Positions 1 through 64,000 of a DNA stretch of 64,000 nucleotides are shown piece after piece. The stretch comes from Mobula hypostoma (Eukaryota). Position numbers and translations under genes: made by a program. Below the pieces are notes generated by a model. The model was not told where the DNA came from, did not search any database, and saw only the letters and a list, made by a program, of their open reading frames with translations. The stretch lies in assembly GCF_963921235.1 (NCBI RefSeq), contig NC_086097.1:112284001-112348000 (forward strand), written 5' to 3'. Within the stretch, counting starts at the first letter, position 1. Every line of letters begins with the position of its first letter.

Positions 1-160
1 TGCCAGGGGTGGTGAAGAGGCACATTGGGGGCATTTAAGAAACCCCTAATGGCACAGGGATGATAGAAAGGAAGGGTTAGATTGACTAGAGAACGTTAAA
101 AGTTCAGCACAACATCATGGGCTGAAGGGCCTATACCATGGTGTAATCTTCTACGTTCTA
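1..160 (+). mobile_element. CR1 LINE 3' end fragment
   Basis: Typical CR1 3' UTR (cagcacaacatcatgggctgaagggcct...) ending in a ttctacgttcta tail. Confidence 0.75.
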
Positions 161-1451
161 AATGAGGAAGAAAGATGTCTCCTTTCCCTCTTTTTCAATA
201 CTTTGAACAAGGGATAGTGAAGTACATTAGATCTATTCTAAACAATCAGGTAGTTTCTTTGTTTATCAAATGTTTTTGTCTGAGCTTCACTAACTTGATT
301 ATGCATTGAGAGATTTGACACAAGAGTTCACTATTCCACATGTTATTTCCAATCGATTATGCTGTATGTATGACCTATATTAGCACTCCTCTACCAGGAC
401 ACTGTTTCTGAAAGTGCAGGACTCCCTAAAAAAAATTAAATGGCGGCTTAAGTTAAATATTTGCCCTGACGTTTTCAGTTTCATATACGGTAATTTCTGT
501 GGTGTTATGCAATTAAAAAAGCATTTTATTTCACAGCAAAATGCGATGATGATAATGCCAATTAGGTTTTACTACCACTGTGCAGAATAAGGACGTCTGC
601 CAAGTAAGTAAAAAAATTATATTGAATGTTGGCTCCTCTCCATTATCAAATTGTATTGCATTAAAAGTTCATTCAAAATCAATCTATATTTACCCCAACC
701 CCCATCAACTGATATCATTTAAACTTCCGAGGTCAATGTCTCAGTCACCTTGGCCACAGCAAAGGCCTAATTAGGCCTGCAGCCACCAGCCATTCTGAAA
801 GGACGACTGGAGGCACATTTTTGCTGTCAAAAGTGTTTGACGATTGTATTATCTAGCACACTCAATCATTGCACTAGAATTTCAAAGCAAATATACACAA
901 CAACTGAAATAACAACACGATTAAAAAAAAACAACATAGCCCATGGTGTCAAAGAGAAATGCACACTAAGCATGAATGGAAATGATGACCAAAAGCTTGT
1001 CCAAAGTGATATTACCATGATACGGACAAGTTAAAAGAAGAAAGAAAGGTGTGGAAATAATGAAAGAGAATTTCTGAGCTTGGGGCAAGACAGCTCAAAG
1101 GTCAAAATTGAGTGATTACTTTTATGGATAACCCAGTCTAGATTATGTTCGACTGAGGAAATGGTACTTGAAGGCCTCACATCCGGGACAAAGTTCATGG
1201 TTTACCACCAGTGAATCCTGACCTCCTGTATAGCTCTAAGGCCTGGGCTGCTTTCAGTTGGCATTTCCCGGCATGGTAAAAATATGTACAGTCATAGGGT
1301 ACTACAGCATGGAAACAGGCTCTTTGGCCCAACTAGTCCATGCTGACCACGGCATCCACCCTTCGAGTCCCTGTTGCCCAGATTCAGCCCATAACCCTCC
1401 AAGCTCCTTCTCTCCAAGTGCCTGTCCAAATGGATCTTAAAGGTTGCAATT

Positions 1452-1648
1452 GGGGTGTTTGGGGTGTCAGGGAGGGGTAGCACCTCTGCTGGGGGAACAT
1501 GTCGCGTCCTTTTCAAGGCGGTTAGTCCACCTTAGGTCCCCACCTGGCACTCATCTCTCACCTGTGGCTCCCCGTAGCTGTTTGTATGCGACAGCGGCCA
1601 CACCCCGGGCGACAGCTTCGACAAGCCGGCTAAACCAGGTGAGGGTTG
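1452..1648 (+). ncRNA. HDV-like self-cleaving ribozyme (predicted), copy 1
   Basis: P1 GGGGTGT 1452-1458 / ACACCCC 1600-1606; P2 CTCTCACCTG 1555-1564 / CAGGTGAGGG 1636-1645; P3 GGC 1566-1568 / GCC 1597-1599; L3 starts TCCCCG; P1.1 GG 1607-1608; P4 1613-1628; J4/2 GCTAA with putative catalytic C1630. Confidence 0.75.
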
Positions 1649-2009
1649 TCGACGGGTCTCAAACCCTCGGTGAGATAGGGAGTTGTCTATCCCAGCATGT
1701 GAAGACATACTCCGGCGGATTGAGTGGACTAATGGAAGGTCCAACGGTCAAGAAGGCAGTCTCTGCAAGCACCGTGGAATGTGTAGAGCAGGACAAGACA
1801 CAGAAGACGTCCTGGTCATCCACTGCGCCTGGTCCCATCTCCAGCCATCTCGACTCTGTCTTGCCACTGGATCCAGATGGGAATTGGGAAGAGAGAGTGA
1901 GGCTGACGCTGCACAACTCTCCCTCACTTAAATCCAAATCATGCGCTAGTCGCGACACCAGCATAATGGTGTTGAGGTCCTCATCGACGTTGACGATGGA
2001 TGAACAACC
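1452..2009 (+). mobile_element. Non-autonomous RTE-type retroposon (5' UTR joined to 3' tail), copy 1
   Basis: 13-bp TSD AAAGGTTGCAATT (1439-1451, 2010-2022); no credible ORF; RTE-like tail GACGATGGATGAACAAC; second copy at 11487-12048. RTE assignment from recalled consensus sequences. Confidence 0.8.
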
Positions 2010-2099
2010 AAAGGTTGCAATTGAGCCTGCCTCGACCACTTCCTCCTGCAGATCATTCCAGGTACTCACTACCTTCTGTGTAAAGAAGTTGCCTCAAAT

Positions 2100-2570
2100 T
2101 TCAAACAACACACAGAAAATGCTGGATGATTTCAGCATGTCAATGAAAATGAGTAGATAGTTGATGTTTCAGACCAAGACACTTCATTAGGACTGAAAAG
2201 GAAGGGGGAAGATGACTGAATAAAAGGGGAGGGGGGAGGAGAAGGAGTCTATCTGGAAGATGACAGAGGAATCCAGGTGGTTGGGAAAGGCAAAGAGCTG
2301 GAGAAGAAGTAATCTGATAGGAGAGGGGAGTGGACCATAGGAAAAGGGGAAGGGGGTGTGGACACAGGGGGAGGTAATAGGTAGGTGAGAAGAGGTAAAT
2401 GACCAGAGTGAGGAATTGAGGAAGAGGGGAGGGGGAGGAACTTTTTTTTACTGGAAGAAATCAACATTCAATTTTTATTCATTTCCCTATATGCTGCCTG
2501 ACCTGCTGAGTTCTCCAGCATTGTGTGTGTTTTGCTGTGGATTTCCAGCATCTGTAGACTTCCTCATGTT
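2100..2570. mobile_element. Penelope-like element remnants (both orientations) with degenerate hammerhead
   Basis: Same family as 51403-52094: aaatgctgga..., purine-rich tract, atgctgcctgacctgctgagtt; decayed hammerhead on the minus strand near 2160-2195. Confidence 0.65.
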
Positions 2571-2574
2571 TATT

Positions 2575-3100
2575 CTATGAAATCTTTCCTCTCATCATGT
2601 ATCTGTGCCCTCTAGTTTTGGATTTACCCCAAGGAAAAGAATATGATGGGTTGCTGTATGTCAGGAAAAATTCCAATAATCCAAAAATCTAAATCCCTGC
2701 CCCATGCACCAGCCCTTCAGCTAACATTGATCTGGCCTATCTTTCTATTCCTGTACTCGCGTGTAATCCAACGATCACTAACATTGAGCTTTGGCATTTT
2801 ATTTTCTGATCTAACTCGTTATACTTATTCTGCAGGATCTCATCCTTTGTTTGCCTATGTCATTTGTACCAATTCGTACAATGACCTCTGGCTGCTCACA
2901 TTCTCCCTTGAGAATTTTCTGCATCCACTCAGAAATATCCTTGACCTTGGCACCATGGAGACAACACACTATCCTGCCATTTCTGTGGTCGGTCACAGAA
3001 TCTTCTGTGGTCGGTCATCGAGTCCCTACCACCATTGCTTTGACTGACTGCACTCTTTCCCTCTACACCTCAGAGCCAGTCATAGTTGCAGAGCCTGATT
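2575..3100 (-). mobile_element. CR1 fragments including ORF1 SGNH-esterase region
   Basis: ORF 2811-2996 CLHGAKVKDISE...EQPEVIVRIGTNDIGK, homologous to the esterase ORF at 23371-23718. Confidence 0.7.
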
Positions 3101-3559
3101 CTAGTAAGAACACCTCCGCCACGGGGGATCCTGCATTGTCTTCCACGTTGTTGTCTGAATCCTTAGTGCCTAGGTGGCACATGCTTGCATTGTCTTCCTA
3201 CTCCCCCTAATTCTCCTATCTCTGATGCTGCCTCCACAAGTTCTCCATATTGATTGGAAGAATAATTAAACTAAGGATTAGTGTTCTCTCCCAGGCTAAC
3301 ATTTCAATTTTAAGGTCCTCATTACTCTCAGTTGTCCACACTGAGCTAGCCACACAGTGTCTGACACTAGACATCCAAACCAGACATTCTGTCATAAACT
3401 CTGTCAGGCAGACAAAGAAAAATGATCTGAAATGTGTTCAAAGCTTCTTTGAAGAAGTTCACTGATTCCTGAGAATACATGACCAATGTACTCAGCAACT
3501 CAGTGTGGAGAACCTCAAGACTATGCATCTGGAATAAGCAATGGAGTGAGTATACTGCC

Positions 3560-4430
3560 TCAAAAACTACCTTAAAGGTATGAGGAATCCACTACTGAAG
3601 AATCCACAAAACTGGAGTGGAAGCAAAATATCCTCAGTCTGGAGGACTACCACAGAAGAATGGAGAAGAGGACAGAATTATAAAATGGCGTGTTGTCAAT
3701 GGTGTGAACCTCTTCAATGATATTGCTGAGAAAATTAAAGTTGCTGATCCTCTCCACCTCTGCTCCCCTGATGAGGACCACAGCTCATGGACATCTGGTT
3801 TCCTCCTCTTGAAGTCAATAATCAGTTCCTTGTTCTGGCTGACATTGAGTAAGAGGTTGTTGCTCTTGTGACACCACTCAGGCAGATTTTCTATCTCCCT
3901 CCTATATGCTGATTCATCACCCCTTTTGATTCGGCCCACAACAGTGGTGTCATCAGCAAACTTGAATATGGCATTGGAGCTGTGCTCAGCCTCACAGTCA
4001 TAAGTGTAAAATGAGGATAGATGCCTTGTGGTGCATCTGTGCTGATCTGACCTGACTGGGGTCAGCATGTGAGGACATTGAGGATCCAATTGCATAATGA
4101 AGTGTTGAGGCCAAGGTCTTGAAGTTTATTAATTAATTTTGACGGTGTGATAGTATTGACTGCTGAGCTGTAGTTGATAATGCTCACCCTGTGTATGCAT
4201 CTTTGCTGCCCAGATGTTCCAGGGTTGAGTGAAGAGCCAATGCGATGGTATCTGCTGTGGACCTGTTGCTTTGGTAGACAAATTGGAGCAGATCAAAGTC
4301 ACTTCTCAGGCAGGAGTCGATATGTTTCATCACCAACCTCTCAAAACACTTCATCATTATGGATGTAAGTGCTGCTGAAGGATAGTCATTGAGGCAGAGT
4401 ACCCTGTTCTTTTTGGGCACTGGTGTAAGC
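3560..4430 (-). mobile_element. Rex1/Babar-type LINE RT fragment (decayed)
   Basis: KFADDTTVVGRIKRGDESAYRREI and ALTSIMMKCFERLV...[14 protein letters not shown] motifs. Confidence 0.85.
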
Positions 4431-6759
4431 GAAGGAACAATGAGAGATTGACCTGATAAGCTCACCACCATTTCAATGCCTCACTTGAATAACCCTTCTC
4501 GGTGATGTCCCAGCTTATCCACCCTTCACCTGATAATGTAGTTCAGTAGCAGGAAGGATCTTGCCCTTCCACAGCAAAACTGGTGGAAGAAAGTAACAAT
4601 GGTACTAGGCCTGACAGCAAATGAAATTGTAGACTACTGTAGAATGCTCTTCTCTTCATTCTGATGCACAATGCCTCATCTTCTAAGATGTCAATCTTGA
4701 CTACATCTTAATTGAATTTTTAATTTCATGGTACTTCAAAATTTCCCCGGCACCTTCTTTTCTTCCTACTGCTGCATCTTTGGATTTTGTTCCCATTGAG
4801 GCAGAGTGATACAGCTGAGAATCCGACTGCACAGTCAATGGCCTTCATCTTGAAAAATGGTTTAGATAAATTGTGCGACAGGAGGTGGGTGGATTCTTGC
4901 CATAAGGAAACAATTTCATGTGTCGATTCATCATGCTTCCATCTTATTTTGTCCTTTGTTTTGAAACTCAATGGAATATTAGAATAGCAACCTTTGTTGT
5001 TATTAAGTCTGACAGAATTTATAGCAGCAATCTAAATTGGTCACAAAAGAGAAACTGCTTCAACTTTACTCTCATATGCTCTAATGTCAATGGCTAATTA
5101 TATTGGATTAATGTTTTAATATTAAGATTTAGTCTGTATCTTCTGAATACATTAGTTTATCATTAAAAAGAGGAAATAAAATAATGCAATAAAATTTAAT
5201 TGCACATTTTTCATGTCTGGATTAGAATATAATATTTGTTAATAATAAGCTATCAACACTAATTTATCATGCTATTGCTAGCGCTCAAACAGTTTGATGT
5301 TTCCATATTAGATGTCAAGCAAACATTTTTGTAATCAGTTTACAAATAGAAAATGCAATGATTGGAGTCACCTACAATTAAACATCCCATATTGATGCAC
5401 AACATCCTATATCTATGGAAGTAGGCTGTTGAGAAACTATAGGAGACTGGGGCTAGCTGGGGAGTTCTTTCATCGAGGCAAAGTCATGAGGGACCAGATG
5501 GCCTCCTTCCACACTGTATGATCCTTGTGATGAAATTGATACACCACACTTCTAACTTCTTTTCCTTAGAAATCACAGTGTGGTTTGTCAAATACTTGGC
5601 TTTGACACATAACGCTTAATTTTTCAGAGGGAGCATTCCTATCTTCTCCACATGCGTGCCAACTAAAAAAAAGTGTGATTCTTCAATCTGCATTCTTCTG
5701 AATGAATGCCTGCCCAGTATAATTAAGCTATCTTTTCACTGGTTTGTCACCGAACATGCCAAGCCTCCTGATGGAATGAATTGCTCTAAAACGCCACACA
5801 AAATGTGACCTTGTTTGGCTGCCAATGAGTTTTCAAACTGAACAATTTATGGAATTAGGCTTTCAGACAATTATTGTAAGTTACAGCACAAATGTTGGAA
5901 CATTTGGATAAATTAGCAATAGAAAAATTCATGATCAGATCTAACTATGGCCTAACTATGCAAGGTAGCAAACTGTGTGCATTAAATATTAGGCTGGCTG
6001 ACTTGAACATAATCCAGCCTCTGAATTGCAAACGTATTTATTTAAATTCAATTCTAGGATTTTAATACTTAGCTTGTGCTAATGCTATTGTATAAGCAAG
6101 TCCTGCAATATCATGTTTTAAAAGTATAAACCTGGAAGCATATTTAGGTTATTAATTGTCTTGTTCATAATGATGCTCATAACAAAACAATTGCCATTTC
6201 TATTTTCTTTGTGTTTTCAGATTCAGATTAAGATTTATTTATCACATGTGTATCAAAACATAGATTCTGTTAGCAGCCTAAGGTTACACAGGGGGCAGCC
6301 CACAAGCGTTGTCACATATTCAGGCCAACATGACAACATAATCCAACAATCTACGGAGAAAAACACAAGCAGCAGCAACAACAACAACAACAAGACAAAA
6401 CAACGTAACAACAACAACACAAGCCCCTTTTCCACCCTTGCATCCCTCCACAGACACAGGACTCCAACCCCAGGACAGGTCTGCAACCTTGGCTCTGGAC
6501 TCTCAAACTCACAGACATCAGGCCACCAATGTCCAGTCTCTCACCTGGACTTTCAGATTCTATATACCATAATTTGCCTTTGATAAACTTGTTTATTGAG
6601 AAGGATCAGACCAAAATGTTTTGTCAAATTTACTTCAGTTCCAAATGTAGCTGAAGTGTAGCAACATTCTGATCATTGCTGTAATATGGTCTATTTTCTG
6701 AATAGGATGAAATGGAAAGCTGCATTGACTATTGATATGTAAAACCATATACGAAGTTT

Positions 6760-7325
6760 GCTTTAGGTTTGTCAGAATCAGGTTTAATATTACTAGTTGT
6801 AAAACTGATTCTTTTGTGGCAGCAATACATAACAAGAAAACTGTGAATTACAATAAGTATGATATATATATTAAGTAGTCAAATTAAATTAGAACGGTAA
6901 AGAAAAAGTAGTGAAGTAGTGTTCATGGGTTCAATGTCCATTCAGAAATTGGATGGCAAGGGGGAAGAAGATGCTCCTGAATTATTGAGTGTGTGTCCTC
7001 AGGCACCTGTACCTCCACCCTGATGGTAACAATGAAAAAAGGGCATGCCCTGGGTGATGCATGGTCCTTAATGAAGCCTCCTTGAGGCACTGCTCCTTGA
7101 AGATGCTTGGATGCTATGGAAGCCAGTATCCATGATGGAGCTGACTGAGTTCATAACTTTCTTTAGCTTGTTTCGATCCTGTGCAGTGCCCTGTGCACCC
7201 CGGCCCAACGCCATACCAGATGGTGATGCAGCCAGTAAGAATACCCTCCATGGTACACTTGTGGAAATTTGTGAGTGCCTTCGGTGACGTACCAAATCTC
7301 CTCAAACTCCTAATGAAAAATATTC
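6760..7325 (-). mobile_element. Rex1/Babar-type LINE 3' fragment
   Basis: FIRSLRRFG...LTNFHKCTMEGILTGCITIWYG; tail cagaatcaggtttaatat. Confidence 0.8.
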
Positions 7326-7404
7326 TCACTCTTTCCTAATTTATTAAGGTCAATTTAATTTTGTTCTAATTTCTGAAGATCTTATATGGTATTTTGCTTC
7401 TTGT

Positions 7405-7893
7405 TTTCAAAGATTATTAAATGAAACTAGATCACATGGAATTGGGGGTGATGTACTGTCACGGACAGAAGATTGATTAATAGAATGGAAACGGAAAACA
7501 CTCATAAACGGGTGGTTTTGGGTGGAATTTTGTGACCAGAGGTGTTAATACACAACCTGTATCATTGATTTCAGTGTGGGGGATGGGGTGAAGGGTCAGG
7601 AGGTCAGGTGTAATCTATCCAGGTTTGATGAGTATGCCAAATGGCATAGTGGTCTAGATTATGAGGAGGTGGCTTCATTGGGATATAGACAGGCTAAGTG
7701 AGTGGGTGAGGACATAGTCAATGAAATACAATATGGAAAAATGCAAAGTCATTTTCTCTGTAAGGAAAAAATAGAAAAACTAAATATGTTTTTAAATGAT
7801 GAAAGGTTAAAAGTTGTTAGTGTTCAAAGGGACATGAGTATCCACATACAGGAATTACTGGAAGTGCAGGTACGCCAAACATTCAGAAAGGCA
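7405..7893 (+). mobile_element. Old CR1 RT fragment
   Basis: Degraded CR1 ORF2 (gatatagacaggctaagtgagtggg; LKVVSVQRD...QVRQTFRKA). Confidence 0.6.
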
Positions 7894-7894
7894 A

Positions 7895-8463
7895 TTTGTA
7901 CAAACAGGTCATCAATAATAGGCAATTCGAAGAACTTCTAGTGGGATTGGAGAAAATCGCATGGAAGGCATTCAAGGATGTTCTTGAAATTTTTTGGAAA
8001 CTACAGAACACCAAATTACATGCAGCTGGTTGACAACATGTTTCTAGCATACAAAACCATGAAGTGTAACATGTCACTAAAGATTCATTTTCTGCATTCC
8101 CATTTAGACTTCTTCCCTGCAAATCTTGACGCTGTCAGTGACGGGCATGCTGAAAGGTTTCACCAGGACGTTACGGTCATGGAGAAACTGTATCAGGGCA
8201 ACTGGCTGATTATTGTCAGACACTGAATACAAATAAAAATCATCTACAAAACATTTTTAGTCCAGTTGAACTATTGCAAAGTGTCAGCACAGTTAAGCAA
8301 TTAAACCCATTAAATTCAATTAAAAGTTCATTTCTTGTTTCTCCAAAATCCTATGTGATACCAGTAGTCTGAAATTATATCTATGTTCAGCTTCAAACAA
8401 AAACAAACAAATCTATCACAAACGAAAGAAAATTCTGTGGAAACAACAATTTGTTGTCCTGTG
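7895..8463 (+). mobile_element. Chapaev3-type (CMC) DNA transposon, 3' part with transposase C-terminus
   Basis: CNMSLKIHFLHSHLDFFPANLDAVSDGHAERFHQD...MEKLYQG motif; terminus aatttgttgtcctGTG followed by TTA. Family assignment from recall. Confidence 0.7.
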
Positions 8464-8669
8464 TTATTAGTGTCTCTCTTATGTTATGACATCTAGTTCT
8501 ATTCTGCTCTAAAAGTCAAACATTTGGGTTATACTTCCTGAATATAATGTTCAAAACTGTCGGAGGCGTCATGTACCTTAAAGAGGCTCATTCTAGTATC
8601 CTGCATGAAAATAGTCCAGATAGTTACACAGACAGGTTATGCAGTGAGGGTAGGAGCTTTTTACGTATG

Positions 8670-8930
8670 GGAACAAACAGTCTATGTTTCGGGCCGAAAC
8701 TATTCTTCAGATCTGGAAAGGAAGGGGGAAAAAGTCAGAATAAAAAGGTGGGGGGAGGGGAATGAGTACAGGCGGCAGAGACCAGGGGAAGGTGGGTGGG
8801 TAGGTGAGTGAGGGGGATGAAGTAAGAAGCTGAGAGGTAATAGATGGAAGAGGTAAAGGACTGAAGCGTTATTCTAATAAGTGAGGACAGTGAATCATGG
8901 AAGAAAGAGAAGGAGGAGAGGAACAGATGA
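8670..8930 (-). mobile_element. Penelope-like element 3' remnant
   Basis: Degenerate hammerhead and purine-rich tract as in the other Penelope-like copies. Confidence 0.6.
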
Positions 8931-9104
8931 CCCCGTGATTCGAGTCTCTTAGGCCGACATGAGAGGATCCTTTAGGAAGGTGAACCCATGGAAAGCATCT
9001 GGCCCAGACAAGGTACCTGGCTGGATGTTGAAGATCTGTGCTGATCAACTGACCAGAGTGTTCATTGTTTCGGCAGTCTGAGGGACACAAATGCTTCAAG
9101 CAGG

Positions 9105-9894
9105 TGTATGGCCCTGGTATTGATTTCTACTGCTACTAGTATTTCATTTTAGCCGCTTCTGCTTTTGGTTTTGACTAGAGATAAGAAGCCCTGCTGTTCA
9201 AGTTAGGAATGTCGTGTCAGCCAATCAGGATGGTGATAGCGGGAGAAAGTTCTAGAGAGAGAAGGGTGGAGAGAGATTTGTGATAGACAATAGTCTGGTT
9301 CATGGATCTTTTTGGCGGGAGCTGTGGACTGTTCAGGAGGGAAGATGCCTGAGAATGCTGTGGGAAGGAGAGTCCCCGCACAAAGTACTTTGTGCAGATG
9401 AATGGCTCCGAGGAGGAAGGACCAATACTCCTGAGAGAGAGCCCATTTGTTCAAGAGTGAAGTCCATGTGCTTCCATGCAGACTGTGGATCCAGTGCATG
9501 AATAAGGACAACTCCAGCATGAACTACAACTTCATGTGCACGTTACACTGGTTTAACTGTAATAGGTGCTTTTATTTAGTTTTTCTTTTTCCTACAAACT
9601 GTTCAATAAAGCTGAAATGTGTAAATACACTTTAAAAAAAAATTATGCAGTGTTTCTTATCTGTTATTTCTTGCCAACAATTGTGCCTGGGCAGTGTTTA
9701 AACAGCATTCACTCCATTTGAGGTTTCTTTAATCGGAACATTACGATGTTCCTGTTTGGTTGAACCCTGAATCATACCGATCCTAGACGTATATTGTTTG
9801 CAAAAGGTGGCCTGCTCACCGCTGAGTCTCATGGCTGTTAGCAGAGCCGGCTAATGAGCCAAGTTTGCATCTGAGCCCAGTGAGGGGGGCTACA
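9105..9894 (+). mobile_element. Solo LTR (790 bp)
   Basis: TGTA...TACA termini; perfect 4-bp TSD CAGG (9101-9104, 9895-9898); AATAAA near 9605; interrupts the Rex1 RT sequence. Confidence 0.85.
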
Positions 9895-10262
9895 CAGGCT
9901 TCAATTATACTGGTGCCTAAGAAGAACGTGGTGATCTGCCTCAATGACTGTCATCCAGTGCCACTTACATCCACTGTGAGAAAGTGCTCTGTGGGGTTGG
10001 CGATGAAATGTATCAACTCCTGCCTGAGAAGTGGCTTGGATCCACTCCAGTTTGCCTACCGTCACAACAGGTCAACAGCAGATGCCATTTCATTGGCTCT
10101 TTACTCAACCCTGGAACATCTGGACAGTGAAGATACATACATCAGGATGCTCTTCATTAACTACAGCTCGGCATTCAATCCTGTTGTGTCTGTGCACAAC
10201 TACATATCAATTAAATGAAAGCACACATGCAAGAGATGGCTTCAACTGATGTGTTCACATTG

Positions 10263-10299
<37 letters not shown>

Positions 10300-11486
10300 C
10301 AATACTCTTACATAGACAACAGTGCATGCGCAGATAACAGATCAATATGTAGTGCCAAAGGGGGTGTCATTGCTCTCAAAGAAATAGATCCATACATTAC
10401 ACTTCCTCTCCCTTTAGATTAATGCAGCATAAAACTGTACATGTACAAAACATTCAATTTCCCTTTCATAAACCCATAATCCAAATAAACATGTTTTCAC
10501 AATAACAGTCCATAACTACCTTCACAGTTCTAAAGATTTTGGGTGGTGCCTTGTTTCTTTTAGGATAGCACCTCTGGACCTGTGGAGTGGCATCAGGTTT
10601 GGCAGGTGTCTTGTCTAAGACAACATTCTCGGTTTCCGGTGTCATGTTGCTGTTAGTGACATCATCACTGAGAGGCAAGTTAGGTGTCCGTCTTGTTGGA
10701 TACAGTTGATGCAGGTGTCTTTTTCGGTTGAGCATCCAGTATCTGGTCCACATGACGTCTGCATGTCTGATTTCCAACATCGACTATGTACATCAACAGT
10801 CCCGTTCTTGTAGCTATCCTACCAGGTGTCTACTTGTCTTCATGGTAATAAGTGCCAGGACTTCTTGTCCAATCTTGAAGCTCCTTACTGTGTCACTTGG
10901 CAACTGGCTGAACTGCTTATTCTTCACTTCCCTCCGTAGATCTAGTTTCAGGAGGTTTAAGCAAGATCTCAGATTCCTGTTCATGAACAGCATTGCGGGT
11001 GATTGATTTGTCGTTGCATGAACAGAGTTCCGATACACCAAAGGAAGTTGTCCACCTTGTGCTGTAGAGAAATGTCCTCCATGACCATCGCTTTAATGGG
11101 TTTCTTGAAGGTTTGAATAAACCTTTCAGCTAACCCATTCATTGCAGGGTGGTGAGGAGCTGACTTGAAATGTCGATGCCATTTTTTTTCATGAACAGTT
11201 GGAATTCTTCTGACGTGTATTGTGGTCTGTTGTCACTCACAATTTGTTCTGTTAAGCCATTTCTTGCTAAGATAGTCCTCAGAGCAGAGACAGTTTTTGC
11301 TGAGGTGCTTGACTTCATTGTTATTACCTCCAGCCACTTCGAATGAGCATCCACTTTAGGATGTAGTATGTAAGGCACTGGACACACTTTATGGAATCTT
11401 GGTGCTGCTGTTTCATCCAGTTCAGTTTTGGCCTTCATGCCGTTGAGTTTATCAATTCCCTTCTCAAACACCTTATCATTAGCATT

Positions 11487-11680
11487 GGGGTGTATGGGGT
11501 GTCAGGGAGGGGTAGCAACTCTGCTGGGGGAACATGTCACGGCCTTTTCAGGGCGGTTAGTCCACCTTTGGTCCCCACATGGCACTCAGCTCTCACCTGT
11601 GGCTCCCCGTAGCTGTTTGCATGTGACAGCGGCCACACCCCGGGCAACGGCTTCAACAAGCCGGCTAAACCAAGTGAGGT
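11487..11680 (+). ncRNA. HDV-like ribozyme (predicted), copy 2
   Basis: P1 GGGGTGT 11487-11493 / ACACCCC 11635-11641; P3 GGC/GCC; GGGCAA junction; perfect P4 CGGCTT/AAGCCG; J4/2 GCTAA (C11665); one mismatch in P2. Confidence 0.7.
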
Positions 11681-12191
11681 AGCTGACAGGTCTCAAACCC
11701 TCGGTGAAATAAGGAGTTGTCTATCCCAGCATGTGAAGACAGACTTCGGCGGATTGAGCCTACGAGACCAATGGAAGGTCCAATGGTCAAGAAGGCAGTC
11801 TCTGCAAGCATCGTGGAACGTGTCGAGCACGACAAGACATAGAAGACGTCCTGGTCATCTACTGCGCCTAGTCCCATCTCCAGTAGTCTCGACTCTGTCT
11901 TGCCACTGGATCCAGATAGGAATTGGGAGACGAGAATGAGGCTGACACTGCGCAACTCTCCCTCACTTAAATCCAAATCATGCGCTAGTCTCGACACCAT
12001 CATAATGGTGTTGTGGTCCTCATCGACATCGACGATGGACGAACAACCAAAGGTTGCAATTGAGCCTGCCTCGACCACTTCCTCCTGCAGATCATTCTAG
12101 GTACTCACTACCTTCTGTGTAAAGAAGTTGCCTCAAATTTCAAACAACACACAGAAAATGCTGGAGGAATTGACGACGACGATGGACGAAC
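11487..12191 (+). mobile_element. Non-autonomous RTE-type retroposon, copy 2, with captured flank and duplicated tail
   Basis: Core 11487-12048 homologous to 1452-2009; 12-bp TSD ATCA(T/C)TAGCATT at 11475-11486 and 12192-12203 inside the Gypsy pol. Confidence 0.85.
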
Positions 12192-14964
12192 ATCACTAGC
12201 ATTAAGCAGCTGTGCCAGTCTCTGGTTAGTGCTACCATCTGAGCTGCTGTTACCCATTGATGTCACACTGTGAACTTTGATTGAGTGCCAGTCTAATTGG
12301 ATCCTTTTCTCATTTACGTCTGAAAAGTGCTGGCCCTCCCTTTCCAAATACATAAAGTTCTAATTGTTGTGTTTGGCCTCCTTACATCACCTTCACTTTC
12401 AGTATGCCTTTGGGGGGACAGTTTTTCATCTGTGTAGCTCTTTAGCATCACTGAGGTCTTCTCTAATGGTATCTTAGAAAACAGTCTCTGGAATTTAGCT
12501 TCTGGAATTATAGACAAAGTTGACCCTGTGTCCAGCTCCACTTTCCATTTTACACCAGACGCATCTATTGTGATCCATAATACATTGCTAACTGTTTCAG
12601 TAATACTATGCAGTTCTAGGCATGACTGTTCACTTTTCTCAGTCTCTATGCTTCTGTTTTACATTTGGCAATTTTATTCATTTGCTTAGCTTTATGTTTG
12701 AGACTTTTCACTCGGTTGTGCTTTTTGTCTGCCTTGCGCACTCCCTCTATGTGACCTTGTCTGGGACACTTTCTGAAGACTTTTTCTTTGTACTAAGTTA
12801 TTTGCATCATGGGAGGATTTGCCACATTGATAATATTTTTGGCTTTTTGCACCATTCAGGGACATCTTGTGCATTTCACATTCTAACCTCCTTTTCTGTA
12901 GTTCTGCTGCATCATTTGCTGTAGTCTATTACGACATTGCAATGGTCAATGCCCATTCTAAGGTTAGGTCTCTTTCTGCCAGTAGTCTTGTTTGAGTGCT
13001 TTGACTATGCATGACACAGACAAGCCTTTCGCTGAATGTGTCAGAAAGTCCACCTGTGAAGTCACAGTACTGGGAAAGTTTGTGCAGTTCTGCTATGTAC
13101 TCATAAAGACTTGCATTTTTTGACTGGTTCCTTTTGTAAAATTTAAATCTCTCAGCTACTACCAGCGGTTTAGGGCTCAAGTGATTTTGTAAAATTCTAA
13201 CTATTTCCTCAAACGTCTTGCTGGCTTTTCAGGGGTTACTAAATAGAGACCACGTCCTTGCACCCACTTAGCTAAGAAGTGCTGGGGCCTTCTTTTGCTC
13301 CTCCACATTACAATACAGTTCAACGCTCTTGATATATAACTCCCAGCCTTCATTAGCACTATCAAATTTGTCAGCTTTCCCGACTGAAGCCATTGTCATG
13401 TTATTTTCACTTTAAATTCAGTGCGTCTTTCACTGTTACTCATGCCTTTGTTGGCATCTGCGACGACCTTCTTGTGCTGTTTAATACTTGCTGTTTCATC
13501 CTGTAATCGTCCTGTAACTATCTGAGCAGTTGGTGATATTTTCTGACACTCAGGTTCGTGTTCCTCACCAATTTGCTGTGTCTGTGCACAACTACATATC
13601 AATTAAATAAAAGTACACATGTGGGAGATGGCTTTAACTGGAGTATTCACACTGAGCAAGAGAGAGAGAGAGGGAGAGAGAGAGAGAGAGAGAGCAATGC
13701 GCATGTGTAGACTATAGTGCATGTGCAAACAACAGATCAATACATAGTGCTAAGTGAGGGGGTGACCATTGCTCTAAAACAAATAGATCCATACGTTACA
13801 AATACTATCTTCTTCTCAAAGCTAATTAATAGCTCCAAGACCTAGGCCTCAATACCTCAATGCTGCTCAATTTCTTCACTTGCAGTCCTCAGTCAGTTTG
13901 AATTGGCAATAACATCTCCTCCATTATCTCTCTCATCACAGGTACACCACAAGGCTGTGTGCTTAACCCCCTGCTCTACTCATTTTATATCATGACTGTG
14001 AGGCTAAGCACAACTCCAATGCCACATTTTGAGTTTGCTGATAACACAACTGCTGTTGGCTGAATCAAAGCTGATGATGAATCAGCATATAGGAGGGAGA
14101 TTGAAAATCTGGCTGAGTGGTGCCACAACAACCTCTCACTCAATGAAAGCAGAACCAAGCAGCTGAGGGGGAGGAAAGCAGAGGCCCTTGAACCAGTCAT
14201 CATCAGGGGATCGGTGGCGGAAAGGGTCAGCAATGTTAAATTCCTCAGTGTTATTATTTAAGAGAATCTGTCCTGGGTCAATCTTAGACAGAAAGTGTCA
14301 TTACAAGTAAAGCACAGCAAATATTCGCATGTCATCTAAAACTATGACAAACATCTATTGATGTGTGGAGAATACACCGACTGGTTGCATTACAGCCTCG
14401 TATGGAAACACCAATGCCCTTGAATGGAAAAGCCTACAAAAAGTAATGGATACAGCCCAGTCCATCACGGATAAATCCCTTCCACCATTGAACACATCTA
14501 CAAGGATTGCTGTTGCAGGAAAGCAGCATCCATCATCAAGGATCCCCACCATCCAGGCCATGCTCTGCTCTTCTCACTGCTGCCATCAGGAAAGAGGTAG
14601 AGGAGCCTCAGGTCCCACACCACCAGATTCAGGAACAATTATTACTCCTTATCCATCAGGTTCTTGAACCAAAGTGTATAACTTCACTCACCCCATCACT
14701 GAACTGTTTCCAGAACCTATGGATTTATTTTCAAGTACTCTTCATCTTATGTTCTTGATATTTATTGCTTATTTATCTATGATTGGTATCTTTTCTTTTT
14801 ATATTGCTGCTTGATGTCTTTTGTACATTGGTTGTTTATCCATCTTGTTGTATGCGTTAATTTCACTGATTCTGTTATGTTTCTTCCTATTTACTGTGAA
14901 TGCCTGCAAGAATCCCAGTGTTGCATATGGTGACATATATGTACTTTGATAATAAATTTACTTT

Positions 14965-16150
14965 GATTCTTCCCACCCCGTCACTTGTAAAAATGTTATT
15001 CTTAGTTCTTCTGTCTCTATCTCATCTGCTCTTAGGATGAGGCTTTCTATACTAGAACATCTGAGATCTCTTTTTTTCAAAGTCTGAGTTTCTCTTCCAT
15101 CACCGTCAAAGCACCTTCATCCCTTACCTCTTACATTTCCCACACATCTGCTCTCACCACATCATCCTGCTGTTGGAACAGGGATTGAATTCCTTTTGTA
15201 CTTACCTCATATCCAGCAAATCATATCTTCTAACTTCTGCCGTGACTTCTATGTGACTCCCTTGTCTCTTTGTCCATCCTCACTGATCACCTTCCTGGCA
15301 TTCATCCTGCAAGCTTGGCAAGTGCTGCACCTGCCCAACAAGTGATGCTTCACCCCCTCACCACCATTCCAGGCCCCAAATAGTTTTTTCCAGGTGATGC
15401 AACACTTCACCTGCAAGTCCATCCACGTCACCTGTTGTATCTGGTGCTCTCAGAGCAGCCACCTCTACTTTGGTAAGATCTGACTTAGATTGGGGGAACC
15501 GCTTCGTCGAGCAGTTTCACTCTGTATACCAAAAAAGGCAGGATCTCTTGCAGGTACCCACTTCAATTCAACTTCCCATTCTGACATGTCTGTCATGGCC
15601 TCCTCTACTGTCACAAAGCGGCCAAATTCAGGTTGGAAGAACAAGATCACATATTCTGTCTGGGTAACCTACAATCTGATGGCATGATCATTGATTTCTC
15701 TAATTTCCAGTAATTACTTTCCCTTCCCAATTCTCTCCTTTTCCATTTCCCATTCTGATTCCCCTCTTAGCTCTTTTCTTTCCCTTACCTGCCTGTCACT
15801 GGTGCTCCTTCACCACCACCTTCACCTTCTTCCATGGTCTGCCATCCTCTCCTACTAGATTTCTCCTTCTTCAGCCCTTTACCTCTTCCACCTATTACCT
15901 CCCAGCTTTTTAATTCATCACTCCTCCCCCTCATATCTGGTCTCACCCATCCCCTGCTAGTTTGTGCTCCTTTCCCTCACCCCACCTACTTATTCTGTGG
16001 TCGGCCACCTTCCTTTGCAGTCCTGATGAAGGATATTTCCCTGAATCATCATCTGTTTATAACCCTCCATGCACACTACCTGACCTGTTGAGCTTCCCCA
16101 GTGTTTTATGAGCTTGGCTCAAGATTTCAGGATCTGCAGAATATCTTCTC
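14965..16150 (+). mobile_element. Penelope-like element 3' fragment (GIY-YIG endonuclease region)
   Basis: Decayed GIY-YIG region (LGNRFVEQ, THFNSTSHSDMSV), pyrimidine-rich UTR, degenerate hammerhead agtcctgatgaagg near 16020. Confidence 0.8.
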
Positions 16151-17464
16151 TTTGGAGTTTTTGACTGGATACTATGCCTTCATAAACAGTGGGAACAAGA
16201 GAAAATCCTGGAATCATTCAGCAGGTCAGGCAGATATTTTTCATGTTGATAACCTGTCATCAGAACTGGGAGAGAGAAAAAGTTATTTTTACGCTGCAGA
16301 GGGAGTGGGGTAGGGGTGGATCAAAGGGGAAATCTCTGACAATATGACACCAGAGTGCTATTGGGTATTTACAAACCCATATGGTTGGTAGATAAATAAG
16401 AGTGTAAGATAAGGAATGGAGAGGGAGAGAGAGATAGAAAGAAAGAGAGTGAGCCAGAAAGAGATAGAGAGAGCAAGAGAGAGGGAGAGAGACAGGCAGA
16501 CAGACAGAGATAATGAGAAAATAAACAATTGAATAAATTAAATCTTTGACAAGTAAATCATAGCAAACCAAAACCAAAAAAAAGTTTGAAATGCCCAAGA
16601 AATAAGATCAGTGTCTATGGAGAGAGAAAAATTAGTTTATATTACTGAAGAATAATGTTTGAGTAGTACATCTAATACCAATAGGGAATGCTCATTACCT
16701 AAAGTTATGGAGTTTAATATTAGTTCTTGAGGGCAGCAACACACCCAGATGGAATATGAAGTATTGTTCCTCAAGCTTATGTTGGGCTTTGCTGCATCTG
16801 ACCTGTTAGTTGCTTCTAGCATGGTCTTTTTCTTTTAATTTCAGAAATCCAGCATCTGCATGTTTTGATTTTCTTTTATACGCATTCTCCATCAGGAAAG
16901 TAGTTTGATTAGAAAGTCTGGCTCCCTGTTGGGCAGCGAACCTTTGGCAGAGGCCACAGGAACAGCTGCTGAAAAGAAACCTACTGTTCATTGCTGAGAA
17001 TGTGGTTTGGGTCTGGATCTTTGGAAGATTCAATCTGCAAACTCAAAGCGGGTATTTCAGTCTTTAACATTTCACCTAACTCTGCCCAACCTATTTTAGG
17101 ATTAAAATTGACTATGTTTGTCCTAAAGTGTCAGTGGCAGAAAGATTATAACACAGGATGAGGCTATTCTACCCACTGTGCCTTTGTCAGCAATCAAATT
17201 AGTTTCAATCTCCATTTGTCCTACAGTTTCTTCCCTTTTGAAGAACATATTCAGTTTCAATTTGAACAGCATGACTGGATATGCCTCCAATAATTTATCT
17301 TCTTGACAATGCATTCCAGATGCTGAGCACTTGTGTAATTCCTTGTGTCACGTCTGGTTCTATTCCCAATTAGCTTCAAGCTTGGTATCCTGGTTCTTGA
17401 CCCTTTCATAACATAAAACAGTTTCTCTCGAGCTGTTGTTCCAGTTTTTGTGCTATTGGGAGAT

Positions 17465-17632
17465 CACAAACACAAGGAAGTCTGCAGATGCTGGAAATTC
17501 AAAGCAACACATGCAAAGTGCTGGAGGAACTCAGCAGGTCAGGCAGCATCTATGGAAATGAATAAACAGTCGAATTTCAGGCCGAGACACTTCTTCAGGA
17601 CTGGAAAGGAAGGGGGAAGTTGCCAGAATAAA
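17465..17632 (-). mobile_element. Penelope-like terminal fragment with near-intact hammerhead
   Basis: Minus strand reads agtcCTGAAGAagtgtctcggcctGAAAttcgact. Confidence 0.7.
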
Positions 17633-17634
17633 GT

Positions 17635-17900
17635 CGCATAGTGGCTGGTGTAACATAATTACTGTGACAGCAACCCACACTCAATTCTGCTGCTGTCTGT
17701 TAGGAATTTGAATGTTCTCCCCTTCACTGTGTGGGTTGACTCTGTGTGTTCCAGTTTCCTCCCAGACTTACAGGTTAGTAGGTTAATTAGTAGATTAATT
17801 GGTTAATTATCAGGTTAATTAGTAACCTTAGTAGGTTAATTGGTTACGCGTGTTAATAAGTGGCACAGGCACGTTGTCCCAGAAGGACCTGTTACCTTGT
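17635..17900 (+). mobile_element. tRNA-derived SINE (HE1-like), decayed
   Basis: gtggctggtgtaacata...tcaattctgctgctgtctgttaggaatttgaatgttctcccc...gggttgactc; related to 62088-62310. Confidence 0.6.
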
Positions 17901-19107
17901 CATATCTTCTAAGCAAATGAGAAAACAAATTCTATATGATCACAAATCTATCAGGTCCCCTTTTGACCTACTCTGTTCCAAACTGTTCACCCACATTAAT
18001 AAAGCCCCTCGTCTCTGGCATCATTTCAATACATTTCCTTTGCACCCTCTGTTAGACTTTCATATTTTTGCCAATGTGTGGAGCCTTAAGATGGAGACAA
18101 TATTCCAGTTGATTTATAACTTTCACCATAACCTCCTTGTTCTTATAATCTATAAACATGTACCCTGCACATCTTTATCATCCCTTTCCTTTACCCTACC
18201 AATTACAACTAATGACTTATATACCATATTCTTCTGATCCTATATTTCTTTAATAACATAAATTTTTGATAACTGTATCTTATTCATACAAATTCACTCA
18301 TTAATAGTGCATGTACTCAAAGTGTACAGTATAAATATTTCAAATGACTATTTACCTAGACTCTAGGTTTACTACAATATGTATAAGTGACATCATCTTC
18401 GTTATGTGCTGTGTCATATGACGTGGGCGATCATGGTCTTTGACTGCTCCACCATTTCATCATGGCCGATCCTATTTTTCTCTCAGCCCCAAGTCTTCTC
18501 CCCGTATCCCTTCCTGCCTTGACCAATCAAGAATCTCTCAACCTCTGCATTAAATATACATAAACACTTGTCCTCCACTGCTGCCTGTGGCAAAGAATTT
18601 CACAGATTCACCACTCTCTGGCTAAAGAAATTCCTCCTCATCTCAGTGCTAAAAGGATGCCCCTCTATTCTGAGGCTGTGTCTCTGGCCTTAGACTCTCC
18701 CACCACGGGAAACATCCTTTCCACCCCCACTCTATCAAAGGCTTCCACCATTTGATAGGTTTCAATGCGGTCACCCCTCATTCTTCTGAATTCAAGTGAA
18801 TACTGGAATAGAGCCAGGGCCGGATTAAGCTAGTGCGGGGCCTGTAGCATATGTTATAAAGGGGCCCTAAATTTTAAAAATGCACCTAAGTATTAAAACA
18901 TAAATTATTTACTTACATAGTAAAGCAATTCAATTTTTTCATTTGCTATACAGCCAGATAATATGACAAATGTCTGGCACTTCAGTAATAGTATTACTTA
19001 CATGTAGGTATCAATTTCAAATGTCAAAAGTAACAAAACTACAATTTAAAACTTACATTTTCTAGATTTAGCATTAGCAAATTTGTTGATGATACTGGAA
19101 ATGTCTA

Positions 19108-20289
19108 TTAAATGCTCATTAGAGTGAGATTGTTCAATCTGTTTTGACCCATGATGCTCCTTAGTTCATTTTTAACCCTTTTCAGTTTTGAAAAGGAGCA
19201 TTCTCCACTGCAGTTGGTAACCATGAGTAACAAATAGATGCGCAAGGCATTTTCTACATTTGGAAAATATGACTCCAAAGAATTGTCAGTTATCAAACAG
19301 TACAACTGTAACTCTACAAGGTCTTGTTTGGCGCCAATATGAGGAGCAAGATTAGTTTTCAACAGTTCAGTAAACTGCACGAATTCTTCATCAAGACTTT
19401 CTTCCAGATCTTCTGGATATGATTTAATAAGAGTTGATGACCTCTTTACGATCTTTTCAGGTGTAAACGACTGTAACTGATGAAGGAATCCAAAAACACC
19501 ATTCACATTTAGATAAGCTTTCTGCCTTTTTGACAGGGCAGAACGCAAGTTATCAATAATGGCAAGCAATGTTCGGCTTTTAAACTTCTGAGAAGGTGTT
19601 TGAGATTCAACAAGTGGATCAAGAGGGCTGGAACCACTGAAATCATCATTTGCGCAATTTTGCTTGTGTTTTCTTCGAGTTTGCTGTTGATAATGCCCAC
19701 ACTTAGTCATATCTTTGGCTTTTTGCTCAATGTCTGAAGAAGTAGACCGCATAGCTTGAATATATCCATGCAAGGATTCATAGAGTGCACAAGCTGTGTT
19801 AAAGACTTGGCCAGAAGATTGCAAAGAAGCACTGGTCATTTGAAAATGCTGTAATACTTGATCCCACAATATGACCATTATTCCTGTTTCCAACTTCATC
19901 ATGGTTGAAAGTAGTCCACGAGCCTGTTGTCGACACGCTGCCTTCAGATCATTGTTAATTGAAATGTCATCCAAGACTTGTTTTATTGCAGAAAAGCTGT
20001 GTAAAAGTGCTTTTGTTGCATCTGCAAGAGCTGACCACCTGGTATCTGACATTCTTTTCACAATGGGCAAATGAGCACCATCATCAGATAATGCAGCTGA
20101 AAAGCGATCCCACCGATAAATAGAAGCAGAAAAAAATGTGTAGAGGCTTTCTACAAATTGAAAGAAAATTAATGTTTCTTGACAAAATTCAGCAGCACAT
20201 TTTCCAACCAAATTTAGTGAATGTGCAAAACATGGAATGTAATCCGCAAACTCATTCAGCTCTTTAATTTGTGCTTGTAAGCTACTATA
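19108..20289 (-). pseudogene. hAT (ZMYM1-like) transposase C-terminal ~390 codons, still open; upstream piece at 23757-23897
   Basis: CFAHSLNL, TRWS and the dimerisation motif TNCSGECSFSKLKRVKNELRS. YDNASNM at 23760-23790 joins YSSLQAQI once the CR1 is removed. Confidence 0.88.
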
Positions 20290-23200
20290 CAATAGACAAT
20301 AGAAAATAGGTGCAGGAGTAGGCCATTCAGCCCTTCGAGCTAGCACCACCATTCACTGTGATCACGGCTGATCATCCACAATCAGTACCCTTTTCCTGCC
20401 TTCTCCCCATATCCCTTTACTCCGCTATCTTTAAGAGCTCTATCTAACTCTTTTTTGAAAGAATTCAGAGAATTGGCCTCCACTACCTTCTGAGGCAGAG
20501 CATTCCACAGAATCACAACCCTCTGTGTGAAAAAGTTTTTCCTCAACTCCGTTCTAAATTGTCTACCCCTTACTCTTAAACTGTGACCTCTGGTTCTGGG
20601 CTCCCCCAAAATCAGGAACATGTTTCCTGCTTCTAGCGTGTCCAATACATTAATAATCTTATATGTTCAATCAGATCCCCTCTCATCCTTCTAAATTCCA
20701 GTGAATACAACCCCAGTTGCTCCAATCTCTCAACATATGACAGTCCCGCCATCCTGGGAATTAACCTTGTGAACCTACGCTGCACTCCCTCAATAGCTAG
20801 AGTGTCCTTCCTCAAATTTGGAGACCAAATCTGTGCACAATATTCCAGGTGTAGTCTCACCAGGGCCCTGTACAACTGCAGAAGGACCTCTTTGCTCCTA
20901 TACTCAATTCCCCTTGTTATGAAGGCCAGCATGCCATTAGCTTTCTTCACTGCCTGCTGTATCTGCATACTTACTTTCAGTGACTGATGAACAAGGACCC
21001 CTAGATCTCATTGTACTTCCACTTTTCCTAACATGACACCATTCAGATAGCAATCTGCCTTCCTGTTCTTGCCACCAAAGTGGATAACCTCACATTTATC
21101 CACATTAAACTGCATCTGCCCATTCACCCAATCTGTCCAAGTCACCCTGCATTCTCATAACATCTTCCTCACATTTCACATTGCCACCAAACTTTGTGTC
21201 ATCTGCAAATTTGCTAATGCTACTTTTAATCCCTTCATCTAAATCATTAATGTATATCGTAAATAGCTGTGGTCCCAGCACCGAGCCTTGCGGTACCCCA
21301 CCAGTCACTGCCTGCCATTCTGAAAAGGACGGACCCATTAATTCCTACTCTTTGTTTCTTGTCTACCAACCAATTTTCTATCCATGTCAGTATCCTACCC
21401 CCAATACCATTTGCTCTATTTTTGCACACTAAGCTCCTATGTGGGACCTTATCAAAGGCTTTCTGAAAGTCCAGGTACACGATATCCACTGGCTTTCCCA
21501 TGTCCATTTTCAAAGACACATTCTCAAAAAATTCCAGAAGATTAGTCAAGCATGACTTCCCCTTCGTAAATCCATGCTGACTCGGACCTATCCTGCCAAT
21601 GCTATCCAAATATGCCGCTATTACATCTTTTATGATTGATTCCAGCATCTTCCCCACCACTGATGTCAGACTAACTGGTCTGTTTTCTCTCTCCCTCCTT
21701 TCTTAAAAAGTGGGATAACATTAGCTACCCTCCAATCCGCAGGAACTGATCCTGAATCTATAGAACATTGGAAAATGATTACCAATGCGCCCACGATTTC
21801 TGGAGCAACCTCTTTAAGTACCCTAGGAGGCACACCATCAAGCCTTGGGGATTTATCAACCTTCAGTCCCATCAGTTTACCCAACACCATTTTGTGCCTG
21901 ATGCGAATTTCCTTCAGTTCCTCTGTTACCCTAGGTCCTCTGGCCACTATTACATCTGGGAGATTGTTTGTGTCTTCCTTAGTGAAGACAGATCCAAAGT
22001 ACCTGTTCAGCTCGTCTGCCATTTCCTTGTTCCCCATAATAATTTCACCCGTTTCTGTCTTCAAGGGCCCAACTTTGGTTTTAACTAATTTTGACCTCTT
22101 CACATACCTAAAGAAGCTTTTACTATCCTCCTTTATATTCTTGGCTAGCTTACCTTACTACCTCATCTTCCCCCCCCCCCCCCCCCGTGTTGCCTTTTTA
22201 GTTATCGTCTGTTGCTCCTTAAAAGTCTCCCAATCCTCTGGCTTCCCACTCATCCTTGCTATGTTATACTTCCTCACTTTTATTTTTATACTGTTCTTGA
22301 CTTCCCTTGTCATCCACGATCGCCCCTTACTCCCCTTAGAACCTTTCTTCCTCTTTGGAATGAACTGATCCTGTATCTCTGTATTATTCCCAGAAATACC
22401 TGCCATTGTTGTCCACTGTCATCCCTGCTAGGGTATCTTTCCAGTCAACTTTTGCCAGCTCCTCCCTCATTGGTCCATAGTTCCCTTTGTTCAGCTGTAA
22501 TACTGACACTTCTGATCTTCCCTTCTCCCTCTCAAATTGTAGATTAAAACTTATCATATTATGGTCACTACCTCCTAATGGCTCCTTTACCTCGAGTTCC
22601 CTTATTAAACCTGGCTCATTACACAGCACTAAATCTAGAATTGCCTTCTCCCTGGTTGGCTCTAATACAAGCTGCTCTAAGAATCCATCTCTGAGGAATT
22701 CCACAAACTCCCTTTCTTGGGGTCCAGTACCAATTTGATTTTCCCAGTCTACCTGCATCTTAAAATCCCCCATAACAACCGTAGAATTACCTTTGCGACA
22801 TGCCAATTTTAACTCTTGATTTAACTTGCACCCTATATCCAGGCTACTGTTTGGAGGCCTGTAGATAACTCCCATCAGGGTCTTTTTGCCCTTACAGTTT
22901 CTTAGTTCTATCCATACTGACTCTACATCTCCTGATTCTGTGTCCTCCCTCACAAGTGACTGAATTTCATTCCTCACCAACAGGGCCAACCCACCGCCTC
23001 TGCCCACCTGTCTGTCCTTTCAATGGGATGTATACCCCTGAATATTCATTTCCCAGCCCTGGTCCTCTTGCAGCCATGTCTCTGTTATTCCCACAACATC
23101 ATACTTGCCAATTTCCAACTGAGCCTCAAGCTCATCCACTTTATTTCTTATACTCCTTGCATTCATATATAATACTTTTAATCCTTTTAAAGTAATACTT

Positions 23201-23755
23201 TTACTCCCCTCACCTTTCACATCGATTCCTATTGCACTTGCCCATACTCTCCGATCCCTTCCTGATCTTTCTGCCCCTTTAATTCTGTTGTCTTTCTTAA
23301 CTTTTCTTATTCTCTCATTCCCTCTAACTCCATTCTTATATTTCCAGTTCATTCCCTCCCCACCCACTACTTAGTTTAAACACACCCATGTAGAAGTGGC
23401 AAACCTGCCTGCCAGAATGCCGGTCTCCCCTCTGTTAAGGTGCAACCCGTCCCTTCTGTACAATTCATCCTTACCCCAAAACAGATCCCAGTGGTCCAAG
23501 AATCTAAATCCCTGCTTCCTGCACCAGCTCCTCAGCCACACGTTCAGATCCCCTATCTCCCTGTTCCTGCCCTCTCCAGCACAAGGAACTAGAAGCAAAC
23601 CCGAGATAACCACCCTTGAGGTCCTGCTTTTCAGCCTTCTTCCGAGTTCTCTGAAGTCACTCTGCAAAATGTCTCTCATCTGCTTCCCGACGTCATTTGT
23701 GCCGACATGCACCACCACCTCCGGCTGATCACCTTCTCCCTTGAGGATGCCCTGC
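20290..23755 (-). mobile_element. Relatively young CR1 LINE, 5'-truncated (ORF1 esterase, AP endonuclease, RT; frameshifted)
   Basis: VHVGTNDVG...DGLHLN esterase; YMNARSI, GITETWL, YRPP, SDHN endonuclease; YLDFQKAFDKVPH, GVPQGSVLGP, KFADDTK RT; caatagacaatag tail. Confidence 0.95.
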
Positions 23756-26508
23756 GATCGTTCATGTTGCTGGCATTGTCATAATTTTGACTACAGCAGT
23801 CTTTTATATCAATGTCATTTTCCTTTAAAAAGTCATGTAAACTTTGAGTGAGCTGTTCAGCACTATGACCTTGCACATCCAAAACTTCACAAATCATTCA
23901 ACTGGTCCAGAGGGCAAAACATAGCGAGTCAAAGTCAGCAGTGCACCCTCCAGCGGCGTAACAGTGCACGCTGCAGCGGCTTGGGAGCGTGGGAGATAGC
24001 ACAAAGGTCACCATGACACAGCAAGGAGCCAACACACGTGTGCACACACATACCATGCAGCCAGCAGCTCCCCGACATGAAAACAACAGCGTTGCCAGAT
24101 TGTCGTGAGAATACGGTGAGATGTCGATTTCACCAGCCTGCAACTTGCAAGCATTTAGTGTGGGGCCCTCGAAAATGCAGGGCCTGTAGCATATGCTACT
24201 TTTGTTACTAGGTTAATCCGGCCCTGCCCAGAGCCATCAATCGCTTTTCATAATGCAATCTATTCAATCCTGGAATCATTTTTGTGAACCTCCTTTGAAC
24301 CCTCTCCAATTTCAGCACATCCTTTCTAAGATAAGGGGCCCAAACCTGCTCACAATACTCCAAGTGAGGCCTCACCCATGCTTTATAAAGTTTCAATATT
24401 ACATCCTTGCTTTTATATTCTAGTCCTCTTGAAATGAATGTTGGATTTGAAAAACAATGAAAAACATTGAATTTGCCTTCCTCACCATAGACTCAACCTG
24501 AAAATGAACCTTCAGGGGATCCTGCACAAGGACTCTCAAGTCCCTTTGCGCCTCAGTTCTTCTCTCCATTTAGAAAATAGTCAACCCTTTCATTTCTACT
24601 ACCAAAGTGCATGACCATACACTTCCCGACAGTGTTTTCCATCTGCCATATCTTTGCCATTCTCGAATCTGTCTAAGTCCTTCTGTAGACGCTCTACTTC
24701 CTCAAAACTACCTGCTACATCACCCATCTCCATATCATCTGCAAACTTTGCAACAAAGCCATAAATTCCATCAACCATTGACATATAATGTAAAAAGAAT
24801 CAGTATCAATACAGACCCCTGTGGAACATCACTAGTCACCGGCAACCAACCAAAAAAGGTTCCCTTTATTCCCACTCTTTACCTCCTAACAATCAGCCAC
24901 TGCTTTATCCATCCTGAGATATTTCCTGTAATGCCATGGGATTGTAGCTTGTTAAACAGGGCCTTCTGAAAATCCCAGTACACAGCATCAACTGATTCTC
25001 CTTTGCCTATTCTAATTGTTATTTATTCAAAGAATTCCAACAGATTCAACAGGCAAGATTTTCCCTTGAGGAAACCATACTGTCTACAACCTATTTTATC
25101 TTGTTCTTCCAAGTACCCTGAGGCTTTATCCTTAATAATCAACTCCGACATCTTCCCAACCACTGATCAGACCAACTGGCCTATAATTTCCTTTCTTTGG
25201 CCTCTCTCCATTCTTGAAGAGTTGGGTAACGTTTGCAATTTTCTAGCCTTCCAGAACTATTCCAGATTCTTGAAATATCATTACTAATGTCTCCACAATC
25301 TCTTCAGCCACTTCTTTCAGAATCCTTGGGTGCACACCACCTAATCCAGGTGACTTACTTATTATTCTTGGGAAAATTTTTCTACAGGAGTGGTTTGCGT
25401 TTGCCGGTGACCCGGCATTATCAATACTCTCTGAGATTGCTTGGGGTCAGTGGTCGCATAACGTGGATTTGATCAGGGTAAGCAGGTGCTACACGTTGCC
25501 CAAGGCCGACCTGCGGGCCAGCAGAGGGAAGGAATGCCTTGCACCTCCTTTTAGCCCACCATGCTTATGTATGTGTACTAAAATACTAAAATAAATATGT
25601 TTATTATCTTATCAAATGGTTTAAAGTTCTGCTCACTCTTATGCTGTGTTAATTTTTGTACTAAGGCAGTGAATAGCAGGTTAATTGTAACAAAAGCACA
25701 TTAAATTTTGTTTTATAATTACACTGGAACCAAACAGAAAATGCTGGTTATAAAAGATTATTATAGACAGGTCTCACAGTCAATCATCATCTAATAAACT
25801 TCATATTGCATCCTTCAAGTACTTCTCCCATCCTTCCCTCTGCTTTAATATGACCAATGCCTCTTCACATTACTGGCACCGAGCACTGTTAGACCACCCT
25901 CTATCCTACTGTTTTCTGGGTGAAATGCTTTTATTCCAGAAAGGCAACAATGAATAGTATGAACTGATCTATTTCACAGATGATCTATCTGATGTCAAAT
26001 CCCAATTGTGTGAAGTTGAACAGTTCAAATAATGTGCACCAAGCTGCCCAGCCATGTCACAAAGCACCACATCATCAGGTTAATATATGTGCCTAAGTTT
26101 TAAAGCACACACATTATAGCAAAAGTGAGCTAGCTTACTGAAGAATAAATATCTTGGAAGTACATTTCTTTCTTTGTTACAATCTAAAAAGTCTGAAACT
26201 TTTTTCCTAACAACACTGGGAGCACTTTCTACACACTGACTTCAGTAGCTCAATACTAACTCAAGAGGAGAAAGGGATAATTAGATCTATGAATAATGAA
26301 AATAAATCTGCATTTATACAAATTCATCATCAGAATGTTAATAATAACTTTTGTTAGTGCAGTAATAAAAAGGAAAATCTGCTGTAGTGGTGCAATACAT
26401 TCATGGCTTTGAATTACTATGATGTTAGATTCACCTCTAGTAGACTTGCAGATCTACATAGAGGGAAAAGGAAAATCAGGGACAGCTGGATTGAGGAATT
26501 GTCCGTCC

Positions 26509-27850
26509 TGTTGTGTATTTAATATTTCAGTAATATCTGAGTAATATTGTAAATGTATTGTTTGGTTCAGGGTTCCTTGTTATTACATAATTTATTATGA
26601 ATTATATGTAAAAGTACATGAATGCCATACGTTGTTATGTCACATCTGTGCATGCCTTGCTGAAAGTAAAAATAAAGATTTCACACATCTCTTGGGCTCC
26701 ATGTTTTTCTATTGATTGGTTCTGGGGTTAGAAAAGGTAAGAGTGGCAACAAGGTGTCTTTAAAACAAATTTGAGATGTCTACCTACCTGTTGAAGCACA
26801 GCAAGATTTATGAGTTAGAAAAAGCAGCACAGCATGCGTCTCTTTGGAAGGGCTAGAGAAAACAGTGTTGAGTTAAAACAAGAGGCAGAAAATGGGACAT
26901 TCAAGGTTTCATAAACATTGAGTGCTGAGTAATAATAATCATAAATTTTTAAAAAGTAGAAAAACTGACTACATCAGAAAGATAGACCTGCTCGATTGAA
27001 TGAGAGATAACTGGATATTGTGTACGTAGCAAATTGAGTAGTATGTTGAAGCAAATGAAATAGCCAATGAAAAGTGAATGCCAGGTTTGCTGAGTCATTG
27101 GGTTCAAAGGGTTACAGTATGTTTAGAAGGCTGGTCGGTGGTGTCATAGCATCCACACTGGACTTTGAGGCGAGAGTCCCAGGTTCGAATCTGGCCGGCT
27201 CCTTGCATGCTTTCCATCCGTGCTGGGTTGTGCATTGAGCTAACAACTTGATCTCATAAAAACAGATAAGAATGCTAAAGAAGTGGCAAGATTGCTGCCT
27301 GATGCACCACAAGGCATGAAAAGGAACAATGAGTTTGCTTAGAAGTTTAGCTGCTTCAACCAAACCACCTGAAATGAGCTTTGCTTATATTATATAAGTA
27401 ATGTAGGAACAGTTAGAACCAAAACCATTATTGACTACAGTAGGTTTCATAAGTAGAATCAAAAGGAAGGGGAGTCCATTTCAGTGTATATGGCTGAATT
27501 AAAGAGATTGTTTGAGCATTGTCAGTTCAGTGATGGGTTTAATATTGCACTAAGAGATTGTTTAGTTTGTGGAATCTTACAAGAAAACCTTCAAAATGGC
27601 TCCTAACTGGTGCAACTTACATTTAAAAGAACAGTTGAAGTAGCAGACAGAGATGCAATTGAGTTGCAGTCAGGTATGAAAGTGAGGATAAACAAAATTG
27701 TAATGTCTAAACAGAAGCCTGCCTTGCCGAACAAATTGTATTACTGTTGTGGCAGGACTCACATACACCAGACCAATGCAAATTTAAATGTGAAACTTGC
27801 AGAAAATGCAACAAAGTAGGACACACACAAAGAGCATGTCAGATAGGAGC
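26509..27850 (+). mobile_element. Decayed Gypsy element: 5' LTR, PBS and gag remnant
   Basis: TGTTGTG start; PBS-like TGGCAACAAGG near 26744; gag remnants LEPKPLL...NQKEGESISVYMAELKRL...ALRDCLVCG. Confidence 0.75.
27130..27331 (+). mobile_element. tRNA-derived SINE inserted in Gypsy gag
   Basis: B-box GGTTCGAATCT; 14-bp TSD agtatgtttagaag / agtttgcttagaag (27116-27129, 27332-27345; 2 mismatches). Confidence 0.8.
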
Positions 27851-28629
27851 AATTTGCGATTGAAATTTGATTATCTCTTTGAGTGAAATGCACAAATGAA
27901 TATTTTGGGGTTACTTTGTGTTACTCTTCAAGGTTTGAGTCAGCCTTTATGTCTCAATGCAGCTTCAAGATCTATTGCAGACTGTGAAGTCTGATGCCAG
28001 CACAATTACCTATGCAGGGACTGTGGACATGATTCTAGTGTTTAAATGGTTCTCATAGCACCAAATACCTGGCTCCAACAACACCTAATATTTTGTGCGT
28101 CACTTCAAGGCAGCTGAATATTCTCGTTAGAAAATTAGGACATTGATTCAGATCTTACACTGGCTCCTTGGACCCTGGTTCTCTGTGTTTTGGAACACGT
28201 GGTTCCCTTCCATTGTGGTTAGAGATGTATTTCCAGCTGACTGGTGAGACACAGGACCTCTCATAAATGACAAAACTGACTGAAGCAACAGTACACAAGA
28301 AACTGCAGATGATGGAGTCTGTAGCAAAAGAACAAACTCCTTGGAGGAACTCTGCTTTATTTGCAGAGCTTGTATTATTTTGCACACCAGCTGCTGTCAG
28401 TATTCATCTGTGTGTAGCTTTCCTATTGCGTTTCTCTGTTCTTCTCAGAATGCCTGCAAGAAAATGAATCTCATAGTAGCATATGGTGATATATGAATAC
28501 CTGGATAATGAATTTACTTTGAACTTTGACCTGCTGAGTTCCTCCAGCAGTTTGTTTTTTTTTGTTAAGAATACCATTAATTTTTGCCATGATTACACCT
28601 CTACCCAACCTACACAAAATGCAACTTAC

Positions 28630-28760
28630 ACAGGACTGACGAAGGGTCTCTGCCCGAAACATTGACTGTACCTCTCCCAATAGATGCTGCCTGGCCTGCT
28701 GTGTTCTACCAGCATTTTGTGTGTGTTGCTTGAATTTCCAGCATCTGCAGATTTCCTACT
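28630..28760 (+). mobile_element. Penelope-like terminal fragment with hammerhead core
   Basis: CTGACGAagggtctctgcccGAAAcattgact followed by the shared gatgctgcctggcctgctg tail. Confidence 0.75.
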
Positions 28761-29341
28761 GTCTACCTCAACCTGCTGGCTTTCTAATCTGCTGTTTAAT
28801 TTTAACATATAAGAGCATCCTTGACAGCCATGCAGGATCCATTTTGTAAATTAGTCTAAATTGGAAAATTTGAATACTGTTTACATCTGAAAGGACTTAA
28901 AAGCAACACAAAGCAAACCAAATCAATCAGAATTGAACAGAAAGCTATCTGACCCAATGTACAAGGCAGTGCTGATCACTACAATTTGCTATTAATGTCA
29001 AGCCTCCAGCTTTTTTATATTAATTGGGTTATTGTTACATACAATTGTTACAATATTTATTATCCAAAAAAACCTATTTAGTATCTGATAAAAAATTTGC
29101 AAGTATCATGTAATTATACAAATGCTAATCATTATTCATCACAAATATTCCAGGTTGCTAAAATCTGATTCCTGGCACAGATCTTCAATCACTGGGATGC
29201 ACAAGAGCAACTAAATTTTCTGCCCTGGTCTATGTATATTAAATAGACTATAGAGCAGGAGCTAGAAAGTCTGTTTGGAAATAACTGCAAAGTCTCAGGG
29301 AACAGACATATTGTGCTATATCAGCTATTCATTGAACCTTA

Positions 29342-29985
29342 CACTCAATAGCGACTTTACTAAGTACAGGAGTGGAACCCAGTGCGGTCTTCTGCTGCTG
29401 TAGACCATCCTCTTCAAGATCTGATGTGTTGTGCACTCTCATCTGCACACCACTGTTGTAATGCTTGTTTATTTGAGTTGCTGTCGCCTTCCAGCCACCT
29501 TAAACCATTCTGGCCATTCTCCTTTGATCTCTCTCAATAACAAAGCATTTTGTCCACAAAACTGCTGCTCACTGGATGTTTTTTTTTGTTTTTCACACAA
29601 TTCTCTGTAAACTGTAGAGATTGCTTTGCATGAAAATCCCAGGAGGTCAGCAGTTTCTGAGATCCTCAAACCAGCCCGACTGGCACCAACAATCATTCCA
29701 TGGTCAAAGTCACTTAGATCACATTTCTTCCCCATTCCGATGTTTAACCTGAACAGCAACTGAACCTCTTGATCAAGTCTGCATGTTTTTATGCAATGAG
29801 TTGCTGCCACATGATTGGCTGATTAGATACTTGCATTAGGGAGGGGAACACCGACTCAGAACATGAGAGGCCTGTGTCAGGCATTTTCATGCCTTACAAG
29901 GTGCAGATTGGAAGTCTGTGTGGGGCGCCACACAGGTATTAACAAACAGGTATACAGGTGCGCCCAATAAGGTGACCACTGAGTG
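29342..29985 (-). mobile_element. Tc1-like deletion derivative
   Basis: TA TSDs; imperfect TIRs CACTCA.T.GC.ACTTTA.T; N-terminal HTH MGKKCDLSDFDHGMIVGA...ISETADLLGFS. Confidence 0.85.
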
Positions 29986-30169
29986 TATATAAAAATCAGG
30001 GTACTGAGTGGAGTACGAGTGCATATTACAAGGATTCAAGATTTACGAAGCTAAACAAAGAATAATGCAGACCAATTTAATCTTGTTGATATTGATGGAC
30101 CCATCATATCGATTCAGTTATAAACAACAGAGCTATATTTTATAAGGAGTTTGTGAGGACTTGATCTGT

Positions 30170-30655
30170 TACTGAAGACACTGGCAGATTTCTATTGATG
30201 TACCGTGGAGAGCATTCTAACTGGCTGCCTGTCTGGTATGGGGGGGTTGGGGGGTGGGGTCACTGCACAGGATCAAAATAAGCTGCAGAAGGTTGTAACC
30301 TCAGTCAGCTCCATCAATGATACTAGGCTCCCCAGCATCTAGGACATCCTCAATGAGGCATCCATCATTAAGAACCCCATCACCCAGGATATGCCCTCTC
30401 TCATTGTTACCATCAGGAAGGAAGTACAGGAGCCAAAGGACACACATTCAATGATTCAGGAACAGCTTCTGCCCCTCTGGCATCCAATTTCTGAATGGAC
30501 ATTCAACCTATGAACACTACCACACTACTTTCTTTTATCTCCTTTTGCACTACATATATATTTTAATTATAGTTTTTATTATGTATTGTAATGTATTGCT
30601 GCTGCATAACAACAAAATTTGTGACATATGCCGGTGATGAAAAACCTGATTCTGA
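30170..30655 (+). mobile_element. Rex1/Babar-type LINE 3' fragment
   Basis: ttctattgatgtaccgtggagagcattctaactggctgc...; tail aaacctgattctga. Confidence 0.75.
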
Positions 30656-30743
30656 TCAATTTTCATATCAGTGAGTAGGGTAAACATACATGTTGATGTA
30701 ATGATTGCCTTATAAGCACTCAAAGTAAATTGAAGTGAACCTA

Positions 30744-31262
30744 CAGTACTGTGCAAATGTCCTAGGCACATACCGTATATATAGATAGGGTGCCCAAGAC
30801 CTTTGCTCAGTACTGTATTTGTTAACGTGGAGTGGAGAGTGAGTTTGTAAAGGATGTTGGGAATGGCGAGGATGGAGCACTATGGGAGGGGTGTGGGACT
30901 GGTGGCAGAGAAGGAGTGCCAGGGTGGGGGAGGGAGGTATGAGTGTAGGCACACCCAACCCTGAGACACCAGGCAAGGTCATTTGATTCCAAACAACTGG
31001 TTTATTGATCATTACAGAATGTCTCTCCGGTCCTTCCCACACCCTCCCCTCTCCCTTCCCATTTTTCCAACTCTGATTTCCCTCTCCCTACCCCCTTTCC
31101 CCTCAGTCCACAATAGAGACCCATATCAGAATCAGGTTTATCATCACTCACATATGTCATGAATGTTGTTTTTTTGTGGCAATATTACAGTGCATTAGGT
31201 AAAATTACTACAGGACTGTGCAAACGTTCTTAGGCATAAATAAAACTTTTGGACTGTACTGT
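30744..31262. mobile_element. Composite Tc1-type MITE: two mini TIR pairs (30744-30815, ~31211-31262) flanking ~390 bp
   Basis: ta-CAGTACTGTGCAAA...TTTGCTCAGTACTG-ta; a degenerate second pair lies at the right end. Confidence 0.6.
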
Positions 31263-34200
31263 TTCTGGAATATTGGAAATATTTTGCAACTTAAAGTGAT
31301 GGAAATGGCTAAGGCTGATCTTTTTGAATCATGTCAGCTAGTTGAGAATACCATTCAACATTATACTTCAGGAGATTTGCCAAGGGAGTAAGTGATTCAG
31401 GCTAGAAGTTGGATTCAAATCCCTGAAGCTTCATTTTGTTCTACGGGCAGCATATTATTAAGGAATTATTAAATCCAGATCACAGAGGCAATGAACTGAT
31501 TATCTTCATTACATTGTTAGTGATATTGGAAGGTCAGATTTAATGCAGGAAAATAGGTCATCTTTCTTATAAGTCTCCATTTCATCCCTTACACCGGGAA
31601 ACACGAGTTTCCAGTATGCCAGTTTAAAAAAGGCGAAATATATATAGTAAAGTTTCAATAATCCAGCAAGTTTAGGGCTTTGATGATGTTGGGATGGCAG
31701 ATATTCTATATTACTTTTACCTCAATACTCTTCTATTTCTTTTAGATGTGTATGATAAATGCTGTGATAGACCAGGTTAGTTGGAAGGAAAAGTGAGAAC
31801 GTGTTCTCCAGTGAACCGGGGGGGGGGGGCGCGGGGATGGGTTCCAAAGTCCTGCGTACTAGGAGACGTGTGGAAAGCAGGGCCCTGGGCCCTAGATAAT
31901 GGAAAGAGATAATGGGAACTGGGACCCATTGAGTGGCAAGGCAGTGTGAGAGCTAGGGGTCCAGATACACTAGAGGGAGCACTAGAACTCAGGCTCAGCT
32001 GAAGTGAAAGGGAGCATGGCATACATTACCTAATGAGTTAGATGTTGAACCATTGGGTTTTTCAATTGGTGAGAGAGCAGATTATCAGAGTTTTATTGCA
32101 CTTATATATCGCACATTCGTGATTCTATACCTGGGCTGTAGATTCTCACTATTTGGATGTATTTACTGCTGAGATCAATTAATATTTCACCACAGAAAAC
32201 TGTGAAACTGAAGAGAAAGCAGGAAAATGAGCTTTAAGTACAGGATCACCCATGACTTTATTGGATGGTTGAGGGGTTTTATACTGCATCCCTGTTTCTT
32301 TCTCATCCCTTTTGGGAATACAGGTGATGAGAGTCATTAAAGCAACAAGGCAGAGCCAAAGTACAGGTGCACCGACGACCATGTCAATGCATAAAGTCTT
32401 GAGTACTGAACTACCATTGTATCCCTTCCTTTGCCCAGCACAGGAGCAGACACACGTTCAGGGAGTAAGGGATGAGAGAGGGCTGGTGACTGTGGCCTGA
32501 AATGGGGCCTAGTCTGGGTTGAGTTGATGGTACTTGGCCAGAAATTCAGATGCAACCAATGCCTAAATGTATGCAGAAAGGGGTGGGATGTTGCTGAGGC
32601 AGGTGTTGGGAATTCACTGGATAATTAAGACAACATCAGGACTGTTAGGTGGGGACAGTGACTGACGGATCTGGGTTGTAGGGGTGGAGAGGTGATTAGT
32701 GATTGACTGGAGTTGAGCCCAGATGCACAAGAGCAATTCACAAACAGAAGTGTCAGGTCAAGATTCCAGCAAAGTATGATTTGCCTTCGCTTTTCACGCT
32801 GGCAACATGTATTTTCCCACATGGAGATCAATGATACACATCAGGATTTCCAGACCAACATGTTAATCTTTGCACTGTAAACTATCCATGCTCAGCAGTC
32901 CCACATTTTAGGTACATCTTTCGAATTGGATCTGGGTTGATGGAAGCTGTTAGTAGAGAGGCTAATCTGTGGTGGCAAAAAAAAATATGTAGCAGATGCT
33001 GGAAATCTTAAAACAGGAAATGCTGAAAAAATTCTCAGCAGGTCAGGCACCAAAGATTGGTGGAAAGAAAAGCGAGCAAGAACTGAAGGAGATTTCCACT
33101 AAAGAAAGATATTGAACATTTCCCCCATAGCACTTCGGCTAAAATAGTGAAAGAAGACATACATTTATGATTCACATAGTTTGATTCCCAATTATGTAAC
33201 TTTTTAAAACTTCTTTTGGGAAAGTGCAAAAGATCAGAGCTGAATTTTTATGTTTTCAGCTGATGACCTCTTTTATATCTTTACAGGTAAGAATACAAAA
33301 TTGGGACCAGAAATATTGTCACATTGTTAGCTCTAAGGACAACAAGTGTGCGGTGACCTCAACAGTGAAGTCATTGCCTGGGGTCAATTAATATAAACTA
33401 AGGACAAAGATCTGGATTTTGGAGGTTTTATTCAAATGACCCTCAATTTAAGACCCAGTTTTGAAATTAAGCAAACAATATCAGGATAAAAGAAACAAAA
33501 TTCATAAGGCTAACTTTTGTTTAAGTTCAGTGTTTTCCACGCTCAGATTCTACCCTCTTGTAACAATTTAAATAACTTTTTGATCTGGATCAGCACTTAC
33601 ATCAATTCAGATAAAAATCAGTTTTATAGCTGTTTACTTAAACATTCTGGGCTATGTCCATTTTTATCAAAGGTATAGAACATAAAAAACTTCCATTAAG
33701 TGTTGAAGTATCAAGATGGACACCTCTCTACCAAAGTTAGGCAGAAGCAATAGCATAAATTGGTTCTTTTTTATTTGTATATATTTCATTCAGGAATTAC
33801 TACTCAATAGTTGTTTTCAGGAGCCTTGACATGGAAGGTTGTTGCTCCTTTTATAATTTTCACATGGGGATTATGACAACATTCTAATTGTAAGGTACAT
33901 TCATTTCAACTAATCCTACTTCTAATAAAGATGTACCACCCGACACTGACATTAAAAAGTCAAAGACTAATCAGTATAATGTGCGCTTCAATTTTCTACT
34001 GACCCTCTAGTGTCTGTGGTAATGCCAATATGGGATTGCATTGCCTATGTGAAATTGGAATATTTTATATCCTCATTGATAATTGGGTGGACAAGGACTT
34101 GAAACTTATGAATAATTATGATACCACAATTATTCACCTGGCCTAGTTTTATTGGCCTTCTGACCCCAGAAACTTCACAATGAAGCAGCACGAGGCCTCA

Positions 34201-34837
34201 GCCCAAAACTGGATCAGCATGTATAGTGCAGAAACCTCAACCCGAGAATACCCTTATAACTTTAACAGGAGGTAAGTTGGTCTCACTTCCTGTCAAAGCA
34301 CATCAGGCTCCAAAAGTCTTTAAATATCTCTGATACTAAATTAGCAATTAATACAGTACAATGAATAAGAATAAACACAGATCTTCTTCCTCCTAATCTT
34401 CTGTCCAGGAATCCTCATTCAAGTAAATAGGAACTCCTCGTTTGTCAGGTCTGTTGGTGTAGGATTCTTCAAAGATGGAGTCCAGGGATGCCACAGACTG
34501 ACAGAATCTTGAGCTTGTTTTTGATTCATATCTAGAACATTCTGCAAGAGACTGAGTGCCATAGCTCCCATTGGAACCCAGGTTTCAGCCAGCACAATCT
34601 ACCCTTCGATTTACCTTAAATAATCTGCTATAAGGAATATAAATTGCTTGGAGGCACTAATCTGGAATGCGCCACATAGAAGACAGGTCAATAATTTATG
34701 AACTTGTGTGAGTGTTTGTATTGCATTAAATGGTCAATTGTCAGCTGCCGGATATCGCTATACAAGATGTGAAGTTGAGTCAGTGAAACCTGCACCACTT
34801 TCTACAGATGCTGCCTAACTGATGAGTTTTTCTAGCA

Positions 34838-34897
34838 ACACACATCAAAGTTGCTGGTGAACGCAGCAGGCCAGGCAGCATCTCTAGGAAGAGGTAT
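34838..34897 (-). mobile_element. 60-bp Penelope-derived insert with 13-bp TSD
   Basis: TSD AGTTTTTCTAGCA at 34825-34837 and 34898-34910; insert near-identical to 51441-51500 and the matching part of 60672-60734. Confidence 0.85.
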
Positions 34898-35751
34898 AGT
34901 TTTTCTAGCATTTTCTGCTTTTGTTTCAGATTTCCAATATCTGCAAGATTTCCATGTCAAGTTTTTAGTAATCCATGATTAACTTTTTAGCACAGGCAAG
35001 CAAGCCCAGCAATATACCTTTAAAAATAAATTACCTATAACAGAAACTAATTTAGCAGGAAACTTTAATTTTGATTACCATAATTTTGACAAAATTACGT
35101 TCATTCCAAAAACTTCAGTGTGAAAAAATACTTATAGCAAATGCCTTTGTTCATAGTTGTAGAACACACTTCCATCCTGTGATGTCTGAAAGCAAATAAG
35201 AAGTGCCATTCTTAAGGGATTTTTAAATTCGATAATGCGTTCAATCGTTCGTAATGCATTCATTAAATTTTATAATTTGAATTTGTACATAGGCAAAATC
35301 ATAATTTATTTAGTGTTTAAGTTTTTGTTCATATTATTTATTTTGTTAATTATTTAACTCTACATTAATTGCTTTTAAATGAAGGCCTAAGGCTTATTAA
35401 CAGCCATATAGTGAACAGGAAATAGGAAATTTGGCCAGCTGACTGATTTGACACACAAACCTGCAAAAGGTTACCATTGGTGGAGGGAGGGTAGCATGAT
35501 TTAGGAGCAGGTCTGAACAAGGACAAATTTGATGCAACGCTATTCTTACCAAACATGGAATTACTTATATTTCATATGCACATTTCACAGTATTCAAAAT
35601 GAAAGCAGACAAGCTGACCATTTTATGTCTTTCCATGTCAGCTTTTTACTAGTAACATAGTTTTAATTTTAATTCTTAAAAAAAGAGATCAATTTTATAA
35701 CTTGAGCAGAACTAGAAGCAGAAGTTTCAGTCAACTATTCTTACACAATTA

Positions 35752-36096
35752 CCATGGGTGATTGATAAGTTTGTGGCCTAAGGTAGAAGGAGATGAGTTA
35801 TACAGCTCTTGTTACATGCACATGCAGTTCAACTCTTTGAGTGATTATGCAGAAAGTTTGAAGTTAATAACTCATCTCCTTCTACCTTAGGCCACGAACT
35901 TATCAATCAACCCTGCTGTAGACCACTTTTTGGAGGTCCAAGACGCCGACTTTTACAAAGAAGGGATCCGTATGCTCTATGGCCGTTGGACTAAGTGTGT
36001 AAATGTAGGAGGGGACTATGCTGAAAAATAAATGTGCTAGGTTTTCTAAAATTGTCTCCTTCTACCGTAGACGATGAACTTATCAATCACCCCTGG
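35752..36096 (+). mobile_element. mariner-derived MITE with an extra internal TIR
   Basis: TA-flanked; TIR GGGTGATTGATAAGTT.GTGGCCTAAGGTAGAAGGAG; encodes the mariner C-terminus FYKEGIRMLYGRWTKCVNVGGDYAEK*. Confidence 0.85.
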
Positions 36097-36104
36097 TATA
36101 TATT

Positions 36105-36560
36105 CTTACAAACACAAAGTGCAGGAGGAACCCGCAGTCAGGCAGGATCTATGAGAGGAATGAACAGTTGACGTTTTGGTCCAGGACCCTTCTTCAAACT
36201 GGACAGGAAGTGTGAAGAAGCCAGAATAAGATGGTGGTGGGCAGGGGGGAGGAATACACGCTGAAAGATGATAGGTGAAACCAGGTGAGGGCTAAGGTGG
36301 GTGGTTGGGAGAGGTGGAATGAAGTCAGAGTCTGGGAGGTGATGGGTGGAAGAGGTAAAGAGCTGAAGAAGAAGGAATCTGATAGGAGAGGACTGTGGAC
36401 CATGGAAGAAAGGGAAGGAGAAGGGGCACCAGAGGGAGATGTAAACACAAAATACTCAGCAGATGCTGGGGTCAAAGCAACACACACAAAATGCTGGAGG
36501 AAATCCGTGGAAATGAACAGTCAACATTTTGGGCCGAGACCCTTCGTCAGAGAGATGATT
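36105..36560 (-). mobile_element. Penelope-like terminal fragments (two degenerate hammerheads)
   Basis: Same family motifs as 51403-52094; hammerhead remnants near 36165-36200 and 36519-36552. Confidence 0.7.
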
Positions 36561-36669
36561 GGCAAAAGAGGAGAGAATTCCAGATAACTAGCATAAACGA
36601 CTGCTTATAATGTATGGATTAATCAAAACCAGTCAACTTAATAGGTCACATCTGAGATTTTGTGGACTG

Positions 36670-37262
36670 AACATAGAACACAGAGAGTACAGGAATAGCC
36701 CCTTTGTCTGTTGCAAACATGATGGCTATTTAAACTAATCCTATCTGCCTGCACATGGTCTATATCCATTCATTATCTGCCTGCAAAGTACCTGAATCAA
36801 AGCTTCTCAAATGACGCCATCTGATCTGGTTCCATCACCTCCCTTGACAGCATGTTCCAGACTCCGACTGCTTCTGTGTAAAAAACCTAAGCTTGCCTCT
36901 TAAATCTCCTTTCAGTTTGTCTCCTCTCACCTTAAAGTAATGCTCACTAGTATTTGACATTTGCACCCCAGACAAAAGGCTGTAACTAACCACCCTATCT
37001 AACCTTTCATTATTTTATGTACTTCGATCAAGTTGCCCTCAGCCTCCAACACTACAAACAAAGCAATCTGGGTTTAACAAACCATCCTCATAGCCAATAC
37101 TCTCCCATGGAAGTAACTTCCTGGTAAACGTCTTCTCTACCCCCTCCAAAGCATCCGTATACTTCCTGTAATGCAGTGAGTCGAACTGTGCACAATAATC
37201 CAAATTAAGCCCAACCAAAGTTTTACACGGCTACAATATGGCTTCCTCACTTTTATAATCAA
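36670..37262 (-). mobile_element. Old CR1 3' fragment
   Basis: aacatagaaca tail; decayed aactgtgcacaataatccaa (LEYCVQF-type) region. Confidence 0.7.
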
Positions 37263-38019
37263 TGAAGCTTGCTGACACTTGGAATGAATACTGTATGCTG
37301 AATAGACCTGTGGGCGGGATCATTACTGGTGTGTTGTCACCTTACATCAATTCAATGCTCTTCATGCTAACGTTTCACAGCTCTCTTTTGCTATTCATTA
37401 TCACCAGAAGCAAGGTGTAAGATGTAAAGAATGGTGTGCTCTCAATCATGCAACTTTACAGATATACGCGAGAGGCAGCCACTGGAAACTACCTGAGCAC
37501 ATCAAAGCCATTTTTAAAGCTGATATATGAATGGGTCCATGAGAACAGAGGCACAGGCATCACTGATATCTGAATGCCTGACTGTTTGCCCAGGGGAAGA
37601 CCTTGAAGAGATTGCTTCATTGGAAATGAAGGCAATGTAATAAGGACCTCTCATTCTGAACTTCAATCTCTGTAAAGAAATCTTCTTCCCAAGGCAAGGA
37701 GCTGGGGAAAATTCTATGGCATTGATTTTCTTTCTGATATTGGAATGGTAACATCAAGCCTTCTGATAAACATGTTTGTATTAGTGAGACTTATTCCACA
37801 TGAACATGAATGTTGAACATTTTGTATCCAAGCAATGCATTACTCTTTCTGACGGAAATCACCTTGTTTGGCAGAAACAGGTTTCATGGTCGGTGTCCTT
37901 GACTTGTTTCTCCATTCATCATAATTAACCTCCTGCAGCCTCATGTAATGGGAAACACCAGTGCCTTCCCCATCAATTGGCACCTGTCACAGAGCCGATC
38001 CTCCTTGTATCTTTTTGTT

Positions 38020-38240
38020 AAATATAATGAGATTTGGTTGCAGGAAGGCCAGGACTGGCAGCTCAATGTTCCAGGGATCTGTTGTTTTAGACGTGGTAGA
38101 GAGGGAGGGATTAAAAGGGGACAGGTAGCATTACTAGTCAGGAAAATTGTTACGGCAGTGCTCAGACAGGACAGGCTGGAGAGCTCATCTACTGAGGCTA
38201 TATGGGTAGAACGGAAAAATAAGAAATGGATGATCTTTTA
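38020..38240 (+). mobile_element. CR1 endonuclease fragment
   Basis: EIWLQEGQDWQLNVPGICCFRRGREGGIKRGQVALLVR...EAIWVE. Confidence 0.8.
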
Positions 38241-39594
38241 GCAATAGACTAATTGTACACCACTTGCACACACTATCCCTAAACAATTACTTTAAGCTTG
38301 ATTGAAAATGTGAACTAAAAGGAAATGTCATTTCAATATCTTTTTTTAGAGGTAGAGGGAAACATTTATTCCTCGTGACTGTAATAGATGCTATTCAATT
38401 CTTTATAACTTCTTGAAGATAGATTTCTTATAAAACTGCGGAAATATTGGTTGTCAAATGTGCCTCACTATATTTTGTATTATTATGGTGAGATGCGCAT
38501 ATGCAAATTAATGAAAACACATACAATACATATTTAAAGCGTAAAATATAACATAGAAATCTTTAGGATTCCAAATGAGCTAATGCAAAGTTAAAGTATC
38601 AGGAATTTAAAGTGCGATTCTATGTTCTGGTGATCTTTATCGGTCAAGAAATAAATTTGCTCCTAAATAGAGTCATCAAAAATATAGCATCTTATGCTGT
38701 CTTTTGCTGGTCTGTAAGAATCATAATTATCAATGCTAGGCCAACTGGGTGCTTTTATTTTAAATAGGCATCATAACAGATTCCTCCATTACAATCCACA
38801 GTAAATCCTATCCCACTCATCAGAGATCCTGACACTGTGGTACTACAGGTGTGGTTAAATAGTATCAGGGCAAATAGCTCGACATTTAATTCACCAACTG
38901 TGGCAACGAAATCTTATCTTGATCATCACCTACTATCATTTCTCAGATGATGAAACAGGAATCTTCCAATTTAAATAGCACTTAATTTGAAGTCATTGGA
39001 CATGAAAGAAACAAGACTCAACTTGTTGGAATCATACCCTGCACAAAGGAAAGACATTGCGACCATTAAAGTCAGTTACCCCAGCCCCAGGACATTAATG
39101 TAGAAGTTTTCAGGGCAATTGCTTCACTGATGACCTTTCCATCTGAAGTTCAGAAGTTCACTGATGATTGCACAATGTTTGATTTCAATCATAAATTGTT
39201 AGCAAATACAACAAGATCTAAACAACATTCAGGCCTAATCTGATAAGGGATAGTAACCTTTCCACCACACAAGTGCCAGACAATCATAGTCTAACTACCA
39301 ACCCATGATGTGCTATGGCATTACCATTATAAATTCCCCTTTCATCAACAACTGGATCAGCCTCATAAATACTGTCATCATGAGATGATCAGTGGGTGGG
39401 TATTTTGTGGTAAGTGACTCAACTTGTGTCATGTCAGTGTCTTTGCTCACAGTCATACAGCATTCTAATTTAATTACAATGCTCCTGTTGGATCTAAATC
39501 CTGAAACTCATTACCCAACATAACTGCTGCAGTGTTGCCATCAAAAGTATGAAAGCAGTTTTAAGACAATACCTCAGTAGGTTCTTTTCAAGAA

Positions 39595-40440
39595 TGTTTA
39601 ATCTGTCCTGGGACCAGAACAAAATTGCAATCACAACAAGGGCTGGCAGCTTCTCTACTTTCTTAGAAGTTTGCGCAGATTTAGCAAGTCACCTAAAACT
39701 TTGACAAACTTTTATAGATGCACAGTATTCTAATTGGCCACATCATGACTTGGTATGGAAACACCAATACAGAATGGAACTGAAAAGTCTACAGAAGTCC
39801 CTCCCCACCATTAAACACATTTGCATGGAGGGCCGCCACAAGAAAGCAGCATCCATCATCGAGGACCTCCACCACCTAGCTCATGCTCTCTTCTCACTAG
39901 TACTGCCAATCTTCAGCCCATCTTTACAGCTGGTCCAGATCCTGCTGCAAGCTTTGATAATCTTCCTCTCTACCCATTATACCCCAAACTTGGAGTCATC
40001 TGAAAATCTGCTTACTTAGTTAACGACATTATCATCCAGATGTTGATATACGTAGCAAACTACAATGGATCCAGCACCAATCACTGTGGCACACCACTAG
40101 TCACAGGCCTCCAGTCAGAGAGGCAACCCTCTACCACTACTCCCTGACTTCTCCCACAAAGCTAATGTCTAATCCAACTTACCTCACCTTGAATGCCAAG
40201 TGACCGAACCTTCTTTACCAACCTTCCATTCAGGACTTTGTCAAAGGCTACATGAAACAATACAAAAACTACACTGAACTACGTAAAACAACACAAAAAC
40301 TACACTAGACTATAGACCTACCCAGGACTGCATAAAGTACACAGAACAGTGCAGGCATTACAATAAATAATAAACAAGACAATAGGCACAGCGGAGGGCA
40401 GTAGGTTGGTTGTCTGATGGCTTGGGGAAAAGTTGTTACA
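39595..40440. mobile_element. Cluster: Rex1-type fragment (+, ~39595-39905), CR1 RT fragment (-, ~39905-40250), Rex1-type 3' end (-, ~40250-40440)
   Basis: LTNFYRCT...WYGN; reverse complement of the GVPQ...LDP and KFSDDSKFG region. Confidence 0.65.
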
Positions 40441-40454
40441 TAAACAGCTGACTG

Positions 40455-43400
40455 GCATGTGGGTGCTTTAGATTTTCACGAGTGAAGGCATTGGCATTGG
40501 ATAGCGTGACTTGTGCAAAGTTCCTTACTAGCCAAGTAGGTCAGTCTTCCTGTAATGTAACTACCAGGCAATATCTTATAAAAGTTGTGCCAAAGTGTAC
40601 CTTTTGTCTAACTTTATTGTATCATGACTGATTGTGAATGTGACAGCGTAATGTGAATGTTTAGTCGCTGTTTGGAAGTTCAGCACGTGTGTACTAAAAA
40701 GTAGTAGACGTCTTAGATGAGATGTGTTCACTTCCATTTTTGCTGCTATGTATAAGGTACAGGGTTGGTGGGATTCTAATGTTGTTTGTATTGTGTTCCT
40801 TCAGAATTGCCACTACCGTATTAGTTCTGTATTAGTTTGTGCAGTTTGCTTTATGCAAGGGGATAGGCACAGATCCCAAGAAGGTCTCAGCTGTTCAGCA
40901 GTGGCCAGTACCATCTACAGTTAAGGACTTAAGATTGTTTCTTGACTTTTGCAGTTATTATCGACGATTCATTCAGGGATTCTCAAAGATTGCAGGTCCA
41001 CTGCATGATGTAGTGAATTTATGTACCAATGTAGGGACTCCAAGTAAAACAAACCAGCTGTTGAAACAGCCTTGGACAGAAGAATGTCAAACTGCCTTTG
41101 ACTTGCTCAAAAAGAAAGTGACCAGTTCCTCCATCCTTGGATTTGCCGATTTCTCCCAGCCCTTTATAGTGGAGACCGTTGCCAGCAATCATGGGCTAGC
41201 AGCTGTGTTAAACCAACAGCAGGGAGAGGCAAAGAGGGTATTGCATATGCAAGCCGGTGATTAAGGAATGCCGAAAAGAATGATAGAAATTATAGCAGCA
41301 TGAAATTGGAGCTGCTGGCACTTGTGGGCTGTAGTAGAGAAGTTTCGTGGATACTTGTTGGGTTCCAAATTCACTGTAATCACTGACAATAACCACCTAT
41401 CCCACTTGAAAACTACCAAGTTGGGAGCAGTGGAGCAGAGATGGATCTCACAGCTGTCAGTGTTTGACTTCAATGTCCAGTATCATCCGGGTCGGAGCAA
41501 TACCGTTGCTGATGCATTCTCTAGGGAGCCATTTGCAGGGGAACTTGAGCTGTCTCAGAGGATGCGGAGTTTGATGGGTCTGTGGCAATCTGTAGTTTGA
41601 TCAATCGCGGCACTGCTCTTGACCTGACACTAGTTACCGCTGGTCTTAACAGCTGTAGGGTTAGGCAAATTCAAGCCTGGGAAGCTGGTACTAGTGATGT
41701 AAGTGGTCCGACGCAAGGGAACCCTTCATCCCTCCCAGGTTATTCTAATAGAGACTTGCATACTTTTCAGCAGCAAGACCCTGTGTTAAGTGTCCTAAGA
41801 AACTAATGGGATCAGAAAAGACAGCTGAGTGGCCAGGAGTGTAAAACTCTGCCTAAATCTGTTTTAACATAGAAACATAGAAAATAGGTGCAAGAGTAGG
41901 CCATTCGGCCCTTCGAGCCTGCACCGCCATTTATTATAATCATGGCTGATCATCCAACTCAGAACCCCACCCCAGCCTTCCCTCCATACCCCCTGACCCC
42001 TGTAGCCACATTTGTTTCTGTTAAAGCACTGAGACAGTATCAGGGAGCGTAAGGGGTTACTGTATAGGGTGGTTGAGGACGAGAAGCTTGGGGAGTGTTA
42101 CCAGCTTCTGGTATCTATCAGCTTGAGGAGCAAAGTGTTAGAGTATGTACATGACTCTGTGGGCCATCAAAGCATAGAATGTACTCTGGAGTTGTTGAGA
42201 AGCTGATGTTTTTGGGTGGGCATACACGAGGATGTGGCACGGTGGATCAAAAATTGCCCATGTAGTGCGCTAAGATGCCGCAACCTAGGATCTGTCCCCC
42301 CATGAAGTCATTTCTGGCTTCTAGGCCGTTTGAAGTTGTAGCTGTAGATTTCACTGTGTTGGAGCCGGCAAGTGATGGGCGTCAGACTGTCTTAGTGGTC
42401 ACAGATGTTTTCACTAAATTTACCCAAGCATTTCCGACTCGGGATCAAAATGCAGATACCACAGCAAAGGTGCTCTTGAGGGAATGAGTTCATGAAGTAC
42501 GGTGTTCATGAGAGATTGCATTCTGACCAGGGCCGTAACTTCGAAAGTGAGATCATAGCTGAGCTTTGCAAACTATACAGGGTAAAGAAGAGCTGTTCTA
42601 CACCTCATCATCCTACTGACAACGCGCAGTGCGAGCGTTTCAAGAGGATGATGCATGATTTGTTGCATATGTTGCCTCCAGAAAAGAAGCACAGATGGCC
42701 AGAACATCTACCCGAGTTGGTGTATTGCATATAATGCGACACCTCACGCCACCATTGGGTATTCACCTTACTATCTGTTGTTTGGGGTGGATCCCTACTT
42801 GCCCGTGGATGCTCTGCTGGGGCAAGAACAGACTGTGGACTGGAAACATGACTGGCTAGCTGTACACCAGAGCTGACTGAGGGATATGCATGCCAGAGCA
42901 AAAGAATACTCTGAACAGAAGGCGGAAGAACGCATTGCCTGACAGGAGGACAAAGTTTACTGTCCCAAAGTTGATGTGGATGCACTGGTTTACTTGAGGA
43001 ACAGACCATTAGGCCGCAATAAGATCCAGGATGCTTGGAACTCAACTGTCTACAGGGTGGTAGAGATACTGGGCAACACCTACACGGTGGAACCTTGGGA
43101 GGGTGGGCCTAGCAAGAGGGTGAACAGGGTAGACATCAGGCCCTGTGAGAACCATCCCAATCCAGCTACCCAAAGGAGACTGCAAACTCCAGTAACCCCT
43201 GGGGCATGAATCAGATTCTGAGGATTCAGAAAATGGTGTGATATTGGTAGAAGGTAGGTCAGAACAAGGTGTACAGAATCTTGACCCTAGCCTAAACAGC
43301 ATATCTTCCAAAAATACGACACCTTCTGGAACTGAGACTGGGGAGCCGACGACTACTAATGCAGGGGCGGAGGTCAGTAGCCCTCTTGTGGCAGCACCCT

Positions 43401-44507
43401 GCAGGAGTAAATGAGTAAATGCTGGACAGCACCCTAACTCCCATCGCGAACCAAGGTCAGTCCTTGATGAGGCCTCCCCAAGTCCAGCAGCAGTGTCTGA
43501 GATACTGACTAGTCTCAGTTCAGTTCTCTTTAGCGAAGCAGTTAAGGAGGTTAAAAGTACCCTTGTAGTGAGCCAGTAATCAAGGACGATTACTTGAATG
43601 CTGGGAAGAATGCAACTGGGTGGCCGTCGAATCTTATTCATTATTGTTGAAGTGTACTTAGGCATCCACCTGGGTAATACTAGAATAGTTGTCTGTGCCT
43701 TTAAGTGGAGACGGTGATGTCATTACGCATGAGTGGAATAGTGGGGAGACTATTTCTGTTTTCTGCAGATGAAGCTGGTGGAGTTTTGGGATTAAGTTCC
43801 TCCCAGAGATACTGGGTATGGTGAGGAAAGGTGAGTGTTAATCAACAATATCCATGTGAATTCATTTATGCTCATTGGCGAATCGAGAATATCGGTAATG
43901 TGACATGTTTTGCATGTGGGTGCTTTAGATTTTCACGAGTGAAGGCATCGGCGCTGGATAGCGTGACTTGTGCAAAGTTCCTTACCGGCCAAGTAGGTCA
44001 GTCTTCCTGTAATTTAACTACCAGGCAATATCTTGCAAAAGTTGTGCCAAAGTGCATCTTCTGTCTACCTTTATTGTATCATGACTGATCGTGAATGTGA
44101 CAGCGTAACGTGAATGTTTAGTCTCTGTTTGGAAGTTCAGCACATGTGTACTAAAAAGTAGTAGACGTCTTAGATAAGATGTATTCCCTTACATTTTTGC
44201 TGCTATGTATAAAGTACAGGGTTGATGGGATTCTAATGTTGTTTGTATTGTGTTCCTTCAGAATTGCCACTACCATATTAGTTCTGTGGGGTTTGCTTTA
44301 TGCATTTTTATACTGCATATGCAATTCATCGATACACAAGGGCGTGGATTGACAGTTAAACTGAGATTGTAATGGCAGGAACTGGTTGTAAGTTCGTTTG
44401 TTTTGTTTTGAGACCCTCTTCTGGCACTAAAACATTTAAAACAGATAAAGGAATTAAAACCTGAAAAAGTATTTGTTGTCCTGAGTGTGTACTTTTCCCC
44501 AGCTACA
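40455..44507 (+). mobile_element. Gypsy LTR retrotransposon, rearranged: partial 5' LTR, RT end, RNase H, integrase, full 3' LTR (43611-44507)
   Basis: 40455-~40855 repeats 43913-~44303; TDPKKV...YYRRFIQGFSKIAGPL, VITDNNHL, VAVDF...[19 protein letters not shown]; 3' LTR TGCAACTGGG...CCCAGCTACA after a purine tract. Confidence 0.9.
41867..42010 (-). mobile_element. Short CR1 3' end inserted in Gypsy pol
   Basis: aacatagaaacatagaaaataggtgcaagagtaggccattcggccc, the same tail family as at 20290. Confidence 0.85.
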
Positions 44508-45649
44508 AAAGATGTTTTAAATATCTGTTAGGACCCCTGCAATTTCTGCACTAAACTGCCACAGGGTCTGAGGGAGCACATTGTCAGGCCCTGATGGTGT
44601 TACCTGTTTCCTGATCACCTCCTGACAGAGGTCAGAAGTGGTTCTCTGAGCACATGGCAGCTGCTGGGTGTGAATGACAACACTGAATAGTAGGTGAAGC
44701 TTTTTTGGATGTTGCTCCTTTGAAGCTTCATAGATGAAGCCTGATAGCACTAGAGCACAACTTAATGGAGTGTTGTGACCTCTTTCTGTATTTAAAAGGC
44801 TCAATCATATCTATACTGAATGAGATTTGAAATAGCCATCATCTTTCAGGTAAATGCCTAATTTTTTCCAGTCACACACCCAATTGCCAATGTCTTCTGG
44901 TCCCAACCCAGTCACTTCACCAAATACAACCATTCTCATGAACCATCTACCTGCCTCAACTGCCTTCTCAGTAGGGCACAGTCCTTTTCCACCCTTCATC
45001 CTCAACCAACTATTCATCTCTCCTGGTATGTCCTTCTGTATCCACCTGCAGGATTTCTCTTGTAGCTTCCTTCCTTAGCAATCTGCTTGCAACCACAATT
45101 GCTCAGCCCCAGGTACAATCCAGTATACAATTCACTTTCACTGCTATTTTCACCATTCACGATAGGTGTGGTTTGGTGGGGGCAGGGTAGAAGGATTTGG
45201 AGAAAAGACCTTTAATAAGTTTCCTGCTGCAATAGCTACTCTTTACTTGTGCAAGGCTGAATCTCACCATTTGCACAATGCAGGAAAACGCTATTAACAG
45301 TTAAAACCATTATAGTTTCTAAGCAATTGTTCCATATCATTCGAGGACTGAGTCTTAATGTGTGTTATCTTTTAGTTTTCAATCATAGTTGAGAGAAAAT
45401 ATGTACATCCAACACACTGTGTAACTTAACAACTTGCAAACATGCTCCATGCTGAGAAGTTCAGGTATTAATCTCTAATTGATTGTTTAAAATAGATAAT
45501 CCCTCATGGAAATGAGATGTTAATTCCAAGAGTATGGTTACAATTTTACATTTTTCCTATATTTACAACCAGTCTTTTCATTTTTCCAGAGACACAAGTG
45601 AGTATACAGATGTTGGAAATCCTGAGGAACACACACAAAATACTGGAGG

Positions 45650-47625
45650 ATCTCTCTGTACAAATCCCAACCTTACCATCAAAAACCACAAAAAAAGGTG
45701 GTGATATTGTAATCTAACGGACTGACCACTACTTTGCTGAGGTCAGACAGCAGCTTACTGGCACCTGCTCTTACTTGCCCCCTAAATAGAAGCATCAAGA
45801 CAGTATCATCCACATCATCACCAATCATTCACTCTTGAGATCCCCCATCTACTGCTACGAACCCCATAGTTCCCTGTACTGTTCATTTTTACCTCCTACT
45901 CAAGATCCACAAACATAACTATCCAGGTAGGCCCATTTTTTCTGCCTGCTACTGCCCCACTGAGCTCGTGTCCCCTTCGGTTCAGTTCCTTCCTACCTAC
46001 ATTGGTGACATTTCACTTGCTCTCCATCACTTCAATCAATTTCAGTTTCCTGACACATATCGCCTTATTTTCGCTATGCATGAAAAGTCCCTGTACACTT
46101 CCAACCCCCATCAATATGGCTTCTTTCTTCTTTATAGACAGCAGATCTAAACAGTTCCCCTCCATTACCACCCTCCTCTAACTTGTGGAACTGGTTCTCA
46201 CCTTCAACAATTTCTCTTTTTTCTTCTCCCATTTTCTCTAAACCAGAAATGTAGCCATGAAAACTCACATGGGCCCCAGTTATGCCTGCTTTTCATTGGG
46301 CGTCATGCACCAATACTAAGCTTATCAATTTCATCAACCTTGCTACAACATCTACCCTACCCTCAAATTTACTTGCTTCATTTCTGGCATCTTTCTCTCC
46401 TTTTTTGATCTCTCTGTATCCAGACGCAAACTGCCAACTGACATCTTTTATAAACTCACTGACTCTCACAGTTACCTTAACTATTCCTCTTTCTACCTTG
46501 TCACTTTAATAATGCTTTAAGTTCCTCCATCTCCATCTCATCTGATTGCAGAAAGAGGCTTTCCATTCTAGAACATCCAGCAAGTTGTCCTCTTTCAAGT
46601 ACAACTTTTCCCTACCATCACCATTAATGCTGTCCTCACCTACATCTCCTCCAATTCCTCCATGTCTATACTCACCTCATTCCCCACCATCATAATAGGA
46701 ATAGTATTCCCCATGTACTTACCTACCACCCTACAAGCCTCTATATCCAGCACATCATCCTCCAAATCATCGGCCATCTCAACGGGACCCTATCACGGGG
46801 CTTTCCCTTCTCCCCCACCCTGCTTTTTGTAGGAATTACTCTCTATGTGACTCGTTTGTCCACTCATCCCTCCCCAGTGATTTCCTTCCTGACACTTATC
46901 CTTAAAAGTGTGACACATGCTACGTCTGCTCCTACACCTCCTCCCTCACCACAATTCAAACTGTTCTTCCAGGTGAGGTAGCACCTTAACTGCAAGTCTG
47001 TTAGGACCATCTACAATATTCTTTGCTCCCTCTGCAACCTCCTCTATATTGGTGAGACCTGACGCTGATTGGGGGATTGCTTTATCAAGCACCTTCACTC
47101 TGTCTGTTGCAACAGTCAAGATCACCCAGTGTCCACCCGTTTCAATTGAACTTTCCATTGCCACACAGACCTGTCTGTCCAAGGCTTCCTCTACTGCTAC
47201 AATGAGGTTACACTCAGGCTGGAGGAGCAAAACCTTATATTCCATCTGGGTAGCCTCCAACCTTATGGCGTGAACATCTAACACGGCAATCACTCCCTCC
47301 TCTTTTCTTCCACTCTCCTTCTTATTTTCCATTCCCCATTTTGATTATCCTCTTATGACTTCTCTTCTCCTCCCCTACCCTCATGACCCGTCCATTTCCT
47401 CCCTCTTGTTCCCCTCCTCCCATCTCTTTATTCACGGTCTTCTATTCGATATTTTCTTCAGCCCTATCAGCTCCCAATTTCTCATTTTATCTCCATCACC
47501 TGGTTTCACTTATCACCTGCCAGCTTGTAAATCTGCTCTCCCCCTGTGTTTTAATCCTGCCTTCTGCCCCCTACCTTTCCAGTCCTGATGAAGGGTTTTG
47601 GCCCAAAACATCAACTGTTTAATTC
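45650..47625 (+). mobile_element. Decayed Penelope-like element (RT through GIY-YIG and hammerhead remnant)
   Basis: LLKIHK...PGRPI, VAM.THMGPSYA, YIGET..RLGDCF motifs; agtcCTGATGAagggttttggcccaaaacatcaact at 47581-47616. Confidence 0.8.
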
Positions 47626-47807
47626 CCATTTTACTTCTCCATCTGCCTTTGCTCTGCTCTGCTCTGCTGTTGATCTCTCCACGAATCATTTTGCTCATCA
47701 GACATCATCTGCTTCTCACTGTCTTGCCTTTTGCTGGGATTTGGGAAGGAAACCACCAGTGACTGATACTAAAGTTAGGACTATGAATGAACTTCAGCCA
47801 CTCATTA

Positions 47808-49373
47808 CAGGTTTCTCCCGCCATCCGAAGGTAGAGTGTTCCTATGAAACTGTTCGTAAGCCGGAATGTCGTAAAGAGAAGAAGCAATTACCATTTATTT
47901 ATATGGGAAAATTTTGTGAGCGTTCGCAGACCCAAAAATAACCGACCAAATCATGCCAAATAACACATAAAACCTAAAATAACAGTAACATATAGTAAAA
48001 GCAGGAATGATATGATAAATACACAGCCTATATAAAGTAGAAATACTTTTCCACAATCATTGCCGACATAGATCTCTGTAGCGAAAATCTCACGCAAGCG
48101 CCGTCGGCAGAAAATCTCACACAAGCGCTGTTGGCAAAAACACGGTGCAAGCGCTCTCCAGTAACCTTTAAACTATGAAGCTGCCAAATCATACTAAATA
48201 ACATGTAAAAATACACAGCCTTTATAAAGTAGAAATAATGTATGTACAGTGTAGTATCACTTACGGGAATCGGGAAGACAGTGAGCACACTGATAATGGT
48301 GTGTTAGACTGAGTCGTCAGAGTTTGGGTGGTGCAGTGGCCCCCCACCCTCCAGGCCGCTGAGCGATACATTGCCGTGAAGAACGCAGGGGTCCAGCAGT
48401 AGCCGGGAGGTACACAGCACATCTTTAAGAAAAAAGCTGAAACAAACATGCTAATTAATTAGGTACCGCCCGTAATTGTTGGCACAGATCAGTGCCGATT
48501 TCCGATTGCGTCGTCTCTGATCTGGGCCGACAATTACGTGTCGGCAGCACCTAATTAACTAGCATGTTTATTTCGGCTTTTTTTCTTAAAGATGTGCTGT
48601 GTGCCTCCCAGCCTACCTTTGCATTCTCCGCGAATCGGTATCTGTCCGTGGCCTGGGGGTTGGGGTGGTGGGACACTGGGGTGTCATCTTGTCGCCTGTT
48701 TCCATTAGGGCAGGCAGCTCATCTTCTTCTATCTCTGCCCACCTCGATGTCGAAGGTCGAGGTTCGTCGTCTGCTGTGGTTGATGTGGAAGGCTTGCTTG
48801 ACTGCTGAGCCTTGCGCATTTTTCTATCACATAGTTCTTTAATAAGGACTCAAACCATCCTGCAAATATCCCCTAAACCGACGTACCCTTTCAAAATTAA
48901 AGTCGTACTTTATCATTACTCATTCAGTTTCGATTGTTATCCTTTTTTCTTCTAATTGCTTCAGCTCTTCATCTGTCAGTTCTTGGTGATGGGATGCCAA
49001 AACCTCTTCAACATCATGTTCGTCAGCTTCCACAAGCCAAACTCACGTTGTCCTTACTTCGTTCACCATGATCAAAATGCTTAATTATGTCTAGTTTTAC
49101 CGTAAGTGTAACACCCTTACGAGCTCTCTCAGGCTTTTCCGATACCATAGAACTCATCTTGCAAATGGCTGCTCACAGGCACGTGTTAAAGCAAAGCAGT
49201 TCCGAATCCGGGGGAGAGCGGCTGCTCGGGGTGCGCTGTCTTTTATCGCACGCCGAATTTTTTTTTTCGTAACAGTGAAAACACCTTCTGAAAGCGAAAA
49301 TAGGGTACTAATGTAGGTCTTTTGTACCAGTGAGGTTTCGTAAAGCGAACGTTCGAAAAGCGGGGGACAACTG
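47808..49373 (-). mobile_element. pogo/Tigger-like non-autonomous DNA transposon (1566 bp)
   Basis: TA TSDs; TIRs CAGGTTTCTCCCGCCATCCGAA versus CAGTTGTCCCCCGCTTTTCGAA; minus-strand transposase C-terminal remnant (EADEHDVEEVLASHHQELTDEEL). Confidence 0.85.
48398..48617. repeat. Long imperfect inverted repeat (~95-100-bp arms, ~24-bp spacer)
   Basis: ...cacagcacatctttaagaaaaaagctgaaacaaacatgctaattaattagg...cagatcag / ctgatctg...cctaattaactagcatgtttatttcggctttttttcttaaagatgtgctgtg. Confidence 0.9.
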
Positions 49374-51402
49374 TATTTCTGCTCATCTGCTCCAGACCCA
49401 TCTATTCTGTCTCCCCTCATAACAGAAACACCTTACTTCAAGCAATATCCTGGCAATTCTCCTCTGCATTCTCTCCAGCACTTTCACATCCTTCCCATGC
49501 TCAACACAAAAAAAGCCAAAATAAGGTCACCATATGAAGATTTGTTCAAATCATTTTCATCCTGCTTCATCCTCTGCCAAATCTTCCACATAATCTTTTT
49601 ATTGCTTTATAATTTTTTAGAACTCCAAACTGAGGTGACAGCATGTGTGAAGCCACAGAAAAGGAAAAGCTTTTCTTTATACGTAGCTCTTTAAATGAAA
49701 CAATATAAATTCTGGACTAGTAGAAATTGTGAAGCACATTTACTTGTAAATAAAATCGTCTTGGCAGCAAATCTAAATGAATGGAATTGACACATCTTGA
49801 GCATTCAAACGGCACCATATAAAACCATCTCGCTACTAAGCAAAATATGAACAGCAAGTCTGCCTTTTGGATGAAGCTGTGACAGTCAAGCCAAATTAGT
49901 ATATTAAAAGAAGGAAATGAGAACCCTGTGGCTACGTTCGAGCACGCTTGTTGAAGCATGCAATTTTGGGATGTTTAAATTATGTTTGCCTTATTACTTC
50001 AGACATATTAAAATTTTACAAGATGCAAAGGTAGATAAGTTAAGATTTCTTTGTTAAAATGGGCAAGATTAAGGGATGTATTGATATGCCTTTAAAACAA
50101 CAAAAAGATAACATAGTGCAAAAAGAACCAGACCTGTGAATGAAAGAGTTTAGAATAAAATTTACACTGATTTTGAGAGCATGGCAGGAGAAACCTTCTA
50201 TACATACGGCATAAACTACATACGAGAGAGTTGTGATTAATAAGTCACGTCAATGCTTAGCAACGGTTCAAAAAAAAGTAAAAATACAGTAACAAGATAA
50301 ACTCAGGGTACAGAAACTACTGCTCAGAGCTCACCCCGTCAGGGACTAGTTGAAGCCAATGACCAATTTCTATTTCAGAATTTCAATGCAATTTTATGCA
50401 AATAAAATATATAATCTCAAAAATTTTGAGAAACTTGGATGCATAACATATGCTCTAAATAACACAGAAAATAGTATAACAGTTATTATGGTAAACATAG
50501 AAAAAAAACCTACAGCACAATACAGGCCCTTTGGCCCACAATGCTGTGCCGAACATGTACTTACTTTAGAAATTACCCAGGGTTACTCATAGCTCTTTAT
50601 TTTTCTGAGCTCCATTTACATGCCCAGGAGTTTCTTAAAGGACTTCCAACAACGTCGCCAGCAGCCCATTCCACGCAGTAACCACTCTCTGCGTAAGAAA
50701 AACTTACCCCTGACATCTCCTCTGTACCTACTTCCAAGCAGCTTAAAACTGTCCTCTCTTCTAAGTCATTTCAGCCTTTGGAAAAAGCCTCTGACTATCC
50801 ACATGATCAATGTCTCTCATTATCTTATACATCTCTATGAGGTCACATCTCATCCTCCGTCACTCCAAGGAGAAAAGGCCAAGTTCACTCAATCTATTCT
50901 CATAAGGCATGCTCCCCAATCCAAGCAACATCCTTGTAAATCTCCTCTGCAACCTTTCTATAGTTTCCACATCCTTCTTGTAGTGAGGTGACCAGAACTG
51001 AGCACAGTAGTCCAAGCGGGGTTTGACCAGGGTCCTATATAGCCGTAACATTACCCCTCGGCTCTTAAGCTCAAACCCACGGTTGATGAAGGCCAATGCA
51101 CCGTATGCCTTCTTAGCCGCAGAGTCAACATGCACAGCAGCTTTGAGTGTCCTATGGACTCGGACCTCAAGATCCCTCTGACCCTCCACACTGCCAAGAG
51201 TCTTACCATTAATACTATATTCTGCCATCATATTTGACCTACCAAAATTAACCACTTCACACTTATCTGGGTTGAACTCCATCTGCCACTTCTCAGCCCA
51301 GTTTTGCATCCTATCAATGCCCAGCTGTAACCTCTGACAGCCTTCCACACTATCCACAACACCCCCAACCTTTGAGTCATCAGCAAATTTACTAACTCAT
51401 CC

Positions 51403-52094
51403 AAACAACAGGAATTCTGCAGATGCTGGAAATTCAAGCAACACATATCAAAGTTGCTGGTGAATGCAGCAGGCCAGGCAGCACCTCTAGGAAGAGGTAC
51501 AGTCGACGTTTCAGGCCGAGACCCTTCGTCAGCACTAACTGAAGGAAGAGCTAGTGAGAGATTTGAAAGTGGGAGGGGGAGGGGGAGATCCAAAATGATA
51601 GGAGAAGACAGGAGGGGGAGGGATGGAGCCAAGAGCTGGACAGGTGATTGGCAAAGGGGATATGAGAGGATCATGGGACAGGAGGCCCAGGGAGAAAGAC
51701 AAAGTGGGGGGGAACCCAGAGGATGGGCAAGGGGTATAGTCAGAGGGACAGAGGGAGAAAAAGGAGAGTGAGAGAAAGAATGTGTTTATAAAAATAAATA
51801 ACGGATGGGGTACGAGGGGGAGGTGGGGCATTAGCGGAAGTTAGAGAAGTCGATGTTCATGCCATCAGGTTGGAGGCTACCTAGACGGAATATAAGGTGT
51901 TGTTCCTCCAACCTGAGTGTGGCTTCATCTTTACAGTAGAGGAGGCCGTGGATAGACATATCAGAATGGGAATGGGATGTGGAATTAAAATGTGTGGCCA
52001 CTGGGAGATCCTGCTTTCTCTGGTGGACAGAGAGTAGGTGTTCAGCAAAGCGGTCTCCCAGTCTGCGTCGGGTCTCGCTAATATATAGAAGGCC
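51403..52094 (-). mobile_element. Young 5'-truncated Penelope-like element (GIY-YIG C-terminus, UTR, hammerhead)
   Basis: 7-bp TSD CTCATCC (51396-51402, 52095-52101); LLYISETRRRLGDRFAEHL...LRLEEQHLIFRLGSLQPDGMNIDFSNFR*. Confidence 0.9.
51501..51536 (-). ncRNA. Minimal type I hammerhead ribozyme (stem I closing pair mismatched)
   Basis: AGTG CTGACGA AGG gtctcgg CCT GAA ACGT C GACT. Confidence 0.65.
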
Positions 52095-54874
52095 CTCATC
52101 CCTCCACTTCCTCATCCAGGTCATTTATAAAAATCACAAAGAGAAGGGGTCCCAGAACAGATCCCTGAGGCACACCACTGGGACTGACTTCCATGCAGAA
52201 TATGACCCGTCTACAACCACTCTTTGCCTTCTGTGGGCAAGCCAGTTCTGGTTCCACAAAGCAAGGTCCCCTTGGATCCCATGCCTCCTTACTTTCTCAA
52301 TGCATGGGGTACCTTATGAAATGCCTTGCTGAAATCCATATACACGACATCTACTGTTCTGCCTTCATCAACATGTTTAGTCACATCCTCAAAAAATTCA
52401 ATCAGGCTCGTAAGGCACGACCTGCCTTTGACAAAGACATGCTGACTATTCCTAATCATATTATGTCTCTCCAACCCAGCCCCTCAGGATCGTTTCCGTC
52501 AACTTACCAACCACTGAAGTAAGAAAGACTCACTGGTCTATAATTTCCTGGGGTATCTCTAGTCCCTTTCTTGAAAAAGGGAACAACATCTACAACCCTT
52601 GAATCCTCCGGAATCTCCCCCATCCACATTGATGATGCAAAGTTCATTGCCAGAGGCTCATCAATCTCCTCCCTCGCTTCCCACAGTAGCCTGAGGTACA
52701 TCTCATCCGGTCCCAGAGACTTATCCAACTTGATGCTTTCCAAAAGCTCCAGCACACCCTCTTTCTTAATGTCTATATGCACAAGCTTTTCAATTCACTG
52801 TAAATCATCCCTACAATTGCCAAGATCCTTTTCCGTAGTGAATACTGAAGCAAAGTATTCATTAAGTACCTCAGCTATCTCCTCTGGTTCCATACACACT
52901 TTTCCACTGTCACACCTGAATGGTCTCTTCACATACCTGTAGAATGCCTTGGGGTTTTCTTTAACCTGCTCGCCATGGCCTTCTTGCTCTCCTAATTTCA
53001 TTCTTAAGCTCCTTTCTGCTAGCCTTATAATCTTGTAGATCTCTATCATTACCTAATTTTTTGAACCTTTCACAAGCTTTTCTTTTCTTGACTCGATTTT
53101 CAACAGTCTTTGTACACCACGGTTTCTGTACCCTAACAGCCTTTCCCTGTCTCATTGGAACATACCTATGCAGAATGCCACGCAGATATCCCCCGAACTT
53201 TTGCCACGTTTCTGCCAGACATTTCCCTGAGAACATTTGTTTCCAATTTATGCTTCCAAATTCCTGCCTGATAGTTTCATATTTCCCCTCCCTCCAATTA
53301 AACGCTTTCCTAACTTGTCTGTTTCTATCCCTCTCCAAATCTATGGTAAAGGAGGTAGAATTGTGATCACTATCTCCAAGATGCTCTCCCACTGAGAGAC
53401 CTGACACCTGACCAGGTTCATTTCCCAATACCAGATCAAGCACAGCCTCTCCTCTTGTAGGCTTATCTACATATTGTGTCAAGAAACCTTCCTGAACACA
53501 CCTAACAATCTCCACCCCATTTAAACACCTCGCTCTGGGGAGATGCCAATCAATATTTGGGAAATTAAAATCTCCCACCACAACAACCCTGTTATTATTA
53601 CACTTTTCCAGAATCTGTTTCCCTCTCTGCTCCTCGATAAATATAATATATTTATCTGTGTAACCACCCATCACCATGCCAGCAACAGGTGCAACAAATA
53701 CCTTCAGTAAAGTCAGGGATTCCCACCTATGGTCCACAGACTCCTTGGTTAATAGTAGGGGTCCATGGCATTAAAAAAGGTTGGGAGTCCCTGCATGAAG
53801 TGTATGCCTACGCTCAGAATTCAATATATATTGAATTAATAAATCACTTTGAATGGAGTAAAAAAGCACACTCATTAAAGATTTTGCAAGTGAAGACAAA
53901 AGTGAACTGTGGAGCATTTATGGATGCTAGAAAGCTGAGTACCATAAATGATTGTGATAAATATTATCTGCAACCGCAGGTGAACCTGTGGTTCTTGAGG
54001 GGCTTGCATTCCTACAATCCAGCAAGTATCATGATTTGCTATAAAGCAAAACAGCATCATCTGCCAATGAGTCAAGAAATGTGAATTGAAAAGAAATAAC
54101 ATTTTTGTTTATCTATATACATTCTTAATATAAGTTCAGTTTTATTTTCTTTCTCAAAGTTTTGGATATTTACGAATTCTGCAAGGGTGAATTTCCAATA
54201 TCCAAGTGAAATTGGACTGTTAAATGTTTTAACTGCTTTACTAAGAAATTATTTGTAATTACTATTCATTTTCACACAAATATAAATTTTCTTTTGACTT
54301 AATATATTTTCACATTGAAATCACTGATTGATATACATTATTGATTAAGACATTTCCTTTAGATCTTTTTCCTCAAGTTTGCAAGGAAATGATATACAAT
54401 TCTATAAATAATCTGCATTCTTAAATCTATATTCCCAAATAATGAAGCACATTTTATTTTCAGTGTTATCTCAAAACTCATCAATAAAATAGAGATGGGC
54501 CTTAGTGGAGGCAATTTTCAAACACATTCAGAACTAATAATGTATAATAAATTCGAAACCAATTCCAACTGGATTCAGTTTATCCTTTGGACAAGTACCA
54601 TTCAATGCAATCACTTCTCTGGGCTGGATACAGAGAGTGATCCCCTGCCCTGTACCCAGGTTGTGTTCAACAGCCTGTATTGAAACATCCATGGCAACCT
54701 GGCTTCAGGTGGCATAGTCCAGTCAAACTCCTAGACCTCTATAATAAACCTTGACAGAAGGGAAGTCTGGAAGTGGAACTGTGCCTCCTGTCAGTCAGTT
54801 AAGGCTCTGTGACTTTTCTTAAACGTTTGTAATTTTCACGGACATTTAAAATATGTTACATGTACTTAATCAAG

Positions 54875-55350
54875 AACATGGAACATTACAGCACAGTACA
54901 GGCCCTTCGGCATATGATATTGTGCCAATATTTTAACCTATTCTAAGATCAATCTAACCCTTATCTCCCTACATAGATCTCTATTTTTCTATCATCCATG
55001 CGCCTATCTAAGAGTTTCTTAAATTTCCCTAATATATTTGCCATTACCACCACCCTGGCAGTGTGTTGCATGCACCCATCACTCTCTGTGTAAAGAAATT
55101 ATCTCTAACATCACCACTAAACATTCCTCCAATCATCTTAAAATTATAGAAACATAGAAAACCTACAGCACAATACAGGCCCTTTGGCCCACAATGCTGT
55201 GCCAAACATGTACTTATTTTAGAAATTACCTAGGGTTACCCATAGCCCTCTATTTTTCTAAGCTCCATGTACCTTATGCTCCCTTGTATTAGCCATTTTT
55301 TGCCCTGGGAAAAATGTCCCTGGCTATCATCCATCTCTGCCACTTATCAT
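54875..55350 (-). mobile_element. Two nested CR1 3' ends (inner ~55147-55273)
   Basis: The inner piece is near-identical to the tail at 50493-50620; the outer CR1 UTR resumes after it. Confidence 0.75.
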
Positions 55351-56103
55351 TTTGTAATTAAAATGAAAATGACTATTTTTTAAAGAAAATTAATAAAACA
55401 CATTGAAACACTAAAATGTCATTTAAAACATTACAATAAAGCAAAATATGTGAAGAGAATGACTGAAATTGGATCACTTACCTTTTACAGGGCCAGTATC
55501 TCCATTCAAGAAAGTAGGATCACATTTTCATCCGCAGTTCTGACAGGCCGAGATAGGAAGGTGAATTCCCCATTGTTGACATTCTGTATGTCTCTCAGCA
55601 CATCCTGGACTTAAGGTAGATTTGCATATATCCGAAGTTTATTTAAAGGGGAGTGACTAACCTCACCATAATTTCAGTTTGGTTTCTTGTGTTGGATAGC
55701 AGGTGTCAACGTTGGTTGAAAGGGGTATCCTTACAATCCAAAAGATAATCTTCACTTTTGTAAATAATCCCTACATTATTCATTCCAGACTCAATCTTGT
55801 GGTGATAAGGTACTTTGAAACAATAAGTTACACTGTACATTCATTCATTACTTGCTGTCTATCAGAACCACTACAACAATTGGAGCTTAATGTGTCCTAA
55901 AATCCTTAAGTTAAATGCTATTTGAACTTGCTATTATTTTCAAAATTTTAAGCATCATAAAACGGGACAAACATAATGAAATTGTTACTGTAGCCAGCTC
56001 GCAACTGATCCAGAAATTATCTTCAGCATTTAGAATGCTTCCTGTGCAGCTACAAAGGACAAACATAATGTTGATAAAAGTCTTTAAAAGAAGTTACACA
56101 TAC

Positions 56104-56345
56104 CTGTTTGACTGAGCTGTGAAGTGCTACGGCTACGCCTCGAGAGACCAACGATAGCTACCATTTTGGCGCCGATGCTGGATCTTCGTTTTTTGCCACC
56201 GGCGGCAACAGTGCCCACAGCTGTGTCAGATTGGCTGCCATCGTTCTTCTCTATGCTGTACATATCTCCGATCACACTGGTGCTTTTCATCATATTCTTT
56301 CCTGAGGTCGGCATCTGTTTGCTTTGCAGTTTAGATGTAAAGACA
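56104..56345 (-). CDS. RIMS2: Internal coding exon of a RIMS-family gene (regulating synaptic membrane exocytosis; region upstream of the C2B domain). Best match RIMS2; RIMS1 or a long RIMS3 not excluded
   Basis: Translates VFTSKLQSKQMPTSGKNMMKSTSVIGDMYSIEKNDGSQSDTAVGTVAAGGKKRRSSIGAKMVAIVGLSRRSRSTSQLSQT, matching the recalled RIM motifs NDGSQSDTAVG / KKRRSS.GAKMVAIVGLS / SQLSQT. Acceptor cacag| at 56350-56346, donor G|gtatgt at 56103; 242 bp, phase 2 to phase 1. Family is confident, paralog less so. Confidence 0.9.
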
Positions 56346-57348
56346 CTGTGAGCCGTTGGTACAGATAAGTTACATTGACAGAGAATATAGGGGGGCGGGG
56401 AAGGAGAGTAGTTTCAACTAGAGGGATCGGGAAACGCGAGGACAAAGCAATTCAGCTCAAGGTATTGCCGAGCAAGGATAAAATATTTCCCTCACTCCTC
56501 TAGAGTCTAGACAGTTTTAGCAAGTCTAATTTTAATTGAAATGACAAATAAAATCAAATGAAAACTTTGTAGACACATGCAGCAGTTGATGTTTTTTTTC
56601 GGTAACTCTTCCAGTCTTCTCATAAGTAGGCTGATACAGAAAATAAGCAGTCATTTTGGATGTAGAACAGCCTAACTCAGTCAGAAACCAAAACAAAGCA
56701 AATATACTGCCCTTAGTGCACCTAGGATACATGGGCTCATATACATTGCTGATATTCTTTGGAGCTGTATAAGACCTGCTAATCACAAAACTTATGTTAA
56801 TATATTTTCACCCATCATATGAAACTGAAGTACAAAGTGGGGAGTGGTTGCAAAGGCCTTTATTGGAAAATATAACTTACTCAGGAAACATGCTCATAAT
56901 TCCCTAAAGGGAATATCTATCCATGAAACTTCCAAAATTCTAATTTAGTAACATTAACAATTTGTTCAAATGTTTATTTGATGTTGTGATGGCTCGGTGC
57001 ATTATCCAGAGTTGTACAGATAGGCATATAAATCAGGGAAGTCTCAGCTTCTCTGAATGATCCCATCTGGTTTAACAATTCTTATGATATATCAGGAACC
57101 TAAGCAGCATTTCAAATCCCATATTTTTTCTTTCTTCCCTGGTCCTTTTGCACAACTCCTTGTTAATTGTAGTCTTAAACACAAGGATTAACTGCATTTA
57201 AACTAGACCCTTCAGGATTATGGCATCCAACTTGACCTGAAGCTAAGTTTTCGACACATATTCTCATTGCCAAACCTGCTGATGTCCCCTTCCACATTAT
57301 CATCCTTTTTTACCCGTGGCTGTCTTTCTGTTGAAACCCTCATTTCTG

Positions 57349-57579
57349 GCTTTATTACTCCCATTTGTGACCTTTCTAATGTTTCCATGAACTGCCTCTC
57401 ACTTCACAGCTTTCCAAAACCTGACAGCATCAAAGTTTGACACCCATTCAACCTGCTTGCTTGGTCAGTGCTTTATTACTCCTATTTCTGACTACTCTAA
57501 TGTTTTCACAAACTGCCTCTCACTTCACAGCTTTCCAAAACCTGAGAGCGTTGAAGTTTGACACTCATTCAACCTGCTT
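57349..57579. repeat. Tandem duplication, period 121 bp, ~1.9 copies
   Basis: gctttattactcc...aactgcctctcacttcacagctttccaaaacctga...cattcaacctgctt at 57349 and 57470. Confidence 0.9.
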
Positions 57580-60500
57580 CAGTTTCAGTATCACATAGTC
57601 TTCTTCAAATCCTTCAATAACAAGACTCCTTCCTAATCCATAGCCTAATACAGCATAACAGTCCTCTGGGATCTCTTCATTCCTCCTGTTCCGATACTTC
57701 CTTGATGTCCTTTACTCCACTACTGACAGACATGTCTTCAGCAGCCTTTGGGTATGGAGTTTAATCACTGAACCTCTCCACATTCCCCAGCTTTACTTTC
57801 ATCTCCTCCTCTAAGATCTTCTTGAAAACCTAACACGTTGACCAGTTTCTGATCAATTTAGAAGAGTCATATCCAACTCTATTTAATGGAAGCACAACTG
57901 TCCTCAGACACTGTCCACTGTGTCCTTATCATACTTCATTCCATACAATTCCAATCAAAATTCTCTAGAGCCCAGAAATAAACATGGTCCCTTGTCTAAC
58001 CTCCTCTAATAATGTTAAGTCTTCCAGTGAAATGCAAAATATATCTATCAAATACTGAGGAATTCAGAATGGTAGAATGTATTCCGAGAAATTATCTAAA
58101 ATGGTAGTCAAGAAGCCACTTGTGTGAAACAAAATTATGGCGGACCACGAAGTTTTACACAACAGTTATCTGCAATAGGTGCAGATGGATGGACATTGTC
58201 TTTAGTCCCTGTGGAGCAATGGGCTCAAATGTGCACACGTTGCGTAACTGTGGATATCACCAGTAAAGACAGCTTCTAATGCCCACGCTGTTAAAATAAG
58301 TGCCCTAGGTGAACAGGGTTCAAAGTTTTGGGTTAAAAATGGATTAAAGTAATCACTTTCTTCTGGGTCTGGAGCTGTATGTAGACAAGACCAAGTAAGT
58401 ATGGCAGAATTTATTGCCTAACAAGCTTTAGTAAACCAGCTGTTTTCGCAGCAGTCTATGGTCAGTATTACCGATGCTAGGTTTATATTCAAGAATTCAG
58501 TCTAGGATCTTTTTAGCCAGGTTACAGGGGCATGAACCTGATTCTTTTTGCACTGCTGTTAATCATGTGTGTAAAATTTTCAGGGCTACCAGTGTAGAGA
58601 GTAATTGAAACTTGATCAGCCTGCCAAACTTCCTACCAGCCTCAATTTATAAAGTACTAACATGTCTGCACACATTTTCTTGCATCTTTTGTTGTGTAAG
58701 AAAACATGAGGCCAGAAAGGCAAAATGAAGCAGAATTCTACTCTGATATTCTTAGCATTTGCCAAAGGCTCATATCATAAAAGTTCATACTCATCATATC
58801 ATTTTCCAATCACTATCTATGTCAGATAAAAAAAATTTTGGGTTAATATGTCAAGCTTTGCTCTGCCTTCTCTTGACACGGGCTTTTATTCCCACACCCT
58901 TCTTAATTTGCTCAAAACAATCATTTGAACAAAATGATTGAACAAAAAACAAAAAAAAATCAGATGTGATGAAAGATCTCAGTAATATCTAAATGAGCCT
59001 CACATTTAGAAAGTAAAATTACTTTTGCATGTTAGATCAAACTAGAAATCACTTTGGACCCATTAGCCATCATTGTAAGGTTGTCCAAAACACTACAGGG
59101 CACTGTAAAAAATAAACAATGTATTTGGAAGTTTACCCAGGTCAGATTCACGTTTACTGATGTCACCCAGTATGGAGTATACATTTCAGCATTTACTAGG
59201 AGAAGTTGGATGTTAATAGTGCACCCCCCACCCAATGTTTATGACTCATGTACAAACACCACAGTAAATTATCAGGGTGTTGTGATAAAGGATTCATTCA
59301 TTGAACTGCTGTCTTTCTATTTCAGTTTTTACTCAACAGTCTATTTCTAATTTCATAGCTGGATGTTCCATTATTTTTAGCAATCCTTCTGTATAATTTG
59401 CAGCACAGGTACACGCTGCAGTCGCTGACAGGATGGTGTTGTCTCCATGCCTTCCAGTGGCACAATGTCAGTTGAGGCATAGGACTCAATCTGTTCATTT
59501 CTTGGTGAGCAGAAGGAGAGGTGAGAGTTGGTCACATATAGAAAACATGTAACCTACACTTTACTTTAACTCCATGGCATGCTTTTCTGCAGCTGTTCAG
59601 TGACTCCATGGAGAGAGCTTCTTAAGTGTTCGGATAGCTTCCCCATGCTTCATGGTTGCTGCAATCTCTGCAGGCGCAGTTTCAGTCAGGATCCACACAG
59701 CTAAAAGTTTTAATGCATGAACTATTTTTAATAGGGTTTTTGCCAATCTCCCTTTTTGTGGGATGCCCAATTGGGTTTGAAGATTGCACACATTACCTAT
59801 TTATCGCACCAAAAAAAGGTTGAGTTCCTATTGCAAGCATTGACAAAAATCTACCTACAATGTCTACTTAAGGTGGGAAAATGATAAAAAAGCTGACCAA
59901 AATCTACAGTCCTTTGTTCATCCAAGGACACATAAATCTATTCTCAAGCGAATAGGATTTTCACTTGAAAATCCTATTTTCAGCATTGCACCATAGAATT
60001 GACTTCCAATGGGATGATCAAACAGTTCGCGAAGAAACAGTTGTGGGCCACTCCAAGAACTAATATGACATTAATGTTTCAGGTACCAGAAATGTTCATT
60101 TAGGACTTTGTAAATCTTGGGGTTGGTTTTTGGCTCAAAGAGATTGCTCCTCCTGTTGCACTAACCTCCAAGTCAGCTCTGTAAGTGAAGTAGAAATTTT
60201 CCCACTCTCCACCTTTTCCAACTGGTTAATGCTCATTTCACACTGACAACTATTGAAGTTATACTGATGAGGTGTGGCCACTGTACTAGTTTTAGTCTCT
60301 GCCTAGTGTTTTTAGAAGGGTAATGCAACACACTACCTATTGTCAACAAGAGTACATCAAATAGGAGTTCACTTAAGAGGGAAATCAGGAGGACAAATAA
60401 ATCAAATAATTTTGGCAGAGAAGATAAAGGAGATTTCTGAGAGATTCTATGAATATATTAAGAGCAAAAGGGTAATGAAGGAGAGAATAAGAACTATTAA

Positions 60501-60671
60501 GTATCAATGTGCTTGTTTTTGTGTGGCCATATGGGAAATGGGAAAGGTCTTAATTGAATATTTTTCTTCTGTATTTAATATGGAGAAGATTACAGAAGGT
60601 GGGGAATTCAGGGAGGGGAACAGTAATATCCTGAAATATATCACGTCACTAAAGAAGTGCTTGAGTTCTTA

Positions 60672-60781
60672 GCAACATACATCAAAGTTGCTGGTGAATG
60701 CAGCAGGCCAAGCAGCATCTATAGGAAGAGGTGCAGTCGACGTTTCAGGCCGAGACCCTTCGTCAGGACTAACTGAAGGAA
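60672..60781 (-). mobile_element. 110-bp Penelope-derived insert carrying an intact hammerhead
   Basis: 9-bp TSD GAGTTCTTA (60663-60671, 60782-60790); near-identical to ~51438-51549. Confidence 0.85.
60735..60770 (-). ncRNA. Minimal type I hammerhead ribozyme, intact
   Basis: Stem I AGTC/GACT, core CTGACGA, stem II AGG/CCT, GAAA, palindromic ACGT stem III, GTC cleavage triplet. Confidence 0.8.
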
Positions 60782-62087
60782 GAGTTCTTAAATCCCTTAG
60801 GGGTGGCTAAGTTCCTGGGACCTGACAAAATATATCATAGAATACTGTGGGAAGCCAGGGAAGAAATGAAGGCCTAGCAGGCATATCTGTATCAGAGCTA
60901 GCCATGAGCAAGCTACTGGAAAATCAGTCTATGTGTCTTCATTCATGAAATGCGGCAAAAGCAATTCAGAGAACTCAGCCTGGTGAGCCAAACATCAGTG
61001 ATGTGATGGGCTTCTGAGAGACTAGATCTACCTGTATTTAGAAAGGCAAAGATTGATTAAGTTAGTCAGTATGTCTTTCTTTATGGGAGATCATGGATTT
61101 GAATTTTTGACAAGTGATCAGAAAGACTGACAAGGGCATGGCATTAAGTGTTGTCTATCTTGGACTTTAGCAAGACCTTTGACAAGGTACTAAATGGATG
61201 GCTGGCTAAGAAGGCTAGATCCAAAGTGAGCTAGCCACTTGAATACAGAATCAGTTTGGTGGTAACAATCACAGGGTGTCAGCGGAGGGCTGTTTTTCAG
61301 ACTGGAGGCTCGTCACCAGTGGCGTGCTCTGGGGATTGTTGTTGGTTGTCATCTATTTTAGCAACCTGGATGAGAATGTTATGATTAGGAACACATTGTT
61401 GGGATATTGTGGATGACATCAAAATTGGTAGTATAGTGGACAGTCAAGAAAGGTATCTAGGATTACAAATGGATTTAGAGCAGCTGAGAAAGTGGGCCAA
61501 GGAGTGGTAGATGGAATTTAATTTCAACATATGTACAGTGTTGCATTTTGGTAAGTTAAACCAGGGTAGGACTTACACAGTAAATGATAGGGCACTGAAA
61601 AGTATTGTAGAAGAGAGACCCAGAAGTAGCGGTATTTAGTTCTCTGAGAGTGGTGACACAGATAGACGGGGTGCGGAGGGGGGTGAAAAAGGCACCTGGC
61701 ACACGTGCCTTCATCGATGAAGGCATCAAGATGAACATACAAGAGTTGAGGCATCTCGTTACGTTACAGCTGTATAAGATGTTGGTTTGATCACATTTGG
61801 AGTACTGTGTGCAGTTCTGGTCACCCAGATTTAGGAAGGACGCCATTAATATGAAAAAGATGAAGAAAAAATTCACAAGGATTTGACCAGGACTGGAGTT
61901 ACAAGGAGAGAGTGGATAGACAGGAGCTTTATTGCCTGGAACAGAGGAGACTGAGTGGTGACCTTACAGAACCATATAAGGTCATGCTGACAGAGAAAGT
62001 GATACAGATGGGTACAATTACAAAAAGACATTTTGATCGGCAGATGGATAAGGAAAGCTTTACATAGATATGAGCCAAGCACAGACA

Positions 62088-62310
62088 AGGTAGTGTAGCA
62101 GTTAGTGTAATGTTATTACAGTGCTAATGATCCAGATTCAGTTCTGCCTCTCTCTGAACGAGTTTGCACATCCTCCCCATTACTGTGTGGGTTTCCTCTT
62201 GGTGTTCTGGTTTCCTCCCACATTCCAAAGACACACAGGTTCATAAGTTAATTAATCACAATTAGGCAGTGTACAGTGGGCTAGAAGGGCCTGCTACTGT
62301 GCTGTATTTC
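62088..62310 (+). mobile_element. tRNA-derived SINE (HE1-like)
   Basis: ggtagtgtagcagttagtgtaatg...gggtttcctcttggtgttctggtttcctcccacattccaaagac...gggctagaagggcctgctactgtgctgta (CR1-type tail). Confidence 0.8.
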
Positions 62311-62399
62311 AGACATAGATACCCAGCTTCCAACAGGATGCAAATTAGGTGGCTTCCATACTGCTAATAAAAACTCATTTGCTTTAATATTGCTAATAA

Positions 62400-62820
62400 A
62401 GACCAATCCACTTTGATGTTGGATGATATCAAAGCAAAATGAGGGAAAACTCGAAGCTGTAGAAATATGTTTTTTGAGAAGAATGATAAAAATATCGTGG
62501 AAGGACAGAGTAACAGATGAGGAGGTGTTGCAAAAAACTGGAATAAGAAGAGGGCTGATATCATCAATCAGGAAATGGTAGCTGGAATTTTTGGGACACA
62601 TACTGAGAAAAGAGAAGCTCAACATCTTGCAGTGATGGGAAAAATTGATGAATGAGAAAAGTCCCAGTCAACAGCACATGACATTCATAAGCTCCAGCAA
62701 GAGATGGACAAGCAAAAGTTTTGAGGAACTTATTAGAACTTCTCAGATTAAAGACAGATGGAAGACCATGATCGCCCATGTTACATGACTCGGCACATAA
62801 TGATGATATGATGATGATCT
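62400..62820 (+). mobile_element. RTE-clade LINE 3' end
   Basis: KLEAVEICFLRRMIKISWKDRVTDEEVL...LEFLGHILR; tail gaccatgatcgccca...gcacataa(tga)n. Confidence 0.8.
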
Positions 62821-63354
62821 GATGTCAGAAGAAGTGAAAAAATTGAATAGCAGTTACTGACACAAGCACAGTATGGATATCAAATGATTAAGTAAATGGG
62901 CTGTTTGACATGTGTTTTTCTTTTCTTTGTTGAAAAATTATTGCCACTACTCTGAGAACGAACAGTTCTCAGCCATTTTGAGATAAAGAGCACAATGCAA
63001 AACTGCCGTTTCAGATCAAATCCAGTCTCGATCATCTGGAGGAAGACTTTTCTTTAAGTTTCTCTTAAAAAATTAGAGAGTTAGAGATAGACAAACTAGT
63101 TTCATAGAGCAATTCAATGCCTAAAAGTAGTGGAAAGCAAGTAGAGATGTAAGGACTCTAATGAAGGGCCTCAGCCTGAAACACTTACTCTTTATTCTTC
63201 TCCATAGATGCTGCCTGACTTCTTGAGTTCCTCCAGCATTTTGCATGTATTACAGAGAATAAACAAATGCTGGTGAAGTTTATTGATAAGTGTTTTGATT
63301 CTGACCTGAAGAGAAGGCTACTGTCGAGGAAGTAAATACTGAATTAGCTGTAAC

Positions 63355-63625
63355 ACCATAAGATCACAAGCTATAGGAGCAGATTTAGGCCATTTGGCTT
63401 ATCAAATCTTCTCCGCCATTTCATCAAGGCTGATCCATTTTCCTTCTCAGCCCCAATCTCCTATCTTCTCCCCATATCCCTTCATACCCTGCCTAATCAA
63501 TAATCTATCAATCTCTGCCTTAAATATACCTAATGATTTGGTCTCCACAGCCACCTGTGGCAACAAATTTCACAGATTCATCGCTCTCTGGCTAAAGATA
63601 TTCCTCCTCATCTCCATTCTAAAAC
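63355..63625 (-). mobile_element. CR1 3' end fragment
   Basis: ccataaga...ataggagcagatttaggccattt; same family as 18442-18814. Confidence 0.8.
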
Positions 63626-64000
63626 TAAAAGTGATGTTAAGGGATGTTATGAAAAACAGAAATTGTGCAGTGAGCTAGTCAGTAATGCTAAAAAAAATGT
63701 AATTTTGGCAGGCTGTTCCAATCCTTCTGCAGTGAGGTGAATTTAATTAAACCAAAAGAGGGCAGCATAATTGCAGTTGGAGTGTTTTAGATGACATAAA
63801 CATATGGCCTATCTGCCTTCTCAGGTAGACAGAAAAAGATCCCATATTCAAGGATGAGTTAGAGGAAGTACAGGGTCAGTAGCACTGCCCTCCATAGCAG
63901 ACAAAATAAGTTTGAGGAAATGGGAATGCAAGCTTTGAATGCAGACAATGCACCTAAACAGGAAAATCTGAACCATTATTACTTGTGAATGTTTAAAAAA

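Follow-up and report, generated by a model that had tools for sequence, protein, structure and literature searches.

The RNA of a dispersed retroposon family, here called X, probably begins with an HDV-like ribozyme that takes up its first ~195 nt, to judge from the order and pairing of its sequence elements. One copy of the family, copy A, lies in the window (the whole 64,000-nt stretch of DNA that we analysed), where an earlier note had proposed such a ribozyme at the 5′ end of a non-coding, RTE-type retroposon. Every element of the HDV double pseudoknot claimed there is present and stands in HDV order when the sequence is read directly (Table 1). More tentatively, and stopping short of calling it probable, we propose that X belongs with a sister family, Y, to one superfamily, several thousand copies strong in this vertebrate genome, and that the heads of both are active HDV-like ribozymes built in a structurally new way: an additional helix extends from L3 next to the active site.

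The proposed mechanism would run as follows. X would be transcribed within longer host or read-through transcripts, as we infer from an element without a recognisable promoter. The first ~195 nt of the RNA would fold into an HDV-like nested double pseudoknot, in which the long P2 (8 pairs in copy A, 11 in the family consensus) would hold P1 and P2 together. The head would cut itself 5′ of G1 (position 1452), releasing an RNA whose 5′ end is exactly that of the family. The 3′ stem-loop and its (AACA)n/(AACC)n tail would recruit a LINE reverse transcriptase for target-primed reverse transcription, a process that would yield target-site duplications of 8-15 bp. The earlier picture had been of a ribozyme-headed, ORF-less retroposon that uses RTE machinery; the retroposon, its fixed 5′ end and the fit to the fold all stand, and the assignment to RTE is unsupported.

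Family X is a retroposon with a fixed 5′ end

Family X is a non-autonomous, SINE-like non-LTR retroposon, and the segment at 1452-2009 is one old, decayed copy of it. The typical length is ~563 bp, and copy A is shorter by a private 5-bp deletion. A first look at the genome gave at least 4,333 candidate copies, and a 16-mer from the J4/2-P2 part of the head has 3,725 exact genome matches. Copies are dispersed at varied insertion sites and carry visible target-site duplications, 8-15 bp long across the family. Past the 3′ stem-loop, the copies other than copy A end in (AACA)n or (AACC)n; stem-loop and tail together are the presumed recognition site for a LINE reverse transcriptase. Copy A itself interrupts an older host repeat, which continues on both sides of it. 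The X element is rich in conserved hairpins over its whole length.

The first base after the target-site duplication had been identified with G1 of the ribozyme. Taken alone, copy A leaves this ambiguous, the base after the duplication being G on both sides, but the family places the first base at 1452: 26 of the 30 best-matching X copies start with GGGG directly after unrelated flanks, and the expected pile-up of 5′ ends at the first G of P1 is borne out in the same copies. We also chose 20 copies among the first 100 chromosome-1 matches listed for the J4/2-P2 16-mer, ignoring their 5′ ends in the choice; 16 extend to the first ~10 nt, and the remaining 4 are truncated or rearranged. In contigs carrying four other organism labels, sequence depth climbs from the bin at 1430-1450 to the bin at 1451-1471 in each case (1090 to 284709, 20 to 6700, 32 to 6894 and 0 to 26). 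One contig, from a run that we guess to be RNA, spans the 5′ junction and could be uncleaved RNA or DNA.

It is the element, not the flanking DNA, that sets the 5′ end, because the window's other copy, copy B, starts at G1 despite carrying a 117-nt flank from a foreign locus. Copy B and the segment attached to it are bounded by a target-site duplication of their own (11476-11486 / 12193-12203). The first nucleotide of P1 and the element's 5′ end thus coincide in position, and cleavage is predicted at that point. A fixed 5′ end is equally expected if the start of the RNA is set by an internal promoter, either of polymerase II type or of an unusual polymerase III type, with the HDV likeness an inactive remnant or a by-product of GC-rich sequence that pairs extensively. 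We regard this as unlikely, although it accounts for several of the observations that follow.

The head follows the HDV layout with two insertions

The long J1/2 had been described as closed by a 10-bp stem; the stem is there, and it also appears in the minimum-energy fold. A second GGGGTGT, at 1461-1467, includes the 5′ strand of this stem. P2 in the X consensus reaches back to 1554, and two of its 11 pairs are G-U. The two P1.1 pairs are C-G in 48 and 54 of 63 copies. P4 of copy A is mismatched at 1614, where it has A and the family has G.

Table 1. Positions in the window of the ribozyme-like head, of the retroposon copies and of their boundaries.
Feature	Position	Strand	Details
Target-site duplication, 5′ copy	1439..1451	+	13 bp, AAAGGTTGCAATT
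Copy A of family X	1452..2009	+	558 bp; ~93% identical to other copies
P1, 5′ strand	1452..1458	+	GGGGTGT; 7 Watson-Crick pairs with 1600-1606; predicted cleavage 5′ of G1452
J1/2 peripheral domain ("P1.2")	1459..1556	+	98 nt
J1/2 closing stem	1462-1471 / 1543-1552	+	GGGTGTCAGG / CCTGGCACTC; 10 pairs, 2 of them G-U
Inner J1/2 stem	1474-1477 / 1538-1541	+	GGGG/CCCC
P2, 5′ strand	1557..1564	+	CTCACCTG; 8 pairs with 1636-1643
P3, 5′ strand	1566..1568	+	GGC
L3 core	1569..1574	+	UCCCCG: U, CC for P1.1, two variable positions, G
L3 hairpin insert	1575..1596	+	22 nt; stem GCTGT 1577-1581 / ACAGC 1591-1595
P3, 3′ strand	1597..1599	+	GCC
P1, 3′ strand	1600..1606	+	ACACCCC
P1.1 GG	1607..1608	+	C1570-G1608, C1571-G1607
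J1.1/4 and P4	1609..1629	+	family P4 is 1613-1616 / 1625-1628, short
J4/2	1630..1635	+	CUAAAC; C1630 occupies the catalytic cytosine position
P2, 3′ strand	1636..1646	+	CAGGTGAG (1636-1643) plus GGT extension
3′ stem-loop and tail of copy A	1982..2009	+	CATCG 1982-1986 / CGATG 1994-1998
Target-site duplication, 3′ copy	2010..2022	+	AAAGGTTGCAATT; 13-14 bases recurring at 2010-2023
Copy B of family X	11487..12048	+	90.5% identical to copy A; begins exactly at the family's first G
Segment joined to copy B	12049..12192	+	3′ flank of copy A, 117 bases (12049-12165), then a second X tail (12166-12192)

HDV-like ribozymes generally close P3 with a compact L3 of ~7-8 nt. The L3 of X is not compact: it measures 28 nt and holds a conserved 5-bp hairpin (1577-1595), the stem of which is 94.5% paired over 63 copies. 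To our knowledge a hairpin inside L3 is not a feature of any characterised HDV-like ribozyme, and a literature phrase search returned no description of a helix inserted in the L3 of one. Its position beside the active site is atypical, and it could abolish activity. J4/2 is usually 4 nt long and has 6 nt in X. At the base of P1 a G-U pair is usual in HDV-like ribozymes, if not universal. The X consensus has G-C at the cleavage site, and single copies have G-C in 30 of 63 cases and G-U in 9 of 63, counts in which C-to-T decay and an ancestral U are indistinguishable, the C of the pair lying in a CpG.

X matches the HDV layout well, yet these deviations adjoin the active site. The combination could mark a fossil ribozyme of an ancestral LINE, inactivated or crippled by the L3 hairpin, by the cleavage-site G-C pair or by both, with X and Y spreading in some other way; a reverse transcriptase that ran off nicked or degraded read-through RNA might, for example, set the 5′ ends. 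We consider this history quite improbable. Uniform 5′ ends are not expected from random RNA breakage, the L3 insertion is old and conserved in X and Y with its stem kept paired, and the other catalytic features have stayed intact through two successive amplifying families, which is hard to account for without selection on master copies. That the hairpin is foreign to the active HDV-like ribozymes we know of would also suit a head whose likeness to HDV is a by-product and whose RNA starts at a promoter.

The fit to the fold exceeds chance expectation

We judged the fit with an HDV descriptor of our own that permits insertions in J1/2 and L3, the kind of search that the earlier note had called for. 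Its loose form asks for a 7-bp P1 (G-U allowed), a 3-bp P3, a 2-bp P1.1, an L3 of at most 40 nt, CNRA followed by 0-2 nt, and 6 bp or more in P2. The strict form asks for at most one G-U in P1, U....G in L3, a P2 of at least 8 bp, and C[U/G]AA. On both strands of the 64-kb window the sole match to the loose form is this element, at 1452-1643, and 19 of 30 X copies pass the same form anchored at nt 1-3. Markov sequence of the element's composition gave 200 loose matches in 1.92 Mb (1.0e-4 per position), sequence of the window's composition gave 47 in 2.11 Mb (2.2e-5 per position), and real DNA gave 7 non-family matches in 441,400 positions (~1.6e-5). The strict form matched once in 2.69 Mb.

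For a match anchored at the retroposon's exact first base, the chance is thus ~1e-4 to 4e-7 per position, a rough range since the criteria were set after the sequence had been seen and the first-stage scan spanned very many windows. These results support a match between the head and the HDV double pseudoknot that goes far beyond chance, and an anchored match of such low probability argues against an HDV likeness that is a mere by-product. It is very improbable that X is an ordinary retroposon in which the HDV-like reading arose from seeking many short helices in GC-rich sequence. A loose match is expected ~3 times per 64-kb window on both strands, many windows were scanned at the first stage, and the nested pairs by themselves fold no more stably than shuffles do (z = +0.51), all of which speaks for chance; but the window's only match coincides with a retroposon's exact 5′ terminus, all 7 chance matches in real DNA lack both the U....G of L3 and CUAA, the strict form is as rare as stated, and conservation is concentrated on the core.

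An Rfam scan of 216 bases and of 6 kb, with E up to 10, returned no match to HDV, CPEB3, drz-Agam-1, drz-Agam-2-2 or the F. prausnitzii HDV-type model, and RF01788 searched over the genome gave 0 matches. A head that matches no HDV covariance model is in keeping with a by-product or inactive remnant behind a promoter. This negative result is nevertheless weak evidence, because the models cannot absorb insertions of 98 nt and 22 nt.

The catalytic core is conserved between sister families

Family Y, which is older than X and was found by pattern search, has the same build. It shares P1, P1′, P2, P2′, P3 and J4/2 with X, while CpG decay has made the GG of P1.1 less distinct in Y. The L3 of Y reads UCCAAG where X has UCCCCG, so that the two differ at positions 4-5 only, and J4/2 is identical in the two consensus sequences, the Y copies having been picked without regard to J4/2. 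Divergence is larger in the interior of J1/2 and in P4. Identity between X and Y is 48/51 in the core as against 95/119 in the periphery (Fisher p = 0.021), a modest contrast given that the heads are ~85% identical overall. In 40-nt windows along the element, the scores are 0.95 and 0.82 over nt 81-160, whereas windows outside nt 81-200 lie at 0.40-0.78. These comparisons support the view that conservation between X and Y peaks in the catalytic core.

The unpaired letters of the putative active site are exact between the two families (the U, CC and G of L3, CUAA, and the A-G before the C), whereas adjacent unpaired positions vary. This pattern speaks against an HDV likeness that is only a by-product. 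Conservation of the paired regions is less telling, since conserved hairpins throughout the element make it not specific to a ribozyme, as a by-product would have it. In the contigs with four other organism labels, P1, P2, P3, P1′ and J4/2 have no alternative letter at ≥25% among the positions listed. Within the L3 hairpin, changes at ≥25% among those listed fall only at 1578, 1585, 1590 and 1596, and the stem stays paired. The hairpin is present in both X and Y, with one stem pair changed from G-C to G-U in Y.

A covariation check, proposed with the original reading, came out in favour of P4 and the J1/2 stem and gave nothing for P1, P2 and P3, which are invariant between X and Y. At the P4 pair 1614/1627, 23 copies carry G-C, 10 C-G, 7 U-A, 3 U-G, 2 G-U and 1 A-U; X has G-C there, and Y has C-G, U-A or U-G. 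No other pair is clearly compensatory, and a plain hairpin would account for this one too. Y retains the J1/2 closing stem with different pairs: U-A replaces U-G, and there is an additional C-G with a bulged A. Both sides have changed in 38 cells, where shuffling gives 19.6 ± 3.7 (0 of 500 shuffles get to 38), and 88.3% of cells are paired, compared with 37-47% when the partners are slid. Across the contigs with four other organism labels no covariation was found in the core, which is invariant there. The 3′ stem-loop of Y is homologous to that of X and has different paired bases.

P1, P2 and P3 without covariation would likewise be expected if a promoter set the start of the RNA. So would the amplification of sub-lineages with an A-C mismatch in P1, of which we see two signs (A1457 in 5 of 30 copies; GGAGTGT in 2 of 20). 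Composite family Z retains the core without any P1 5′ strand; Z spreads in this state, so the core is not needed for the amplification of every relative, as would hold if it were a fossil. Our preferred reading is still that the head of X folds as an HDV-like ribozyme and would cut at G1.

Coding potential, promoters and the partner LINE

On its sense strand the family is ORF-less, in agreement with the earlier note, and the sense frames of the X consensus hold 2, 5 and 11 stops. Copy A has a sense frame that is open from end to end, but we rejected a coding reading: the frame is absent from other copies and coincides with the private 5-bp deletion. One antisense frame of the X consensus is free of stops, as is a reverse-strand frame in 13 of 30 copies. 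We treat this frame as chance, because random sequence of equal composition has an open frame in 55 of 3,000 cases, the rough consensus of Y lacks one, and the frame has no Pfam match; its best ESM Atlas score was 0.76. The element was also taken to lie antisense to a RIMS pre-mRNA; the 60 longest open frames of the window gave transposon domains only in Pfam and did not confirm this host gene.

No promoter was recognised in the element; a scan of the bacterial promoter/terminator type is irrelevant to this host. ARAGORN found no tRNA in the head, so we rejected a tRNA-derived origin. Rfam small-RNA families gave no match on the head (216 bases, 6 kb), and there is no likeness to 5S, 7SL or snRNA. 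Since the head is neither of small-RNA nor of tRNA type and contains a TTTT run at nt 60-63, X is unlikely to be a polymerase III SINE. The same facts, with no promoter recognised, count against an internal promoter as the source of the fixed 5′ end.

The label "RTE-type" is unsupported. A stem-loop with a short-repeat tail does not identify a clade, and pattern searches found no partner LINE of any clade. These searches were exhaustive and used "not-X" letters, and each would catch only ~6-32% of candidates. Foreign sequence upstream of the X tail gave 6 matches, none of them a LINE: 2 are X copies with indels, and 4 belong to an unrelated repeat with an internal 14-mer. A second search upstream of the tail gave 0 matches, as did one for foreign sequence upstream of X nt ~80. 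Downstream of the ribozyme-like head there were 51 matches, made up of X copies with indels, Y, composite Z and insertions, with no partner LINE among them, and none of the pattern searches returned an autonomous element sharing the X head. One candidate partner (L064), in which the head seemed to be followed by endonuclease and reverse transcriptase, was rejected. It is a separate LINE that interrupts a Y copy, as the remainder of Y continues past the LINE's (TTCTATGT)n tail, which we take to be CR1-like.

Significance and relation to known ribozymes

If the head cuts, it would explain how an element with neither promoter nor ORF, and with 3,725 intact core 16-mers, comes by its exact 5′ end. 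The HDV fold would then accept a helix inside L3, which would call for wider search descriptors, and structure searches with a fixed L3 length would have missed a whole class. The genome would hold potential self-cleavage sites by the thousand, a large share of them probably inside genes, and sense-oriented intronic copies with an intact core could cut host pre-mRNAs. If the head does not cut, X is a warning that even a very good fold match at the right place is insufficient. We know of few HDV-like ribozymes described in vertebrates (CPEB3 and some R2 elements), and a literature search that paired HDV-like ribozyme with shark returned one paper, which concerns R2.

The genomic and antigenomic ribozymes of HDV, here as generally known, share with X the nested double pseudoknot, a UCCNNG-like L3, and a CC that pairs with the GG after P1. 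The match between CUAA of X and antigenomic HDV was checked through the descriptor only. In HDV, J1/2 spans a few nt, L3 is a helix-free 7-8 nt, and the cleavage-site pair is G-U, whereas X has a 98-nt J1/2, a 28-nt L3, a 6-nt J4/2 and a consensus G-C at the cleavage site.

HDV-like ribozymes that trim the RNAs of non-LTR elements are already known in insects, trypanosomes and R2, and from some SINEs, according to excerpts of two papers (PMC3774820, PMC6765202), the second of which reports them from promoterless RTE and baggins elements as well as SINEs (PMC6765202). The drz-Agam-2 ribozymes, found at the 5′ ends of mosquito RTE elements, resemble X in the passages that describe them: they have a 7-bp P1, a paired J1/2 (P1.2), short linkers and a long P2, of 12 bp as against 11 bp in the X consensus (PMC4908430), and they stand at the 5′ end of a non-LTR element without a promoter of its own (PMC4908430, PMC6765202). 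For drz-Agam-2-1, the paired J1/2 domain, short linkers and 12-bp P2 are reported to activate the ribozyme (PMC4908430). The differences are that RF01788 is unmatched in this genome, that X alone has the L3 hairpin, that one host is an insect and the other has a genome of vertebrate size (3.48 Gb), and that X is non-autonomous, with no partner LINE found.

[quoted passage not shown] L1TcRz, within Pr77, is compact, and the same 77 nt also act as an internal promoter (PMC3185411, PMC3383444), whereas the X head spans ~195 nt and contains two insertions. In that system the autonomous partner is known; for X, the pattern searches found no autonomous element with its head.

R2 elements are site-specific in 28S genes, and their ribozymes often cut upstream, within rRNA. 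X, in contrast, has varied insertion sites, a predicted cut at its own first base and no 28S sequence. The two share an HDV-like head at the 5′ end, which in R2 cuts the element out of its co-transcript, and in the parts of the R2 survey drawn on here J1/2 is variable and sometimes very long (23 to >700 nt), P4 is variable, and few letters are rigidly conserved (PMC3774820). Duplication of the P1 strand is described there as a route of 5′ extension (PMC3774820), and X, which starts with GGGGTGT twice, resembles its outcome. Non-autonomous elements derived from R2 (SIDEs) are likewise reported to retain the ribozyme (PMC3414825).

A retroposon family with a fixed 5' end

Direct reading of window positions 1200-2600 delimits copy A of the non-autonomous non-LTR retroposon family X as a 558-bp insert at 1452-2009, flanked by a target-site duplication and lying within an older repeat that runs on past both of its sides. 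Most X copies are 563 bp long, and copy A carries a 5-bp deletion. The family is large: a whole-genome DNA search of the host (3.48 Gb, 200 contigs) turned up no fewer than 4,333 candidates at first look, with identity of 92-94% among the 40 that were scored. Genome pattern searches, which act as exhaustive regular-expression scans with counts reported, found 3,725 matches to the 16-mer GGCTAAACCAGGTGAG (end of P4, J4/2 and the 3' strand of P2) and 0 to its reversed control. The GGGG start directly follows unrelated flank in 26 of 30 fetched loci, and the first 1-3 bases deviate in the remaining four (L002, L006, L026 and L030). Target-site duplications of ~8-15 bp are readable in L003, L004, L010, L013, L017, L020 and L024, among others, and the 3' end reads CATCG-loop-CGATG-GA(C/T)GAACAAC followed by (AACA)n or (AACC)n.

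We also drew 20 copies, whatever their 5' ends, from the first 100 chromosome-1 loci listed for the 16-mer. Visual inspection showed 16 of them extending into the first ~10 nt of the head; the other four are truncated or rearranged. One of these four, L097 (G000:C1:36572686-36572936), has an inverted head joined to a forward copy exactly at the P1/P1' complementarity, an arrangement that snap-back or twin priming at those 7 nt could have produced. At the 5' junction of L017, a second copy of the element's first 8 bases and of 7 flank bases sits immediately before the true start; small junction duplications of this type have been described in R2 elements.

Eight coded organism labels have public runs that also contain words from the element. 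When contigs from four of these labels were aligned to window 1430-2030, depth was 1090, 20, 32 and 0 at 1430-1450 and 284709, 6700, 6894 and 26 at 1451-1471; this jump at 1451 therefore points to the same 5' boundary in all four. Both L3 types are present in those runs (C>A at 1572 and 1573), and no alternative letter reaches 25% in P1, P2, P3, P1' or J4/2 among the positions listed for the four labels. The deviating letters of copy A are mostly private to it.

As the earlier note had proposed, the family is ORF-less in the sense direction, its consensus being closed in all three frames (2, 5 and 11 stops). The sense frame open from end to end in copy A was rejected as family coding, since it is private to this copy, which has its private 5-bp deletion. 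An antisense frame of the consensus runs without a stop over 563 bp, and a reverse-strand stop-free frame is kept in 13 of 30 copies. We put it down to chance: an open frame also turns up in 1.8% of composition-matched random sequences, it is absent from the rough consensus of the sister family Y, and the open frames have no Pfam match and a best Atlas score of 0.76.

Anatomy of the head

All of the HDV elements that the earlier note had named in the head (the first ~195 nt) are present and in the right order on direct reading (Table). The J1/2 closing stem also appears in the minimum-energy fold. L3 insertions had received a passing mention; at this site we find 22 extra nt between the L3 G and the P3 3' strand, containing a 5-bp hairpin. 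Stability of the nested part of the fold is unremarkable (z = +0.51). The 216 bases searched match none of the HDV-type Rfam models at E up to 10, and RF01788 has 0 matches in the genome; these models cannot absorb the 98-nt and 22-nt insertions.

Features of copy A, copy B and other parts of the window
Feature	Position	Strand	Details
Target-site duplication, copy A	1439-1451 and 2010-2022		AAAGGTTGCAATT
P1	1452-1458 with 1600-1606	+	7 Watson-Crick pairs
J1/2	1462-1471 with 1543-1552 (closing stem)	+	98 nt; 10-bp closing stem
P2	1557-1564 with 1636-1643	+	11 pairs in family consensus
P3	1566-1568 with 1597-1599	+	GGC with GCC
L3	1569-1574	+	UCCCCG
L3 insertion hairpin	1577-1581 with 1591-1595		5 bp
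P1.1	C1570, C1571 with G1608, G1607	+	
P4	1613-1616 with 1625-1628	+	small; family pairs
J4/2	C1630	+	within CUAAAC
Open sense frame, copy A	1441-2157	+	
Copy B unit	11476-12203		own target-site duplication, TCATTAGCATT and TCACTAGCATT
X part of copy B	11487-12048		
Copy A 3' flank carried by copy B	12049-12165		117 bases, 1 mismatch to 2010-2140
Second X tail in copy B unit	12166-12192		
Transposon remains	19111-23778	-	
Transposon remains	11142-11501	-	
Transposon remains	40836-41261	+	
Transposon remains	52964-53770	-	
Weak MBII-202 match	3406-3485	-	27.5 bits; gathering score 40; E = 0.011

A tRNA-derived head was excluded, as no tRNA was found, and the head matches no Rfam small RNA. An internal promoter together with a structured head that does not cut would be an alternative to self-cleavage, which we hold to be a distinctly less probable account of the head than a ribozyme. 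A TTTT at nt 60-63 argues against polymerase III transcription.

Conservation is focused on the core

We compared the X majority sequence with that of its older sister family Y, the latter built from copies picked by an 18-mer. P1, P1', P2, P2', P3 and J4/2 are identical between the two, and the sole difference in L3 is at positions 4-5 (CC in X, AA in Y). Identity is 48/51 in the core compared with 95/119 in the periphery (Fisher p = 0.021), with 55/71 in the J1/2 interior and 14/20 in J1.1/4 plus P4. When a rougher full-length Y consensus serves as the reference, conservation across the element peaks in the 40-nt windows nt 81-120 (0.95) and 121-160 (0.82), and windows outside nt 81-200 range from 0.40 to 0.78.

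Across 63 X and Y heads, 88.3% of cells pair, compared with 37-47% when partners are slid, a contrast to be expected in part, as these heads were themselves used to derive the structure. Changes on both sides of a pair occur in 38 cells, against 19.6 ± 3.7 after shuffling (0 of 500 shuffles reach 38). The only clearly covarying pair lies in P4 (G-C 23, C-G 10, U-A 7, U-G 3, G-U 2, A-U 1), and the J1/2 closing stem persists, with U-A in place of U-G and an extra C-G pair that comes with a bulged A. Because P1, P2 and P3 are invariant at the family level, covariation neither supports nor contradicts them. That the head is a fossil ribozyme seems to us unlikely given this core-focused conservation.

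Chance expectation

The earlier note had suggested a search with an HDV descriptor, and our own descriptor matches only the X element in the 64-kb window: on both strands, the single match is copy A, from G1452 or from a second GGGGTGT at 1461. Its loose form takes a 7-bp P1 (G-U allowed), a 3-bp P3, a 2-bp P1.1, a P2 of at least 6 bp, an L3 of at most 40 nt and CNRA plus 0-2 nt. First-order Markov sequence yielded 200 loose matches in 1.92 Mb at element composition and 47 in 2.11 Mb at window composition. Real DNA of the fetched loci, searched on both strands, contained 7 non-family loose matches in 441,400 positions, none with a U....G loop or CUAA. Tightening the conditions stepwise on element-composition sequence left 245, 56, 9, 2 and finally 1 match in 2.69 Mb. 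A descriptor match somewhere in a large genome is meaningless. The chance of one beginning at the retroposon's first base is roughly 1e-4 to 4e-7, with thresholds chosen post hoc, after the sequence was seen, and the number of places considered in the first-stage scan not counted in. We judge it very improbable that the resemblance is accidental.

Related families and genomic context

Fifty-one genome matches to the 16-mer followed by non-X-like sequence revealed two further groups, Y and Z. Family Y is ~520 bp long (loci L039-L066 and L067-L086 of the source genome, G000), starts as X does (GGGGTGTATGGGGTGTCC), has the L3 sequence UCCAAG and ends in a stem-loop homologous to that of X with different paired bases. 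Its specific 18-mer, TCCAAGTAGCTGTTTGCA, has 696 exact genome matches, and 20 Y pieces were fetched by this word alone. Family Z joins a foreign head of ~460-480 nt, starting ATACAGTGGATTC, to Y from about nt 78, and keeps the putative ribozyme core without the P1 5' strand (copies L043, L045, L047 and L048, about 940-1840 in element orientation; the same junction in L038). In three Z copies the shared sequence continues past the tail, so a larger unit may include Z. A head variant seen as a single copy, L101 (G000:C1:64908617-64908867), has TCCTCG in L3 and differs in its J1/2 domain, which is also shorter, and may represent a third sub-lineage.

The description of the element as RTE-type is unsupported, because no partner LINE emerged from pattern searches for foreign sequence adjoining the tail or head of X. 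The matches were all X variants, Y, Z or insertions, each search being able to catch only about 6-32% of real candidates. Its placement antisense to a RIMS pre-mRNA was not confirmed from the window sequence. One locus (L064 and L087, G000:C45:5451634-5458685) holds a nearly full-length LINE with endonuclease, reverse transcriptase and a (TTCTATGT)n tail, which we take to be CR1-like. We rejected it as a ribozyme-headed LINE, since it is a separate element that entered a Y copy immediately downstream of the putative ribozyme and so mimics one.

The copy B unit looks like a chimera, and not a simple 3' transduction, because identity to copy A is about 99% in the flank but only 90.5% in the X part; perhaps it arose from read-through plus template switching, or from gene conversion. 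Other transposon remains in the window contain hAT dimerisation, integrase core and RNase H-like domains, a LINE with GDSL-esterase-like, endonuclease and RVT_1 domains, and a second endonuclease fragment. The C/D-box snoRNA family MBII-202 also has a weak match in the window.

Comparison with known HDV-like ribozymes

Its anatomy, placement at the exact 5' end, core-focused conservation and architectural parallels make a candidate self-cleaving HDV-like head the best explanation for the X head, one that we consider reasonably probable. The promoter, fossil and chance alternatives are all kept alive by the L3 hairpin, by a G-C pair at the predicted cleavage site and by core helices that show no covariation. 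Outside subscription journals, we found no description of a helix inside L3 of an HDV-like ribozyme, and a search combining such ribozymes with sharks returned R2 only, again with no L3 helix.

The review PMC6765202 describes HDV-like ribozymes that free some SINEs, as well as RTE and baggins elements that lack a promoter, from co-transcripts. According to PMC3774820, P1-to-P1' spans range from 23 to over 700 nt, P4 is variable, few letters are rigidly conserved, mismatches at the top of P1 are tolerated and P1 duplication is a route to 5' extension. The closest architectural parallel we can name is drz-Agam-2-1, which PMC4908430 reports to be sped up by nearly three orders of magnitude by a paired J1/2, short linkers and a 12-bp P2. 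The predicted X head shares this build, with a base-paired J1/2 domain, short linkers and a long P2.

Follow-up and report, generated by a model that had tools for sequence, protein, structure and literature searches.

Capture of a neighboring copy's 3′ flank by a short RTE-like retroposon, probably templated by DNA repair

Introduction

Among described systems, the closest to the structure reported here are the single-copy Pack-TIRs, as presented in the available text of Tan et al. 2021 (PMC8277862). In both situations a short stretch of nearby DNA is added to an element already in place, and a breakpoint carries microhomology. That text places the donor in cis at less than 15 kb for 160 of 281 single-copy captures in DNA transposons (56.9%), which it attributes to gap repair, and it reports that for 91 of 97 primate cases an orthologous element exists without the capture. 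The locus that we describe agrees with Pack-TIRs in its donor distance (10,039 nt) and in its breakpoint homology, which consists of a common tail at the 5′ switch and of 2–3 nt (ATT/ATC) at positions 12169–12171, the latter being weak when taken alone. However, the host of a Pack-TIR is a DNA transposon with terminal inverted repeats, whereas the host here is a retroposon with a one-sided tail and variable TSDs. Also unlike Pack-TIRs, the donor is a sister copy that offers real homology, and the piece concerned is the 3′ flank of that copy, such that the outcome looks like a transduction.

Partnered 3′ transductions of L1 and SVA elements, as the available portions of two reports describe them (PMC9311842, PMC12350158), exhibit the same succession of element, source flank, second tail and new TSD. 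In contrast to those transductions, the second tail of our locus is element sequence and not poly(A), and its donor is only 10 kb away; human L1/SVA 3′ transductions are mostly interchromosomal, according to the accessible text (PMC9311842). LINE template-switch chimeras, including those of U6 with RTE-like elements (Doucet et al. 2015, PMC4476161, in the part available), likewise join a 3′ piece of an element to another template within one TSD, but here the other template would be read-through RNA transcribed from a neighboring member of the same family. Finally, in FoSTeS-MMBIR or one-sided invasion, a 3′ end switches to a nearby site, makes a short copy and returns by microhomology (PMC4888836, which in its available part reviews switches to nearby templates; short templated insertions are treated in the accessible text of PMC5508229). 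In the present case, by contrast, the first switch relies on repeat homology, and the retroposon tail ends up duplicated.

Thus, both of the leading mechanisms that we consider below are already known. In the literature that we searched, outside of which most subscription journals lie, no report was found of the same structure in an RTE element.

Results and Discussion

Two copies of a short RTE-like element

We analyzed a stretch of 64,000 nucleotides of Mobula hypostoma DNA (contig NC_086097.1, positions 112,284,001 to 112,348,000), referred to as the window. It contains two copies, in the same orientation, of a short RTE-like element of 554–558 nt, and no third copy was found within its 64 kb. 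The relevant features are as follows.

1439..1452, forward strand: copy 1 left TSD, 13–14 nt, identical to 2010–2023
1452..2009, forward strand: copy 1, the donor, a short RTE-like element (core 1452–2005, then AACC at 2006–2009)
2010..2132, forward strand: copy 1 right TSD and native 3′ flank, the source of the captured tract
11139..11486, reverse strand: LTR-retrotransposon integrase relic, the host sequence of copy 2 (Pfam rve, E 1e-11)
11475..11486, forward strand: copy 2 left TSD, 12 nt, 11 of 12 identical to 12192–12203
11487..12044, forward strand: copy 2 core with its first tail (tail 1, 12022–12044)
12045..12171, forward strand: captured tract, comprising AACC, copy 1 right TSD and flank; 124 of 127 positions identical to 2006–2132
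12172..12191, forward strand: second tail (tail 2), the last 20–23 nt of the element
12192..12203, forward strand: copy 2 right TSD, one mismatch in 12 relative to 11475–11486

The two copies are 90% identical over 559 columns (1452–2009 against 11487–12044). The final G of the copy 1 left TSD is also the first base of the element. Both TSDs end in ATT immediately before the element's first GGGGTG (1449–1451, 2020–2022, 11484–11486 and 12201–12203), which could reflect a target preference of the family, 5′ microhomology, or a common origin of both 5′ junctions.

No Rfam match at the gathering score was obtained for the element or anywhere else in the window, and the element lacks a small-RNA head. 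The last 66 nt of each copy (11985–12050 in copy 2) are predicted to form two stem-loops, with z values of −2.35 and −2.29 (5 and 3 of 200 shuffles were equally good). Short elements such as Bov-A, RTESINE2 and RTE-N2_Lch (Kojima 2018, PMC5786205) offer a parallel, since the available text describes them as non-coding, with a body like an RTE 5′ UTR, a short structured 3′ end, TSDs and a high copy number. Over 74 nt, positions 1887–1960 of copy 1 resemble a metagenome contig (L002) at 82% (E 2e-15), on which a frame weakly matching Exo_endo_phos (E 2e-4, under the curated cut-off) follows ~300 nt later. On the basis of a motif, we take this endonuclease-like frame to be putatively of RTE type. 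The sequence comparison provides modest support for homology between the element body and an RTE 5′ UTR, and the element would fit a bipartite non-autonomous RTE as described in the accessible part of PMC5786205.

Searches for relatives were conducted with several short probes. They yielded no further family copies. A 20-nt core motif occurred at two metagenome loci and at no viral locus; one of the two (L001) is a 25-nt match only, and the other (L002), noted above, is a distant relative. Three motifs looked for in the literature matched no paper. Tail motifs did not reveal the 3′ end of an autonomous partner in prokaryote genomes or viral loci, with no occurrence in the former and two viral loci matching over 17 nt only. 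A protein search using a frame that spans the tail gave one match among 17 candidates, and the tail lies outside that match.

Extent of the tract and the second tail

Between tail 1 and the right TSD of copy 2 there are 147 extra bases, made up of the 127-nt tract and the element's last 20 nt. The original prediction had drawn attention to a 117-nt match in this interval, and we find that 12049–12165 and 2010–2126 indeed differ at a single position (2059/12098). As it also proposed, the matched stretch opens with the right TSD of copy 1 (2010–2023, identical to 1439–1452), and a repeated tail at 12171–12191 (TGACGACGACGATGGACGAAC) precedes copy 2's own TSD (11475–11486 / 12192–12203). The flank match is not due to chance (BLAST E 8e-59 within the window). 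The flank of copy 1 consists of an old repeat relic followed by the start of a second old repeat; these are putatively CR1 and Penelope, the labels given in the original prediction.

The length of 117 nt, although correct as far as it goes, stops at the first further mismatch, and the real tract measures 127 nt with three mismatches, the additional two being 2127/12166 and 2130/12169. The letters of copy 2 at 12166 and 12169 agree with those of paralogous repeat ends at 17515 and 63242 and with repeat family D10. Six paralogous ends were located by motif, two of which are like copy 2 at this point, four are one base shorter, and none is like copy 1. Because copy 2 has the paralog state at both further mismatches, the copied tract runs to 12168–12171, and the counterparts of 12166 and 12169 in copy 1 probably changed after copying. 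The ATT at 12169–12171 fits flank and tail alike, and this is the origin of the weak microhomology mentioned above.

Tail 2 is without the 5′ arm of the terminal stem-loop and holds only its 3′ part. The three tails of the two loci differ from one another at 3–4 of 23 sites in each pairwise comparison. Differences between tail 1 and the tail of copy 1 fall at three CpG sites, and both of these tails have T at 12029/1990 where tail 2 has A (12176).

The second tail bears directly on a plain 3′ transduction, in which a read-through RNA of copy 1 ending at ~2132 would have been reverse-transcribed from its end. Such an event gives the canonical order of element, source TSD, flank, second tail and new TSD (PMC12350158, in its available text), which is the order seen in copy 2. 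Nonetheless, we regard it as very improbable. The second tail is 20–23 nt of element sequence, neither poly(A) nor a simple repeat, and it does not follow position 2132 at the copy 1 locus, such that a second template would be needed. A plain transduction also encounters the distance problem discussed below.

Direction of copying and the insertion site

Of six paralogous regions examined, two (20343–20557 and 50510–50708) match the sequence on either side of copy 1 in collinear order. The flank is therefore native at copy 1, and the same alignments rule out the reverse direction, in which it would be native at copy 2. Segmental duplication is likewise rejected, as copy 2 lies in unrelated DNA within a TSD of its own.

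The insertion site of copy 2 was assessed with assembled contigs from four of 24 listed runs, representing two samples and two studies. Contigs of other copies of the integrase relic skip the insert in 14 of the 15 joints listed (of 151 in total), with skipped lengths of 717–727 nt. These joints run from 11472–11487 to 12193–12205, and the best empty-site joint, 11479 to 12197, removes exactly 717 nt in 6, 9, 9 and 11 contigs of the four runs. Because relic-paralog contigs skip it, the whole of the 717 nt is foreign to the relic, and a single TSD encloses all of it.

We also weighed an assembly chimera between the two nearby repeat copies. Among the 32 contig pieces listed of 48,444, the junctions of copy 2 are not crossed, which might be taken in favor of a chimera but does not in itself speak against the junctions. 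Moreover, the tract differs from copy 1 at three sites, two of which carry the paralog state, all three tails differ mutually at 3–4 of 23 sites, and the TSD and the 717-nt empty-site joints fit exactly. An artifact of this kind is therefore hard to credit. The joint from 12045 to 12192 is absent among the 15 joints listed of 151, and the depth of the family swamps the locus in these data. In one sample, both runs yield a contig over 12273–12450 that shows no other letter and one gap.

Distribution of the flank in the family

If the flank belonged to the consensus of the family or of a subfamily, it would be shared by many dispersed copies. Summed contig depth over core bins is 47,980–555,759 in the four runs, a depth that is not a copy number but is in keeping with a very abundant family. 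Over the flank bin at 12070–12110 it is 1,484–2,400, compared with ~10 for a single-locus contig, and the core bins exceed this by a factor of 20 to several hundred. In one run (X2), 90 records leave the element at 12045 and continue into unrelated sequence (agreement 0.37). The low flank depth and these departures place the end of the family near 12045, and the flank is not part of a family-wide consensus. In all four runs, loose ends at 11563, 11583 and 11641 point to a second, related RTE-like family that has only 11563–11641 in common with the element.

The nonzero depth of the flank bin does allow a few hundred flank-bearing copies, and copy 2 might then be a member of a minor subfamily with flank and second tail that was founded earlier from the copy 1 locus. 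We give this idea little weight. The observed flank depth is far under that of the core and can come from old paralogous repeats at 85% likeness, and the 90 records of run X2 depart at 12045 with unrelated sequence. Moreover, such a member would still have had to land next to its founder.

Distance and mechanism

The two copies share one orientation, and 10,039 nt separate the donor from the acceptor; this distance is the best discriminator between mechanisms. For a genome assumed to be 2.5–4 Gb, the chance that a random retro-copy lands within 10 kb of its source is 5–8e-6. Repair captures, on the other hand, are mostly local, so a donor 10 kb away in cis favors this route, and we conclude that the extra sequence of copy 2 probably arose by repair-templated capture from copy 1. 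The 64-kb window reveals only nearby pairs, which weakens the distance argument, although it still stands, since such a selection benefits whatever process generates pairs at short range. A dense family might often supply a neighbor from which to copy. The original prediction had likewise preferred a templated insertion or a template switch to a plain 3′ transduction. That preference holds, mainly because of the 10-kb distance, a reason that it did not give; the reason that it did give, divergence, is weak (see below).

In a repair-templated capture, copy 2 would have retrotransposed normally into the integrase relic, acquiring its TSD and a tail of its own, the present tail 2. Breakage or fork collapse close to where this tail begins (~12015–12027, in the terminal stem-loop) would subsequently free a 3′ end, which could pair with the homologous sequence of copy 1 and be extended through tail, TSD and flank, beyond the region of homology. 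Release of the extended end at 2130–2132 and rejoining through the 2–3 nt of microhomology (ATT/ATC) would complete the structure. The backward reach of the copied tract might be the tail alone or up to most of the core. Under this mechanism tail 1 is expected to derive from copy 1 and tail 2 to be copy 2's own, in accordance with the T at 12029/1990 and the A at 12176. Against it, one TSD holds the entire structure, and the usual definition of the second tail of a transduction applies to it (PMC12350158, in the part available).

The enclosure of all 717 nt within one TSD is more directly accommodated by a single retrotransposition with an RT template switch. In that case, RT would have been primed on an element 3′ end, copied ~21 nt (tail 2), and jumped to the 3′ portion of a read-through RNA of copy 1 to copy flank, TSD 1 and the whole element, making copy 2 a daughter of copy 1. 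Chimeras of this type are known for RTE-clade elements (PMC4476161, in its accessible text). We consider a template switch possible, but clearly less probable than repair. It requires a landing 10 kb from the source, with the chance of 5–8e-6 given above, unless insertion is biased toward the source locus, and no report of such a bias was found in the literature searched. In addition, an intramolecular jump would give a tail 2 identical to tail 1 at birth, yet the two are distinguished by a transversion (12029/12176). The tract contains no intron, splicing or poly(A) from which an RNA stage could be read either way.

A further possibility is a local form of retrotransposition. Here, an RTE RT acting on read-through RNA held at copy 1 would have nicked DNA 10 kb away, with priming on the internal tail and then a jump to the end of the RNA. 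We think this unlikely. If it were true, tail-recognizing LINEs would both transduce flanks and hop locally, unlike the L1 pattern.

Divergence of tract and cores

The original prediction placed the divergence of the element cores at roughly 6–7% in two stretches and took the flank to be far less diverged. The former value is too low for the cores as a whole, in which we count 46 differences over 552 aligned columns (8.3%), in addition to 8 gap columns. However, 18 of the 46 differences fall in 70 CpG columns; the flank has one CpG and a G+C content of 43%, compared with 54% in the core. When expected differences are calculated from rates per site class (CpG, G/C and A/T apart, with indel-adjacent columns left out), ~6 are expected, whereas 1 is seen in 117 nt (P 0.02), 2 in 124 nt (P 0.05–0.06) and 3 in 127 nt (P 0.12–0.13). 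Counting tail 1 with the tract gives 6 differences against 9.5 expected (P 0.15). Thus, the contrast holds in the raw comparison over 117 nt (Fisher P 0.002), but the true tract end and the CpG/GC correction bring P to 0.05–0.13, and for this reason the dating argument is weak.

The tract nonetheless has only 3 differences, while the minimum in any 127-nt window of the core is 7. These counts lean toward a tract that is younger than the cores, by perhaps half, and alone cannot reject a single event. Lower divergence than in every core window would be in line with repair capture, and tract differences at about half of expectation speak against a template switch. Conversely, the lower age of the tract is without significance after correction (P 0.05–0.13, or 0.15 with tail 1), which counts against repair capture and agrees with the similar ages of flank and core that a template switch would produce. 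The three CpG differences between tail 1 and the tail of copy 1 are also many for a recent copy made by repair.

A pair of direct repeats of ~400 nt (40455–40857 / 43912–44304), 3,457 nt apart, served solely to check how evenly divergence is spread. The two repeats have 23 mismatches in 376 nt and are likely to be the paired LTRs of a single LTR element that is short or has lost internal sequence.

Ancestry of the cores

In the comparison with the family majority, 40 of the 96 differing rows are listed, 25 of them in the core. Copy 2 is private at 24 of these 25 listed core rows; copy 1 has the majority letter at 19 of the 24, realigns to the majority at 3, and is deleted at 2. The remaining listed row is a non-majority C common to both copies (1489/11524), where 98.7–99.3% of the family depth is G. 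This rare base is modest evidence for either core descent or a long conversion tract. It is consistent with the template switch, in which copy 2 inherits the core of copy 1. A long-tract version of the repair mechanism would also account for it and for the similar ages, but a short tract would make it a product of chance (by rough estimate 5–15%) or of a minor subfamily. That only 1 of the 25 listed core rows has a non-majority base in both copies may be taken in favor of repair capture, as may the location of the last non-CpG core difference (12014), directly ahead of the start of the tail 2 homology.

Depending on the assignment of 17 unpolarized sites, private counts for copy 2 and copy 1 range from 25:22 to 33:14. 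This asymmetry gives p values from 0.77 to 0.008 by site assignment and does not order the copies by age, which weighs against repair capture. Strand-biased editing of cDNA as the cause of the many changes in copy 2 was rejected, because G>A and C>T are both common.

Implications for the annotation of transductions

The locus is single and dead, it changes nothing in its host, and its value is methodological. Capture by repair that is primed in a retroposon tail yields the same pattern of element, flank, tail and TSD that pipelines score as 3′ transduction. Such patterns are used to name source elements, and in RTE-dense genomes the donor distance and the ancestry of the cores should be checked beforehand. 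Many structures of this type that adjoin their donors and have cores descended from them would be evidence of local hopping by non-LTR elements.

Other features of the window

A tandem duplication occupies 57349–57458 and 57470–57579, with a period of 121 nt and 88% identity. On the reverse strand, 19108–20352 is an open frame of 414 codons with a weak match to a hAT dimerization domain (E 2e-4), which weakly suggests the C-terminal part of a hAT-like transposase and is unusually long for a window so rich in repeats. Inverted repeats are present in 35753–35915 (49 nt, 94%, 65 nt apart) and in 35750–36098 (44 nt, 86%, 261 nt apart). They lie inside a repeat end, and might represent a fold-back or an inverted repeat junction.
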